A DNA stretch of 63,910 nucleotides from Craspedostauros australis. Lineage: Eukaryota. Shown in pieces: positions 1 to 63,910 of this stretch (positions are counted from its first letter, which is position 1; each line of letters begins with the position of its first letter). The notes under the pieces were generated by a model. That model saw nothing but the letters and a program-made list of their open reading frames with translations. It did no database searches and was not told the origin of the DNA. The position numbers and the translations under genes are program-made. Location of the stretch: assembly GCA_030167865.1 (NCBI GenBank), contig JALAGF010005407.1:1-63910 (forward strand). Reading direction: 5' to 3'.

Positions 1-558
1 ACTAATACATACCCTCCGATCATCACGGAACAGCGTTCATATTCGACCAAATGGACCGTAAATGTACAAAGGTCCATAAAAATTACATACGGTCTTAGAG
101 CAAACTATGCGTCCATTTTACTTATTATTGTTTATCTCGTTGAATAATTTGTGAGTGTTTTGGTGACAATAACCGTTTTGTTGCCACCGCCCCAGGACCG
201 ACTGCAGGTCCCGTCGCTCAACCGGCTCACAAGTATGTTTTTTGTGGGCTGATTCTTGTGCTGTTGACATGAAGTACGACCAAGTTGCACTGCAGGCAAT
301 CCAGCTCTGTTGTCCATCTGGTAGACAGAAGGGAACAATCCAAGCTCTGTTGTGTCAACGATAGTCACGCGTACGTTGCAACAGGTGAGAGATCGCTAAA
401 TTGAGAAATGCCGAGAGCACTCGCTAGTGAGAAACTGGTGAAGCTGTGTCCTGGTTCCACATCACACACGACGTCGATCACTCTCTGTGCTTGACGCAGA
501 GGCGGATTACGAGTCCCGTGACCGATGCCCCGAAACCACAAAATGACATCATATTGGG

Positions 559-668
559 CCCAGCGCACTTCCATGAAAAAAATGAGAATGAGAAACTCAT
601 TAATGAAAACAATCGCACCCAGCGCACTTTTGTAGAACAAAAATGAGAATGAGAAACTCATTAATGAG
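559..668. repeat. Imperfect 59-bp direct tandem duplication containing the palindrome CTCATTAATGAG
   Basis: CCCAGCGCACTT starts at 559 and again at 618. Each copy is followed by AAAATGAGAATGAGAAACTCATTAATGA. The context is AT-rich and non-coding. Confidence 0.85.
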
Positions 669-1050
669 AATTATCACGACTAGCCCATTTCTTGAGGCTT
701 GGAAATCGAATTCGTGAATGAGGTCACAAAGACAGTCGCAATGGCATTTGATATTTACTTGACTCTTTAATTAGTACATCGATCATAGAGAGATACAACA
801 ATAGTCATTGATTCTGGACATCAGTCCGGATGGTCATGAGCACGGTTTCTATTACGCCCAACGAACTGTTTCGCACAGGAGAAAGAAAATACAGGTCGAG
901 TTAGTCGGACATCGACCAATTTCTGGATTTGCCGGGTGTCCCAGAAGCGCAGTCTCCACGCGATGACACGACACCATGGTGCCGGCGATTGCCGCCAGTT
1001 CCGTGCATGCAGCGTCTGCCAACACTCGACTGCCATACACTACTATACGC

Positions 1051-1098
1051 TGCACAATTGCACAGTTGCACCACTGCACCACTGCACAACTGCAGAAT
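1051..1098. repeat. 8-bp minisatellite (TGCAC-type unit) x6 upstream of the DUF1350 start
   Basis: tgcacaat tgcacagt tgcaccac tgcaccac tgcacaac tgcagaat. Confidence 0.85.
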
Positions 1099-1172
1099 CC
1101 GCAGAATCGCAGACCTGCTCGACCAGGGATCACACCACGGCAACAACGTGTATTGGAACAGAATCAGCAACC

Positions 1173-2999
1173 ATGTGGACTCGGCGCCTCTTTGTGTTTG
1201 TTCCTTCATTTGTGGTCGTTGCATTCTTGGTACCAGCGGCAGTCAATTCATTCTCTGCAGACACTGGTGTGCTGCGCAGACCTACCACTAAACACAGGGG
1301 AACAAACAGGAGCCGTGACAGCAGCGCCAGGGATAGCAGTGGCCGTACCAACACAATCTCACATGAAAAGATAGCTGAGACCAGCTTCGTTCGAGGCCGC
1401 CGTACCAGTAGCAAGCTGATGGCAACAGATAGAAGGCGACAAGGACAGACAAGAGCAGACTTCGACTACTACGACGATGGCGATGAATACGATGACTATG
1501 ACGAAAACGACAAATCCGATGACTATGAGTTCGACTACTACGATACTGCAAATGACAACGACGATCGCAATCGATACCGCAATCGGAGTCGTGATGGTAA
1601 CGTCAATCGAGATCAATACGAGTATTCGTATGACGATGGCAACAACGACGACGACGTTGCACCGTCGGAAGCTCCCGATTCCAACAAACGCGGAGGGATG
1701 TACAAGGTGTACTTTGATGGGACCGTCGACCCGTCCGAAGTTCAGCCAGAATGGGAATCTTGCGCATCTCCGGATGGCAAGTTGCAGGCACAAGTTCTCT
1801 TGCCGCCGGCTTCCACCGAGCGTCCCAGCGTGGTCGTTCACTTCGTCGGAGGTACGTTCTTTGGATCTGCCCCGAGGGCCTTGTACGGCACATTTTTGGA
1901 AGGATTGGTGCAGAACACGCAATGCGCAGTAGTTGCCACTCCCATTCCCGTCACGATGCGCAAAAACCCGCTGCGGCATGTCGAGCTGTGCAAACGACTG
2001 CAACGGTCCTTCGAGTACGCTTGGGATGCGGTGATCGTGGATGAGTACGGGGAGCAGCAGCTTGAGGACGTGAAATGCTGCGGGATCGGACATTCGCTGG
2101 GTTCCCGGCTTCTGGTTGTGCTGGAAACGCTGAAGATGCGACAACCAGATGCGAGTACGGCGCAGTGTCCTTCGTACTCATCTCTCGTGCTGGTTAGTTT
2201 CACGAATTATGGTGCGTCTGCTGGAATTCCAGGCATCGCAGCCTTGATGAACAAGAGCAAGAGTGACGAACGATCCGCGACCGTCAGTGATGAACGTGAG
2301 AGACTGAGACGTTCCGCGAAGGCAAAGAGGGAGCCGTTCGATGATTCGTTTTATGATTCGAGCAGACGCCGGAGGCCCAGGGGCAGAGGCGAGCAGAGCG
2401 GTGCCGGCGACAGATACGGTTCCAATGGTGACGATGGTTACGGCAACAGTTATGATCGCTATTCCGAATATGATGACGAAGACGAATTGGTCTGGGATGA
2501 ATTCGTCGAAGAGGTGCAGGGGGCGGTGAAAGAGCAAACCTCTCGCGTGCGAAAAGCCTTAACCCCGAAGCTGGACGACCTCGAGTTCCACCCCACGCCT
2601 GATCAGCTATGGAATGCATTGTCCAAGGATGGCCGTTACTCTGTTCCGCAAACACTGCTGGTCCAGTTCGATGATGACGCGATCGATCAGAGCGCAAAGT
2701 TGGCGCGCGTGTTGCAGGAGACCAATTCCACGAGTATCAAGTATGCGCGGCTGAGAGGTGATCATTTGAGCCCAGTCTCGCTGAATGGTGGAAGCGCGAC
2801 CGCAGAGCAGAACCGGGGCCAGCGAAACATCGTGACGACAGCATCTCAACGCCTTGGTCAGATCCTTGGCAACAGAATCGATCGCGGTACTGGCAGCGGC
2901 AGCAGCAGCGCCACCGCCAAAGGCAACTTCGCATTGACAGAACTGCGAAGGAGCGTATCGAGGTACCTTATTGACATAGTGGCCAAGCCGGATGCGTAG
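1173..2999 (+). CDS. DUF1350-like alpha/beta-hydrolase, probably plastid-targeted
   Basis: Motifs VVHFVGGTFFGSAPRALYGTFLEGL, nucleophile elbow GIGHSLGS, LLVQFDDDAIDQS and GDHLSP. The likely start is ATG 1173 (MWTRRLFVFVPSFVVVAFLVPAAVNS-F: signal peptide + F, an ASAF-type motif). Acidic Y/D-rich insertions are present. Confidence 0.8.
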   Translation: MWTRRLFVFVPSFVVVAFLVPAAVNSFSADTGVLRRPTTKHRGTNRSRDSSARDSSGRTNTISHEKIAETSFVRGRRTSSKLMATDRRRQGQTRADFDYYDDGDEYDDYDENDKSDDYEFDYYDTANDNDDRNRYRNRSRDGNVNRDQYEYSYDDGNNDDDVAPSEAPDSNKRGGMYKVYFDGTVDPSEVQPEWESCASPDGKLQAQVLLPPASTERPSVVVHFVGGTFFGSAPRALYGTFLEGLVQNTQCAVVATPIPVTMRKNPLRHVELCKRLQRSFEYAWDAVIVDEYGEQQLEDVKCCGIGHSLGSRLLVVLETLKMRQPDASTAQCPSYSSLVLVSFTNYGASAGIPGIAALMNKSKSDERSATVSDERERLRRSAKAKREPFDDSFYDSSRRRRPRGRGEQSGAGDRYGSNGDDGYGNSYDRYSEYDDEDELVWDEFVEEVQGAVKEQTSRVRKALTPKLDDLEFHPTPDQLWNALSKDGRYSVPQTLLVQFDDDAIDQSAKLARVLQETNSTSIKYARLRGDHLSPVSLNGGSATAEQNRGQRNIVTTASQRLGQILGNRIDRGTGSGSSSATAKGNFALTELRRSVSRYLIDIVAKPDA

Positions 3000-3446
3000 T
3001 CAATCGAGCAAAACGGCACGGTCCTGGTCGTTCTCATGTCTTGGCATGTCAGAAGGTATGGTACAAGCTGAATGGTGTGAACATTGGAGTGGCCTCATCA
3101 GTCTTTAGAGAATTGCACACAGAACGTCATATTCGTAGGGTAACATCAGACTCCTCGTACGACACAATGTGCACCGTACGTACCAAAAGTACAAATAGAG
3201 AGATATTACATCATCGACCGGCCACAATTGCGATACACTCCGATCACTGGGGAGGTCGCTATTGTGACATACATGAGATAATCGGAAAAGGGCAGGTTAC
3301 ACATTTTGTATGTATGGTACATGCGGAGACGCGGTCGCGGTAAGAGACATCGGATTTGTCTGCTTTGCGTATTACCATGCGCAAGGACACACTTCTGGGA
3401 CTTGCCGCGTTTGAGAGGTGACAGGATCACAGGGAACAGCGACGCC

Positions 3447-4106
3447 TCATGATCTGTCCTTCTTCTTTGATTTGGATTTCTTCTTTTTCTTCTTCTGCTC
3501 TTTGGATCTGGCTTTTGTGGTGGACGTGCTCTTCGACAGCCCGCTCCCAACGTTGAACGCAGGCATCGGCGGAGACGTGCTACCGAATATACACGCCATG
3601 TCGGCTGCGCTCTTCTGGCCGAACTTGGCTTCCCGCATCTTCTTGGCATGGCCTGCCGTCACCTTGTTCTGGGCGAGGATGAGGTCGCCCTCCGCCTTGC
3701 GTTTTCTCCTCTTTTTGTCCTTCTTGCCTTTCTTGCTCTTTTTCTTTCTTGATTTCTTTGACTCTATCCCCTCCCTATTGTTCTTGTCTGTGCTTCCATC
3801 ATCATTGCTCTCGCTGTCACTGCCGTCGTCGGTGCTGTTGTTGTTCGAGGTATCATGGTGTGCTTGGAGGTTGGCAAGGACGTCCGAAAAGTGCTTGGAG
3901 GACTCCGAACTGCCACCCTCCGACGCGATCTTCGCTCCGATGCCCAGACCCTCCTGGCGCTTGATGGCGCGCAAGGCATGGATGGAATTGGATCGCTTGC
4001 CCAACGATTCACCCTCATTCCACCCCATCTTGGCCAGCAGATTGGCCCCTTTGTTGTTGTTCCTCCATTCCAGATTCCTGTTGTCCTCCTTGGCCACGAT
4101 CGTCAT
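3447..4106 (-). CDS. G-patch domain protein, PinX1/Pxr1(Gno1)-like
   Basis: N-terminal G-patch GANLLAKMGWNEGESLGKR...RQEGLGIGA, followed by FSDVLANL, DMACIFG and a Lys-rich tail. Confidence 0.85.
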   Translation of the reverse strand: MTIVAKEDNRNLEWRNNNKGANLLAKMGWNEGESLGKRSNSIHALRAIKRQEGLGIGAKIASEGGSSESSKHFSDVLANLQAHHDTSNNNSTDDGSDSESNDDGSTDKNNREGIESKKSRKKKSKKGKKDKKRRKRKAEGDLILAQNKVTAGHAKKMREAKFGQKSAADMACIFGSTSPPMPAFNVGSGLSKSTSTTKARSKEQKKKKKKSKSKKKDRS

Positions 4107-5076
4107 GGTGTCGCTTCAATCCCTTTCTGCTGCTGCTGCTGCTGCTGCTGCTGTCGCTGTTGCTGTTGTTCGTATCCCTGCTCCTGTTGTGATCACTCGT
4201 ACTGACGCGGCTTCGAGATTGGTGTTGCTGCAATCCAGAAGTCTCCCAAGGATTGCTCTCGACCTTGTCGAATGTGTCGGATGCACTCTCTCCACGAGTA
4301 GTTCGTTCACGTGCTATTGCGTATAATAAGATAGCTTGGAATATTCTCGTCGCTCTTCACTTGCGTCTCCTCTGTTGGCATGCGCACACACGGGAATCAG
4401 AAGAGGGTGGGCGAGTTTTGATGGGAAGAACTTCTGCAGAACCATTTGAAGTGGCAGAGAGGGCGCCCAAAACTGTCGTTCACCCCTGTTTTCATCATCT
4501 TCCGTTTTGGTTGGTTGGTGTTGTGTGGGACAAAAACGACCACGAAGAAATCGACGACCACGAGGACACAAACGAGAAAAGTCTGTGGAGCAGAATCGAG
4601 ACTATCCAAGTCCCAACGCGACTGTCCCCAACTGTTTGATGTCTCTGACCTTGATAATCTACGACTACGACCTACGAGCTGCGATTGCGTCCCTATCGGT
4701 GCTCCTACTTGCACTCGCGGCATTTTTCTGTCGTCGTCTGGGACTGTGCTCCGTTCCTCGCGACAAGCGCACCGTCTATTTTCGTAGAGTACATGCATGC
4801 AACTTCACCGATCTCGTGATTTTTCCTATACTGTGCTCAAAGCTAACTCCTCGATGGCATCTGAATGTTGGCGGTGTGCGCTATTTCGGCACAACCACCA
4901 GCGTGCTTGCCACGAGAATGTTCCATCATCGTATTGGTACAACAGCTCATACAACAGCTCGTAGAGCGCTGGCGTACCGTTTTCTTCTAATACTTGTCCA
5001 CACCCTTGGGACGGTATGGGATGCAGCGTGTGATCACCTTCTGATTTTGACCACACGATTCAATGCGGACCATCGT

Positions 5077-6726
5077 CTACTTGGCATCGCCCTCCGATTC
5101 TGACTCTTCTGTCTCATCGGCAGCGTCGTCGGACTTGCCTTCGTCGTCTTCCTTGGGCTCCTCCTCGGCGCCCAGACTGACGATGCACTCGGCCTCCTTC
5201 AGCAGGTTCCCATCCAATTCCAATCCAGTTGCGACCTGCTCGATGACGCAGTCCTTGGCAACGTCGGCTGAGACCTGGCTGCTGGCAACCTTCACTTTGT
5301 AGTTGACCTCGCTGCCTGCTTCCACGCTGTATTCTGTGACTCCGATAGACGTGAACACATTCTTCAGGGACAGTCCACCATACTTCGAACCGAATTCGCT
5401 CTCTCCGTGCTCTGCGTTCAACTCATCAAGGCGATCATACACCGGCAGAAACTCCTTCAGAATGTTTGTCTTTGACGTCGACTTGTTGGATGTTTGGAGA
5501 TTCTGCGGTACAATGTGATGTGATGCGATGTGACGTGAAGCATTTTGAACGAAGAATGGCGTGATGAATCGTACCAATAAATTTGTTGGAACGGGTTGAG
5601 AGAAAATGAAATGAAATTGAGATGAGATGAGGAGGGCGCCATGAGTTCCACCACTTCGAACAATCTCAAGCTGCGAGCGTCGTCGTGTGCGTCATCGTGT
5701 GCGTCATCGTGCGTGCTTCTGTTACATGCGATGCCTGCGTCGGTCGGCTCATCTCGTCCGCACAAATCTGACCCATCTCCGCTGCACGATGACAAGTTCT
5801 TGGAGCACATCCGCACACCATCGCCATCAAGGCACAAACCAACACTGATGGCACGATCATACCCATAAAATAGCGCCCTGTGGTGTCTGCTCATATTCCT
5901 AGAATGAAAACGGAGTGACTTACTCTTCGAATTCTTCGCATATTCTCCATCTCGGCCACCTTTCGTGCGTATCCTGCCTGTTGATTTTGAAATGAAGCGA
6001 ACAGAGTGTGTGTTGGCATGCGGTGTCGAGCAGAGCAAGCAGAATTGATGATTTCACGAAGAAACGAAGAGGCAGAAGATGTCAGGGCGTGTTGCTCCAC
6101 TCCAGTTTTTCGAACAATGTTGCACTCGCACACACAATGGCAAAATAGACCAGATGAGTAACGTCGAGCAGAACACGCTACTCTCTAGAGTACGCGGATC
6201 CGACGATGAACGGTGCTGAAGCAGGCAAGCAAGCTAGCAGGTACGTAAATAAACAATTGAGCGCGAGACTTGCCTGCGAGAATTCGTCCGCCTTGTCGGA
6301 TGTGTACTGCAGCGTGCTCTTCTTTTCGTTGAGGGTGGCCTCCATCTTGGCAATCTTTTCCTTGAGCTCCCTCAGCGCCGCATCTTCCTCCGACTCGACC
6401 TCTTCTTCTTCCTCCTCCTCCTCCTTCTCGTCCGCTTCCTTCTCTGCTTCAGCCTTCTCTTCAGCATCCTCGCTCTCGTCTTTGGCTTCTTCGCTCTCTA
6501 CCTTTTCGCTGGGTTCTTCAGCAGCGAACAAAGCGGATGCAGCAGATCTTCCAGAGATCCGAGCCGGTGTCAAGGAGAAATCCTGGTTGATGGAGATCGT
6601 GCTAGCAGCGATGCTAGATCCTTGCGGGGTTGGGCCAACCGTGAAGGCTGTCACGGACATGCCCTCGAACGTGCATGTGAGGGATGCCAACACGATGGAG
6701 ACGACTGCTTTGCTGATGATTGCCAT
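5077..6726 (-). CDS. grpE: Plastid-targeted GrpE nucleotide-exchange co-chaperone, 3 exons (6726-6274, 5977-5924, 5502-5077; ~310 aa)
   Basis: Signal peptide ending VTA-F, then an acidic linker and coiled coil. Exon 2 reads AGYARKVAEMENMRRIRR and exon 3 KEFLPVYDRL...VIEQVATGLELDGNLLKEAECIVS (GrpE motifs). Junctions CAG|GCAAGT..CAG and AGA|GTAAGT..CAG keep the frame. Confidence 0.85.
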
Positions 6727-7791
6727 GGCGAGATGTTAGAAGGATGGGTGAGCTTGTAGTATTTGTAGCTGAGTTGGTTGGTCTCTCGAGGTTGCTGTTG
6801 TGAGATGGGAGCCTGGCGGAGTTGTGTATCGGATCTGACGGGGAGAAAAAGAAGAAAAACAGACACGGGATCTTCGGTGGGAGATGATGGCTGGTTGGGT
6901 TCGATGAGAAGGCGCGTGGTACCAACGCTTGATGCTGGTTGGCGATGCTGACGCCGATGCTGATGCTTTGGATGTGCGTTGTGCATGATGTGCCATGTCA
7001 AAAAAAGCAAACACATCAAAGAAAGTGGTGGAAGATTGGCATTTCCAGGTGGAAGCAACTGATCACGGCCAGACGGAACGGCATTAACCCCATAACCTCA
7101 GAGAATAGTATCTTCGGGGTCACAAATCCACCAAGATAGATCCCGCATGGAGCCAAGAGGTCATCAACGCCAAAATGTCGCGAAGCGTCCCAAGACGGGA
7201 CACGAAAACACACGCCACGACTGCGACAAAAACCGACACAAGACATTGCGCGAGACACGATACACGAACAACCACGAAGGGAGGAAGAACCAAGACAGCG
7301 CGGCGAGTCTCCGCGGAAGATCCTCTGCGCCATCGTCATCCCATGCCTTCTTGCTCATTCACGAGGAAGGTGCGTGCCGAACATCCCGCACCTGCACGAA
7401 ACCCATCAGGCATCGCACGGAGGAGAAACAACAGTTCCAGTCGAAGAATCGCACCAGAACCAGAATCAGGACTGCGAAGAAGTAAAATCAAGTGCATGAC
7501 CTCGATCACCACAAAACATTTGCCGTTGTGTGCCGTTGGTTGTATCCGTCCCAGAGTGCCTGCGTCCAATACAAAATACTTGACTCATAGCATCTCACTG
7601 CATGGCCTTGCCAGCCAACAACATCTGACAGCAGCAGCAGCAGCAGCAACAACAACAGCAGTTCCAGCTACACACATCGAGTTCAACTCTTCCGCAAAGG
7701 GAGAGACAGCGAGTCAAGAAGACAAGCAGAAGCAGTAGGAGCAGCAGCAGAAGCAGCAGGAGCAGCAACAGTACCTCGGAACCCCATCACC

Positions 7792-10254
7792 ATGAGCGCA
7801 GCACCAAGAAGATCGTCGAAGAAGTTCGGCAGCGCGTTCGCAGCCTTCGAGCAGTCGAATTCGGTTCCTTCCGCATTCTCTCACACCGTGAAGGACACGA
7901 AGAAGCTGGGAACCCGCAAGTTCGCTCCCAAGAACAAGTTCATCAAGCCAGATGTCAAGGTCTCCTCCAAGAACTCCGACCTCGAGGGCCTCAGCGACGT
8001 CATCTCCAAGGTCAAGAAGGAGGATGTCGCTGTGCAGCGCGGAGCCGTGCGGAAATTCAAGGTCACCAAACAGATTTCGAAGCGCTTCACCTCCGACGAC
8101 ATCAAGGGCAGCGACGAAGGCGGAATCGGCCAAGCCAACGGAGGCAAGGTCAAGAACAAGGTCGACTGGAGGCAGAATCGCCTCAACAACTTCAAGAAGC
8201 GCGCAGAAGAGGATGCGCAGAAGCGCTCCGTGCAGGAGAGCGGCGCAAAGAAGACGACGCCAATGTACGGCAGGCCGAACGGCGGTGCCGCCCGAACGCG
8301 CATCCGCAAGGATGGTGGTGCTGCCGGCGGTGCGAGGCAGAAGACGTCGGCGAAGTCCATCCTCAGGATGTTGGACGATGCCATCGAGGATGGGCCATCG
8401 GAAGAGGCCAAGGAGAGAGCGGCGGCCAAGAAGGCAGCTCAGGATGCCATGACGTCCTTGCCAGAGCCGACGAAGGTTGTGGTGGCACCAACTCCAGCTC
8501 CACCTCCAGCAGTAGCATCTTCCAAGGGCGTCACCAAGCCAAAGCCGAAACCCTTGGGAAGGTCCAAGTTCGGGTCGAAGACATCCCCCAACAATTCGCA
8601 GCACAGCGATTCGTCAAACAACGCTTCGGACAATGCCAAGGCCAAGCCAACGATCAAATCACCCATCAAATCAGCGACGAAACCAGCGATCAAGCCAGCC
8701 TCGAAGCCTGTCATCAAACCTGCGGCCAAACCTGCCCAATCCACAAGTGCTGCACCCAGCTATCTCAAGAGGAGGTCCATTGGCAACTCTGGTGATGCGA
8801 AAACAGCATCTCCAGCTGCGGTCCCAGCCCCAGCTGTTAAGCCGGCGGAAAAGCCCGTCGCAAAGCTGGTGGAAAAGCCAGTCACGCCTGCAGCCAAACC
8901 ACAGCAGAAGCGCACCTTCGGCACCACATCAAAGCCGACCGTTCCAGCACCAACCATTCCGAAGCCCACCGCCAAAACCTCGAACGATGATGATGACGAT
9001 GACGACAACAGCTCAACGAGCACCGATGGTGACTCCGATAATGATCGCGAGGATACACCACCGAAGGCGGCTCCGAAACCAGCTCCGAAACCAGCTGCGG
9101 TCAAGGCAACTAGCCCTGCTGCCTCACAGATCAAGCCGAAGATCCAGGAGAAGCCAGCTCCAACTCCAGCTGCAGTCAAACCCGCTCCCGCCTCCACACT
9201 GGGAGTGGCATCCACAAAGGCAGCACCCAAACCAGCAGCGACTGCGGCAGCAGCAACAACAACAACGGCAGCAAAGCCAAGCTTTTCCGGCATGTCGTAT
9301 GTCAACAAATCTCGCAAGAAGTCGTACGACAGCAGCGACGATTCGTCTGATTCTTCCGCTTCCTCCCAGGAATCCGACAATGACGTTCCTTTGCCAGCCA
9401 CTCCCAAGGGACTGTCAGCCATCGCAACGATCGACTTTGCCGCCAAGCTTGAGCTGGGTCCGCCAATAAGCCCGATCAAGGCACCCGACAAATCCGTGCT
9501 GGAGGGGGAGACGCCTGAGGAAAAGATAGAGCGCCTCAAGAAAACAATCGAGGTGACCAAGGAAAAGCTTGAGCGCAGCCTCAAGGACAAGGACCAGCGC
9601 ATCAACGACCTTACGAAGACAGTGTCCAAGGACAAGGATCGGTTGAAGAGAGAGATCGAGAAGCAGATCCGGGATCAGAGGACGATCAACGCAAAGCAGC
9701 AGAAAAAGGACCAGAAGGCCATCAACAAAGGCAAGGAGGCCGTTGAGGACCTGCAGGCCGACAACAAGCGCTGGCGAGCGACGCTGCAAAGGCTTCCGGC
9801 CCAGATGGCAGAGACGAAGGCCGAGAGCGAATCGCTGATGATCGCCAACGAGGAGATCGCGGGCCATGTTAAGACGTTGGAGAAGGTTACGAAAGAGCTG
9901 CAGGCCAAGCACGACGGGTATTTGGAATCAAACACGGTCTGTCGCGACCAATACCTCCCCAAGTACCGCCAAGAGCTGTATGAACGTCAGCAGTACATCA
10001 ACACGGAGACGAAGGTTAAGGCGTTGTACAAGAGCGTGATTTACAAAATTGCCAAGGCCGTCGACAAGACGCGGCAGGCATCGCTCATCGAGGCTGTGAC
10101 GGAATTCATCACGGAGGGCGAGAAGGAAGTCAACCCCAGGTTCGATCCCATGATCGTGTTGGCGTCGTACAACGATGATTCAGACAGCAGTAGCAGCAGT
10201 GACTCGGACAGCGATTCTGACTCAGATTCGGACTCTGACTCTGACTCGGATTGA
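7792..10254 (+). CDS. 820-aa Pro/Ala/Lys-rich protein with C-terminal coiled-coil domain and (SD)n tail; paralog of 10840-12876
   Basis: Long intronless ORF with coding-type codon use. Its C-terminal CRDQYLPKYRQEL...TETKVKALYK...KIAK block is shared with the neighbouring gene. Confidence 0.85.
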   Translation: MSAAPRRSSKKFGSAFAAFEQSNSVPSAFSHTVKDTKKLGTRKFAPKNKFIKPDVKVSSKNSDLEGLSDVISKVKKEDVAVQRGAVRKFKVTKQISKRFTSDDIKGSDEGGIGQANGGKVKNKVDWRQNRLNNFKKRAEEDAQKRSVQESGAKKTTPMYGRPNGGAARTRIRKDGGAAGGARQKTSAKSILRMLDDAIEDGPSEEAKERAAAKKAAQDAMTSLPEPTKVVVAPTPAPPPAVASSKGVTKPKPKPLGRSKFGSKTSPNNSQHSDSSNNASDNAKAKPTIKSPIKSATKPAIKPASKPVIKPAAKPAQSTSAAPSYLKRRSIGNSGDAKTASPAAVPAPAVKPAEKPVAKLVEKPVTPAAKPQQKRTFGTTSKPTVPAPTIPKPTAKTSNDDDDDDDNSSTSTDGDSDNDREDTPPKAAPKPAPKPAAVKATSPAASQIKPKIQEKPAPTPAAVKPAPASTLGVASTKAAPKPAATAAAATTTTAAKPSFSGMSYVNKSRKKSYDSSDDSSDSSASSQESDNDVPLPATPKGLSAIATIDFAAKLELGPPISPIKAPDKSVLEGETPEEKIERLKKTIEVTKEKLERSLKDKDQRINDLTKTVSKDKDRLKREIEKQIRDQRTINAKQQKKDQKAINKGKEAVEDLQADNKRWRATLQRLPAQMAETKAESESLMIANEEIAGHVKTLEKVTKELQAKHDGYLESNTVCRDQYLPKYRQELYERQQYINTETKVKALYKSVIYKIAKAVDKTRQASLIEAVTEFITEGEKEVNPRFDPMIVLASYNDDSDSSSSSDSDSDSDSDSDSDSDSD

Positions 10255-10839
10255 TTAGATTTGATATGATATGATATAATATGATTTAATTCGGCTTAGT
10301 TTAATTGAGACTAGTTGATGGAAGTAATCGTGAAGCATGCCGTTCCACGACTTTGCGTTTCCTCTGTCGCCTTCCCTTGACTGTGAGTCTCGCCTCGCCC
10401 AACAAAAACGCAGTGAATGGACAGGCCGAGCTGGCTCCAGACAGTTCAATCGAGACTACTTGCCATCCATTTACCATCGAAGCACAAAGACGAGCAAGAG
10501 CGCAGAGTAGAGTGCAGGAGATAGAACATCGCAGTATGTTGTGGCGTCTACCAAATATGGCTACCGTACCATAGCAGAAGAGTATCGTGCTGTATATTCT
10601 ATTGACCAATAATTACTTGGCGGAATGAGATGCAATGATCTACCCATACTCCAAGGCATCACGCCGAGTAGAGTGGAGTGAAATGCATGCAATTCTATTG
10701 TTGCATCTGTACCAATGCACCACGCAGTGTCACAGCGAGCACACATCTCACACTCCATTCCATTCCTCTTCACGCCACGGCACCGCAGACTACCAGACCG
10801 TGGTTGCGCCACATTGCACAAAAAAGGAGGTGCACTGCT

Positions 10840-12876
10840 CTACCGAAGATACGGCTCGAGGTCGGGTGGCATTGGAACATCGGGGATTTCTCTGACGTCG
10901 GCTTCACAATCCAGGATAATCGCAACGACCTCGCTGGAAATGTCGGCGTCCTTGCTGCGCGCTTGAATCTCCTTGGCGATCTTGTGCAGCCGCGCCTTGT
11001 ACAGGGCCTTGACGCGGTGCTCCGTGATGCAGAATTTGGTGCGATCGGCCAGCTCGGCTCTGTATTTCGGCAGGTACCGATTCCTGCACTTGCTGGATGC
11101 AATTTCCTTCTTCTGCACCGACTGGGCCTTCTTCTGCGCAAATTCACGAAGGCTTTGGAACTTTTCATTCAACGCATCGGCTTCTTTCTTGAGCGCCGTG
11201 GTCTCCTTGTCGATGGCCTTCGTTTCTTTTCGCAGTTGCGCCTTCATCTCTCGCAATCGCTTGTTTTCCTCCTGCATGTAATCGATCATATTGGATCCCT
11301 GCTTGCGGATCTCCTGCAGCTTCTTCTCCTCGCTGGACATGCCGTCCTTGAGGACCTTCTTGAGGCTCTTCTTCTTTGCCGCGTGGTCCTTCTTCATCTC
11401 TTTAAGTTCGGCCTTCGTCGTTTTTGGAATGTTCTTGAGAGCCCTCTCGATCTGCTTAATTCTCTTCTTGTTCTTTTCTCGCCTTCTCTTGATGTTGATG
11501 AGCCTTTGAAATTCCTTGCGCGGCAGCACCGCCCTCCAGACCGCCTGTATCTTGGTGGCCGCACGCTGCATCTTCGCCTCCAGCTCCCGCTGCGCCTTGA
11601 GCCGCCGCAGTCTCTCCTTGTTCGCCTTGCGCAGCTTGGGGTACTGCTTCCTTCTGTACCAGCCAATGACGATGGCGTACACCTTTTGCTCTGCCATCTT
11701 CTGCTTCTCATCCAACGCCGCCAGTCGTGCTTTCTCTCGCTGCCTGAATTTGCGCACCGCCTCCGGCAAGTTCCTGTCGTCGTCATCCATCTCATGAGCG
11801 TACTTGCCGGACGAAGCGCCGGTTCTTGCCCGCCTTCTCTCGGCCAGCTTCTTTTCCACGTTGGGGATCTTGGCTTCAATTTTGATGTCGGCGATGTGCC
11901 CCATCGAATTGGAGGATGCCTTTCTGGACGGCTTCTTGCCGCTCTTGTCCTTGGGCCTCGCATCCATCTGCTTGCCCATGTACGATCCGCTGTACTGGCT
12001 AAACCTGGAGGCGGCGCTGCTCTTTTTGACCTGCATGGGCGACTTTGCCTGGAAGGAGATGGCGTGCTTCTTGGGCTTGCCTGGCGTATCCTGGCCGGAC
12101 TTGTGGGAGCTGAAGGATCCGATGGAGTTGTGGAAGGATGGGCTGTTGAGCGTGCCTTGGGTGATTGAGCCGCTGGCGGGCTTGCTGCCACCGTTGGATG
12201 AGCTGTCCACCAGAGGCAGCGAGAAACTGCCTAGCTTTGCTTTGCGTTTGGCATCGACTGTGGATCTGTTCGATGAAGGGCTCGGTGTGAAGGGCAGTCC
12301 GTTGAAGCCTCTGACGGTGGATTTCTTGGCCGACTTTGGCGTCATGCTGCCTCTGCCGATGTAGGATTGCGTCGAACTGCTGGTGTTGTTCTTGTTGCTG
12401 TTGTTTCTGTCATTGTTGCCGTTGCTGGTGCTGCCAAACTGCTTTGGGCTTTGCGTCTTGGGGCTCTGCTTCTGGGGACTGTGCGCCCTCGGACTGAGCA
12501 TCTTGGGGCTGAGAATCCTGGGTCTGGAGGACGACCTGGGCTTGGTGTTGGTGATGTTGTTGTTGTTGCTGCTGCTGCCAATGCCCAGGCTTTCTCTGGT
12601 GGAGGCTATGGAGCTGCGCCTCCGACTCCTGGTCGCATTGCCCTCAGGGCTGAACGGAACGCCGCCGATGGAAGGGAAGGTCGCATTGTTGCTGTTGCTG
12701 CCGTTGCTGCCACTTTTGCCATTCGATCCGTACTTCGGTTTGCGGCTTCTGTGCGGGCTCTTGGTGCCATCCCTGAGCTCGGAGAAGGACGCTGCGAGGT
12801 TGCCGCTGGAGTTGTGCAGCCTGGCAACTGCCGCAGCGAACTGGCTCTGCTTGCCACTGTCCTCGTCCTTTCCCAT
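10840..12876 (-). CDS. 678-aa Ser/Lys-rich protein with IQ motif and C-terminal coiled-coil domain; paralog of 7792-10254
   Basis: IQ-like AATKIQAVWRAVLPRK. C-terminal CRNRYLPKYRAEL...TEHRVKALYK...KIAK. Confidence 0.85.
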   Translation of the reverse strand: MGKDEDSGKQSQFAAAVARLHNSSGNLAASFSELRDGTKSPHRSRKPKYGSNGKSGSNGSNSNNATFPSIGGVPFSPEGNATRSRRRSSIASTRESLGIGSSSNNNNITNTKPRSSSRPRILSPKMLSPRAHSPQKQSPKTQSPKQFGSTSNGNNDRNNSNKNNTSSSTQSYIGRGSMTPKSAKKSTVRGFNGLPFTPSPSSNRSTVDAKRKAKLGSFSLPLVDSSSNGGSKPASGSITQGTLNSPSFHNSIGSFSSHKSGQDTPGKPKKHAISFQAKSPMQVKKSSAASRFSQYSGSYMGKQMDARPKDKSGKKPSRKASSNSMGHIADIKIEAKIPNVEKKLAERRRARTGASSGKYAHEMDDDDRNLPEAVRKFRQREKARLAALDEKQKMAEQKVYAIVIGWYRRKQYPKLRKANKERLRRLKAQRELEAKMQRAATKIQAVWRAVLPRKEFQRLINIKRRREKNKKRIKQIERALKNIPKTTKAELKEMKKDHAAKKKSLKKVLKDGMSSEEKKLQEIRKQGSNMIDYMQEENKRLREMKAQLRKETKAIDKETTALKKEADALNEKFQSLREFAQKKAQSVQKKEIASSKCRNRYLPKYRAELADRTKFCITEHRVKALYKARLHKIAKEIQARSKDADISSEVVAIILDCEADVREIPDVPMPPDLEPYLR

Positions 12877-14205
12877 CTTATCGTTGTTTCAGTTTCTGTT
12901 TCAGTTGCTATGTCAGTTGCTATGCTATTGAGGTGATCGTGCTTCGCTTCGTGCGCTTGTGGCGTGCTGTGCGACCCACTGACAATGATACTGGCGATGA
13001 TACTGATACGAACTGTGTTTCTCTCCGTTGTGTGGTGCTCTCGTGCTGATGGATGATTGCGCAACCGGACACACAGGCGTCGTCAAGAGTGCTCCCTTCT
13101 GCGACGTTTGTCCTCCAGAGGGTTGCTGTTGCGTTTGCGTTTGCTGATGTGGATGATGTATCACTGCTACCCTCTGTGACTGTGCGCCCTTACATGCTTC
13201 CGTTCGAAGAAATCACCAACCCCAACTTCCCAAGGGGACAAAGTACCCGCGCTCAATGATGTGCCCTCGACTCAAACCGGCTGTGCCAGGCCACTGGCGA
13301 AATCCAAATCGTGATGGATCGCTGGGTCACAAGATGAGAACTTTGCTTTCGTTCGCCACCAGCATGTCCGCGCTCGCATCCGCAAAGAGCATACGATGTG
13401 GTCGTGGCGAGCAAGAATGTGCGAGCCGCTCGGCAACAACTCCCACGAATGGTCGTGCTTGCCTCCTTCCTTTCGCGGTGCGGTTCCGTGTGTCGCACCG
13501 TTCCTCCCCGGACTCCCTCAGACATGAAATGCCATTTTCGATGTACGTTTGCCGTGGTTGACGTGGAGTGTCTTTTTGGCTTTTTTCTGTCTTGCCGATT
13601 TGTCGCATCATCACTGGTTCTATCAATCTCTCGGCGAGTTCAGTCACGAAATGAAACCTAAAGTGGAGCACATGTGAAGGGGGCATGGGTATCAAAGCGC
13701 CGTCATCGGGTGTCCCATCGGTTAAACCACACCACAATAGCCTTTCGCCAAAGACAAATAAAACAGCTCGTGAGGGCCTGTCGGAATCATGTGTTCCACA
13801 CAAGCAAATCGTTGGCGTCCCGTGACTAGCTGATTCACGCATGTGTCGCAAGAAGAAGAGACGGGGGTGATTAACGGGGTGCCCCAAAATAAACGATACG
13901 CCCCCACAAACATCTTTCCCAACTTCAACCACACGACGCTTTCTCTTCTTTCGACAAACACACAACAAACGCCGACAGACGCGACAGCCGATGCAACCAC
14001 CGCAACCACCGCGGCAACCTCAACGCGCTTGCTGCCGACACAACACCAAAGCACAGTTCCCGAGACTACCAACTTGTATTCTACTTGGACCATCCTCGAA
14101 CGAGAGCCATACCATACGCACGTACGAGTTACGACAGGTCATCCTGCAAGAGCAACAGAGTATTAGTACCAGCACAAACAGCACTACCGGTTCCAATACG
14201 CCAGG

Positions 14206-15396
14206 ATGAGGTTGTCCGCAGGTCATTTTTACATTTCGGTCGCCCCGTTGGTTTCCTTCGCGATTTCTACGTCTGCATGGGCTCCAGCATCGCGACAGGT
14301 CGGGGATTGGATCCGTCGCGGCCGCGGGGACGGCATCGACAGCAATGGTAGGACACTAGTCGCAAGAGCAGCGCAAGATGCAGTCGAGGAGGTCCAGCAT
14401 GGCGACGATGTCGATGGCATCGATGACATGTTCCAAAGATTCGTCGCGTTCCTGCGAAAAAGTCAGCTAGAGATCATCGAGCAAGTCGAGGCGATGGATG
14501 GATCGGGAGAGTCGTTCACAAAGGATGCGTGGGGAGTCTTTGCGGAAGGCGACGGCGATGACAGCGACGACGTTGCGAGCATCGGAAATGGTGGAATCAC
14601 CAGAGTGCTGCAGCGCGGCGACATCATCGAGAAAGGCGCATGCTCCTTCACGCTGATCCAAGGAGCCACATTGTCAGAGGAACGCGCCGCGGCCATTCGA
14701 TCGCGACAGGACGTCAACGTCAAGCCGGGTGACACGTACTCTGCGGCAGCACTGAGCATGGTGCTGCACACGAGAAGCCCGATGATCCCCACCTTCCGAT
14801 CCGACGTACGCATTTTCTGCGTCAATTCGGATGGATCGCAAAAGATCGCATGGCTTGGCGGCGGGGCGGACCTCACGCCGTACTTCCTCTTCGACGAGGA
14901 TATCACAGAATTCCATGACCTCTACAGGGACGTCTGCGAGGGCAATCCGGAAGATTTCTCCTACCCGGTCCTCAAGAAGGCGTGCGACGACTACTTCTAC
15001 CTGCCCGCCAGATCGGAGCACCGTGGCACGGGAGGCGTCTTCTTTGATGACCTCATGGTGACTGAGCAGAGCATCCAGTTCGCGCAGAACATCGCCAACT
15101 CGTGGATGCCTTCCTGGTTCCCCATCATCGACAGACGACGAGACCTGTCCTTCACGGAGCAGCAGAAGCAGTGGCAGCTGATGCGTCGCGGGCGGTACCT
15201 CGAGTTCAACCTGCTCTACGATCGCGGGGTCAAGTTCGGATTGGCGAATGCCAACCCCCGAGTGGAAGGAGTGATGGTGTCCGCACCGCCACTCATCGCC
15301 TGGGAATACAACTACAAGGTGGAAGAAGGCAGCGAGGAGGACAGGCTGGTGCAAATTCTGAAGCAGCCAAAGGAATGGACCACGCCAAGAGACTGA
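14206..15396 (+). CDS. hemF: Oxygen-dependent coproporphyrinogen III oxidase, plastid-targeted
   Basis: Motifs GGITRVLQ..IEKG, GGGADLTPY, KKACDDYFYLPARSEHRGTGGVFFDDL and RRGRYLEFNLLYDRGVKFGL. Presequence ends TSA-WAP. Confidence 0.97.
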   Translation: MRLSAGHFYISVAPLVSFAISTSAWAPASRQVGDWIRRGRGDGIDSNGRTLVARAAQDAVEEVQHGDDVDGIDDMFQRFVAFLRKSQLEIIEQVEAMDGSGESFTKDAWGVFAEGDGDDSDDVASIGNGGITRVLQRGDIIEKGACSFTLIQGATLSEERAAAIRSRQDVNVKPGDTYSAAALSMVLHTRSPMIPTFRSDVRIFCVNSDGSQKIAWLGGGADLTPYFLFDEDITEFHDLYRDVCEGNPEDFSYPVLKKACDDYFYLPARSEHRGTGGVFFDDLMVTEQSIQFAQNIANSWMPSWFPIIDRRRDLSFTEQQKQWQLMRRGRYLEFNLLYDRGVKFGLANANPRVEGVMVSAPPLIAWEYNYKVEEGSEEDRLVQILKQPKEWTTPRD

Positions 15397-16998
15397 CGCT
15401 TACCATGGCAACGGAATGACAATGTGATAATATGTAGGACCGGATGGCATCATTGTGTGCTGGAACGATGGACTCCGCAACAGGACACAGTGCCGTCGCT
15501 CTCTCTCTCGTACTTCCTGGATGTCGCAGTAGCTCGTGTAATATGTATTATATGATGGAAGATGGAGACGTGCAATATCTGCTCATCTCTAGAGTTTTAG
15601 ATGCCACGATATTAGATTGTACTGTGGAGTTGTGCGTCTCATATTATGGTATTCTATGTAATATTAGAGTATGGTACTATACATGTGGACAAGGCCGTAC
15701 TCGTGCACGTTTATTTGGGTGTCAGATGATATACCTGGCCTTCGTCAGATATTGGTTCATTTGGGTGCTCATGGCCAAGCGATTTTGGATGAATCGCCCC
15801 CATTTGCGCGCACAACCATGACTCTTTCCGCACCAATTTTTGTGAAGAACAGTCATTGAGACATCTCACAAACACCAACTTTGGCGTTTGTGCTTCCCTT
15901 GGTTTCGTTCTGCGAACAGGGGAGGCTTGTGCTGCGGCAGCGCGGTGAAGAAGTGTTCACACAAACACACCTTTCTCTGCGCACAAACGCGACGCAGCGT
16001 CATCCTCCGAAACCGGTCATTTGCCCTCGCTCGGTTGCACCTGATGCGCGCGAGTCGTTCGTGCGAGTCGAAAGAACGCGATCCGCTGTCGGAAGCATTC
16101 ACAACTCGGAGAGGCACAAGGGAGAAGAACGGAACCGCAGCGCAAGGAGACGCTGTGTGACACAACAAGAGAATCATTTCGCGTTTCTCCCTTGTTTCTG
16201 CCCTGTATCGGTATTCGAGAACCAAGGAAGATCGCACTCCGCAAGGCATCTTCGCCATCCTGTCCCTTCTCTTGTTGCTCTGTGACTGCAACAACTTCGA
16301 TCGTGGTCACCGGAACAAAAGAGGCTGCCGCCACCCACAGAGCCTCGGTACGACTAGGTTTGGATCCAACCTCCCCCTGGATGGCAACAGAGACGAACAG
16401 GAACGGAAGCAAAACGAAAAGGGTGTTGCACGTACATAGCTCCGCCTTTGTGGCTCATCGTGTCCATCAAGCCCCCAACCGCCGGCCAGGAACATCCAGC
16501 TCAGCAAAGCATCACAGCGACACGGACTGCTCCTTGCTGTCCCGTCGCAGAGCATTGTGCGAACCCATCATCGCTCGTCAGCTCCAGGCAGACTATCGTC
16601 ATCCTTCCAATACATCGCGGCGGATCAAGACAGATCGTAGCAGAGTGCAAGTCATCCACCAACCTCTCTACGTATCCATCCATCCATCCATCCAACTTAT
16701 TTCATCCACTTATTTCATCCATCCACCAATCGACCGCGCTGGAGTTGGCAACTGTCTGCATCTGGGTGCTTCTGGCCGCATCGGGCCCATCACAGTGAAG
16801 CTCACCGACATACCGCACCACACGAAAGTATTGCGGTTCCAAAGTGCAAAAACGCCCTCCAGATCCTGACCTCGCACAGACAGACAGCGACCTTGAGCAG
16901 TGCCATCCATTGTTTGACGCTTCAAAGTCAGAGCCGTAGCCATAGCCACAGCCACATTCATCGCCACATTCATCGCCACAGCCACAGGCACCACCAGC

Positions 16999-19900
16999 AT
17001 GTCGGAAGTGAGGCAAGTCGACCCGACGGCAGAAGAATTGGAGGCGATCATCTGCATGCAGGCATTCTTCCGAGGATGCATCTGCAGGCAGAAAGTCAGC
17101 GAATGGATCGCCGTGCTCATTGAGGAGCTCAGGGTCGCACAGGATTCCGATGAAGCGGATGAGTTTGAAGAAGACGATGGCATGTCCCTCGACAATGACT
17201 CGAGGCACACCGACGCCAGCCTCGAAGAGATCGACAGCAGGTCGGAGGACGGTGATGCCGACCAACCCAAACCAGTACCTGCTGTGAGCGCATCTCCAGC
17301 TCTGCCAAATGCCGACGAAAGCACCGCGCAGGAGGACCAGGATGAAGGAGAGGAGGATCCATCCAGTCTTCGATCGAGCAACCACGATGAGGGCACTGCC
17401 AGCGACTCTGCAACCAACAAGGCTGGTGTTGGCCCAGATGCCGTAGTCGTCACGCCAGTGGAACACAAGATAGACGAAAAGAGCAAGGGCAAGAGCAAGG
17501 GTGATGCAAGTGTCAGCAAGTCCAAGAAGACCAGCAAGAAGTCGAAGCAGTCCAAAAAGTCCAAGTCGTCCAAGAAGAAAGGCTCATTACTCGACACAAA
17601 TGATGCAAACAAACCATCTTTCTCTGAGGCGTCCAAGACGACTGCCCGACGGAGTCTGGAGCGACAGGATAGCTGGGTCGCGAAGCAATTCTCAAAGGGC
17701 CAGGATCGCAAAGGCGGCACGTCCAGCCGAAAATCCAGCAGCCTCATCTCTCCCATGGAGGATCTGCAGGAGTCCAACGACGAACTCAACGAGGAGACAC
17801 CGCAGCTCAAGACAAAAAGTGGCACATCTTCCTCGAAGGGCAGCAGCAAATCCAAATCCGCATCCCGCAGCTCCAAGCGCAGCCCGATATCAAAGAAGAA
17901 GAAGAAGGCGGGCGCAGACGTTGCGTCGGACGACGAAATTGTTACCCTCAAGCTTGATGGCGGCGCAGACAAGCAATCGCTCTCCGGGTCCACTTCGGAC
18001 GACGAATTCGAGGTCATCGATGGACTGCGATTCCCCAAAAGCCTGCCGCAGTCCTTCTTGTCCGACTCCGACGTGTCAGTCTCCAGCGATGATGACAGCA
18101 GCGATCTCGACTCGTGGAATGGGACGCTGGATACGCAGCAGCTGTCCGACAGTGGGAACGTGGACAGCAACGCCTCCGTCGCATCCTCCATCATGTCCTC
18201 CACCCCGTCTGTGAGCGACGCGCGTGCCGCCTTTGAATCGCGACAGAGCAAAGACACGTCCAGCGGCAGCCGAAAAGGAACTCGGCGCAAGTCCGAAGCT
18301 CCCGGCAAATCGAGAAAGGACCCCGATGTCTTGGATTTTGCGGCTCGCCAATACGTGCTTCATTCCTCTGCGACTCGGATCCAGGCGACCGTCCGGGGAT
18401 ACCTTTACCGCAAGAAGGACTTCGAAGCAATGATGGATGTCATCGAATGGGTGCAACATTATCAGGAGAAGGAAGTCGAGACTGTCTCCCAGGCTGCTGC
18501 TCAGCAGGAGCAGATGAAGGATGCTGACAAACCGATTCCGGTGGAAGCAGTGAAGCGACGCAATGCTTTCTCAGAACGTCAAAACAAGCTCCACAAAGCC
18601 GCTGTGAAGATACAGGCCGCTGCCAGGGGTTTCCTCGCGAGGAAGGTGGACTACGGTGCCATGATGGATGCGTTGATGTGGATCGAAGAGTTCCGCGTCG
18701 TGGAGCAGGCCAACGAAAATCTCGAGAAATTGAAGGAGGAGAAAACCGTCCCCCAGTCGCAGTCCACGGACGCCCAGAGCAAGGGCGGTCCGAAACCACT
18801 CAGTGCGTTCGCGCAGAGGCAGTTGAAGCTGTTCAAGGCTGCTGTGGCAATCCAGTCTCTCGCACGTGGCTACTTGTGCCGCCGCGTCGACGTCAAAGCC
18901 GCAGTCAAGGCTGTCATGTGGGTCAAGGCCTTCCAGAAGGTGCATCCAGAAGTCAAGCAAGAGGACAGCAGTGCGGGAGAGGCCAGCAGCATGGATGGTT
19001 CCGAGCCATCTGCGGACGAAGAACGTCCGGAGGTCAACGACGTCGTCAAGGTGGTGTCCTTTTTCGAAAATGCCGGCCCCGAAAATGGACCCGCTACATT
19101 GCCATTTTCACAGAAGGATATCACAGGAGTACTGAACACCCACCAGTGGCTGCAGCAACGAGATGCACCATCGAAAGACTCCAATGCTGCAACGCGGACT
19201 GCAGGCGTGCGAGCATCAGCACCCGATCAACCAACTCTCCCCGCCGTTCAACGTGTAAAACCCAAGATGAAAGATCTCGTTAAGTTCTACGAATGGATGA
19301 GCACGAATGGTCTGACGTTCCCAGAACCAACCAACACATTTGGTGACGACGATAATGACGACGATGATGACGCCGCTAATGCACACGCCCCCATCCAAGC
19401 GCTAGAATCATTCGACCTTGAAAAGCCAATGACGGGCAGTCAAAAGGCTCAGCTGAAGGAGCTGAAAACACTCTGGAATTGGCTCGAATCCAAGGACATG
19501 GACATGGGCCAATTCACGGGACTGCAAACGCTCGTTGTCGACGAAAGCGGCAGCGCAGATCGTGCCCGGACTGCGCCCGATCAGCCAGTGTCGAAGGATG
19601 GAAGTGTCGAGGCAACTGACGGGCAGGACCAACCCCCATCCCTGGGCTCCATGGTGAAGTACTGGAATTTCTCCAAGGCCTTGATGTCTGGCACAAGCAA
19701 CGACGACGATAGCAGCGGCAGCGAACCCCTTGAGTGGGTCATCGACAACGACGACGATGACGACGTGGCTGGTGCAGCTGCGGGTGGTTCTGCTGGCTCT
19801 GCAGACAAGCGAGGCAATTCCTCGCAGTCACGTGGAAGGTCAAGAGGAGGCACACCAACGAGAGCACCATCAGAGTTGCAAAAGTACTCAGCCAAGGCCT

Positions 19901-22900
19901 CTGATGACGACAATGGAATGCCAATCAATTGGGTTGTTGATGACGAAACTGATGAAGACGATGGCAACAACGATAACGGTGCAGCAGGCTCTTCTTCGAA
20001 ACGACTCTCATCCATGCAGCATCATAAACAGCAGCAGGCACCGGGCAGACAACAGCGGCACGTCGAAATGCCATCTGCCCTCCAAAACCACGGCAAAGCC
20101 ACGGGTGACGACGGCGGTCCCATCGAATGGGTGGTGGACGATGAAAGTGACGAGGACGAGGATAAGGAAGGGGTGGGACCAATGCAGGGAGGACAGCAAA
20201 GGCAAAGGCAAAGGCCGCAGTCCAATAAAGCGCAGAGAGCCCGAGTTCCATCAGCCTTGCAAAAATACTCCGCAAATGCTGATGGTGATGATGGCGGCCC
20301 TATCGAATGGGTGGTAGACGACCATGACGACGACGACGACAGCGGCGCGGATCAGGGCAATGTTGAAGCGGGACCAGCGCGCGAAGGAGAACAGCGGCAG
20401 CGGCCGCAGTCCAGCGAGGTCCAGAAAGCCAGCGCGCCGTCCGTTCTTCAAAAGTACTCCGCAAATGCCAACGACGACGACGACGATGGCGGTCCTATCG
20501 AATGGGTGGTAGACGACGACGCCGATGATGACAATGGCGACGAAGATAAGGTGAGCGACGAGCTAGGACCGGCTCAAGGAGGAGAGCAGCGACAGCGGCA
20601 GCGGCAGCGATCACAGTCTAACAATGCCCAAAGAGCGAGAGTTCCATCTGCTCTACACAAGTACAAGGCCAAAAATGAAGACGACGAGGAAGGTCCTATT
20701 GCTTGGGTGGTCGATAGCGATGACGATGATAATGGTGTCGATGCAAACAGTGGTGGTACCGAGACTGCTGGAGGGCATGTCGATGATGCTGGCGCATCCC
20801 GAAGTCAACGTCCTGGCCACACGTCGCGGCAAAAGGTCAAGATGCCATCGTTTCTGCAGAAATATTCTAACCGCCAGGGCGGCGATGAAGATGCCCCCAT
20901 TGACTGGGTGGTCGACGACGTTGAAGAAGACGGTGGCGATGCCACAGCTTCAGGTCAGGTAAGCTCCAGCAGCCAAGAACCATCCCAAGCACGTCAGCGC
21001 CAACGTCCCAGCGCGGGCGCCAGAGCAGGTCAGCAGCGATCCAGGGTCCCATCAGCGCTGCAAAAGTACTCCGCAGCTGACAAAGACAACGACGACGGAC
21101 TGCCGATCGCTTGGGTGATCGACGAAGACGAAGATGAAGCGCCCGATAGTACTGATGATCCCAAAGACCAGCCGGGGGATATGGCAACACCCACACTCTC
21201 GAGACAGCGCCCTGCGAAGAACGCGGTGAGACCATCGAGGGTGCCATCCGAGCTGCAAAAGTTCGCCACCCGCACTGGAGAAGGCGCCGCTGACAACGAG
21301 GGCCCTATCGAGTGGGTGGTCGATGATGACGATGATGGCGGCGATGGCGACGCTGATGATAACCAACAGAAACAGAGTCACAAGCGTGCCGGTGCCGCCC
21401 AAAACAGGCAAGGCAAACTCTCCGAGCGGAGCGCTGGAACTGCATATGGAGCTCAAGGCATGGAAAGGCCGGGCAAAGCATCGCCACAGAGGCCTGCAAG
21501 CTCAGATGCTGGCAGGGCCTCGCAGGGAACAACGATGCCATCTGTCTTGAAGCGGTTCTCAGTCGCAGCGCGCGACGATGGCGCAGACAACGGGGCCCCT
21601 ATCGAGTGGGCTGTCGACGATGACGACGAGAGCGATGGCGAAGGTGAAGTGATGGGCGATGATACTACTCCCAAGCAAAAAACACATGATCAGTCGGACT
21701 GGAAACAGAGGTACGAGGTGGCGAAGAAACGCCCAACCACTCGAACTGGCGGACCGCCGAAGCTGCCATCAGTCTTGCAAAAGTATGCAACAAGCAACGA
21801 TGAGGAAGAGGAAGATCAAGGCCCAATTCAGTGGGTCGTCGATGACGAAGACGCTGAGGCTGAGGCTGAGGCCGAGGATGGTAGCAAGAAGACTGTGGTG
21901 AAGGGCGACAGCAGGCCCACATCCAGTGGCAAGGGTCTTGGCAGCCAGCAGTTGGCAAACAACAAACCTGGAGTGGACGCGCAGAGACGTCGACCATCAT
22001 CACGAACGGGCGCTCGAGCAAAGATCCCGTCCATCTTGCAAAAGTATTCAGCCCGCACTGACGACGATGGCGACGAGCAGGGCCCCATACGATGGGTGAT
22101 TGATGAAGATGAAGATGACGACGGCGGCGTCGGCGACGACAACCGCAACGAGATCCCAGGAAAGAATGTTGCGTCCAATTCGCAAGGAGCCACTTCGCAA
22201 CAGACTTTGCAAACACAGGGTAGAGGGGGGAAGGCACGACCAGGCCTCGGAGAGAAAGAACCATCCTTTGTGAAAAGGTATTCCGTCCGAGCAGAATCGG
22301 CGGAGGGCCTCCCGATCGCGTGGGATGTGTACGATTCCTCGGATGATGACGCTCTCGGCGAAAATGAAAAGACCGACGCCAAGCGGCCACGAAACACCCC
22401 AGCAGCCCCGAATCCAACAAGGAGCACCAGGCATGACAAGATGATGAACGCTCTCTCGTGGCTTTCCACGGCAGGTCTCAACGTCGACAAGATGGAGAGG
22501 AAAGGTGGCAAGAAAGAGGGCGCGAAACTCTCATCTTCCCATCAAGAAAATGAAACCAAGAAGACAGAACCTGCGATTTCATCGACGCCATCCTCATCGT
22601 CGGGTGCAACAAAGGGACCAGCCGAGACTTTGCGCGTGAATGCGCCAAAGAGACCATCCAAGTCGTCGCACAACGACATGAAGACTTCACTCGCTTGGTT
22701 GGAGAAGAAAGGCATTTCAACTGGCAAGCTGAAGAAGCCGACAAGCCGCAAACAGAGACAGTCAAGCGCCCCCTCTGTCAGTGATATGGAGAGTGCCATG
22801 AAATGGATCGAGCAACAGGGCACCAAGGCCAAGACTCCCAACGCAAAGACATCGACCAAATCGTCGGCCAACAACATCGACATGAAGGCTCCGTCGAAGG

Positions 22901-24855
22901 AGGAGATGGCGAAGGCAATGGAATGGATGAACACTCGCAAGAGCACAGATGCAAAAGAGACCGAGACGAAGCCCCGATCGCGCCCGAGGACTCGGCCAAC
23001 GCCATCCTCGAACAATGTCCAAAAGCCGAGGCAGAAATCGGCAAAACCACCATCGGCATCGGACATGGAGAACGCCCTGAGTTGGTTGGCAAAGCAAGAA
23101 AGCAAGAGCAGCGTTGGCTCCGCAGGCCGAAAGAAAGGCAAAAGAACCTCCGTCTCAAGCACGAGTACCGCTGGCAGGACTGCCGCTGCTGCCGCTTCGA
23201 ACAGAGACAGTAAACCGAGTTCAGCAGCAGCAGCAGCCAACAAACGACGATCGACGTTGGCTGCAGCGCCATCGACGAATCAGATGGAGAAGGCCATGCT
23301 TTGGCTTCAGAAGTCAGAGAAGCGGTCCAACCCAGCGACTTCGTCCTCGAAGACCCCGAAGTCGAAGAATCGCGTCTCCAGCGATCAAGTCAAGGAAACG
23401 ATGATGCGTATCGGGGGCCCCAAAGCAACACCGCAACAGAGCAAGGTGAAGAAACCGCAAGTGACCAAACCGAAGAAATGGAGCCCGGAAGAAGCCAAGG
23501 CAAAGGCCAGAGCCGCCAATGCTCAAACCGCCTTCGACAAGGCAAATGGAGCGGAAATCAAGAAAGCGCTGCTGTGGCTGGAGACTGGAGCAGCCGAAGA
23601 CGCCGAAACCAGCGCGCATTACAAGAAGCTCGACTCCATCCTTCCCAAAAAGTTTGGAGAGACGAAGGAAACCAGAGCCCGGGAGCTGATCAAGGCAATG
23701 AAATGGGTGAAAAAGAAGGGCCTCGCAATGAGCGATGATCGGCAACCTTCAGCACCAAGCACCGGTGCCGGCAAGATCACCTCGCCGAGAGCACGGAGAC
23801 GCAGCTCGCAGAGCATCAAGCCATTGGCAGATCTCCGGGGCGGCAATGAGTCCATGGGCGGGAAGACGACGAATAAATCAGGAGGCCCGGTGGGTGAGCA
23901 ATCCACACCAAAGCAGCAGCGCAAGATTCGAGGGCAGGGCGAGTTGAAGAAGACGAAGAGCAGCGGAGACGATTCGGCCAGCACTGCATCTGGAGCAAAG
24001 CAGAGCGGGAAGTCCAAGAAGGGGAAGCGAAGTCAGATGTCAGAGACAGAGTTGATGGACATGCAGCATGCGATGCTATGGCTCCAAAGCAAGGACGATG
24101 ATACTTTGCCGGATGCGAACTACTTCACAAAGCTGGACAGCATGCTGCCGAAAAGGCAAGGGCAGACCTTGCAGCAGAGAGCCAGAGAGATGGTGAAAGC
24201 ATTGTGCTGGGTTCGAAAGACGTCCACGCCAAAGAATGAGACAACCACCGCCACCGCCAAGGGCAAGACCACCAAGCGGGGCAACGCGAAGGGGCAACTT
24301 CCTGGTATCCGGGAGGCTTCCACTGGCGGCGGAGGCGCCGAAAAGAAGGTCCCAGCGAAGAAGAGGTGGGATACTGTAACAGCAAACTTGTCGAAGATCA
24401 TGGCGGATAGTGACTCTGAGAAAGCGTTGCGGTACCTGAAGAGTGGGAGGGAGGTGGACAAGTCTGACGGCGAATACTTCAAGAAGTTGGATGCCATGCT
24501 CCCCAAGCGCCGTGGGCAGTCCGACCAGGACCGAGCCGTCGAGATGGCGAAGGCAATGAAGTTCTTGAGGAAGAAAGGAATCGATTCGAAGAAGGACGAG
24601 GCATCCGGCGACGCGGCATCGTCAGCCGAGGCAGAGAGCAATCCAGAGAATGATCTCGACAACGCCATCAAGTGGTTGCAGTTTACCGAAGACCAGAAAC
24701 CCACCGGTGGCTTGCCAGACGCCGAATACTTCAAGAAGCTCGACAAGATGCTCCCCAAAAAGAACAACCAGAAGATCGAAAAGCGGGCGGAGGAGATGGT
24801 GAAGATGCTGGCGTGGATGAGGAAGAAGGGGCTGAACAAGAAAGGAAGAAAATAA
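16999..24855 (+). CDS. Giant 2618-aa protein with 4 IQ motifs and two internal repeat families, function unknown
   Basis: Single 7.86-kb ORF. IQ motifs: MQAFFRGCICRQ, IQATVRGYLYRK, IQAAARGFLARK, IQSLARGYLCRR. Repeats: PSxLQKY...GPIEWVVDDD and MxxAxxWL...YFKKLDxMLPK. Confidence 0.9.
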   Translation: MSEVRQVDPTAEELEAIICMQAFFRGCICRQKVSEWIAVLIEELRVAQDSDEADEFEEDDGMSLDNDSRHTDASLEEIDSRSEDGDADQPKPVPAVSASPALPNADESTAQEDQDEGEEDPSSLRSSNHDEGTASDSATNKAGVGPDAVVVTPVEHKIDEKSKGKSKGDASVSKSKKTSKKSKQSKKSKSSKKKGSLLDTNDANKPSFSEASKTTARRSLERQDSWVAKQFSKGQDRKGGTSSRKSSSLISPMEDLQESNDELNEETPQLKTKSGTSSSKGSSKSKSASRSSKRSPISKKKKKAGADVASDDEIVTLKLDGGADKQSLSGSTSDDEFEVIDGLRFPKSLPQSFLSDSDVSVSSDDDSSDLDSWNGTLDTQQLSDSGNVDSNASVASSIMSSTPSVSDARAAFESRQSKDTSSGSRKGTRRKSEAPGKSRKDPDVLDFAARQYVLHSSATRIQATVRGYLYRKKDFEAMMDVIEWVQHYQEKEVETVSQAAAQQEQMKDADKPIPVEAVKRRNAFSERQNKLHKAAVKIQAAARGFLARKVDYGAMMDALMWIEEFRVVEQANENLEKLKEEKTVPQSQSTDAQSKGGPKPLSAFAQRQLKLFKAAVAIQSLARGYLCRRVDVKAAVKAVMWVKAFQKVHPEVKQEDSSAGEASSMDGSEPSADEERPEVNDVVKVVSFFENAGPENGPATLPFSQKDITGVLNTHQWLQQRDAPSKDSNAATRTAGVRASAPDQPTLPAVQRVKPKMKDLVKFYEWMSTNGLTFPEPTNTFGDDDNDDDDDAANAHAPIQALESFDLEKPMTGSQKAQLKELKTLWNWLESKDMDMGQFTGLQTLVVDESGSADRARTAPDQPVSKDGSVEATDGQDQPPSLGSMVKYWNFSKALMSGTSNDDDSSGSEPLEWVIDNDDDDDVAGAAAGGSAGSADKRGNSSQSRGRSRGGTPTRAPSELQKYSAKASDDDNGMPINWVVDDETDEDDGNNDNGAAGSSSKRLSSMQHHKQQQAPGRQQRHVEMPSALQNHGKATGDDGGPIEWVVDDESDEDEDKEGVGPMQGGQQRQRQRPQSNKAQRARVPSALQKYSANADGDDGGPIEWVVDDHDDDDDSGADQGNVEAGPAREGEQRQRPQSSEVQKASAPSVLQKYSANANDDDDDGGPIEWVVDDDADDDNGDEDKVSDELGPAQGGEQRQRQRQRSQSNNAQRARVPSALHKYKAKNEDDEEGPIAWVVDSDDDDNGVDANSGGTETAGGHVDDAGASRSQRPGHTSRQKVKMPSFLQKYSNRQGGDEDAPIDWVVDDVEEDGGDATASGQVSSSSQEPSQARQRQRPSAGARAGQQRSRVPSALQKYSAADKDNDDGLPIAWVIDEDEDEAPDSTDDPKDQPGDMATPTLSRQRPAKNAVRPSRVPSELQKFATRTGEGAADNEGPIEWVVDDDDDGGDGDADDNQQKQSHKRAGAAQNRQGKLSERSAGTAYGAQGMERPGKASPQRPASSDAGRASQGTTMPSVLKRFSVAARDDGADNGAPIEWAVDDDDESDGEGEVMGDDTTPKQKTHDQSDWKQRYEVAKKRPTTRTGGPPKLPSVLQKYATSNDEEEEDQGPIQWVVDDEDAEAEAEAEDGSKKTVVKGDSRPTSSGKGLGSQQLANNKPGVDAQRRRPSSRTGARAKIPSILQKYSARTDDDGDEQGPIRWVIDEDEDDDGGVGDDNRNEIPGKNVASNSQGATSQQTLQTQGRGGKARPGLGEKEPSFVKRYSVRAESAEGLPIAWDVYDSSDDDALGENEKTDAKRPRNTPAAPNPTRSTRHDKMMNALSWLSTAGLNVDKMERKGGKKEGAKLSSSHQENETKKTEPAISSTPSSSSGATKGPAETLRVNAPKRPSKSSHNDMKTSLAWLEKKGISTGKLKKPTSRKQRQSSAPSVSDMESAMKWIEQQGTKAKTPNAKTSTKSSANNIDMKAPSKEEMAKAMEWMNTRKSTDAKETETKPRSRPRTRPTPSSNNVQKPRQKSAKPPSASDMENALSWLAKQESKSSVGSAGRKKGKRTSVSSTSTAGRTAAAAASNRDSKPSSAAAAANKRRSTLAAAPSTNQMEKAMLWLQKSEKRSNPATSSSKTPKSKNRVSSDQVKETMMRIGGPKATPQQSKVKKPQVTKPKKWSPEEAKAKARAANAQTAFDKANGAEIKKALLWLETGAAEDAETSAHYKKLDSILPKKFGETKETRARELIKAMKWVKKKGLAMSDDRQPSAPSTGAGKITSPRARRRSSQSIKPLADLRGGNESMGGKTTNKSGGPVGEQSTPKQQRKIRGQGELKKTKSSGDDSASTASGAKQSGKSKKGKRSQMSETELMDMQHAMLWLQSKDDDTLPDANYFTKLDSMLPKRQGQTLQQRAREMVKALCWVRKTSTPKNETTTATAKGKTTKRGNAKGQLPGIREASTGGGGAEKKVPAKKRWDTVTANLSKIMADSDSEKALRYLKSGREVDKSDGEYFKKLDAMLPKRRGQSDQDRAVEMAKAMKFLRKKGIDSKKDEASGDAASSAEAESNPENDLDNAIKWLQFTEDQKPTGGLPDAEYFKKLDKMLPKKNNQKIEKRAEEMVKMLAWMRKKGLNKKGRK
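19636..22350 (+). repeat. 13 copies (12 clear, 1 degenerate) of the coding repeat PSxLQKYS-(acidic)-GPI(E/A/D/Q)WVVDDD
   Basis: Counted in the translation. The period is about 180-290 nt with variable Q/R/G-rich spacers. Confidence 0.9.
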
Positions 24856-25495
24856 TCCGGCATACTGCATCCGTGCTCGTCGAAGGATGGGACATGAACG
24901 AGCGGGTTCGACGACAATCCCATCTAGTCGCAGCATAGTCCCAACACTCCTTCGTGCGAATATCGCAACTTTGGGTTGGCACGAGTGTCTCATGGATGCA
25001 ATCGCTCTCGTGCGGGCAAACACATGTGGTATAAATCAGTGTTATTGTAACGTTCTCGTATGCCCCATGCCAGTAGAAGGGCAGCCGTTGTTCCCCTAAT
25101 CTCTGCACATACTCGTAGTCGTACAGTACTGCGAGCTAGCTCGTTGTTTGGTACGACTACGAGCTTGCACCCAACGAAAAACGAAGGAGGCGAAAACGCT
25201 CCCGTTCTAAGGGAGCTGCGAGATATTACTATTAGAAGGTAAATCGGGGAGACCCGAACGCGCCCTTTTCGTCGTCATTCTTGGTCACAACACAAAGGGA
25301 ACGAGTGTTTTCTCAGACATCCCACGCAACAAACCACCAACGTGATGCCCTTGCGGAACAGGCATCCATTGCGGCCAACGCATCCGTCAACACCACCTCC
25401 CCCTTCCCATTCTCGCAGCATTGCAGCATCGCAGCATCGCAACACTGTCACGCTGCAACATGGCGCGGCGGGGTGCGGAGACATGGCACGCGAGC

Positions 25496-27547
25496 ATGAA
25501 CAAGAAGCTCCTCTGCATTTTCGGCGTCTTCTATGTTTGCTTCTGCTCCTTCTCCTTCTTTCTGACCGAGATGATCCGCATCGAAGATGGGCCACTCAAT
25601 GGATTAGTCCTCAGCAAAGGCGGCGGCGTTGCCACGATGGGATCGGCGCAGTTCTTGGAAAAATCGATGGGGGCCAGTGCTGGCGAAGGTTCCGGCATCG
25701 CCATGACCGAAGCTGCATCCGGTCCAAATGGAGCGTTGCGAACCTCTCGGCATCGGCAACCACAGCCGTTGCAACCGACTCTCGCTCTGCTGTATCCACC
25801 AGGGATGATCGGTGGTTATCGCAACCAAGTTCTTCGGTTCATCGGATTCGTGTCGCATGCGCAATCCGGGAATATAACTCAGTTGCTTCTCCCCACCCTG
25901 GTTTGGACGACGCAGTTTGAGGCATCGGGAACGTTCTATCCCATAGCGATGGAGGACGTGTTTGATGTGGAGTTTTGGAACGAACATGCAGAGCACCTTC
26001 CGTTGTTGGTACCGTCGATCGATGGTGGGGATTGCTGGACAGCCAATGGCGCAGGCGCGCAGCTGGCAACTGAACAAGACTCAATGCCACCGCTCATATC
26101 GCCATCATCCTTCGCCGACTCGCATGGATGGTTCAATGCCACCACGGCACCGCCATTGTTGGAGTCTGTTTGGGCCAACTCCCCATTCCTGGTGCCAATC
26201 CAAAACATCAGCTACGAGATATCCACGGGTCAGTCCAGTCTGAAGCCAAGGAAGCTGGACCTGCTGGACGACGTGGCACACTGTAAGCACCCACTTGTGT
26301 ACGGCGGAGGGAAGGGAGCGGGGCGGCTTTGGAATGACTACCTCCGACTTTCAAAAGATGCTGTCGGCAAGAAGACTGCCAAAGCCAAAGCTGCAGAGAA
26401 ACAGGCTGCCGAGCTGCTTCGATGGACGTCGCGGGCGCTGCGACCTTCGATGCGATGGAGGCAGAATGCAAATGGTTGCGTTGCCCATCATCTCTCCGAT
26501 GCCGAGGGGCTCGATTTGGATGTTGCGCGACCCTACCTTGCGCTGCACGCGCGTGTGGAGGTTGACATGGTAAGTGCCTTGCGATTCCAATGATGAGGTT
26601 GCCGACGACGCGTAGGCCGCCTTTGTCGCGCAAGTGCGCCTCGCCGCTTCGGTGAACGAACACGATGGCATACTCAGTGTTGTTCTCGTATGAAATGCTC
26701 CACCACTAACGATCTGCTCAACATGTGTGGACCGTTCGCCACGACGTCCACCAAATGCCACAAAATCAGATGGTGCATCGGTGCGGGAAAGACATGGAAT
26801 TCAACTTGACGAAGATCCTTGGCATGGTCGACGCCTTCATCGCGGAGGAGCAGTCAGAGACTGGCTCCCCGTTCGGCGATCAACAGCCAGGAATCTTCCT
26901 CGCCGTTTCCAGAACAGGGATGCACGAAGAAACGACAAATCGCAAAGTCAAGGAACTAGCGCGCCAGAACGTAGAGGCCTTGATGGAGCGGAGCCTCAGC
27001 AACTTGGACGACGCCAGCACCATCGATTCGATAAGGCACGATCATGCATTTCCTGTGTTTGAATGCGGTGAGATTTGGATGAAGAACTGGTACGAACACG
27101 AGGGCATTCCCGAGAACTTCTTTGGGTCTTTGGTGCCATCGGTGATGAACTTTCATCTTGCCACAACAGCGTCCATCTTCATTGGGGTCGCACACAGCAG
27201 CTGGTGAGTACTGGGTGGCGTCTGCTCGTATCGTATGCAGCATTTTGGACGACCTGGTGCGTGTGAGAAATGAGGTCGAGCTTCCCACACCGATTTACGA
27301 TATCACGCGTGTTAGTATGTACTGTACGCTCTCCTGCTGCTGAACAAGGTGCTCACGACTCACCCTCCATTGCTGATTCTGCGCTTTTGGTCGTTGCAAC
27401 ATGTTTTGTCCGGAGTGAAGGAGCACCCATGTGTGGACCAATCGGTACCATCAGGGACGTGGTTCGACGAACTTCGAATACACCAAGGATGGAATTCGAA
27501 GGCTCGAGAACGGAGGGTTGCCAAAACCTCACGAGAATTGCAAATAG
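25496..27547 (+). CDS. Type II membrane O-fucosyltransferase-like (GT-B) protein, 3 exons (25496-26569, 26770-27203, 27421-27547; ~544 aa)
   Basis: N-terminal TM anchor; motifs PGMIGGYRNQVLRF, YLALHARVEVDM and FIGVAHSSWSTHVW. GT-AG junctions ATG|GTAAGT..CAG|ATG and TG|GTGAGT..AAG|G restore the frame to TAG at 27545-27547. An alternative start lies at 25460. Confidence 0.7.
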
Positions 27548-28774
27548 AGGAGGATAAGCAAAGAGCAGGTGATTTCGCGGACGGCCAGGCCAACAGGTAG
27601 GCACGCAGCAACGGAGGGCACACGGAGAGATAGAGAGCCCGCGAGGACAAGACGTGAAGCTGGTTCCGAAATGTTCGCACATGTGGACGGACACATGCCA
27701 CGGCACACGGGGCTCCCGTGCCCCTATTTCGAAGTCCAATTCCGGCAGAGAAGAGATGCACAATATGCACCCCCACGACTTGAGGCGTCCGCAACCAAAT
27801 CCGTTGCGTGAAATAGATTCGAGGCAAAAACGTGCATACGAGTATGAAAGTCGCGCTGCACCAGTGGGGTCATACGAGCACTCGCAGAATAGAATCGTAC
27901 TCTGCCGTTGCACAACAGTACTCTACGAGCTAGGACAGAACTGGTTGGGTTGGATAGTTATGTATCCTGTGTGCAAGAATGATGATTGTGGAGGTGGAAG
28001 CAATGGATTTTATCATCGAGTACTCTGGGGTAATCGATAAAGTATGGTACATCGAGTAGAGCCCTCCACGGCGTGCTCGCAATGTGAATAGAGGACTGCC
28101 AATGCATGCAAACTCGTATCCCTCTGCACCATCCCAGTACTCGAGTTCTCCCGGGAAAGAAACGGTTGTGCAGGTGGGAGTAGAGAACTGAGAGGACTTC
28201 ATCTCACCGCAGCACACGAGCTGTGCCCACCTGAGGATCTCTCCGTCACTGCCATCGACCGACAACAGGCAGTGTTCAACAAGCTGAATTTCCACAGCTC
28301 CCCGGATGTAACCCGCTGCAATCAACCGTCAACCGTTTCTTCTCATGACAGGTCTCTATCTCGGCATAACGGGTGATATTTCTAGTATCTGATGCCCTGA
28401 GGAGGCCTTTTGCTGATACCCCTCTGTGACGGTCCTTCACATGCGGCTGTCGACATGCAAAACTTGCGTCTGAGAATGCATTGATGCACTGCACGAGTGA
28501 CCTTCGATGGTTCCTATCACGTTCACCTTTCTCGGTGGAATTCAAAGGCAATGAGTACATGCAATTGCTCGCATGTCATTGTTTTGGGTTGTGCGGTTGG
28601 GTTTTGCAATTCGCAACTTTAGTTGGCATGTTGGTGGATAGATGCTTGAATGACATTGCAACAACTGAATTCAGATGCGCGACGCCTTCACGTCTCATCA
28701 TTGGGGATCGCTTTCATGAAGCTGTCGTCTTGCATCGGTCATTGTCCACTGAACGTTTGGTATGGTATGTCAGA

Positions 28775-31369
28775 TCAACGGTTTCCCACAAAAGGGTTTT
28801 CAGACACTTGATTGATGCCATCATCACCTTCCAGCGAGAACATGAGCCCAGACCCCAACAGGTCCGTAGCCGCGAACGGCATGATCGAATGGTCCTTCTT
28901 GCTCTTGTGTTCATGGTGGCCGAATGCGTTCGCAGGGTAGACGCCAACGAACGGATTTTGGGTCGCCGTAGGTAGCGCTTGTCCAAACCAGTCGACATTG
29001 GCTTGGTGGTGTTGTTGTTGCTGCTGTTGTTGTTGCTGTTGTTGTTGATATGGCGGCTGCAGGTATGGCAGCGGAGCGTACGTCATCTGCGGCGCAAGTG
29101 GTTGCACTATGGGGAATGCAGCGTTGGGTTGCATTCCTGCTCCAACTGGTGTACCCGTGGGAATTGCTGGGAGGCTGGGGGTTGGGATGGTGACTTGGTT
29201 TGCATTTGTAGTTGGAGGCAGGTTGGGAGCGGCCTGCGATCCAGCTCTGGCGACGAATCCTGGAGGAGGCTGAACGACGGCCACCTGCTTTACGGCGCGT
29301 CCCTGGTTGGATTGTGCGAGAATCGTGGCAGTGGCCGTGGTAGTGCTGGTGGCCGTGGGCTGCATGGGGTTGCTGGCGTCTGTGGGAAGCGCGAGCTGCA
29401 CCGTTTGAAGACTTGGCTTCATGGAGGAGAGTTTAACATTCTCATTCGTGTCCGTGTCGCCCTGGAACATCACAAGATCGCCCGCCTCATCATCATCGTC
29501 CATGTCGACAATGTTGTTGTGGTTCCTGCCGCTTTTCATGTTGCCTGGATTGTTCTCCACCTGCATATTCGTAGGCGCTTCACCTGAACACATCACAGCC
29601 GCCGCATCCGGATGGGCCAACAAAGCAGCCGCCTGCTTTTGAGATTCCGTCGCTTCGGAACTGGAGCTGACCACGAACGTCCCATTTTGCTGCGTGATGG
29701 GGGCGAGCTTGCTATCCACCATGCGAGTGCAAAACTCAAGGAAAAGATGCATTATTTTGTCCAACTCGCTTGGTCGCTCCGTCTTCTTGCTACTTCCATT
29801 GTTGCGATTGCTGCCATTGTTGTTTCCATTGCCACCCTTGTTGTTGGAAGACGCACCGCCTTTTCTGTTCAATCTTTGGCTTGGCGCATTGGTGTTGCGA
29901 TTGCTGTTGAGAAATGCGTGGGCTTGCGAGCGTCCAAGGAATGGAGATTGCGTATCGTAGGTTGGATAAAGGCGGCGAAGTGGGCGGAATCCTTGGAGGC
30001 CCGACAATTCCTCCACATCACTGTAGTCGCACTTGGTTTGGCGTCCGTTCCTTTTGTTCTGGATTTCAGCGATATTATTGCCCACAGCGCAAATCGACGT
30101 CCACAACTCGAGCCTCTCCTTCGCCTTGGCCCCGAAATTCGCTTCAATTCCGAGCAGGAGAATCAGGAGTGGCATCAGACATCGGACGGTGGATGGGAAC
30201 GCGGACGGCGTGCGTTGTGCACCCTCGCAAAGCTTCGACGTGGTTTCTGCGACTCTCCGCAGGTAGCACAATGCGAGTTTGACCAGCACTTCGATGGCAC
30301 TGTCTGTGTCATGTTTGTGGTGCACGGCAGAGAAGATGCAGATGGTTGATATCTTGCAAAGCAGCGAGTCTCCGAAGGCGCAGGCCTTCAGCATCGACTC
30401 CAGGGACTTCATGGCAGGCGGTATCTTGCCGCGGACGCCGGCATCCCCGCGGAAGATGTCAAAGTGGAGATCCACAAAGTGCGCCAGGCTTGCCCGAATA
30501 ATCTTGAATCGTTGTTGCTTTATCGTATTCGCGCTCTCCGCGGCACTGCCAGCTGCCGAGGCGGACTTCGATTGGCGGGGCATGATGGGAGGCGAGGCAC
30601 CCTTCGTGGATTCCAGCAGGTGTCGCCTGTTCATGTTGAACAGCCTCTCCAGGTTGTCGTTCGATGTATCGAATGTGGTGTGCGTTGCCATCAGCGATCT
30701 TGCATACCAGTACAGACTCACGCACACCATATTCGTCTCCTTCATTTGCGCCACGACTGCGAGCTGGTTGTACGGATTGCCCATCCCAGGCGCGAGTCTG
30801 GATGCGTTCAGGTAGCACGACTCGGCTTCCTTGAGAGACTGTCCGTACCGGTAAAGGTCGCCCTTGTAGATGTAGGTTCTGTACAACAGCTCCACGATGG
30901 CATGATCGTTGTTGGCATTTGCGCTGTTGTTGGCATTTGCGATGTCGTTTTGCTTGACTGCCGACGCCAGCTTCTCATGGAATTGCTCCAGGTGGTACTC
31001 GTACAGATCCATGGCTTCCTTCAGCAAGTTGTGGAAGTAACGCTCGGTTGTGTTCCAGGACGGGCTGGCCTTTCTCTTCTCGCGCTGGGCGCGCTGCCGG
31101 GCATGGCTGATCTGCTGGTAGAAGCACTGCCGCCACAGCCTGCCCGCGCAATCGGCCTGCAAGGCGAGAGGAGGGTCGCCGCAGATGACGTCGGTCAGAT
31201 GCTCGCAAAGCTGCGAACGGATCCTCTTCTTCCGCTGGTCTGCTTCCTTCGGAATGGCAGCGAATTCCTTCTCCAATTCCGCGATCCTCACCAGGAGCTC
31301 CTGCATCTGCTTCTCCGACGATGCCTGGACGATAGCCCCTGGCCTATGCTTCTGCGAGTCCCGCATCAT
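28775..31369 (-). CDS. EST1/SMG7(Ebs1)-like protein (14-3-3-like EST1 domain, no visible PIN domain)
   Basis: Motifs LWRQCFY, YKGDLYRY, YLNASRLAPGMGNPYNQLAVVA and SLYWYARSL...NLERLF, followed by a low-complexity Q/P-rich C-terminus. Confidence 0.85.
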   Translation of the reverse strand: MMRDSQKHRPGAIVQASSEKQMQELLVRIAELEKEFAAIPKEADQRKKRIRSQLCEHLTDVICGDPPLALQADCAGRLWRQCFYQQISHARQRAQREKRKASPSWNTTERYFHNLLKEAMDLYEYHLEQFHEKLASAVKQNDIANANNSANANNDHAIVELLYRTYIYKGDLYRYGQSLKEAESCYLNASRLAPGMGNPYNQLAVVAQMKETNMVCVSLYWYARSLMATHTTFDTSNDNLERLFNMNRRHLLESTKGASPPIMPRQSKSASAAGSAAESANTIKQQRFKIIRASLAHFVDLHFDIFRGDAGVRGKIPPAMKSLESMLKACAFGDSLLCKISTICIFSAVHHKHDTDSAIEVLVKLALCYLRRVAETTSKLCEGAQRTPSAFPSTVRCLMPLLILLLGIEANFGAKAKERLELWTSICAVGNNIAEIQNKRNGRQTKCDYSDVEELSGLQGFRPLRRLYPTYDTQSPFLGRSQAHAFLNSNRNTNAPSQRLNRKGGASSNNKGGNGNNNGSNRNNGSSKKTERPSELDKIMHLFLEFCTRMVDSKLAPITQQNGTFVVSSSSEATESQKQAAALLAHPDAAAVMCSGEAPTNMQVENNPGNMKSGRNHNNIVDMDDDDEAGDLVMFQGDTDTNENVKLSSMKPSLQTVQLALPTDASNPMQPTATSTTTATATILAQSNQGRAVKQVAVVQPPPGFVARAGSQAAPNLPPTTNANQVTIPTPSLPAIPTGTPVGAGMQPNAAFPIVQPLAPQMTYAPLPYLQPPYQQQQQQQQQQQQHHQANVDWFGQALPTATQNPFVGVYPANAFGHHEHKSKKDHSIMPFAATDLLGSGLMFSLEGDDGINQVSENPFVGNR

Positions 31370-32730
31370 CCTGCGGTATCATGGAGGTCGGCAACGAGAA
31401 GCTGTCTTTGTGTTGTGATTTTGATGTTGGCAGATCATGAATGTACGGGCGGAATTGTGGTTGTGGTCTCGGTTGTGATGTTGGCTGGAGCTGTGATGGT
31501 GATGATGAACGGACGGTTGCTTTCCGATTACTCGATCGTGCTCAGAGTCCTCCACGATTGTTGTAGAATAGAATATTATTATTTATATATAGTAGCCCGT
31601 GCCTCTGCCCACGACAGGTCAGCCGAACGAGCCAACGAATGGATCGAAGGTCAAAATTGACGACCGATTTTGAACGTGCACCAGCGTGAACGATGATGTT
31701 CGTGGATTGTCACGATCGATGTTGCGTCGATCTCGATCTCGATTTCGATTTTGGTCTCGTGGGCTGAGAGTGCCGCGCGAGGATGGGCAAATCGACGATG
31801 GTATAATATGATATTATAGAATATAATGTTATAAATCGTGTGGTATTGTACCAAACGGTGGGTCGATGAGCTCGTGGCTCGTACAACGTGGACCACACAC
31901 TGTCAGGCGCAAAGATGCCGCTCTGTGTGCATTTGCCTTCGTGGACGACTGGAGATCGTAGGACGGTGAACACGAGTGCTCCCTTCTCCTGTGCGTCGTG
32001 GCCGCTCCAGAACTCAGCACGCTGCAACACACAACAACACGCAACAAGGGCGCGTCCAGCACAAAAACAGAACGCCGAAACGACGACGATTTCTGTTTGG
32101 CTTTCGTCGTCCGACGCAATCAGTCCTGTGCGTGATTCAACGGTTTTAGCGACAGAGAATAGTACTGATATAGACGCGACTAGAATCGATGCTTGCTTTG
32201 ACTACCTTGACCTGATCTGCTGTTGTTGTTGTTGTCGTTGTCGTTGTTCGACCAACAAAAAATGGCGCGAAATCCTGTCGTGGGCAAATGAAACGAACGT
32301 GCAATGGCGGAAGAGCACGACACGAGCACAGCCGACCAGGAATCCGCGCAACCAACCAGCCAACTGACCAGCCAATCCAGTCATGACGAAACAGCATCAC
32401 GTCATCGCCAAATGAAAGACACAAACCGCACTCACGCTACTCTGCTCGACACGACGCTGCTCCAATCACGCCGCTCTCCAGAGAGAAGAACATCGAGAAG
32501 ACCACCGACGCAGAGTGGATACATCGCAGACTGAGGAGCAGGAACAAACTTACAAATAGAGGGCAGGGAGACAGAGCCCAAACGTAGAATCACTCAACCC
32601 AATCTTCATTCCATTGCCCCAGAGTCGTCTCGATTGAGATCTCCACTCGACGACACAATAACGGAACATACCAACATAACAAAGTACCAAAATACCAACA
32701 TCGCGCAGAGCAAAAGCATACACCTGGACG

Positions 32731-35700
32731 ATGGCAGATGCACCTGTTCCCGGATGGAACGCCCACAGATTTCCGCAGGATCCCCTGAGACAGCCCAAGT
32801 ACCACTTCGATGACATCCCAAAGTGCGCCAAGGATCTCAGCGGGAGCATGCTGCAGAAAGTTACGGACCGCGACCAGCTGAAGGAATGCATGGCCGAAAT
32901 GGTCCTGCTCTGCAACGAGGCTCTGCGCCGCAGCAAGCGAGCCAAGGATGAATCCAAGCCATTGTCTCTTGAGTACATTGCGGATCGGTTGGATGTCGAC
33001 GATCCCCTGTTCGGCTACCTCGTCAGGACGTCATCGGGAATGATGCAGGGCTTTGTGACGATCACTACCTTCACAAATTGGCAGAAGACCTTTCGGTGGG
33101 ATTCCAGGCACGACCTTGCCTTTTACTTCGACAACAACACAACCGTCGACAGTGGCAGCAAGAACACCAACGAAAACAGAAATGCGAACAAGCGGAACAG
33201 CAAGAGCCACCGCAACAGCGATGACGACGAAAGCGATGGCGCACAGAAAGACCGTCACGCCGGAACCAAGCAACAAGAACATTCATTTCATGACTCCAGC
33301 GCAACCGGCGCGCAGGATTTGCAAGGTTCGTTGCCGAAGCAGAGCAACGACTTGCCGGGCTTGCATCATTGTGGGCGCACGCGGACCGTGGTGTCCACGG
33401 ACGAGCAAGATGAGAATAACCCTCCCGGCCAGATCCCAAGGGAGCCAGCATTGGCAACCAAAGCAACCCAGGCCATCGATGTGGATGGCTCTCTTTCGTG
33501 CGATATGCAAAACACCGTGCATCTCGGCGATCCATACAACGAGGGAATTGTCTGGCCAAGAATCGCCGAGCTTTCCCTGCTGGGAGCCATCGGGTGTGGC
33601 AGAGTGCTGGTGTCACTCATAATCGACCACCTGGAAACGCAGAAGCCGTCGCTGGAGGCAAACTACGATTTCATCGTGCTGCAGGCCACCAAAAACTCCA
33701 TTCCATTCTACGAATCAATCGGTTTTGTTCGTGTCGGCGCGATCACCGAGGCGCGTAGTGTCTCTGATGATGACAAGCCGCAAAGCGTCGACGATTCATC
33801 GCACCAAGCACAAGGCACCAGCACACCAAACCCATCTCCTGCTGAACATCAAGGATCGGACGGCAACTCAACATCGACCGATGGAAGCGGTGCTCAGGTC
33901 GCAGTCACTGTCGACGATGCGACAACGTCGGCAGCGCCGGACGCAGTCGCGCGCACGTCGCCCAACCTAGTCTCGAGCCCTGTGGTTGTGTACGAAGTGA
34001 AGTCCGCCGGGAAGACCCTGTCAGCCATCGCCAAGACTTTGAAAGTGGACGTCTGGGACATTCTTTTTCTCAACAAGGATGTTTACCAAGATATCCAGCC
34101 CAGGAGCCGCCTCATGAAGGGTACTCTACTGTACGTCCCAGATCTTTCCAAGAGGCTGATAGCCCCGAAGGAAAGGAAGGAGCCGCCACAATGGTTCGTG
34201 GCGAAAGAGAACGACACACCACGGAAGATATCGCAAAAGTTCCGAGTGTCATGCAACGCTCTTGTCATGGCGAATCAAAGCCGCCTTCCTGGCCTGCATG
34301 CTTCCGCAAGGCTCAAGGGTGGTACGCGCGTGAAGGTCTCCAACCTCGATGGGAAAGTGGACAACTGCGTCCCATACTGCCACTGGAGCTTCCCAGACGA
34401 CACGGCGGACAATGGCGAGCCCAGCTACATGATGGCGTATCGTCTCAACCGCAAGGGAGGGGCGCATAAGCAGAACCCCATCCTCGCCTCCCTGTCAGTG
34501 CCAATCAAACCATTCGCCGATCCGCCGTTACTATTGCCAAGGCCATCGAAGCAACTCACCGGCCCACCGTCGAAGAAAGGCGCCGCACAGGCACCGACTC
34601 CTCCTGATAGACCAGCCACGAGCTTTGACCTTTTCAAAGAGCATCAGCTCGCATTGGATCCCACCATGCAGGGCAAACCTCCTGGTCGATTGGAAAAGAT
34701 CATGATTCAGAAATGGCGCATGTTGCCAGACAAGAAACAGCAACGCTACGATGGCATCGCGAAAGAGGGTATGAGACACTACGAACGTGCAGTCAAGGAG
34801 CATGAAGAGGAATATGCAGCGTGGGCGCAAAGACTACGAACCACAGCACAAGTTGCAAAAGCAACCGTAACATCAGCAGCAGCAACAGCAGCAGCAGCAG
34901 CAGCGGCAACCGAAACAACAAACGTCGCGACCACTTCCATGACGGCCACGACGACAGCGACGACAGCGACCATGATGAAAAGTTCGGAGCGAAACACCGA
35001 CGAATCGCAAAGTCCACCTCCGGCAACGTCGCCAATCCGAGCACCGACTGCATCATCGATTTCGCTCTTGCCGTTGAATCGGACGAGACCACGCATCTCC
35101 CACACGCTCTTCAACAAAGTCATCAAACTTGAGGCTGGAGCGGTGACGAAAATGAAAGCAAAATACACCTATTGGTAAGCCCTGTTTGGATGATCCTACG
35201 GGTGTGCGCTGCGGTTGATGGTTTGCGATTTGCGGCGTATGCCCCGTGCTCTATTTCTCGCAATTGATGACATCCATCTCACGAACACCCTCCAATTTCG
35301 TTTCCCACCTTTCGATTCGACTGATACGATCGACACCATCGGTGGTTGCTCCATGTGCCCACCACGACCATGAACGCCGAACGATCCATCCCTTTTGGTT
35401 GGTGCCCTTCAATGTGGCCCGCTTATGTTTTGATGTTATGCGGACATGGTGCCAATGATGCGTCCAATTGCCCTCAACTGGCGCCCGCACATCACAGGTT
35501 CGTGCTGACGTACATCCCTGACCTGCAATGGTGCAGACTCGCGCCGATGTACAGAGATGGATATCATGGCGAGGAACGGAAGAAGTCAGCGGGTCGCCCA
35601 AAGTGGAGGCTGGTCGACGAAAGCCTTGGCCATGAGATTGACATCAGCGCACAGTTCTGCGTGATGGTGAAGTCCAAGGCGCTCCGAAAAACAGCTGATG

Positions 35701-36299
35701 CCGACAAGGAGGAATGGGACATCATCGATGGCAATGCACGAACCAACGTGCAGAATCGGAGACCCGGCTCCTGCGGTAGGGCAGTCAGCTCGACGAAGGA
35801 CAGCACCAGTCGCAAGATCGCCATCAGTTCGCACGATGTCGACGGCATTAGCCACAGTGATACAGACAGCGACGGCTCCGACAAAACGTGCGAAAACTAC
35901 GAAAGTTCCTCTGACGAAGACGACAACAACAACAACACCTCAGATGAGTACGACACAGACCCTGAAGACGACAACTACGGCGATTCTGATGCGTGCGATG
36001 ATGAAAGCGATCGTGAGGGTAGCGACACCTCCACCACTCTTGACACTGACTTCGAAGGAAGACCAAAGAAGATGGGCAACACGAACGAGGTGAAGATCAC
36101 GAGGAAACGAGCCGTTAAGCAATCAAAGCCCTCCGAGGCGCGGAAACGACAAAGATCTCCCGGCGACAACAGCACGCAGGAGAGAGGGCGACAACCACCA
36201 TTGGTCGCAAGGGCTATGAACTCAGGTCTTTCCCCTTCCCTTGGAATCAGAAAACAGCCAAAAAAGGCCAGGGAAGCTGCTGCCAATGTGATCCATTAG
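32731..36299 (+). CDS. GNAT acetyltransferase + 2 LysM-like + HMG-box protein, 2 exons (32731-35174, 35498-36299; ~1081 aa)
   Basis: GNAT: AELSLLGAIGCGRVLV...LQATKNSIPFYESIGF. LysM-like: KTLSAIAKTLKVDVWDILFLN...GTLLYVP and ENDTPRKISQKFRVSCNALVMAN...GTRVKV. HMG: PDRPATSFDLF...QKWRMLPDKKQQRY. Intron TG|GTAAG...CAG|G gives YWFVLTYIPDLQWC. Confidence 0.8.
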
Positions 36300-39200
36300 A
36301 TTCGAAGCCATTGTGAATGGGTCGGATTGGATTGAGTGTTGGCTGTATTGAAAACGGTTGCATATATAAACTCACCGTAATGGAGTAACTCCCGGCGGAA
36401 CGAATATGATAGCTGAATCATGCCTGTGTAACCGTGCAAACGAAGCACACTTAATGGTCCGATTTGAGCGCACAGGAACAGCCAACCACTACACTCCATC
36501 TTGAATTCGAAATATGTCTACGCGTTGTGTTGTTGCTGTTGCTGTTGCTGTTGCTGTGCCCGATTTGTTGGTTTGGTGTCTGCAAAGCCAGCGCGGTTGC
36601 TGGAATCTCCGAGCATCGCATTCGCAACTATTTTAACCGCTGCCGTTCCCACTTCGGCCTTCTCTTCAGATCACAAGACAACGATTGAAGGCTTTCACTC
36701 CATTGTTTATCGCGCGGAGCGGATTTAATATTCCTTCAACCTGCTGAGAAATGAAGGTTTGAACACCATTGGCCCTGATGGCTTTCGCTTGTGCATGCGG
36801 AACTGTTGCTCTGCTGCTGGAATGCATCGTGCCATTGCTGATAGCATTATTGCTGATGCTGCTGATATTGTTGATGTTGTTGTTGATGAGGAAAGGCTTG
36901 GTTGGATGCCGATGGTGACAACACTCTGCCAAACTCCGACATCTTGGAAAGATCAGTGAGAGTTTGCCACGCTTTGAGATCTCTCTGTGCAACAGCTCGA
37001 ATGAGGAGCAATACAAGAGCAACCGAAGAAAACAGTTGTGGTGATGAAAAGCTGGATGAATTCCTGAATGAGACAACAGTCTCACGAGACACAATTTCGC
37101 AATCGGAAAGGCAAACATCACATTGAGCAAGCTCGTGTACGTATTACTTTTCGTCAATTCAATTCGTGTTCATCACAAGTATTGAGCAAGGCGTCATCGT
37201 TAAGCATAGATACCCCAATAGAAACGGGAGAATACATCGTAATATTCGATGGTCTAGAGAGTGAAATGGAGGTGAAGAATACGTGCGCCTACCATGCGTC
37301 TGCTGTGTCCAAGTCGACTTATGAAGTTCATCGGTTCCGAAACGGACGCATCCAACGATCATTGCAATTGTGTACTCAAAGCTGCAACGCAATCTATGAA
37401 ACGGCATTGTCTACATAAATTCTGTTCGCACGAAAATACGTTCACCGACAAATGCAGAAGACGACTCTCCTCATGTATCACTCCCGTTGGAAAATCGATT
37501 CACGCGAACGTTTGTATTGTTTCTTTTTTCGAGTACAAGAACAAACATCTGAATTCATACCACAAGTGTATTCATACCACATTATGAGACCATGAACATC
37601 GCTAGTGAAAGAGAAGGACCTTCCTCAGCGATGACGAGACGATGACTAGAAAAGGCAGTTAGGAGATTGTTGCTCTATCGCCACAATTGTCTACCGGTGT
37701 TGAGAATAGGTACTTTCTTGGTTTCTGACCTTCCTGCCAATACAAGTTGTCAAAGAAATGGACTAAAAATACTATTCTTAGCTCTGCAGATATGATTTCG
37801 TAATTTCTCATTTTGAACTTGAGTTTTGGATTCGAGTTGCTCAAGCTGTCTTCAAAGCGGCCGCAGTCGCTCACAACTTGCGAGAACAGAGCACCACCAA
37901 CTAAAGCTGTTCACTTGGCCTACTAGAGTTGTGAAAAGAGCAATGTTCGAATGGATGTGTCACTACATTTCGCAAGCATACTGAATTCAATCTGGAGTCG
38001 AGCTACGTAAAGGTTGACTCAAGAGTCAAGCACCACTCCAATACGGATAAAAATAGCCGAGTTGTGGTGCTTTCGCAACGAAACCGCTTCGTCAATGTGC
38101 CGGAGCAACCACGAAGATACCATGTCCTGCGTGGGCGGATTTTTTCCATCACAAAACCTGGTGTATTGGAGCCACAATAGTTGAATCAAGAGTGCAACGA
38201 AACGTAGAAGAGGAAGCCCCTCACAATTGCGAATCAACATGGTTACCAAGCGGGGAAGACATTCAAGTTTACGTCGACAACCCGGCTCTGTCAGTCAAAG
38301 CCCTGGAACCGACAATTCGGAAGAACCGATGTGATGGCTTCATTGCACCACTACGTTCTTCTAACAATCCATGAGCACATAAGAGACCCCGTGGGTGCAA
38401 GCAAAACACCAACAGAAGTATGCACGAAGGCGAGAGGTGACAAGATGGCATTTGTCCAACCAGGCAGCACAAGCCAAGAATCAAGTACACGGTTATCAAA
38501 GTCTTGTGCCCACATCGATCGCTGGAACGCGGATGCAATTTTGGTGTTTCGAACGCGCGAAGGACCGCGATTCCATCACATTTGTGAATAGAAAGGGAAT
38601 GTTTGATTGTATGTTGCGCCTCCGGATCTCTACGACTCCTTTCTTAAACTTGAGTCGGCAAATGACTCGACGTGGCTCATTTGTGATTACTCTCCCCATC
38701 ATACATCCCATTTCAAAGGTCCTGTCAATACTTGGTCGGAATCAGCATAGCCATACTACTATGAGAACACATTCCATCAGGTTGCTGACACAGTCGAAGA
38801 ATTTTCCAAACAATACAAACCAGTTCTCATTAAAAACGCCACTTCTTGTGTCTACTCTCATCTTCGCATATCTTCAACCATGTGGTTCTCGTCATGACGT
38901 TGTCATCATCTTAACGTGTTGATGATGTTGAATGTACGTGATTGTTGACGACCTGAGTTACAGGCGCTAAGATGGTCAGATTGTCCTTTCAGGAATGAGA
39001 TGATAGTTGGATGAATGACGTCACGCAAACAAGAGATGCAGTCTCCAAGAAGCCAACAAGCAGACGGGTTCCTTTTAGAGCAGGTGGTGTTCAATCAATG
39101 GCAAGCATGTGCGCATGGGCGCCAACCAAATCATCTCTTTTTCGCTGCCAGGTGGAAACGAAGCACATTGCGCTTTTCTGTATTGCAATACAAGGCAAGA

Positions 39201-41200
39201 GGTATAAAGTAGTTGCTTTTCTTGATTCATATGGATCCGATCTCTGTTGACTCATCCTTCATTGCTCACGCCTGTTGGAAATGAAGTTCCAAGCAATCCT
39301 TGTAGAACACGATTCTGTACATTGGAACCGGAAATACAATATTGAATGAATTCTGTGCTCTAAAGGAGATTCAACAGAATTCAAGAAAGGAGATTGAAAA
39401 GGTATTTTGTTGTTGGTTGCGACATCGATCCTTGCTTTGCACTTCGAGTCCATTCCCACGTGCAACTGTTCAGACTTTCGGGCGAACGTCTGGTATGACT
39501 GAAAAAGATAGATTGTCGCCAGAGGTGACTCCCTTCGGATGAGCAATAGATTCAAGTTGGCGCTATGGTGTCACAAAGATCTTGGGGAAGCATGTTTCGA
39601 AGTCGAACTTTCGAATCGCTACAATACAATCCCGTCGAACAAGGATTCAACGGCAAATGCTATCGCTCCTCATTTTTCCTCCAAGTTGTTGGAAAAGTCT
39701 ACCATGCCATGAATGGAGTGGCCCAGAACAACCTAGTTTTATTTAATTCTGAAGGCTCTTTTGTCGTCAAAGACCGATCCCGTTGCTTGGAGTACATGTC
39801 AAGTTGTAATGACCCACATCAAGTCGGCAAGAAGCAAAGACGTGTGTATCGGTCATAGTTTCCGTAGTTGAACAAGGTTCCTCTGTGTCGGTGAACCAGT
39901 CCCATCATTTCGTACGTGGTGCAACAAATCAAACTTGGAACGAGAAACTCCCAAGCCCATACGGAAAATCTGCTAGGTCCGCGCAACCAACTTGTTCCTC
40001 GACAAATACAACAAGGATTGACAGTGAATAGCAAAGAAAATCCAATAGTTGGGACCAAGTGGCAGGAACTATGAACATAACACTTTGAAGATTCCAAAAG
40101 TCGAATGTCTCGGTTTGTGGTCGTAAAGATTATTTTGTTCAAGCACAGGGAGGGAGGCATCACTGTTGCTGCATTCCGTTTTGCTTGGCCGAAGCTAAGA
40201 TGTGATACAATGAATTGTTTGCAAGAGATCGTATGTTTGGTTGTGTGTAATGCCCTACTCCTCCATCGACTTGACTGCGTTGTATGTCTTGTTGGTTGTT
40301 TGCTTCGTGCTCTGCAAGGAGGAACATACGTGGAACCCTTTGACACTTTGTGAGGAACAAGGACGGAAACAAGTTAACATTGCTGCTGTCGGTATCCTTG
40401 GTGTTCTCTTGTATTGAGCGCGATTTATGTGTATTGCGACGAATCGTTGGGATGGAGGGCTCAGAAACTGAGAAAATTGTTGGTCAGGCTTGAACCTTCA
40501 TTCGAGAAAAGTACGCACTCCAACATTCGTTGTGCAAGGATGCTAGCCCAACCGGAAGCCAACTTGTTGAAATCATTTTGTTGCCTTCCGACATCCGAAT
40601 ATCCATTGGCTAAGAACAACAATCAACGACGCCATTCAACAGCCCTGCTGCGTGCTAGAGGAATTTCGTATCAGTGGAATCCTTGTTGTCTTGCAACTTT
40701 TCAGCACATCGTGTTTCCGTCGGGAACATTCGTTGTATTCGCCACGAGTGAGAACAATCGGAAAACCGTCATCGCTCTTGATTGCGGCAGAAAGTGTAGG
40801 AGTTTCAGGTTCAGTCGGAGGCGAGCGCACACGATCATATTGCTGGAGTCAATCGAGCGATGTCAAGAATCAATGTATCGCTTCCCGAAGTAGCCACGAT
40901 GATGCATTCAACAAGAGTACGCTGAGATCCTTTGGCTTCTCGGCAGTCCGTAGAAAATGTGCACGCAGCATTTTTCGTTTGTGCAACATCAAAGCCGAGG
41001 ACTCATTCGATGATCAACTTTTTCAGCTGATTCAGATGGTGCGTAGTATGAATCTATGGGAATGTCATCACACGTTTGTTTGGCCCGTGTCGTCCGATGA
41101 TTCAAATTGAAATTAGATTTTTCTTGTTGATTATTGTGGTTTGTATTGTTGATTTACTTTTTATCGCGATGGTTTGTTTGTATTAGCCGATGATGCAAGT
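36300..41200. other. AT-rich, ORF-poor segment, possibly a decayed gene or mobile element
   Basis: No ORF exceeds ~175 aa. A hand-counted sample (37681-37860) is 38% GC, clearly below the flanking genes. Stop-interrupted coding-like tracts are present. Confidence 0.45.
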
Positions 41201-41254
41201 CTTTAAGTACATTCGGTAGTAGTGTATGGAATTGATGGATGTATTGTTGCGCCG

Positions 41255-42236
41255 CTACTGCTGCCTGTTACCTAAGGTGCTGATGACACGGAACTGGACC
41301 ATCGGGTTGCGCCAGTCGTAGTTCTGGGTGTTTGGGAGGGTGTTGGTGGGAACATCAGACTGGATGCCGCGGTGGATGTGAACGAAGCCCTCGCCGTTGC
41401 CATCAGCGTTGTTTCCGGCTGGACAGGCTGGTCCTGGGATGGAATCACACTGCTGGTTGTTGACCTCGGTACCGGAATCGTATCCAACTCCGCGGAACAT
41501 GTCACCTGGCCTGATCTTGGCACCGTTCAAGGCGACGAAGGTGCAATTGGCGATGGAATTGAATTGGAGATCGCCTGAATGTATCATGTCATCGGATGCG
41601 AGAATGGAGCAATGGAGGCAGAATAGTGTGAGAGATGTGTTGCGATGCGATGTCATACGCTGGCTCAACAGCGACAACAGCGACAATGGCGAAGAAGCCA
41701 CCGGCAGTACACATGCAAGTCCGCACGCACGCGCGCGTATTCATTCATTAGGGGATTCTTATCTATCTCATAACTTATCAATCGTTGGTGTTGACCGCCA
41801 TGGTGGCGATGGTGACGTAGTAGCCAGCTGGGACGGTGACTGGGATATCGAGGCTGCCGCCTGGTCCGATTGGGCCTGGCACGGCCATGGCGGTGGCGAC
41901 GCCTGGCTTGCCATTGTATGCGGTGACCAAAGCAGATGGATCTCCGTTCTCGGCAAGGGTGCCCAATGCATCGCTGGCGGGCACGCCCAAGGTGAAGAGA
42001 GGACCGGCGGCACGGGTGTGGACCATGACGAAGAGGCCGCTGAACGGTTGGCGGAAGGCCAGGTTGGTGACGCGGACATTGAGGAACTGTGGCCCATCCG
42101 GGCTGCTGCCGGCCTTGAGTCGGCGAGTGGCCTTGAGGATGTCAAAGTCATCGACCTTTTCGTTGTCGGAGTTGTTGGCGAGGAGGGTCGTGGCGGAGGT
42201 CACGAGGAGAGCGAGGGTGCTGGTCTTGAACATCAT
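41255..42236 (-). CDS. Secreted spondin_N-domain protein, 2 exons (42236-41779, 41540-41255; ~247 aa)
   Basis: Signal peptide MMFKTSTLALLVTSATTLLA; VRVTNLAFRQPFSGLFVMVH...LFTLGVPASDALGTLAENGD...MAVNTND|CFVALNG...YDSGTEVN...IPGPAC...EGFVHIHRGI...DWRNP. The two halves lie in different ORFs and join in frame through an AT-AC intron. Confidence 0.85.
41541..41778 (-). other. Putative non-canonical AT-AC spliceosomal intron (238 nt, U2-type donor ATAAGT)
   Basis: Minus strand reads AAC GAT TG|ATAAGTTA ... CAATTGCAC|C TTC GTC GCC. Splicing removes an in-frame TGA and creates TGC (Cys). Confidence 0.75.
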
Positions 42237-42630
42237 GTTGTAGCTTGATTGGTTGATTGGTTGGGTAGTCGGCTGATTTTGTGAGTTGCTTTGTGAGTTG
42301 CATTGCGAGTTGTGCGGTTGCTGATTTTGTGAGGAGATGACGGATGGAAGTGAATTCGGGGATGCCTTCGAACTCGCAAAGTGATGACCATGGAGACGGG
42401 GCACCGGCTGGGCATGGAGAGGATCGTGCGACTACGACTATGAATGGTACTGACATGTGTGATACTTCTCTCTATCTCTTGTGTTTTGCCAATTTGTGAC
42501 TGCATGGGACTAGCTCCATATCCGTACTCCACTATCTCATGGCAAACATAATAGCACACACACACACACACACTATTTCATTATATTTGCAATACATGGT
42601 TACACTCTTCGTTGATTTCGTCTTCGAAGT

Positions 42631-43395
42631 CTACGGTTCAGAACCAATGACAACTGCTGCTCGATGCCTCGTTGGCTCCAACGCTTCTGTCACCATGTAC
42701 CGTGCAACGTCCAGCTTGGCCATGTCCATACCCAACGCATCCTTCCCCTTCTCTTTTTGGAGGAACCATTTCCCAGATGGTTTGCATTCCTCACCGATGC
42801 CAACAGGACGAACCAACAGGAAATCAATATCCTTTTCGTCCGTGCTACGGTACGCTCGCTCCATCTGCGTGAGATCTCGGACCGCGGTCTTCGTGTTGGT
42901 TCGGAACATCAAGCCCAGAATCTTCCCTCCAAAATGGAATTCCAACGGAGGCCAATCCTCCTCGATGCCGACAGACGTGATAACGACGGCCCGAGTGATT
43001 CCATGTTGTTTCATGGACCGGATCACCATTTGATTTCCAGGGTAGGACACCCATCCTTTCTTCAACGACTTGTCGAAGAATCCGGGCTGTCGGTTGCCCA
43101 GGCACGAAATCACTGAATGCGCGCCCTCGAAATGGGCCGGGAGGTCTGCGTCGTCCCATTTATCGACGGCGACAAGGTTCAGGCGCTTCTTCTGCTCGTC
43201 TGAGAATATGTGTGGCTCCGGACAACCACATTCCCAATTCGTTTCTTCCAGCAGCTTCTTGGGATGTTGTGTCAGCACTGTTACTGATCCGATGGAGGGC
43301 TGCTCCAACAATACCTGGACGACGTGACGTCCGACGTCAGAAAGGCCACCGATGCCGTACAGGACCACGAGCTTCTTGATTGGAGCCGACATCAT
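42631..43395 (-). CDS. NAD(P)-binding Rossmann-fold protein (NAD_binding_10 / flavin reductase-like atypical SDR)
   Basis: Motifs VVLYGIGGLSDVGRHVV, FEGAHSVISCLG, MKQHGITRAVVITSVG, IDFLLVRPVGI and AKLDVARYMV. Confidence 0.85.
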   Translation of the reverse strand: MMSAPIKKLVVLYGIGGLSDVGRHVVQVLLEQPSIGSVTVLTQHPKKLLEETNWECGCPEPHIFSDEQKKRLNLVAVDKWDDADLPAHFEGAHSVISCLGNRQPGFFDKSLKKGWVSYPGNQMVIRSMKQHGITRAVVITSVGIEEDWPPLEFHFGGKILGLMFRTNTKTAVRDLTQMERAYRSTDEKDIDFLLVRPVGIGEECKPSGKWFLQKEKGKDALGMDMAKLDVARYMVTEALEPTRHRAAVVIGSEP

Positions 43396-45405
43396 TCCGG
43401 AGGCTGTCAGGAAGATCTGGGGTATTCGAGGGGTCGAAGATGGCGGCTGGTGCTACTGCTCTTTTTCCTGTTGCGATACTGTTCCAGCGCCTTTTATGAG
43501 CACTCGTTCTTTGGCTTTTTGGTGCGTTGGATCGTGAAGAGGTTCGAACCTTTTGGGATTGATCGAGTTCAACCCCGCCATCAGACTTGGCGACGGAACT
43601 TCTCCTGCTGCGTGCGGACCAGGCGCTCACATGGAGGCCTTGGATAGAGTAGGTAGGTCGTCTCACCATACGAATACCATGCTCTGCGCAGAATCCAACA
43701 CGCTCGCGATCATGGTCTTCGCGTCTCTCGTCTTGGTCGAAGTTGGCTCCAATTTGTTGCTCGGTTTGTGCGATCCAGAAATCTTCCAAGAACACAGAGC
43801 TTGAGTCCCACAGAACACGATGGAACAATCGCATCACTTCTCGCATGGTGTTCGTCAATTATGTCCGTTAGTTGGATTATTACGAACATCCGAGGCGTGA
43901 GCGGGCAACACGACCCATTTTGAGAACCATACATACGGTATATCACAGCGGCTGCGCCAGTGGAACAATTGAGGTTCGCGAGGACTCGCGTGGCGAGACT
44001 GCCAGCTCCGTTCCAACGAGGAGGAATGGCTCGAAGGGTCACGACCGGTTCAGTACGTCCATGCCGGAACACCTGTGGAATCACTGGTCCTTCGGAAGCG
44101 TGGATGGGGGAGATCAACGCCATTTTCGTTCTACCCTTGCTTTGATCGTTGTACGTCTAGTCGTAGTCGTACCTGTCCTGGGGCCCTACAATAGATCCAT
44201 ACTCGTGTATCAACACTGCATTGCGCACAACGAATTGAAGAATTCAAGGAGCTCGTCCGCCGAAGGAACAGGAAGAAGAAGCAAGCGCGCAAGGTGGCAG
44301 CATTTCTCCCCGGCGGAAGAAAAGCGAAACGTAAAATGACAAAGTCACGATAATCACATTGGTCTTTGTCTCAACATTGAAATGACCGGCGACATAAAAA
44401 GACGGCCACCTCCCGTACGAGGGACCAACACCTCGCAGAACATGATGCGACCAGGACATGACATAAAGAACACACGCACAACCATTTCATGTGTATTCAA
44501 TACTTAACCTTCACAGATAGGACTGAGCGAGTAGTTGCGATTCGACCAAAGTATCAACGAGTCCAGCTTGCAGAAGGTTGTGGCTGCTTGCGAATTCTGC
44601 AACCGAGAGACATGGTTGCGACATGACAAAGACGCATAAGAATGACAAAGGCAATAAATGGGGGGGAGAGCAAAGAGCGCCCGAACCTTGCCAGTGTGGT
44701 ATTTCGTGAAACGACAAAAGGCCCAAAGTGTGAAGGGAGAAAGAAAAAGAAGCAACGCCAAACAACATGGCAAACAAGACGCAAACAACACTTCAAGACG
44801 CAGTGCGTGTTGTCTTCTTCGTTGGCGGCCAACGTTGTCGTTGTCGTTGTCGTTGTGCACAAAAAAATCGTCATCGACAGGCAGCAAAGGGACAAGGCCA
44901 GCGAGAGAGAGAGAGAGAGAGGGTGAAACAAGAAACAACACAACCAAGACCACTCAAGACCACAATCTCATCTCACCCATCAAACCGTTCACCTCTACCT
45001 CTATCTCGTATCCGTCTCTGTTGCTCTCCCTTGGCCCGCAGGCTCACCATCGCCCTTGCTCTCGGCTCCACCCCTCTCTGGTGCCGTCGCCATTGCCATT
45101 GCCGTTGCGGCGCCGTTGCTATTACCGTCATCCATCGTCTGCTCGTGGAAGCTCCAGCTCCGAGTGCTCGCAAGGAAACACCTTTACTCGCAAGCGACCG
45201 CGAACTTGACCGCCCAGAAACGCGGCAGCGCGCAACAACCAACACCACCCAAGAACAAGTGTAAACAACTACCACGAAAACAGCCAACAACCGGCGAAAA
45301 CCAACAGGAGAACTCCAAAGTACTAGTAAAAACCACACGAACAGCTCGCTCTCTGTCAGAAGCCAGCATTCTGAGCAAAGTCATCGGCCGCATTGGTGCG
45401 CGAAG

Positions 45406-48400
45406 ATGAATTCCAGTCCAACCATGCTGCTGAATGCCGAAGATGACCGCGGCGCAGCCCACGCTCCGTGGGCCAACACCAACGATCATGCTAATCCCAG
45501 CATCACCAACCGCAACATGTGCGGAAGCAAGGACGTCCTTCAGAACGCCCCTCGAGGAACGAAGGAAGGCGCCTCTTTGCAGCAGCATTCCCACTGGCAC
45601 GGCCGAGAGGGAAGAACCACCAAGAGACGGCAACAGGGCCTGCGCATTCCGCATCAGTTGGCCGTCATCGCCCTGTGGTGCTGCTGCTCCCTCCTTCTCT
45701 CCGCCACTCCGGCGCGCGCTGCGATACCATGCACGAACGACAAGGAGTGCAAGGAGTGGATTGGTTCCAACAGCGTTTGTCTCGTTTCCACCCAAACCTG
45801 CTCGAACCACTTCGCGAGCGGCTGCCTGCACTCGCATGATCCCGAGAAGTATCCCAAGCGCATGTGCAACAGCAACGACGAGCGGGCAGGCAGCCTCAAG
45901 GACGGTAGCTGCATCGCAGACAATGGCTTCAACTACACCGAGATCCGCATCCACCACAGCAACTGGGAGGCCAGCATCTTTTACTCCTGGATGATGCAGA
46001 TCTTCCTCAGCGAACGGCTGGGCGTTCCGGTCACGGTGGGCCTCGACGGTGATGTCAAGAACTCGTTCTACTCGCCGGCCAACACCTTGGAGTACTCTAG
46101 CGAAACGTACTCCTTCCCAGCCATGGAGGTTGCGAATCAAATCCACGATTGCCGTCTCCTATCGAAAGGCACCGCCAACAGCGACCCCGTCATACGAGAC
46201 CTCATCCAGAAGACATCCGGTCCTGACCACTGCCTCCATGTCATGCCAGAGGTGTGGGGAGGCGTGGCGAAGCAAGTGCAGCTCGCGGTGCGGCAGGGAA
46301 TCATCGATCCGGTCGAAGGCAATGGGCAGGTTGGCAAGGTCAGCTGGTACATCCCGACGCACACGGCCGAAACCTACCCAGACTTCACCTCCTACCATGG
46401 GCTGACGGAAGGTCCGCTCGGATTCGCGGAGGCCGTCCAGGGCACCGACTCCAAAAGGCAGGAGCTGGCCTCCATCTTCAAACGCCCCACGACGTGGAAG
46501 GACTACTGCGCCGACGTATCGCCCAGCAATTGCGCGGAGCCTGACCTCGTGGCGCAACGTGCCCCCGACGAAGACGAAGGCGGGCGGTACTTCCTGGAAT
46601 CCGCCTTCACGGGACACTTCCGAGCAACCGACGACAACAACTGCACCCTCTCCGACAAATGCACGGGTCACATCGCAGCTCCGCCATGCTCCTGGACATC
46701 CTTCATCGATGCCCAGCTGTACTGGAACAACGTCCCGCTTTCCTCCAACGGCGAGGAGCCAAATGGCTCCTACACCTACGGTCAGATGGTCGATATCTGG
46801 AAGGCGGCCAACGCCACCAAATCGCATGTCATGATGTGGTGGTGGACACCGGAGGGTAAGTCCATCGCGTCTTCGCGCGCGTGCTTGTTTGTTGCTTACT
46901 TGGCATCATGCGTTGCAATGCAATGCAATGCAATGCAATGCAACAGCACTAATACACATGCTGATCTGATCGCTTCGCGGAAGCCCCGTTGTTGTACTGT
47001 CGTGTTCAACTGTAAAAATGCCGCACAAGTTCTTCCTCGTTCTTGCTCACATCCACCACTCCTGCCAACCAATGCTGATATCCCAACAATCTGTTCTGCC
47101 CGAATGTTTCAAACCCCCAACTATACCTGTCACCGAATTTTGACAAACCACAACCACCTACAGCTCTGGTCGAGACCTTCCGTGGCACCGGCTTTGGATT
47201 TCAGCAGATCTTGCTCCCCGACGCAACAGCAACGTGCAAACGAGCTCGCGTGACGCCTGGTGAACGCTGCTCGTCAGACGAAGTGGAACGTCGCGGGACC
47301 ATCGAGGGGTCTTGCGATTCCGAGGCACACGCATTGCAAAAGGCCATCGCCACAACGTTGGGCATCCGCACGCTGGCGACGCCCGTGGCAGACAGGTCGC
47401 CGGCCTACGAGTTCTTGCGCAGCTTCAGGATTGACAATCTGGACATGAACGAGATTTTGCACAACTGGATCGTCTTGCAGCAAGACCAGTACGGGCACGA
47501 TGCTCGCCAGGCAGTCTGCGACTGGATTGTGGATAATCTGGAGACTCTGGACGACTTCATCCCGCTGGGATACCCTCGCGAATTGTCGCTGGAATCCACG
47601 TATGACCAAGGATACCTCGTCGCCGCACAAGTGATTGGCGGCGTTGCTGCTGCCTGCGTCGTTGCCATGGGCACGTTTATCTTCTACCGCCGACACACGC
47701 GGGTGATGGTGTTCGCGCAGGTCAACTTCATCCTGCTGCTGATCGCAGGACTATTCCTGGTGACAATCGCGGCCATCGTGTACGTCGTGGAACCGTCATC
47801 GTCCATCTGCATCGGTAGAGAATGGTTGGTCGCAGTCGGATACACGCTCGCGCTTGTCCCCCTGGTCGTCAAGTTCGCCGCGCTCAACCAGGTCGTCCAG
47901 TCCGCGCGGAAGATGAAACGAGTCAGGATTTCGGCGAAGGCCATGTTCTGCAGAGTCGCTGTGTTGGTAACGATCGTCATGATCTACCTCACGGTGTGGA
48001 CCATCATGGATACACCGAGAAAGGTCGAGGAGCGCGAGCTTGTGGAGGAGGGCGGCGCGCAAGTTGTGTCCTCCCTGAAATGTGGATCCAACTCGTGGTT
48101 GTGGGAAGGACTCGCCTTGGGATGGCAAGGCTTCCTACTCCTCATGGCGACAGTGCTGGCGGTGCAAACGCGCAGCGTGCAGCAAGAATTCAACGAGTCG
48201 CGGTCGCTGGGAACCTTGGTGTACTCCCACTTCATGTTCATGGTCCTGCGGATCATGGTGAACTTGCTGGAAAATCAGGGCACCATCGAGCCGAACGTAA
48301 GCTCCGCCACGATATCCTTCCTCCTGAGTTTCGACGTACTCTTTGCCATGTGCATCTACCTGGCTCCGAAGGTCATGGAAGCGCACAAGAAGCCAGAACC

Positions 48401-48767
48401 GTACCGACGGAAAGGGTCTTCATCCACGCCTCAAACGAACGCCAACAATGGAAACACACACGGCTCTCGCCATTTCCGCCCATCAGGCGGGGAACGCCTC
48501 CGCGGCACTCTGCAAACATCGACCCACAAGAAGAAAGCTAAGTTTTCCAGTTGCTCGAGCACGCCAGGGCGACAGCAGGAATCACCGAACAAGGCGCAGA
48601 CGTTCGAACCCTTCCACCAGAGCAAGCATAGCGGAGAAGATTCTGCATCCGATCCCAGCACAGAGGACCGCTTCGGGTCATCACTGGATGACGTAGTGGT
48701 CGGCGCGACAACGTCAACCGCCAAAATCGACGCCACAGCCTACAACATCCCACCGCCGACGGTGTAA
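45406..48767 (+). CDS. Class C (7tm_3)-like GPCR with Cys-rich and periplasmic-binding-protein-like ectodomain, 2 exons (45406-46855, 47164-48767; ~1017 aa)
   Basis: Hydrophobic signal, then CTNDKEC...CSNHFASGCL, NWEASIFYSWMMQIFLSERLG, PEVW and WWWTPE. Seven hydrophobic helices carry class C-like motifs CIGREWL and LAVQTRSVQQEFNESRSLG. Intron G|GTAAG...CAG|CT is in frame. Confidence 0.8.
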
Positions 48768-49159
48768 TGGGTATCGTGCGAGTACCATGCTACTCGTGCG
48801 ATCGTACCAAACATCGATCGACCATTCCAGGATGCTGGTGTCACGAATAGACACAATGCCGGCCGGAACAGCCCCCTGGAACGCATGAACCATGTACAAT
48901 GCGCAACAGCATGTCAGAACGCGCTTGCGTCACGTTTCTACGACTCGTACGAGTCCAAACAGTACAGAGCAAAGAGTAATCGTAAAGAACCATTGCATAT
49001 CATCATTGTATCCGTGCCATGTGTCTATATATGCTACCGCACCCCTGCGCCATACTCGTATTCGTATCCGTGCTCGTGCTCTATTCGAGAATCCAGAGCA
49101 TTGCCAGCGTTCACCTAGGCGCTGGGGATCTCAAATTCTGCTTTTAATACTCTCTGGTA

Positions 49160-52100
49160 CTACCAAGAATAGATCGAAGCATCATACCCACGGCGATGTT
49201 CCGAAGTGTCGTGACGAGAAGCGGGTTGTGCTGCGTCAGGAGTTTGGCCGCAACCATCAGTAGTATCGCTGGCGATACTGTTTCCTCTCATGCCAATACT
49301 ACTCGTCGAGGTGCTGCAGTCGTCGCTCTTCTCACTGATTTCGATGCTCGCAGTAGCTTGACTGACGAAAGTGACGAGCGTGGGTTGCCGCGGCTGATTT
49401 GGGGTAGGCAATCCCGGGCCTCCTATTGGTTCCGGGAAGCTGCATTCTCCTTCTTTCTGACTTGGCGCAGCGATGCTTGCGCACGATTGTTCTTGCGATG
49501 AATCACGCTGTTTCTTGACGTCCTCGGCTGAAGGCTCTTCATCGAGATCATCCATGAGGATCGGGCTGTCATGACCCGTTGCCTCCACACAGATGGTGGG
49601 AGTGATCCAGCCACTTTGATCGTTTGGTGCAGGAAGTCCATCGTCCGAATCACCAGTCACCGCTGGTGGTTTCATGCTCAGACGAATTTCTTCGCTGACC
49701 CTGTCTCCATGATCCGCACAAGTTTCGATGTTTTGGTCAGCACCAGCATCGATGTCATCATTAGTACCATCATTCTCGCTGGCATCAACGTTGCTTCGTC
49801 CTGCATTGCCATTCGCAAAAAACACAGCAGCATCACCGTGTGCATGGCCATCTTCACTTCCGCAATTCGTGTTGCCCTTATCACCGTCATGAGCGCTGCC
49901 GATGTTGGTGCGACTTGAATGCGCACCTCTGCCACTGACGTCGTCGCTGCCGCCACTGCCACCGCCACAATCGCTGCTCCTGCTGATTCCACCGACGGAT
50001 GTGCTCTGGGAGAAATGATCGACCCCCGACGCTTGCGCAAGATAGTCTTCGCGCTCCGAAGTAGTAGTTACGCCATGCTCCATCGTCGCATCCGCGCAGT
50101 CTTCGTTATCGCCCGAGACCAGATCAATCATCTCTGGATCAGCCTTGTGATCTTTCGCCTTGTCCGAGTCTTGTGAACGCGTCTGTCGCATGACGCCTCT
50201 CAGCTGACATCTGCGGTTGCGCTCAAACCATGTTACCGGCGGCGGTTCTTGGACACCAGCGGAGGCTTCGACAAGAGATGATGCAGCACTGCTGTCATCG
50301 TCATCGCCATCATCACCGTCGTGGTCATGTTCATCAATATTATTGCCGCTGCCGTCGTGTTCGTGCGCGGAGAAGGCATAAGCACAGTAGTATGGTTCCT
50401 CCGAGTTGATGTCCCCACCTTCGTCACTGCAGCAGTCGACAGCGTCGCGGTAGGTCTCTGAATCCCACGGAGAGTCTACGGCAATAGCTTGCTGCAGTTC
50501 CTTTTCATCTGACATTTGTGCATCATGCAACGTTTCCAGTTGGGCTTGAGGCGGTGGCGCAGCTGTCGATGTCCGACGGACAGCCGTCTTTCGAGCTCTT
50601 ATCAGCGATCGGGGGTTAATGCTTGAAGCTCTTCGTGCGGAAGGCGCCTTCGATCGACTGCGCTTTCTCATTCTTTCGCGACCACCTGCGGTTGAGCGAC
50701 GCCGAGAGGCTCTGGCAGATCCCGGGTTGGCACTTTTCCGCTTTTGGAGACGTTTTGGCCTGGCCGCCTCTTTGATTTTCAATGCCTCGGTGCCACCGTG
50801 AAAGAACCGATACAGGCCCCTCCTATTGACAGCTTTGTTCAAGAGCTCGGTTGGGAGATGGATCAATTTCCCATGCTTGGGAAAGTCCAATGCGTGCGCG
50901 TAGGCATCAGCCAGCAACCCTCTCTCCTCCTCGTCGAACGCGAAGTGAATCCCCTTGCCAGTTGCACGGCTGTGGAGCATCCCGATCAGGCTCTGAATGT
51001 CCAAAGATTCAGCCATGTCAGCGATCTTCTGTTGGGTTTCATGAAACCAATTGTCCGACTTCGAGTCCTGCTTTGCGCCCGCACCCTCCATCGTGTTTGC
51101 GGTAGGTGCTGCTGCCGTGTCCGCAGCGGATTTCGCCAGCTTGGCTTCCTTGATCAGCACCTCGTCCCAGCACACCCAGTACCTGTCACCGTCGAGATCG
51201 CCGGAGGCGATGAGGGAGGGAAGTGGAGGTTCGCCATCTCGCGGCAAAGCAAAGTATATCTTCCCAACTGGTTGTGCCTGCAAGAAATTCCAATTCTCTA
51301 CCGTCATGGTATCTGGTCTCTCCACGAGATGTTCCAAAACGCGTGCATGCTCCACCTTCAAGAAGGGTGCTCGCGTGACGAAGATCTTGGTGGTTTTGGG
51401 CCGGTCATTGCGCTGTCTCCAAATGTTGGCAATCCCCGTGACGTAGATGTGATCGAAAGGGATTTGGCCCCCGGTCGAGTCCGAGACGCCAATCAGAGAC
51501 TGGTCGTGGAGACGTTCTGTTGACCCTATGCGTCTCTTCTCAAAGTAGCGCTTGCATTCATCCTCCGGGACCCCGAGCTTTCGCATGAAGGCTTCGTGGG
51601 AGAAAGAAGGCTTGTGATGCATCATGAGCTTGTCGATGCAGCTGTCTGGAAGTGTCTCGCCGTTGATCAGTTTTTGTACTGAGATATTATTTGCCGACGG
51701 GATGAAGCCAGTTTTTGTTATCACCATGACTCCAACGTCTTCGCCATAGGCCGTCTTTAGTGGATTTGGCGAGGGGCCGACCTTCATTTGCGTTGGATCC
51801 AGCTGGATGGGAGTGTTGCGGAAGACCGATGACTTGGTGGAGTACCAGTGCCGCCCTGATCCCTCGCTCGTGACATCGAGCATGCCTTTGAAGATTCCCT
51901 TGGAGGGGACGAAGAGCCGAACCTGAATGGCTGTGATGCCGAGCGCAACGGCCTTTGTCATCCCCATCTTGAGAAACCAAGTCACTAGGTACTCCTGATC
52001 TATGGTGCCAGCACCGTCGTTGCCGTCACCTTCGTTCGCCACGTCGCAATCAGCGGCTGGGAAAAACAGGAAGGCTGGGTTGCGCTTTGTGCTACCAAAG

Positions 52101-53386
52101 AAGTGAGGTTCGGAGCTGAAGAGCTCGAGTCGGTCGATCCTCTTACGAACTGATATGCCCCTGAAGTCTGCGATTGATTGGAAGAAATGATCGATGTGGC
52201 TGCACGGTGGCATATTCGGCCCCCTCGTTTGGACGTAGAAGTAGTCCATGGAGCTCTTTATTTCGGTGAAGCCATGTGTGCCTGGGGCGCGTCCTTGCTT
52301 CCGCTTGTGCGCGCGCCTTGCGATCAGTTCAAACGTCGATGTCTTCGACTCGTCCATGAGCTCGATGGGTGCTTTCTCGTGTGCCTCTTTTGCACTGATT
52401 GTTTTGGTGATTGTCAACAGCCGTTTCCCAAAGATGAACGAAAGGATGCAGGATGGCACGTTGACTTGTGCGGATGAGATGGTGATCTTCTTCACCTCGT
52501 GCGTGGAATTCATTTGGACGCCAGGTATTGCGAGTGTGTTGTTTGTAGTACTCGGTGCGGACTTCGTGGTGGGGCTGGCACGAGAACCATCGAATTGGAA
52601 TGCTTGGGCCCTGTCGTCGTCGTACAACCATGAGAGTGCCATGTCGTTCTTGGGTGAAACATGCGTCTTGGGTCTGGGGCTGCCACGGGCAACGGCCTCC
52701 TTGGCTCTTTGGGCTCTCGAGCCTCCAGCTCTCTCGTATGTTTCTCGTGTTCGATCGTTCTGCGCAGCTGCTGCCTCGCTGCCCCCGCCGTGCCGATGAA
52801 GACCATGATTATCGATAAGATCATTGTTGTCGTCCTCGTCCTCGTGACTCCTGGAGGGGTTGACCAACGGGAGACCATCCGCGGACTCGCACAAGTATTG
52901 CGGAGTCGGTTCGGCATCATCGAAAAGGCTTGGGGGAAGTCTGTATCCCAGCAGCTTCCCATTTCGACTTCGATGTTCGACCAATGCGAATGGCCCATGT
53001 CGACAAAGATCGTCCATGCCCAGCGTGAATGGCTCCACTTCCATACCTGCTTTGCGGGCCGGGTGCACCAGTGCTGCATAAAGATTGTCTTGCGGGTCCT
53101 CCCACACAGGAGAGTAGGTCGCGGTAGTCTCAGCGCCAGTGATGTGACCCGCCCGATCCTTGCCCGCCAACTCCCACAGCCAGGAGCTGTCATCTGATGG
53201 ATCCATCTGCACAGCAACTGACCAGTCGTTGCTCTTGAATGTTCGCCTCAGTTGGGCAGTTGATCCTAATCCACCATTTTCGCCGCCTCCGTTGCTGTGG
53301 CAGCTGGAGTCGGGTTCATGGGGATAGACGATGTATGCAGGCAGCTTTGCGAGTCCACGGGGATCCGGATGTTGGCACAACGGCAT
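49160..53386 (-). CDS. Divergent RNA-dependent RNA polymerase (RNAi-type, double-psi beta-barrel), ~1408 aa
   Basis: Catalytic loop IASGDLDGDRYWVCWD (~51170-51210), plus DGAGTI, AIQVRL...FKGML, LIGVSD, IFVTRAP and ALDFPKHG. First ATG is at 53386; the ORF is open from 53527. Confidence 0.85.
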   Translation of the reverse strand: MPLCQHPDPRGLAKLPAYIVYPHEPDSSCHSNGGGENGGLGSTAQLRRTFKSNDWSVAVQMDPSDDSSWLWELAGKDRAGHITGAETTATYSPVWEDPQDNLYAALVHPARKAGMEVEPFTLGMDDLCRHGPFALVEHRSRNGKLLGYRLPPSLFDDAEPTPQYLCESADGLPLVNPSRSHEDEDDNNDLIDNHGLHRHGGGSEAAAAQNDRTRETYERAGGSRAQRAKEAVARGSPRPKTHVSPKNDMALSWLYDDDRAQAFQFDGSRASPTTKSAPSTTNNTLAIPGVQMNSTHEVKKITISSAQVNVPSCILSFIFGKRLLTITKTISAKEAHEKAPIELMDESKTSTFELIARRAHKRKQGRAPGTHGFTEIKSSMDYFYVQTRGPNMPPCSHIDHFFQSIADFRGISVRKRIDRLELFSSEPHFFGSTKRNPAFLFFPAADCDVANEGDGNDGAGTIDQEYLVTWFLKMGMTKAVALGITAIQVRLFVPSKGIFKGMLDVTSEGSGRHWYSTKSSVFRNTPIQLDPTQMKVGPSPNPLKTAYGEDVGVMVITKTGFIPSANNISVQKLINGETLPDSCIDKLMMHHKPSFSHEAFMRKLGVPEDECKRYFEKRRIGSTERLHDQSLIGVSDSTGGQIPFDHIYVTGIANIWRQRNDRPKTTKIFVTRAPFLKVEHARVLEHLVERPDTMTVENWNFLQAQPVGKIYFALPRDGEPPLPSLIASGDLDGDRYWVCWDEVLIKEAKLAKSAADTAAAPTANTMEGAGAKQDSKSDNWFHETQQKIADMAESLDIQSLIGMLHSRATGKGIHFAFDEEERGLLADAYAHALDFPKHGKLIHLPTELLNKAVNRRGLYRFFHGGTEALKIKEAARPKRLQKRKSANPGSARASRRRSTAGGRERMRKRSRSKAPSARRASSINPRSLIRARKTAVRRTSTAAPPPQAQLETLHDAQMSDEKELQQAIAVDSPWDSETYRDAVDCCSDEGGDINSEEPYYCAYAFSAHEHDGSGNNIDEHDHDGDDGDDDDSSAASSLVEASAGVQEPPPVTWFERNRRCQLRGVMRQTRSQDSDKAKDHKADPEMIDLVSGDNEDCADATMEHGVTTTSEREDYLAQASGVDHFSQSTSVGGISRSSDCGGGSGGSDDVSGRGAHSSRTNIGSAHDGDKGNTNCGSEDGHAHGDAAVFFANGNAGRSNVDASENDGTNDDIDAGADQNIETCADHGDRVSEEIRLSMKPPAVTGDSDDGLPAPNDQSGWITPTICVEATGHDSPILMDDLDEEPSAEDVKKQRDSSQEQSCASIAAPSQKEGECSFPEPIGGPGLPTPNQPRQPTLVTFVSQATASIEISEKSDDCSTSTSSIGMRGNSIASDTTDGCGQTPDAAQPASRHDTSEHRRGYDASIYSW

Positions 53387-54319
53387 GATGGATTGTTGCC
53401 GCAGCGTCCGCAGTGACGACCGACGACAGTGACGACCGACGACGAGTAGCTCGTATGTGTGGAGTACAGGGGTCCACCTGATTGCGAAAGGGACGATGGA
53501 GGTCCCCAACAAGCGCCCTCCAGCCACTCAACCTGAACCTGAATCTGAACTGGCAGATGCGGTCGTTGTCGCCGCGAAGGTGTTTGCGCACTGATACCTC
53601 GTAAGTCTGTTATTATACCGAGACGGCAAAATCGGCTTGCATCGGCAATGCGTGCTGTTGGGGAGTGGAGGACAGTAGATATAGTAGTACGACGATGGTA
53701 CCTGCTGATACTCGTGCCTGTATGCTACGGCGTGTTGAGGGGCGAGACAGCATGCGCAAGTGTAGTCGTGGGGTTTTGTGGTGCCACCTGATGTGTTCTG
53801 CGGGCGTGGACTCGATCCAGAATCTGGGAGATCCTTTTCCTTCTGGGCACACAACAAGAGGAGGGAGCATCTTCCGCCGTGCCGAAAAAGACACGAAAGA
53901 GAGTTCACGCTGTTTCTTGGTCGTGCGGGACTGTGGCTCGAACGGTCTGCACGCCGTCTGCCTAAGTCCTAGAGAAGTGTGGAGGAGAGAAGATTCTCCG
54001 GAGATGCTCCAGAGGCTAAGAACAGGACACTTTCCAGAGAGAGAGAGAGAGAGAGGGGTTCTTGATGCATGGTATCCCTCTGTCTACCACACAGAAAGCA
54101 GAAAGGTTGGGAGAAGATGTTACTAATGTTGGGCTGTTGGCCTGCATGGATGCGTGGTGCTTGGATTCAATTGCCAAAAACAACCCACATGACCCTCCAA
54201 GCCCCTAGGCATGAAGGAGAAATGGGAGCCGGAACCACTCCACGAGTAAACAGGACCACCAGTTCTATGCTAATACGAGTATATTCAGCATAATGCAATA
54301 GATTATTCTGTGCTCCACT

Positions 54320-57300
54320 TCATTTCGGCATCATGGTTGGTTGTTGGGAGCCAAGGTTGCTGATGCCGCCAACCGTGCCGCTCGCACGTCGGTGCTGCAT
54401 CTCAGCCGAAGTACGTCGGTGCCGCGAGTCCCGTAGCTCTCGCTCGTTTACCTTATGGATGAATGCGGCATTCTCATCCAGCAGCTTGGCCCGTCGCTCC
54501 AACGACTTTATCCGCGCCGCCTCCTTCTTGGTCTTGTACCGCAAGTACGCACCGGAAATCGTGTTGATGGATTTTTCCAACTTCTTTTGTAAGCGAATGT
54601 ACTTCATTTGCTCGCGAACATCGGCTCCGCTCACCGGTGATGCCGTCGTCGCGATGCGCATGATGCTGTGGGTGCGGTCCATGCGGTACGTCCAGACCCC
54701 GAAGGAGATGATGGCGAAGAACTGCTGCACCCTCTTTCCCATCTGATGGAACATCACGATCATGGCGACGAATCGTTGCATCGACGCGATCCGGGTTTCG
54801 TACAGTTCCTGCGCAAAGTGCTGGCTCTTGGCGACGGAGAAGTCGACTTCCTCCTGCGCCTTGGAGGAATTCAACCTGCGGAGGTTGAAACCAAAGTACC
54901 TCTCCACGCTGGCTTCGATTTGGATGACGCCGTTCTGGTCCTTGTTGCTTGCCGGCAACACGAGCGCCGTATCTCCGATGTTATTCTTCGTGAGGAGGTC
55001 CACCATCTGATTGTACGTGATGCGACCTATACCGTCGGTGTCGGCTTCGTGAAAGTAACCCAACAGGCGCTGCTTAGAGATTTTGATGTTCATGTGTCTT
55101 GGCAGCACCAGCAAGTCCTGTTCGGTCAGGTATCCGTTGCCTTGGCTGTCGAGCGTGTTGAAGAGCTTCTGCAACCGATCGGAGTACTTTGTCTTCTCAA
55201 TCGACCGATCGATCACGAATTGGACGTCCAGGTCATGGTTGTCAGGTGCGGGTTGGTTGTTCTCGAACATCACCGAGGATTCGTGCATCGACGAAAAACG
55301 GAAGACCTGTCTCATGGATCGTAACGTCCCACCAGCCGAGTTTCCAAGAACCAGCGAAGACCTGCGTGGCGTCTGCTGCCCGGGAGGCATGGAGGCTGAG
55401 GATCGCTGCGATGCTCGCTTGTTGGATTGACCTTCGAAGTTGCTGTAAGCGCCCAGGAAGGCAACGGCCGAACGGTTCTTCATGACGCTGGGATGGATGC
55501 TGCTGTTCAATTCGCCATCGTCGGCAGCGGATTGCGAGGAGCCATTTCGCAAGGGCCTGAATTGTTTTCCAAATATGCTGGATTTGCGTTTGGACGTCGA
55601 ATTGGATGCATCCGTCATGATACTCGTCGAACTGCGCTTGGTCTTGGAATTCATGTCGTCATCCGATCCGGAAACACTGCGTTCGCTGTGACTGCGAACG
55701 TCAGACTCCAGCAACATCCGCTCGCACAGGAACAACGGGCGACGGCGCTTCAAGAATACGGCGGCCTTGGTCAAAGGCAGCTTGAATGGATTGTGACCGA
55801 TCGTGATGCTCTCGCAGGTTCCTCCCCAGCTCTGGATGCTGCTGGCTTGGTTGACGGCCAAGCATGTAGACGCCTCCGCCGTCGACAATGCGGACAGCCT
55901 ACCGTCCGGACGCCCGCAGATCACGAGCGCGCCGCGCACAACCCGATGTGTGTGACGGTGGACCAAGTGATCGGTGGCATTGCCACTCAGGACGTTGAGA
56001 CCGGCGATACTGTACGAGCAGGCGAAGATCTTGCTGAGGAAAGCCTCTGCGGATTGTGCCACCCACGGAATGTCGCCGATCACGACGGTACGGCCGACCA
56101 TGCGGTGCAAAAGATTGCGGCCTTGGAACAACCGAACCAGCGTGACGTTGATTTGGGGCAACCAAAAGTAGATGGCAGCATCGATCAATCGGATCAGGTA
56201 AATGAAGTCGCTGGAGGCATCCAGCCCAGCTCCGAAGGCAATGGCCGACACGATCGGATATCCAGAGACGACGGTTGCAAAGACGTAGATGAAGCTCAGG
56301 ATGTAGGCACGGGCGTTCTCAAGGATATGTTCGGCCCACAAGTTGCCTGCGCTGCGGAGAATGTCGTCGATGCCATCCTCGCCTTCCACCTTGATGCTGT
56401 TTCCGTATTCGTTGATACCGATGATGTCAGCCAAGGCCGAGATATTCAGCTGATTGCACCGCTCCAGAATTTGCAGATCTTGCTCCGTCATGGTGGCTCC
56501 CGTAATGCGTCGGTATCGTTCTTCGCTCAGAATCACCGCACTCAAGTATTCCAACAGGTTGGTGAGCAGCTGATGCGTTGCAACGACCGAGATCGAACTC
56601 GGCTCAGCCGGGCGCATCCCAACCTCAGTGGTGAAGATGCGGTGCTTTAGGGCGCTTTCGATGTTGATCCCATATGAGCTATCCATGCCCCGAAGCTGCT
56701 TGCCGATTTGGGTGTCCCATTCGGACGTGACAACGAAGAGGTTGTCGGTGGATCCCTGCAGCAGGTTGGAGCAGTTGAGCGGAGCGAAGGTGCCACCGCT
56801 CTGGCTGACGATGATGATGATGGTATCGCTCAGATCCTGTGTCTGCGGAGCGTACGGAAATCCAAATGCCGGGATGGCGATCTCCTGACCGAATAATCCT
56901 AGAAGTTTGTTGCTGCTCGTTGCTTGGATCTTGAGCTTGGGGAAGGCCTTTTGGAGGTCGGATCCGAACTGCTCAGCCAACCACAGCGACACCTCGCACC
57001 CTGTCAGCAGAATATCGATGGAATCGGAGGATCGGCCTTCGAGCTTTGCCTTCAGGCGACGGCGCAAGCAGCTCGAGAGGTTGTAGGCAGCCAGCCGGTT
57101 TAGGCTCGTGCTGGCCTTGGTAGCTTTGAACTCGTCTTGGATCTTGCTGCACACCGCGGGTATCTCGTTGATGTCTTCGAGGATGGGATCGTCGCTATCG
57201 TCCTTCAGCGGCCTGATCAGCGCATTGCGAGACAGCGACGTCATGCGATGGAACAGCTGCACCAACGTGTTGGCCTGCCCAACGCTCTTGTCAAGACGGA

Positions 57301-59395
57301 ACGTGATGAGCTTCACGTCGCCGTTCATCATTTCGTGCGCTGCCAGGTTACGGTTTGGCAACGAAAGGAGGGCGTTGGTTGGCATTCTGGATCGTGGCGT
57401 GTTGGGAGGCACGTTGATCTCACGCTGCGCGTTTGGATCAGGCCGTGAACTCCAGTCCAGCAGCACGATCTCGCCACCGAGATCATCAAGATCAAGCCGG
57501 AGGGAATCCAAGTCGACGTCCCGTCGCGAAGCCTCGAGGTTGCGATCACCCGGTAGCTCCGTGTTGAGGCCAGATTTGACGGCAGCTTGCTCCGAGCCGA
57601 AGCAGATGAGTCCCTTCGACGGATAGAACGCAATGGACATGCTCTGTCCCTGTGCTGCAATGCACACCTGCCTTCGAGCATCCAGCGATGACGAGATGAC
57701 CAGGCCGAAGGATCCCTTAGCATTGGTGAGGAAGCTCTTGGTGGTGAAGAAGAGGTCGTTGTCGAAAAAGGCATTGACCGTCGCCCTGCAAAAGTCTGTC
57801 AGAGTGGCGATCGTGGTGAAATCGTCGCCTTTGCCAGTTTCCATGAGCGAGGTCTGCTGGTAGTGGTTGCTGTCCGCTTCGACGAATCCGAGAAGGATAC
57901 TGAGCGCGGCATCATTTTCCTTGACAGCCACACACAACGTTTGTGCCAAATCGTTGCGGCCCATTGTGGTATCCAAGTTCATCATGATATCGTCATTGGT
58001 GACGTATTCTTTCAACGATGTCTCGAAGATGTCTCCCACCTGTTCGAAGAAAGCATAGTCGGGAAACACGAAGGATGGCGAATCGGTGATGGTACTGTTC
58101 GCAAGTCCCAGCGCCAGCGCGTAGCGTGCTGATAGGCCGAAGCAGCCCTGGGTACGCAGGACGTCCACCATCCCGGCTACGGCACAGGAATCGACTGTCG
58201 ATGGCATGGGAGCTCCTGTCACCTTCTGAAGCCAGGTTTGGACGACGTCCAGATCGTAGCTGACCCCGTTGACGGCGTAAAAGTCAAAGTCGCCATTGTG
58301 GGTGATGTAGTTCTCTACACGACGGTTGGTCACGGGCCCTTGTTTTGCGTAGACAGCCACCGCCTTGCTTGTGTCGTAAACACGACGGAGGGTCGGTGGG
58401 GTCCAGATGTGCGGGTGGGTGCCGTCCAAGGTGGAGATTGAGGTAGTCGCAAATCGGGTGTGCCCCGACATGATGGGAACGAAACCGGAATTGGGGAAGC
58501 GACCGGATTTACCGAGGATGTCCTTATCAACTTTGGCCCGCACCAGCTTGCTGAGGTTCGTTCGTTTCTTGTTGACCACACGGCAGCGGATACCGACGAG
58601 GTCGCTGGGTGCCTTCTGCGCATTGCTCTTGCCATTTTCGTCGGGGTAGTACGTTACGACACCGCCGGATTGTGCACCTCGCATCATGGTGACACGCACC
58701 ATGCGTTCAAGCACTTCCATGGCGGCTTCACCGTTGTTGTGCGCAAGCCAGTTGTGGTGCAGCAGGATGACGCCGAAGTTGCCACAGAACAGTGGTAGTG
58801 CTGCTTGTGCTGAGAATTCATCCGGTTCGGAGACAAGCGGGAGAAGCGGCCGGAATCCCATCAAATCCGTTGAAATGGCTTCCATCGCCACGATCGCAGC
58901 GGAGTACACCATTGGATTGGTCATGACGATGGAATCAGCGAAGGTCATGTTGGAAGACGCATCGCAGCACGAAGTCTTGCAGCGGCTACTGGCCTTGGAT
59001 GCAGTCCGCGCAACATGAAGCAAGAGCGAGATGAATAGCATGGCGCTGATGATCCATCCCGCATGGCGACTCTCGCGCATGCCTCCTTCGCTGAGGAAGG
59101 CCGGCACGTTGACTTGGCGTTGGATGATGAAATGGAAGAGGAGATGACAAATTGATCCGCCATTGGCTTCCACAATTCCGTTCCAGGCCGCAGACGCATC
59201 GAGACCTGAGCCTTCGGATGGGGCGTACCCCCCATCATAGTCTGTAGTCGTGGCAGCAGATGCGATGGCCACCACGACATGCGAAGCCTCGTGCAAGGCT
59301 CCGAAGAGGAGGTACCAGCCCAGGAGCTGACGCATCGGCTTTGCCGCTGTGCTCAGTGGTGTCGACATCATCGATTTCGCCATTGGTGCTGTCAT
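54320..59395 (-). CDS. Multidomain GlmS-like protein: HExxH membrane module + class II glutamine amidotransferase + SIS + 2 TM + SIS-like + EF-hand pair
   Basis: ALHEASHVVVA; GATase II motifs CGNFG, MRGAQSGG, GHTRFAT, HPH, THNGD, VDS; SIS motif IIVSQSGGT; EF-hands DSQGNGYLTEQD and DTDGIGRITYNQ. First ATG is at 59395; the ORF is open from 59455. Confidence 0.8.
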   Translation of the reverse strand: MTAPMAKSMMSTPLSTAAKPMRQLLGWYLLFGALHEASHVVVAIASAATTTDYDGGYAPSEGSGLDASAAWNGIVEANGGSICHLLFHFIIQRQVNVPAFLSEGGMRESRHAGWIISAMLFISLLLHVARTASKASSRCKTSCCDASSNMTFADSIVMTNPMVYSAAIVAMEAISTDLMGFRPLLPLVSEPDEFSAQAALPLFCGNFGVILLHHNWLAHNNGEAAMEVLERMVRVTMMRGAQSGGVVTYYPDENGKSNAQKAPSDLVGIRCRVVNKKRTNLSKLVRAKVDKDILGKSGRFPNSGFVPIMSGHTRFATTSISTLDGTHPHIWTPPTLRRVYDTSKAVAVYAKQGPVTNRRVENYITHNGDFDFYAVNGVSYDLDVVQTWLQKVTGAPMPSTVDSCAVAGMVDVLRTQGCFGLSARYALALGLANSTITDSPSFVFPDYAFFEQVGDIFETSLKEYVTNDDIMMNLDTTMGRNDLAQTLCVAVKENDAALSILLGFVEADSNHYQQTSLMETGKGDDFTTIATLTDFCRATVNAFFDNDLFFTTKSFLTNAKGSFGLVISSSLDARRQVCIAAQGQSMSIAFYPSKGLICFGSEQAAVKSGLNTELPGDRNLEASRRDVDLDSLRLDLDDLGGEIVLLDWSSRPDPNAQREINVPPNTPRSRMPTNALLSLPNRNLAAHEMMNGDVKLITFRLDKSVGQANTLVQLFHRMTSLSRNALIRPLKDDSDDPILEDINEIPAVCSKIQDEFKATKASTSLNRLAAYNLSSCLRRRLKAKLEGRSSDSIDILLTGCEVSLWLAEQFGSDLQKAFPKLKIQATSSNKLLGLFGQEIAIPAFGFPYAPQTQDLSDTIIIIVSQSGGTFAPLNCSNLLQGSTDNLFVVTSEWDTQIGKQLRGMDSSYGINIESALKHRIFTTEVGMRPAEPSSISVVATHQLLTNLLEYLSAVILSEERYRRITGATMTEQDLQILERCNQLNISALADIIGINEYGNSIKVEGEDGIDDILRSAGNLWAEHILENARAYILSFIYVFATVVSGYPIVSAIAFGAGLDASSDFIYLIRLIDAAIYFWLPQINVTLVRLFQGRNLLHRMVGRTVVIGDIPWVAQSAEAFLSKIFACSYSIAGLNVLSGNATDHLVHRHTHRVVRGALVICGRPDGRLSALSTAEASTCLAVNQASSIQSWGGTCESITIGHNPFKLPLTKAAVFLKRRRPLFLCERMLLESDVRSHSERSVSGSDDDMNSKTKRSSTSIMTDASNSTSKRKSSIFGKQFRPLRNGSSQSAADDGELNSSIHPSVMKNRSAVAFLGAYSNFEGQSNKRASQRSSASMPPGQQTPRRSSLVLGNSAGGTLRSMRQVFRFSSMHESSVMFENNQPAPDNHDLDVQFVIDRSIEKTKYSDRLQKLFNTLDSQGNGYLTEQDLLVLPRHMNIKISKQRLLGYFHEADTDGIGRITYNQMVDLLTKNNIGDTALVLPASNKDQNGVIQIEASVERYFGFNLRRLNSSKAQEEVDFSVAKSQHFAQELYETRIASMQRFVAMIVMFHQMGKRVQQFFAIISFGVWTYRMDRTHSIMRIATTASPVSGADVREQMKYIRLQKKLEKSINTISGAYLRYKTKKEAARIKSLERRAKLLDENAAFIHKVNERELRDSRHRRTSAEMQHRRASGTVGGISNLGSQQPTMMPK

Positions 59396-60252
59396 TGGTG
59401 ATGCCTTGATGGGTGGCGCTGATTGCGTATTGCTACTCGTATAGTACGAGTACAATAGAAATGCTCACAGGCAGACGAGGTAGTGAGGTGGTGAAGAGCC
59501 TTGCCCTGAGCTGGTGATGGCTGTACGTGCATGTGCGGATTATGATGACATTGAAAGAGGTGACGAAAGGGAAGCGAGTTGGTTCAGTTTGGTTGAGGTT
59601 GCGTTGCATTGCATTGCATCGCCTGCTCGTGCTCGTAGTTTGGTTTGGTTTGGTTTGTGGCAAGTGGGGAGAGATGCGGGAGACCCAGGCGCGAAGAATG
59701 AGACAAACGAGACCAACACAGCAGAAGATGGGCAGATTTGTGTTGGCGGCAGTGTCCTCTTGCGTCACTCTTGGCTTAATTCATGGCAAAGACGCGCCTC
59801 CAGACCCGTTCCATCGGGAAAATACTTTCTCCGAACCGTCGTACGAACATACTAGTAGTCGCTGGTATTTACGACTATCACATGGCAGTAAGTTGAGAGG
59901 TAAGTTGCGCAGGAAGCTTACGTTTCAGCACTGAGAGTGAAGACGAAGTACGCATGCACGTGCGCACCAGACAACCTGCCCGTAAGTATTATGATGGCAC
60001 TCCTCTAGTCGTACGATCAAACAGTCCAATCGATCTTCGGCTGTCTATTTTGGCGCATTCCCTCATCTTTCTCCCTTGTGTAAACGTAAACCCTGGACGT
60101 CTTGGGATGATTCCTCGCCCATCTTCCCTGCTGCCTTGTCAACTTCCAATTGTTGTGTAGCCCCGCATAGGTACTTGCTTGTTCCATACAACTAAACTAT
60201 TCCTCCTCCGATGGAGTAAACCAGGTCAACTGCTCTGCACACATGCTCTGCT

Positions 60253-61827
60253 CTACATGTCGTTATCGATACGAACAGAATTGGAATCTCTGTTCTTCTT
60301 GCTTTGGCAATCACAAAACTCTCCAGACTCCTCCAAGGTCAATCGAGGAGTGAACGCTTCATGCAGTCTATCGTTCTCCACATCGACAGCCTCCTCAATC
60401 AAGACGAGGGCCTTGATGTCAAAAGACCTCCGCGGAATTCCATCCGGTGGTTGGAGCGGAAGAGTTGAATGTGATCGTCCAGGATTCGGACTTGGCTGAT
60501 TGGCGCTCTCTTGCGGAATTGCATACGGAATTCTCTCAAGACCTATCAGGGCCGAATGCCGAAGGTCAGACGGCATATCGGTTCGTCGATCGAACTGCTT
60601 GAAGATCAGGCATTCGTTTGATTGCATGGAAGGGAACGTGTACCATCGACTTCTTTGCATGCAAGGTCTACGGGGGAAGCAGCAGCTATTGCCAGTGCCT
60701 TCTTCTTCTTCTTCTCCCACCCATTCACGCATACCGTCAATGCTGTTGCCAATGCTGTTCCTGTCCCATCTTCTCTGTTGCGGATATCTCGTCGCCAGTA
60801 TCCCCAGCGGCGACCTTGCATCATGCACAGGCACCAACGGTCGCCAAATATTCAACAGCACAAACCGAAGATTCTCATCGCGTATTTGTTGCTGTGCTCG
60901 TTTCGGGCAAAAGTCTGGATGTAATGTTCCAAGGTTGCAACCACCATCTCCTTGGCCATCAAGATTGGTTCTCTCATGGCTGTCGCTGCTGTAGCTCACA
61001 CCGACGCCGTCATCGATTGGCACCTGATTCTTGTGTACCAAGTTGAGGATCCCATCCAACCCAAACGCACCCGCATCAATGTCGATATGCACGTTCGTTG
61101 CGACGGACGCCGTCGACGGTTCGTTTTGCCGTGCGGCGCGTTGGCTTCCAATCGTCTCCTCTTCTCCGCGAATCATCGGGTGCCAAAACACAACGCTGCG
61201 TAGCCTCCGTCCACCACCTTCGGGGGCACCACCGTTCAGTGCTTGCGGAATTACGACATCCCTTAATTCCTTCAAGTACTTGTTGCCCACATCGTTCAGG
61301 TCTGTGTAATCGACAGTCGCATCGGTGCTGACATTGGAGATTCCAAAACCATTGGTTTCCAAGCTGGCTGGGTACTCGATTCGCTGTTGCGAGACCACAC
61401 CCTTGTCATCAACGTCTTCGATGAAGCCTGCGCGAGCATCGTAGATCGGTTCCGACGCCTTCGCGTTCCGTGATGGGCCAAAATAGTCATGGATCCCGTA
61501 ATGCGCATCAACGTATTCTGCCGCCGCAGAATAGTCCACCTGCGCCATGCCGTATGGTCGATCCGCCGGCAGCGATGACGACGACGACACGGTCTCGCTT
61601 GCAGAATGTGAGTGTGGGTGTGATTGAGAGTGCATCGGGAGAAATCCATCTCTAGAAGGCACACGACATTGGGACGGCCTGGTACTTCGCAGAGCCTTCC
61701 CATTCAGACGGTGGTGCTGAAAGGCTTCCACTCCACCGACCAGTGCGATGTTGCCGCGTTCGATGCGACTGCGAGAAACGGTGCCGCGGTCAGTCGCTCT
61801 CGTCCACATCGATTGACAAAGATGCAT
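60253..61827 (-). CDS. CmcJ/NvfI/AsaB-like putative Fe(II)/2OG oxidoreductase; 5' end uncertain
   Basis: Motifs IYDAR, SLETNGF, NVHIDI (HxD), LNIWRPL..PLG, RWYTFPSMQSNECLIFKQFD, HSA and RRSFDIKALV. Confidence 0.75.
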   Translation of the reverse strand: MHLCQSMWTRATDRGTVSRSRIERGNIALVGGVEAFQHHRLNGKALRSTRPSQCRVPSRDGFLPMHSQSHPHSHSASETVSSSSSLPADRPYGMAQVDYSAAAEYVDAHYGIHDYFGPSRNAKASEPIYDARAGFIEDVDDKGVVSQQRIEYPASLETNGFGISNVSTDATVDYTDLNDVGNKYLKELRDVVIPQALNGGAPEGGGRRLRSVVFWHPMIRGEEETIGSQRAARQNEPSTASVATNVHIDIDAGAFGLDGILNLVHKNQVPIDDGVGVSYSSDSHERTNLDGQGDGGCNLGTLHPDFCPKRAQQQIRDENLRFVLLNIWRPLVPVHDARSPLGILATRYPQQRRWDRNSIGNSIDGMREWVGEEEEEGTGNSCCFPRRPCMQRSRWYTFPSMQSNECLIFKQFDRRTDMPSDLRHSALIGLERIPYAIPQESANQPSPNPGRSHSTLPLQPPDGIPRRSFDIKALVLIEEAVDVENDRLHEAFTPRLTLEESGEFCDCQSKKNRDSNSVRIDNDM

Positions 61828-62095
61828 GGACGCAGCAATAGCGCAGCATCTGTGTTATCATGAATTAGTCCAGCTGATCGATACGACACCAAACCCGAAC
61901 CAGCACGCCGCTGCGTCAGCAACGCCACGATTAGGAGCGCTCGCGACGCACGCAACATTTAGCGAACTTGACGCACAGTCAAGACCACAGTAGAATAAGC
62001 TCACAATCCCATGGGACCTTCCATGGGCCCTCTCAATGGGCACAACACAACTTTAGCACACACACACTCAGACGCACACTTGCCCGTAGCAATTA

Positions 62096-62106
62096 GGTTA
62101 TGAGCC
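62096..62106 (+). promoter_or_regulatory. Primer-binding site complementary to the anticodon arm of tRNA-Met (half-tRNA priming type)
   Basis: GGTTATGAGCC has reverse complement GGCTCATAACC, which includes the CAT anticodon. It lies 4 nt after a CA dinucleotide and resembles the copia/Ty5-type PBS. Confidence 0.8.
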
Positions 62107-62288
62107 TGGACCGCAGGCACTGCTTGTTCGTCACCCGCCGCACCACACGGTGCTAAATGCACCATGGCGAACGCGCTCCATCACAGCGATGCCGCGTGTT
62201 GATGCGCATTGCTGACAACGACCAAAACACAAACAAAACTCTCACCGTCGCAATCATCCAACACAAACAACAAAACAACGCAAAGCTC

Positions 62289-63910
62289 ATGGACCCGCAT
62301 CGTCAACAAACAACGAACTCAACCTCCTCCAGTGACACAGACAACTCCGACGCGCCTTCGCTAGCAGAAGAGCCCGAGGTCGCACTCTCCGAGACCGCAG
62401 CCGACGCTCCTGTCCCTCCTCTCGGACGACAACAACAACAAGCGGAGACCGCAGCCGACGCACTCGTCCCTCCTCTCCAGCCACCTGAACAAGTCGAGAC
62501 CGCAGCCGACATCACTGTCCCTCCTCTCGCACAACAACAACCTGAGACCGCAACACCTGCCTCTCTTCATCAACAACCTGCAGCGACTGAGACCGCTCAA
62601 GCAGCCTCTTCTCCTGCACCTCAAGAGACAGCACAGGACCCAGGCGGACGCGCCTCTCCTTCTGTTTCAACAACAACAACAACAACACGAGCTGCACAGG
62701 ACACCAGCACACAGGCAGCTGGCGTCTTCGCACAGCAACCACAACTTCCGCGTGACAGAACTCCTCTTCGGACAGAACCGGAACTTCTTCCGGCAGAAGG
62801 CGATATTCTGGACTTAACCTTGGACACTTTTGAATCCCAAGCCCTTGAGGAACTCCAGTCAGCCCTCGCAGATCCTGGCAACATTCGTCCTGGCATTCTT
62901 GCTGACACAAATCTCACTGTCGAAATTCCTGCTGACGTCACTGACACAGTAACCGGTGAAACCGCCATTCCAACTGTTCGCGCGACCCACGTTTCGGCCT
63001 CATCCACGACTCGACCAAGGATGTCACGTTTCAGCGCGGACCCCGATGATGCGGCCACCCGAGCCAACAACCGTATCCTCATTACCAAGGAAGAACGCGC
63101 TGCACTCGAAGGCAAGGACCGCACCAAGGTCAGAGAACAAGCCGTTGAGCCTCTCGAGCCGCTCTTTGTGATGGTGAACCAAACCACTGCCATCAATGAC
63201 AACAAGTTCCTCGAAAAGAACTATGACTTCGCCCGACTCAAGGAAAACCTCCGCAATCGACTCAAGATGTACTCAATGTACGAGCCATTCCAAATCATTC
63301 CATCCACTCGGAACGAGGCCGGGGATCTTGACTTCGATCGAAGCGCCGCAGACGATACCTTCATTGATCTGCTGGACAACGCATTCACGCTCGACCAAGA
63401 CGTTGTACTCCGTTCTACCGAGATCTACGCTCTCTTTGGTGGGAAAGTCAATCAGCAGAACCTCCAATGGTCGCTTGAGCTTATCCTTTCCTCTTGTGAC
63501 GACTCTCTCATCGAAGCCATTGCTGCTCGCATGCAACAGATCCCGGAGGAGCTCCGCACAGGACCAATGGCCTACTACTTTATGGAATGCATCGCCGCAA
63601 GGACAACATCTGAAACTGCTCGAGCCATCACGAACAAGATCGCTCAGTTCCGGATGACCAACATCAAAAGCCAAAACATCGAAACATTCTGCCAGATCAT
63701 GAGAGCAGCCATTCATCGAATCAAAGCCTCACCACTTGGGATTCCAGCCGACATGAACGACATGCTCTTGAAGGTCATCAGGACCTGCACAAACAAACCC
63801 TTCGTCGATTACTTCAACATGCGTGAAGCTGCACTCGACGCAACTGGCAATGACCCTTTCACTTGGGAGCAAATCCTCGAAATGGCTCTGAAGAAGTACA
63901 CCAGCCTCAT
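62289..63910 (+). CDS. Gag(-pol) ORF of the retrotransposon, 3'-partial (>=540 codons, absent from the ORF track)
   Basis: Hand translation from ATG 62289 has no stop to the end: MDPHRQQ...QNLQWSLELILSSCDDSL...GPMAYYFM...QNIETFCQIMRAAIHRI...WEQILEMALKKYTSL, resembling diatom Copia gag. Confidence 0.8.
   Translation, partial: MDPHRQQTTNSTSSSDTDNSDAPSLAEEPEVALSETAADAPVPPLGRQQQQAETAADALVPPLQPPEQVETAADITVPPLAQQQPETATPASLHQQPAATETAQAASSPAPQETAQDPGGRASPSVSTTTTTTRAAQDTSTQAAGVFAQQPQLPRDRTPLRTEPELLPAEGDILDLTLDTFESQALEELQSALADPGNIRPGILADTNLTVEIPADVTDTVTGETAIPTVRATHVSASSTTRPRMSRFSADPDDAATRANNRILITKEERAALEGKDRTKVREQAVEPLEPLFVMVNQTTAINDNKFLEKNYDFARLKENLRNRLKMYSMYEPFQIIPSTRNEAGDLDFDRSAADDTFIDLLDNAFTLDQDVVLRSTEIYALFGGKVNQQNLQWSLELILSSCDDSLIEAIAARMQQIPEELRTGPMAYYFMECIAARTTSETARAITNKIAQFRMTNIKSQNIETFCQIMRAAIHRIKASPLGIPADMNDMLLKVIRTCTNKPFVDYFNMREAALDATGNDPFTWEQILEMALKKYTSL

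Follow-up and report, generated by a model that had tools for sequence, protein, structure and literature searches.

AT-AC introns of the major class (U2-type) are rare, SpliceRack listing 15 in human, 6 in mouse, 3 in fly and none in worm or Arabidopsis, with those of SCN4A and SCN5A proven (PMC1557818). The human representatives, the 'AT-AC II' introns of SCN4A/SCN5A and TAF2, have AT...AC ends, a donor that is U2-like at every position bar +1, and neither a U12 donor nor a U12 branch box; their splicing by the major spliceosome is proven and they are conserved across distant species (PMC1557818). The same termini have been engineered into canonical U2-type introns of yeast and human pre-mRNAs, where G>C at the last base is described as the one alteration by which a G1>A donor is known to be rescued, 'although less efficiently' (PMC1557818). 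Among diatoms, minor spliceosome components are reported to be absent (PMC11347168), as are U12 snRNAs and U12 introns (PMC2846911, PMC10639083, PMC11347168). An EST-based category of 'Other AT-AC introns' nevertheless holds 13 cases in Thalassiosira pseudonana and 7 in Phaeodactylum tricornutum (Bartschat & Samuelsson 2010, PMC2846911 Table 2), given in the main text as counts, with neither their genes nor their donor types. Among the titles and abstracts searched, none is devoted to U2-type AT-AC introns in diatoms.

The DNA analysed here (hereafter the window) is a stretch of 63,910 nt, or 64 kb, from the diatom Craspedostauros australis. On its minus strand lies a gene whose two halves are separated by an insert with AT...AC ends, and this is read as a working U2-type AT-AC spliceosomal intron in the gene of a secreted spondin-domain protein, with a probability of roughly 0.6. 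The sequence itself, the junction fixed by homology, signals of U2-like and not of U12-like form, the unbroken coding frame and the host being a diatom are observed directly; descent from a GT-AG intron, removal from RNA and the spliceosome responsible are what we infer. The intron has its ends, its donor and its want of U12 signals in common with the AT-AC II introns, and differs from them in that it is known from sequence alone, in that its host is a diatom and not an animal or fungus, and in that its relatives appear to be GT-AG. With the engineered double mutants it shares the identical pair of changes on a canonical U2-type intron; those, however, are laboratory constructs with measured reduced efficiency, whereas the diatom intron would be a natural case. 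Like the T. pseudonana and P. tricornutum sets it is a non-U12 AT-AC intron in a diatom. Its novelty is consequently less than the original prediction implied, and no new question is opened by it, as introns of the U2-type AT-AC kind are well documented and counts of non-U12 examples already exist for diatoms.

The interrupted spondin-domain gene

The features of the gene are as follows.

41779..42236, minus strand: exon 1, coding part, 458 nt, from the ORF and the sequence; NF038123 profile positions 4-106; tblastn matches end at 41781
41541..41778, minus strand: intron, 238 nt, AT...AC, homology-defined; 5′ end ATAAGTTA, 3′ end CCAATTGCAC
41773..41778, minus strand: donor hexamer ATAAGT, read from the sequence
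41541..41546, minus strand: acceptor end TTGCAC, read from the sequence; an independent contig spans 41451-41609
41255..41540, minus strand: exon 2, 286 nt; NF038123 profile positions 125-200; tblastn matches begin at 41539

Exon 1 opens with an ATG (42236-42234), has an N-terminus that looks like a signal peptide when the ORF translation is read, and encodes the first half of the spondin domain; its last two bases, TG, are the start of a split Cys codon. Exon 2 opens with C, the third base of that codon, and encodes the second half of the domain up to a TAG stop (41257-41255). The minus strand thus reads ...GTC AAC ACC AAC GAT TG|ATAAGTTATG...CCAATTGCAC|C TTC GTC GCC TTG AAC GGT, with the intron, in phase 2, opening with the letters ATAAGTTATGAG and closing with CATCGCCAATTGCAC between TG and C. 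The 238-nt insert and the two junction strings of the original prediction are found exactly in the re-read strand. Joining of the exons gives 744 nt, coding for 247 aa plus the stop, with no internal stop and no frameshift and with every conserved exon-2 motif present. If the intron is retained, an in-frame TGA at 41780-41778 ends the frame after 152 codons.

Exon 1 matches the NCBIfam model NF038123 'spondin domain-containing protein' with an E-value of 6e-18 (65.7 bits against a cut-off of 40, profile of 206 positions), and exon 2 matches it with an E-value of 5.5e-7 (29.9 bits). A HMMER search with exon 1 recovered 514 proteins at E<=0.001, multi-domain forms among them, and 76 at E<=1e-10; named homologs include a 'Spondin domain-containing protein' of Chaetoceros tenuissimus and an Amorphochlora protein. 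Pfam gave no match to either exon even at E<=10, and so membership in the spondin family rests on the NCBIfam model and the 514 HMMER homologs. The label 'spondin_N' originally given to the gene accordingly stands as regards the spondin domain and not as regards the Pfam family Spondin_N. A word-index search with exon 1 returned 256 candidates, none of them significant, and tblastn with the homologs found no paralog of the gene elsewhere in the window.

The junction was located with protein homologs. In tblastn searches of the window with four full-length homologs (P0020, P0005, P0003 and P0012), the matches end at 41781 and resume at 41539, and each homolog leaves a single residue uncovered (158, 131, 241 and 147, respectively) which corresponds to the split codon TG|C. 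Because all four bracket one missing residue, the junction is fixed without recourse to any splice motif. In a MAFFT alignment the joined product passes through the junction free of gaps, with MAVNTNDCFVALNG aligned to MAINTNDCFVALNG in P0020. The motif N[TS]ND.F is present in 58 of 150 listed representatives of the family, with exactly one residue between D and F in all 58; this residue is C in 34, G in 12, A in 9, M in 2 and T in 1, and is never S or W.

All GT-AG, GC-AG, AT-AC, AT-AG and GT-AC pairs which keep a frame of more than 200 aa were listed, and the conserved core NTNDCFVALNG was kept by no pair other than 41778/41541. Joined and unjoined products were also scored with a family HMM built from 32 full-length homologs, the training members of which score 223-335 bits.

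AT-AC join: 267.1 bits
Same-length shifted cut, Thr: 263.1 bits
Same-length shifted cut, Ser: 263.0 bits
235-nt cut between ATTG repeats: 260.0 bits
AT-AG cut of 115 nt: 247.6 bits
GC-AG join scored: 220.6 bits
GT-AG join scored: 214.7 bits
Retained intron: 129.1 bits

Protein homology separates the AT..AC cut from the two shifted cuts of the same length, GA..CA (giving Ser) and TG..GC (giving Thr), by no more than about 4 bits. The AT-AC cut is preferred over these because it is the sole known splice class among the three and because it yields Cys, the commonest residue of the family at this position. By simple reasoning, TAAGT at +2 to +6 of a junction placed by homology is expected by chance in about 1 of 1024 cases and AC at the last two bases in about 1 of 16, and the motif is beyond chance. 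The junction and its AT...AC ends, as homology defines them, are real.

Several other in-frame excisions can be drawn within the same region, namely the 235-nt cut between ATTG repeats, the 115-nt AT-AG cut, a canonical join made at the cost of part of the domain, and a structure-guided intron of the Euglena type. The 4-base ATTG at the end of exon 1 does recur 7 nt before the acceptor. Every alternative nevertheless scored lower on the family HMM and would add or remove residues where the homologs with the motif have exactly one. Folding of the intron gave z = +1.87, with 198 of 200 shuffles at least as stable, and no terminal repeats or duplications were found in it beyond short matches at chance level; as there is neither a stabilising fold nor a terminal repeat, structure-guided or transposon-type excision is unsupported. 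Excision by one of these other or non-spliceosomal routes is considered improbable.

The surroundings of the gene may be described briefly. The window has uninterrupted ORFs of 2645, 1714, 1455, 887, 867 and 832 codons, among the domains of which are the eukaryotic EST1, RdRP, 7tm_3, IQ and EF-hand. The ORF of 2645 codons (16918-24852, plus strand) has IQ calmodulin-binding motifs (4.8e-17) as its sole Pfam match, while that of 1455 codons (49163-53527, minus strand) matches PF05183, the RNA-dependent RNA polymerase domain of eukaryotes (3.4e-18). Among named proteins, those of pennate diatoms (Cylindrotheca closterium, 69%; Nitzschia inconspicua; Bacillariaceae MAGs) match the coproporphyrinogen oxidase ORF (14167-15393) best. 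The genome of P. tricornutum is reported to have 0.7 introns per gene, 53% intron-less genes and over 99.8% canonical splice sites (PMC5859163), and the intron-poor window fits these figures. Candidate canonical introns of about 200 nt occur on the plus strand, where donors GTAAGT (26570) and GTGAGT (27204) stand at the ends of ORFs 25346-26590 and 26710-27204, the first of these donors pairing with a CAG at 26769 (200 nt). Two plus-strand ORFs of 662 and 562 codons (45265-47250 and 47079-48764), the second with a 7tm_3 family-C GPCR domain (5.8e-36), lie in different frames and share about 170 nt, and a short intron or a frameshift is required around 47079-47250; the two frames are also joined if GTAAGT at 46856 is paired with TACAG at 47163. 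The G+C content of 36001-42000 is 0.455-0.486, compared with 0.52-0.58 elsewhere, and long ORFs are few there, the spondin gene lying at the edge of this gene-poor stretch.

Donor, acceptor and spliceosome class

The donor ATAAGT agrees with the U2-type GTAAGT at five of six positions, the single difference being at +1. The U12 donor rule, quoted as RTATCCTT in PMC2846911 (one C may be T), agrees with ATAAGTTA at four of eight positions, with +4, +5 and +6 all different. As written, the donor is U2-like and not U12-like, and the U2-type donor originally proposed is borne out. Pyrimidines make up 19 of the last 29 intron bases. Inspection by eye revealed neither a clear yUnAy branch site within 40 nt of the 3′ end of the intron nor a U12 branch box like TCCTTAAC in its last 45 nt.

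A minor-spliceosome intron of the U12 type has the terminal dinucleotides in common with the present one, and these AT-AC termini are all that speaks for such an assignment here. The donor breaks the rule at three successive positions, a TCCTTAAC-like box is absent near the 3′ end, and diatoms are reported to be without U12 snRNAs or U12 introns, as in the literature cited above. Rfam gave no match on the intron region at E<=1 and none across the window, snRNAs included, a result that covers these 64 kb. A U12-type intron, given a donor and a 3′ end that depart from the U12 consensus and a host lineage reported without a minor spliceosome, is barely credible. The expectation that this lineage has no minor spliceosome, which accompanied the original prediction, agrees with the diatom host and with those reports.

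For a working major-class intron the route of splicing may be sketched. Both terminal guanines would have been changed, GT...AG becoming AT...AC, and U1 and U6 would still recognise the donor, its TAAGT at +2 to +6 being otherwise perfect, such that the first catalytic step could proceed. The second step would then be permitted by a non-canonical pairing between the A at the first base of the intron and the C at the last. This is the same first/last-base compatibility that rescues G1>A mutants of yeast and human pre-mRNAs, and its efficiency would probably be below that of GT-AG. The product would be the 247-aa protein with the family motif NTND-C-FVALNG. A working intron is favoured because the second change is exactly the G>C that rescues G1>A and the coding sequence is clean, and because non-U12 AT-AC introns backed by ESTs have been tabulated in two diatom species.

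Relatives and the GT-AG state

Seven of the 150 representatives (P0002, P0008, P0011, P0014, P0023, P0058 and P0086) end exactly at N[TS]NDW, which means that genes of this family are truncated by gene finders or ORF callers. None of the 150 that continue through the junction has W at this position, and none ends at NTND as the exon-1 ORF of the window does. The NTNDW ends look like readthrough of TG|GT(A/G)(A/G), in other words exon-1 ORFs of genes in which a phase-2 intron beginning with G interrupts the same codon. When proteins of 51-165 aa were searched with exon 2, 16 matches were obtained, three of which (P0292, P0293 and P0294) start upstream of the junction with unrelated residues. 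In all three of these ORFs reading through the junction, Ser stands directly before FVALN(G/S); Ser is what AG|Y would yield, while the window's own frame gives Thr (ACC). A canonical intron of identical position and phase therefore seems to be present in relatives, their GT and AG being deduced from ORF-called proteins and not from DNA. Public collections thus hold both exon-1-only (NTNDW) and exon-2-only (unrelated residues followed by S-FVALN) ORFs of the spondin family, and these half ORFs are probably intron-split eukaryotic genes called as if prokaryotic. A scan of metagenomes fetched 27 loci, all of them continuous NTND|[CA]F and none intron-bearing.

An alignment of the exon-1 half-domain with 59 rows and 106 columns gave a tree in which 27 of 56 inner branches are unresolved; it groups six NTNDW rows with P0037 (support 91/89) and places the window outside this clade, weakly beside P0017/P0109. 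The intron-bearing proteins found therefore represent a different subfamily or lineage rather than established orthologs, and a direct GT-AG ancestor is accordingly a parsimonious supposition. That ancestor would read TG|GTAAGT...AG|C, and the window would depart from it at precisely the two terminal bases of the intron. The compensated pair of changes proposed originally gains support from the relatives, whose ORF-called proteins point to an intron of identical position and phase with G at +1 and a 3′ AG. Among the 150 representatives, none of them a true ortholog, no AT-AC relative came to light.

Transcript-like reads and the fate of the gene

A public run (X1), taken to be RNA by guess ('RNA?') and matched by 0.07 of the sampled words, gave two contigs over 39000-45000. 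The larger (1286 nt, depth about 993, no mismatches) covers 42451-43736 and with it, from end to end, an adjacent gene for an NAD(P)H-binding protein (PF13460), which has no intron and the ORF of which lies at 42634-43452 on the minus strand; the contig gives the likely transcript ends of that gene. It shows that the organism is in X1, very probably as RNA. The smaller contig (166 nt, depth 6) spans 41451-41609 and runs unspliced from exon 2 over the acceptor, reaching 69 nt into intron sequence. Of its two mismatches, neither is listed at 41541/41542; one is a T>C at 41489, a synonymous GGA>GGG on the gene strand in exon 2, which suggests a second allele or strain. X1 yielded no spliced contig or joint over 39000-45000 and no contig over the donor (41778) or exon 1. 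The 166-nt contig is possibly one duplicated fragment of pre-mRNA or of contaminating DNA, and would be equally expected from a gene that is no longer spliced.

The acceptor-side sequence of the window is thereby reproduced in an independent contig, which bears on the reading that one or both terminal bases are sequencing or assembly errors and that the true intron is GT-AG. Nothing positive speaks for such an error, the donor base A (41778) simply being known from one source. The reading would require separate mistakes at precisely the first and the last base of the intron, the X1 contig repeats the acceptor region with no difference at 41541/41542, and the window is free of any N. This reading is very improbable.

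The same run bears on another alternative, in which the donor G of a GT-AG intron disappeared first and its acceptor G followed by accident, and the transcript stops at the TGA and is degraded. The gene would then be a recently formed pseudogene or, in a multi-copy family, a null haplotype. The sole RNA-like fragment is indeed the unspliced contig over the acceptor, the rest of the spondin gene has no X1 contig beside a neighbour at high depth, the size of the family (514 homologs at E<=0.001) makes the loss of one copy plausible, and an AT-AC ortholog was not found. The gene, however, shows no coding decay: it has no stop or frameshift and at 267 bits scores inside the family range. It can also be reasoned that a further neutral change landing on the very last base of the intron, and producing C, is improbable alongside 744 clean coding bases. 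The single allelic difference in exon 2 (41489) is synonymous, which as one observation (n=1) weighs weakly on the same side. A splice-dead gene or allele is on the whole unlikely, with a real share of the probability left to it, and a working U2-type AT-AC intron remains the preferred reading.

The original prediction also proposed that the intron could act as a splicing/NMD switch, since its retention stops translation at once. This special role is unsupported: the immediate stop results from the intron phase together with the GTAA/ATAA donor, and canonical relatives would stop on retention as well (TGG and then a stop). Intron retention is reported to be a prominent form of alternative splicing in P. 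tricornutum (PMC5859163), and slow AT-AC splicing as a brake is possible. The fuller proposal, that the intron is a recent compensated double mutant of GT-AG, spliced slowly by the major spliceosome, and that the balance of splicing against retention and its TGA sets output as a condition-dependent brake, is quite doubtful.

In an annotation, the spondin gene of the window would appear as a 152-aa fragment. If the intron is spliced, it would be a clean natural example of the first/last-base rule of the major spliceosome, in a lineage reported to be without a minor spliceosome, so that its assignment would be unconfused. It has the small added interest that relatives seem to have kept the GT-AG state, in which the 'before' of the two changes would still be visible.
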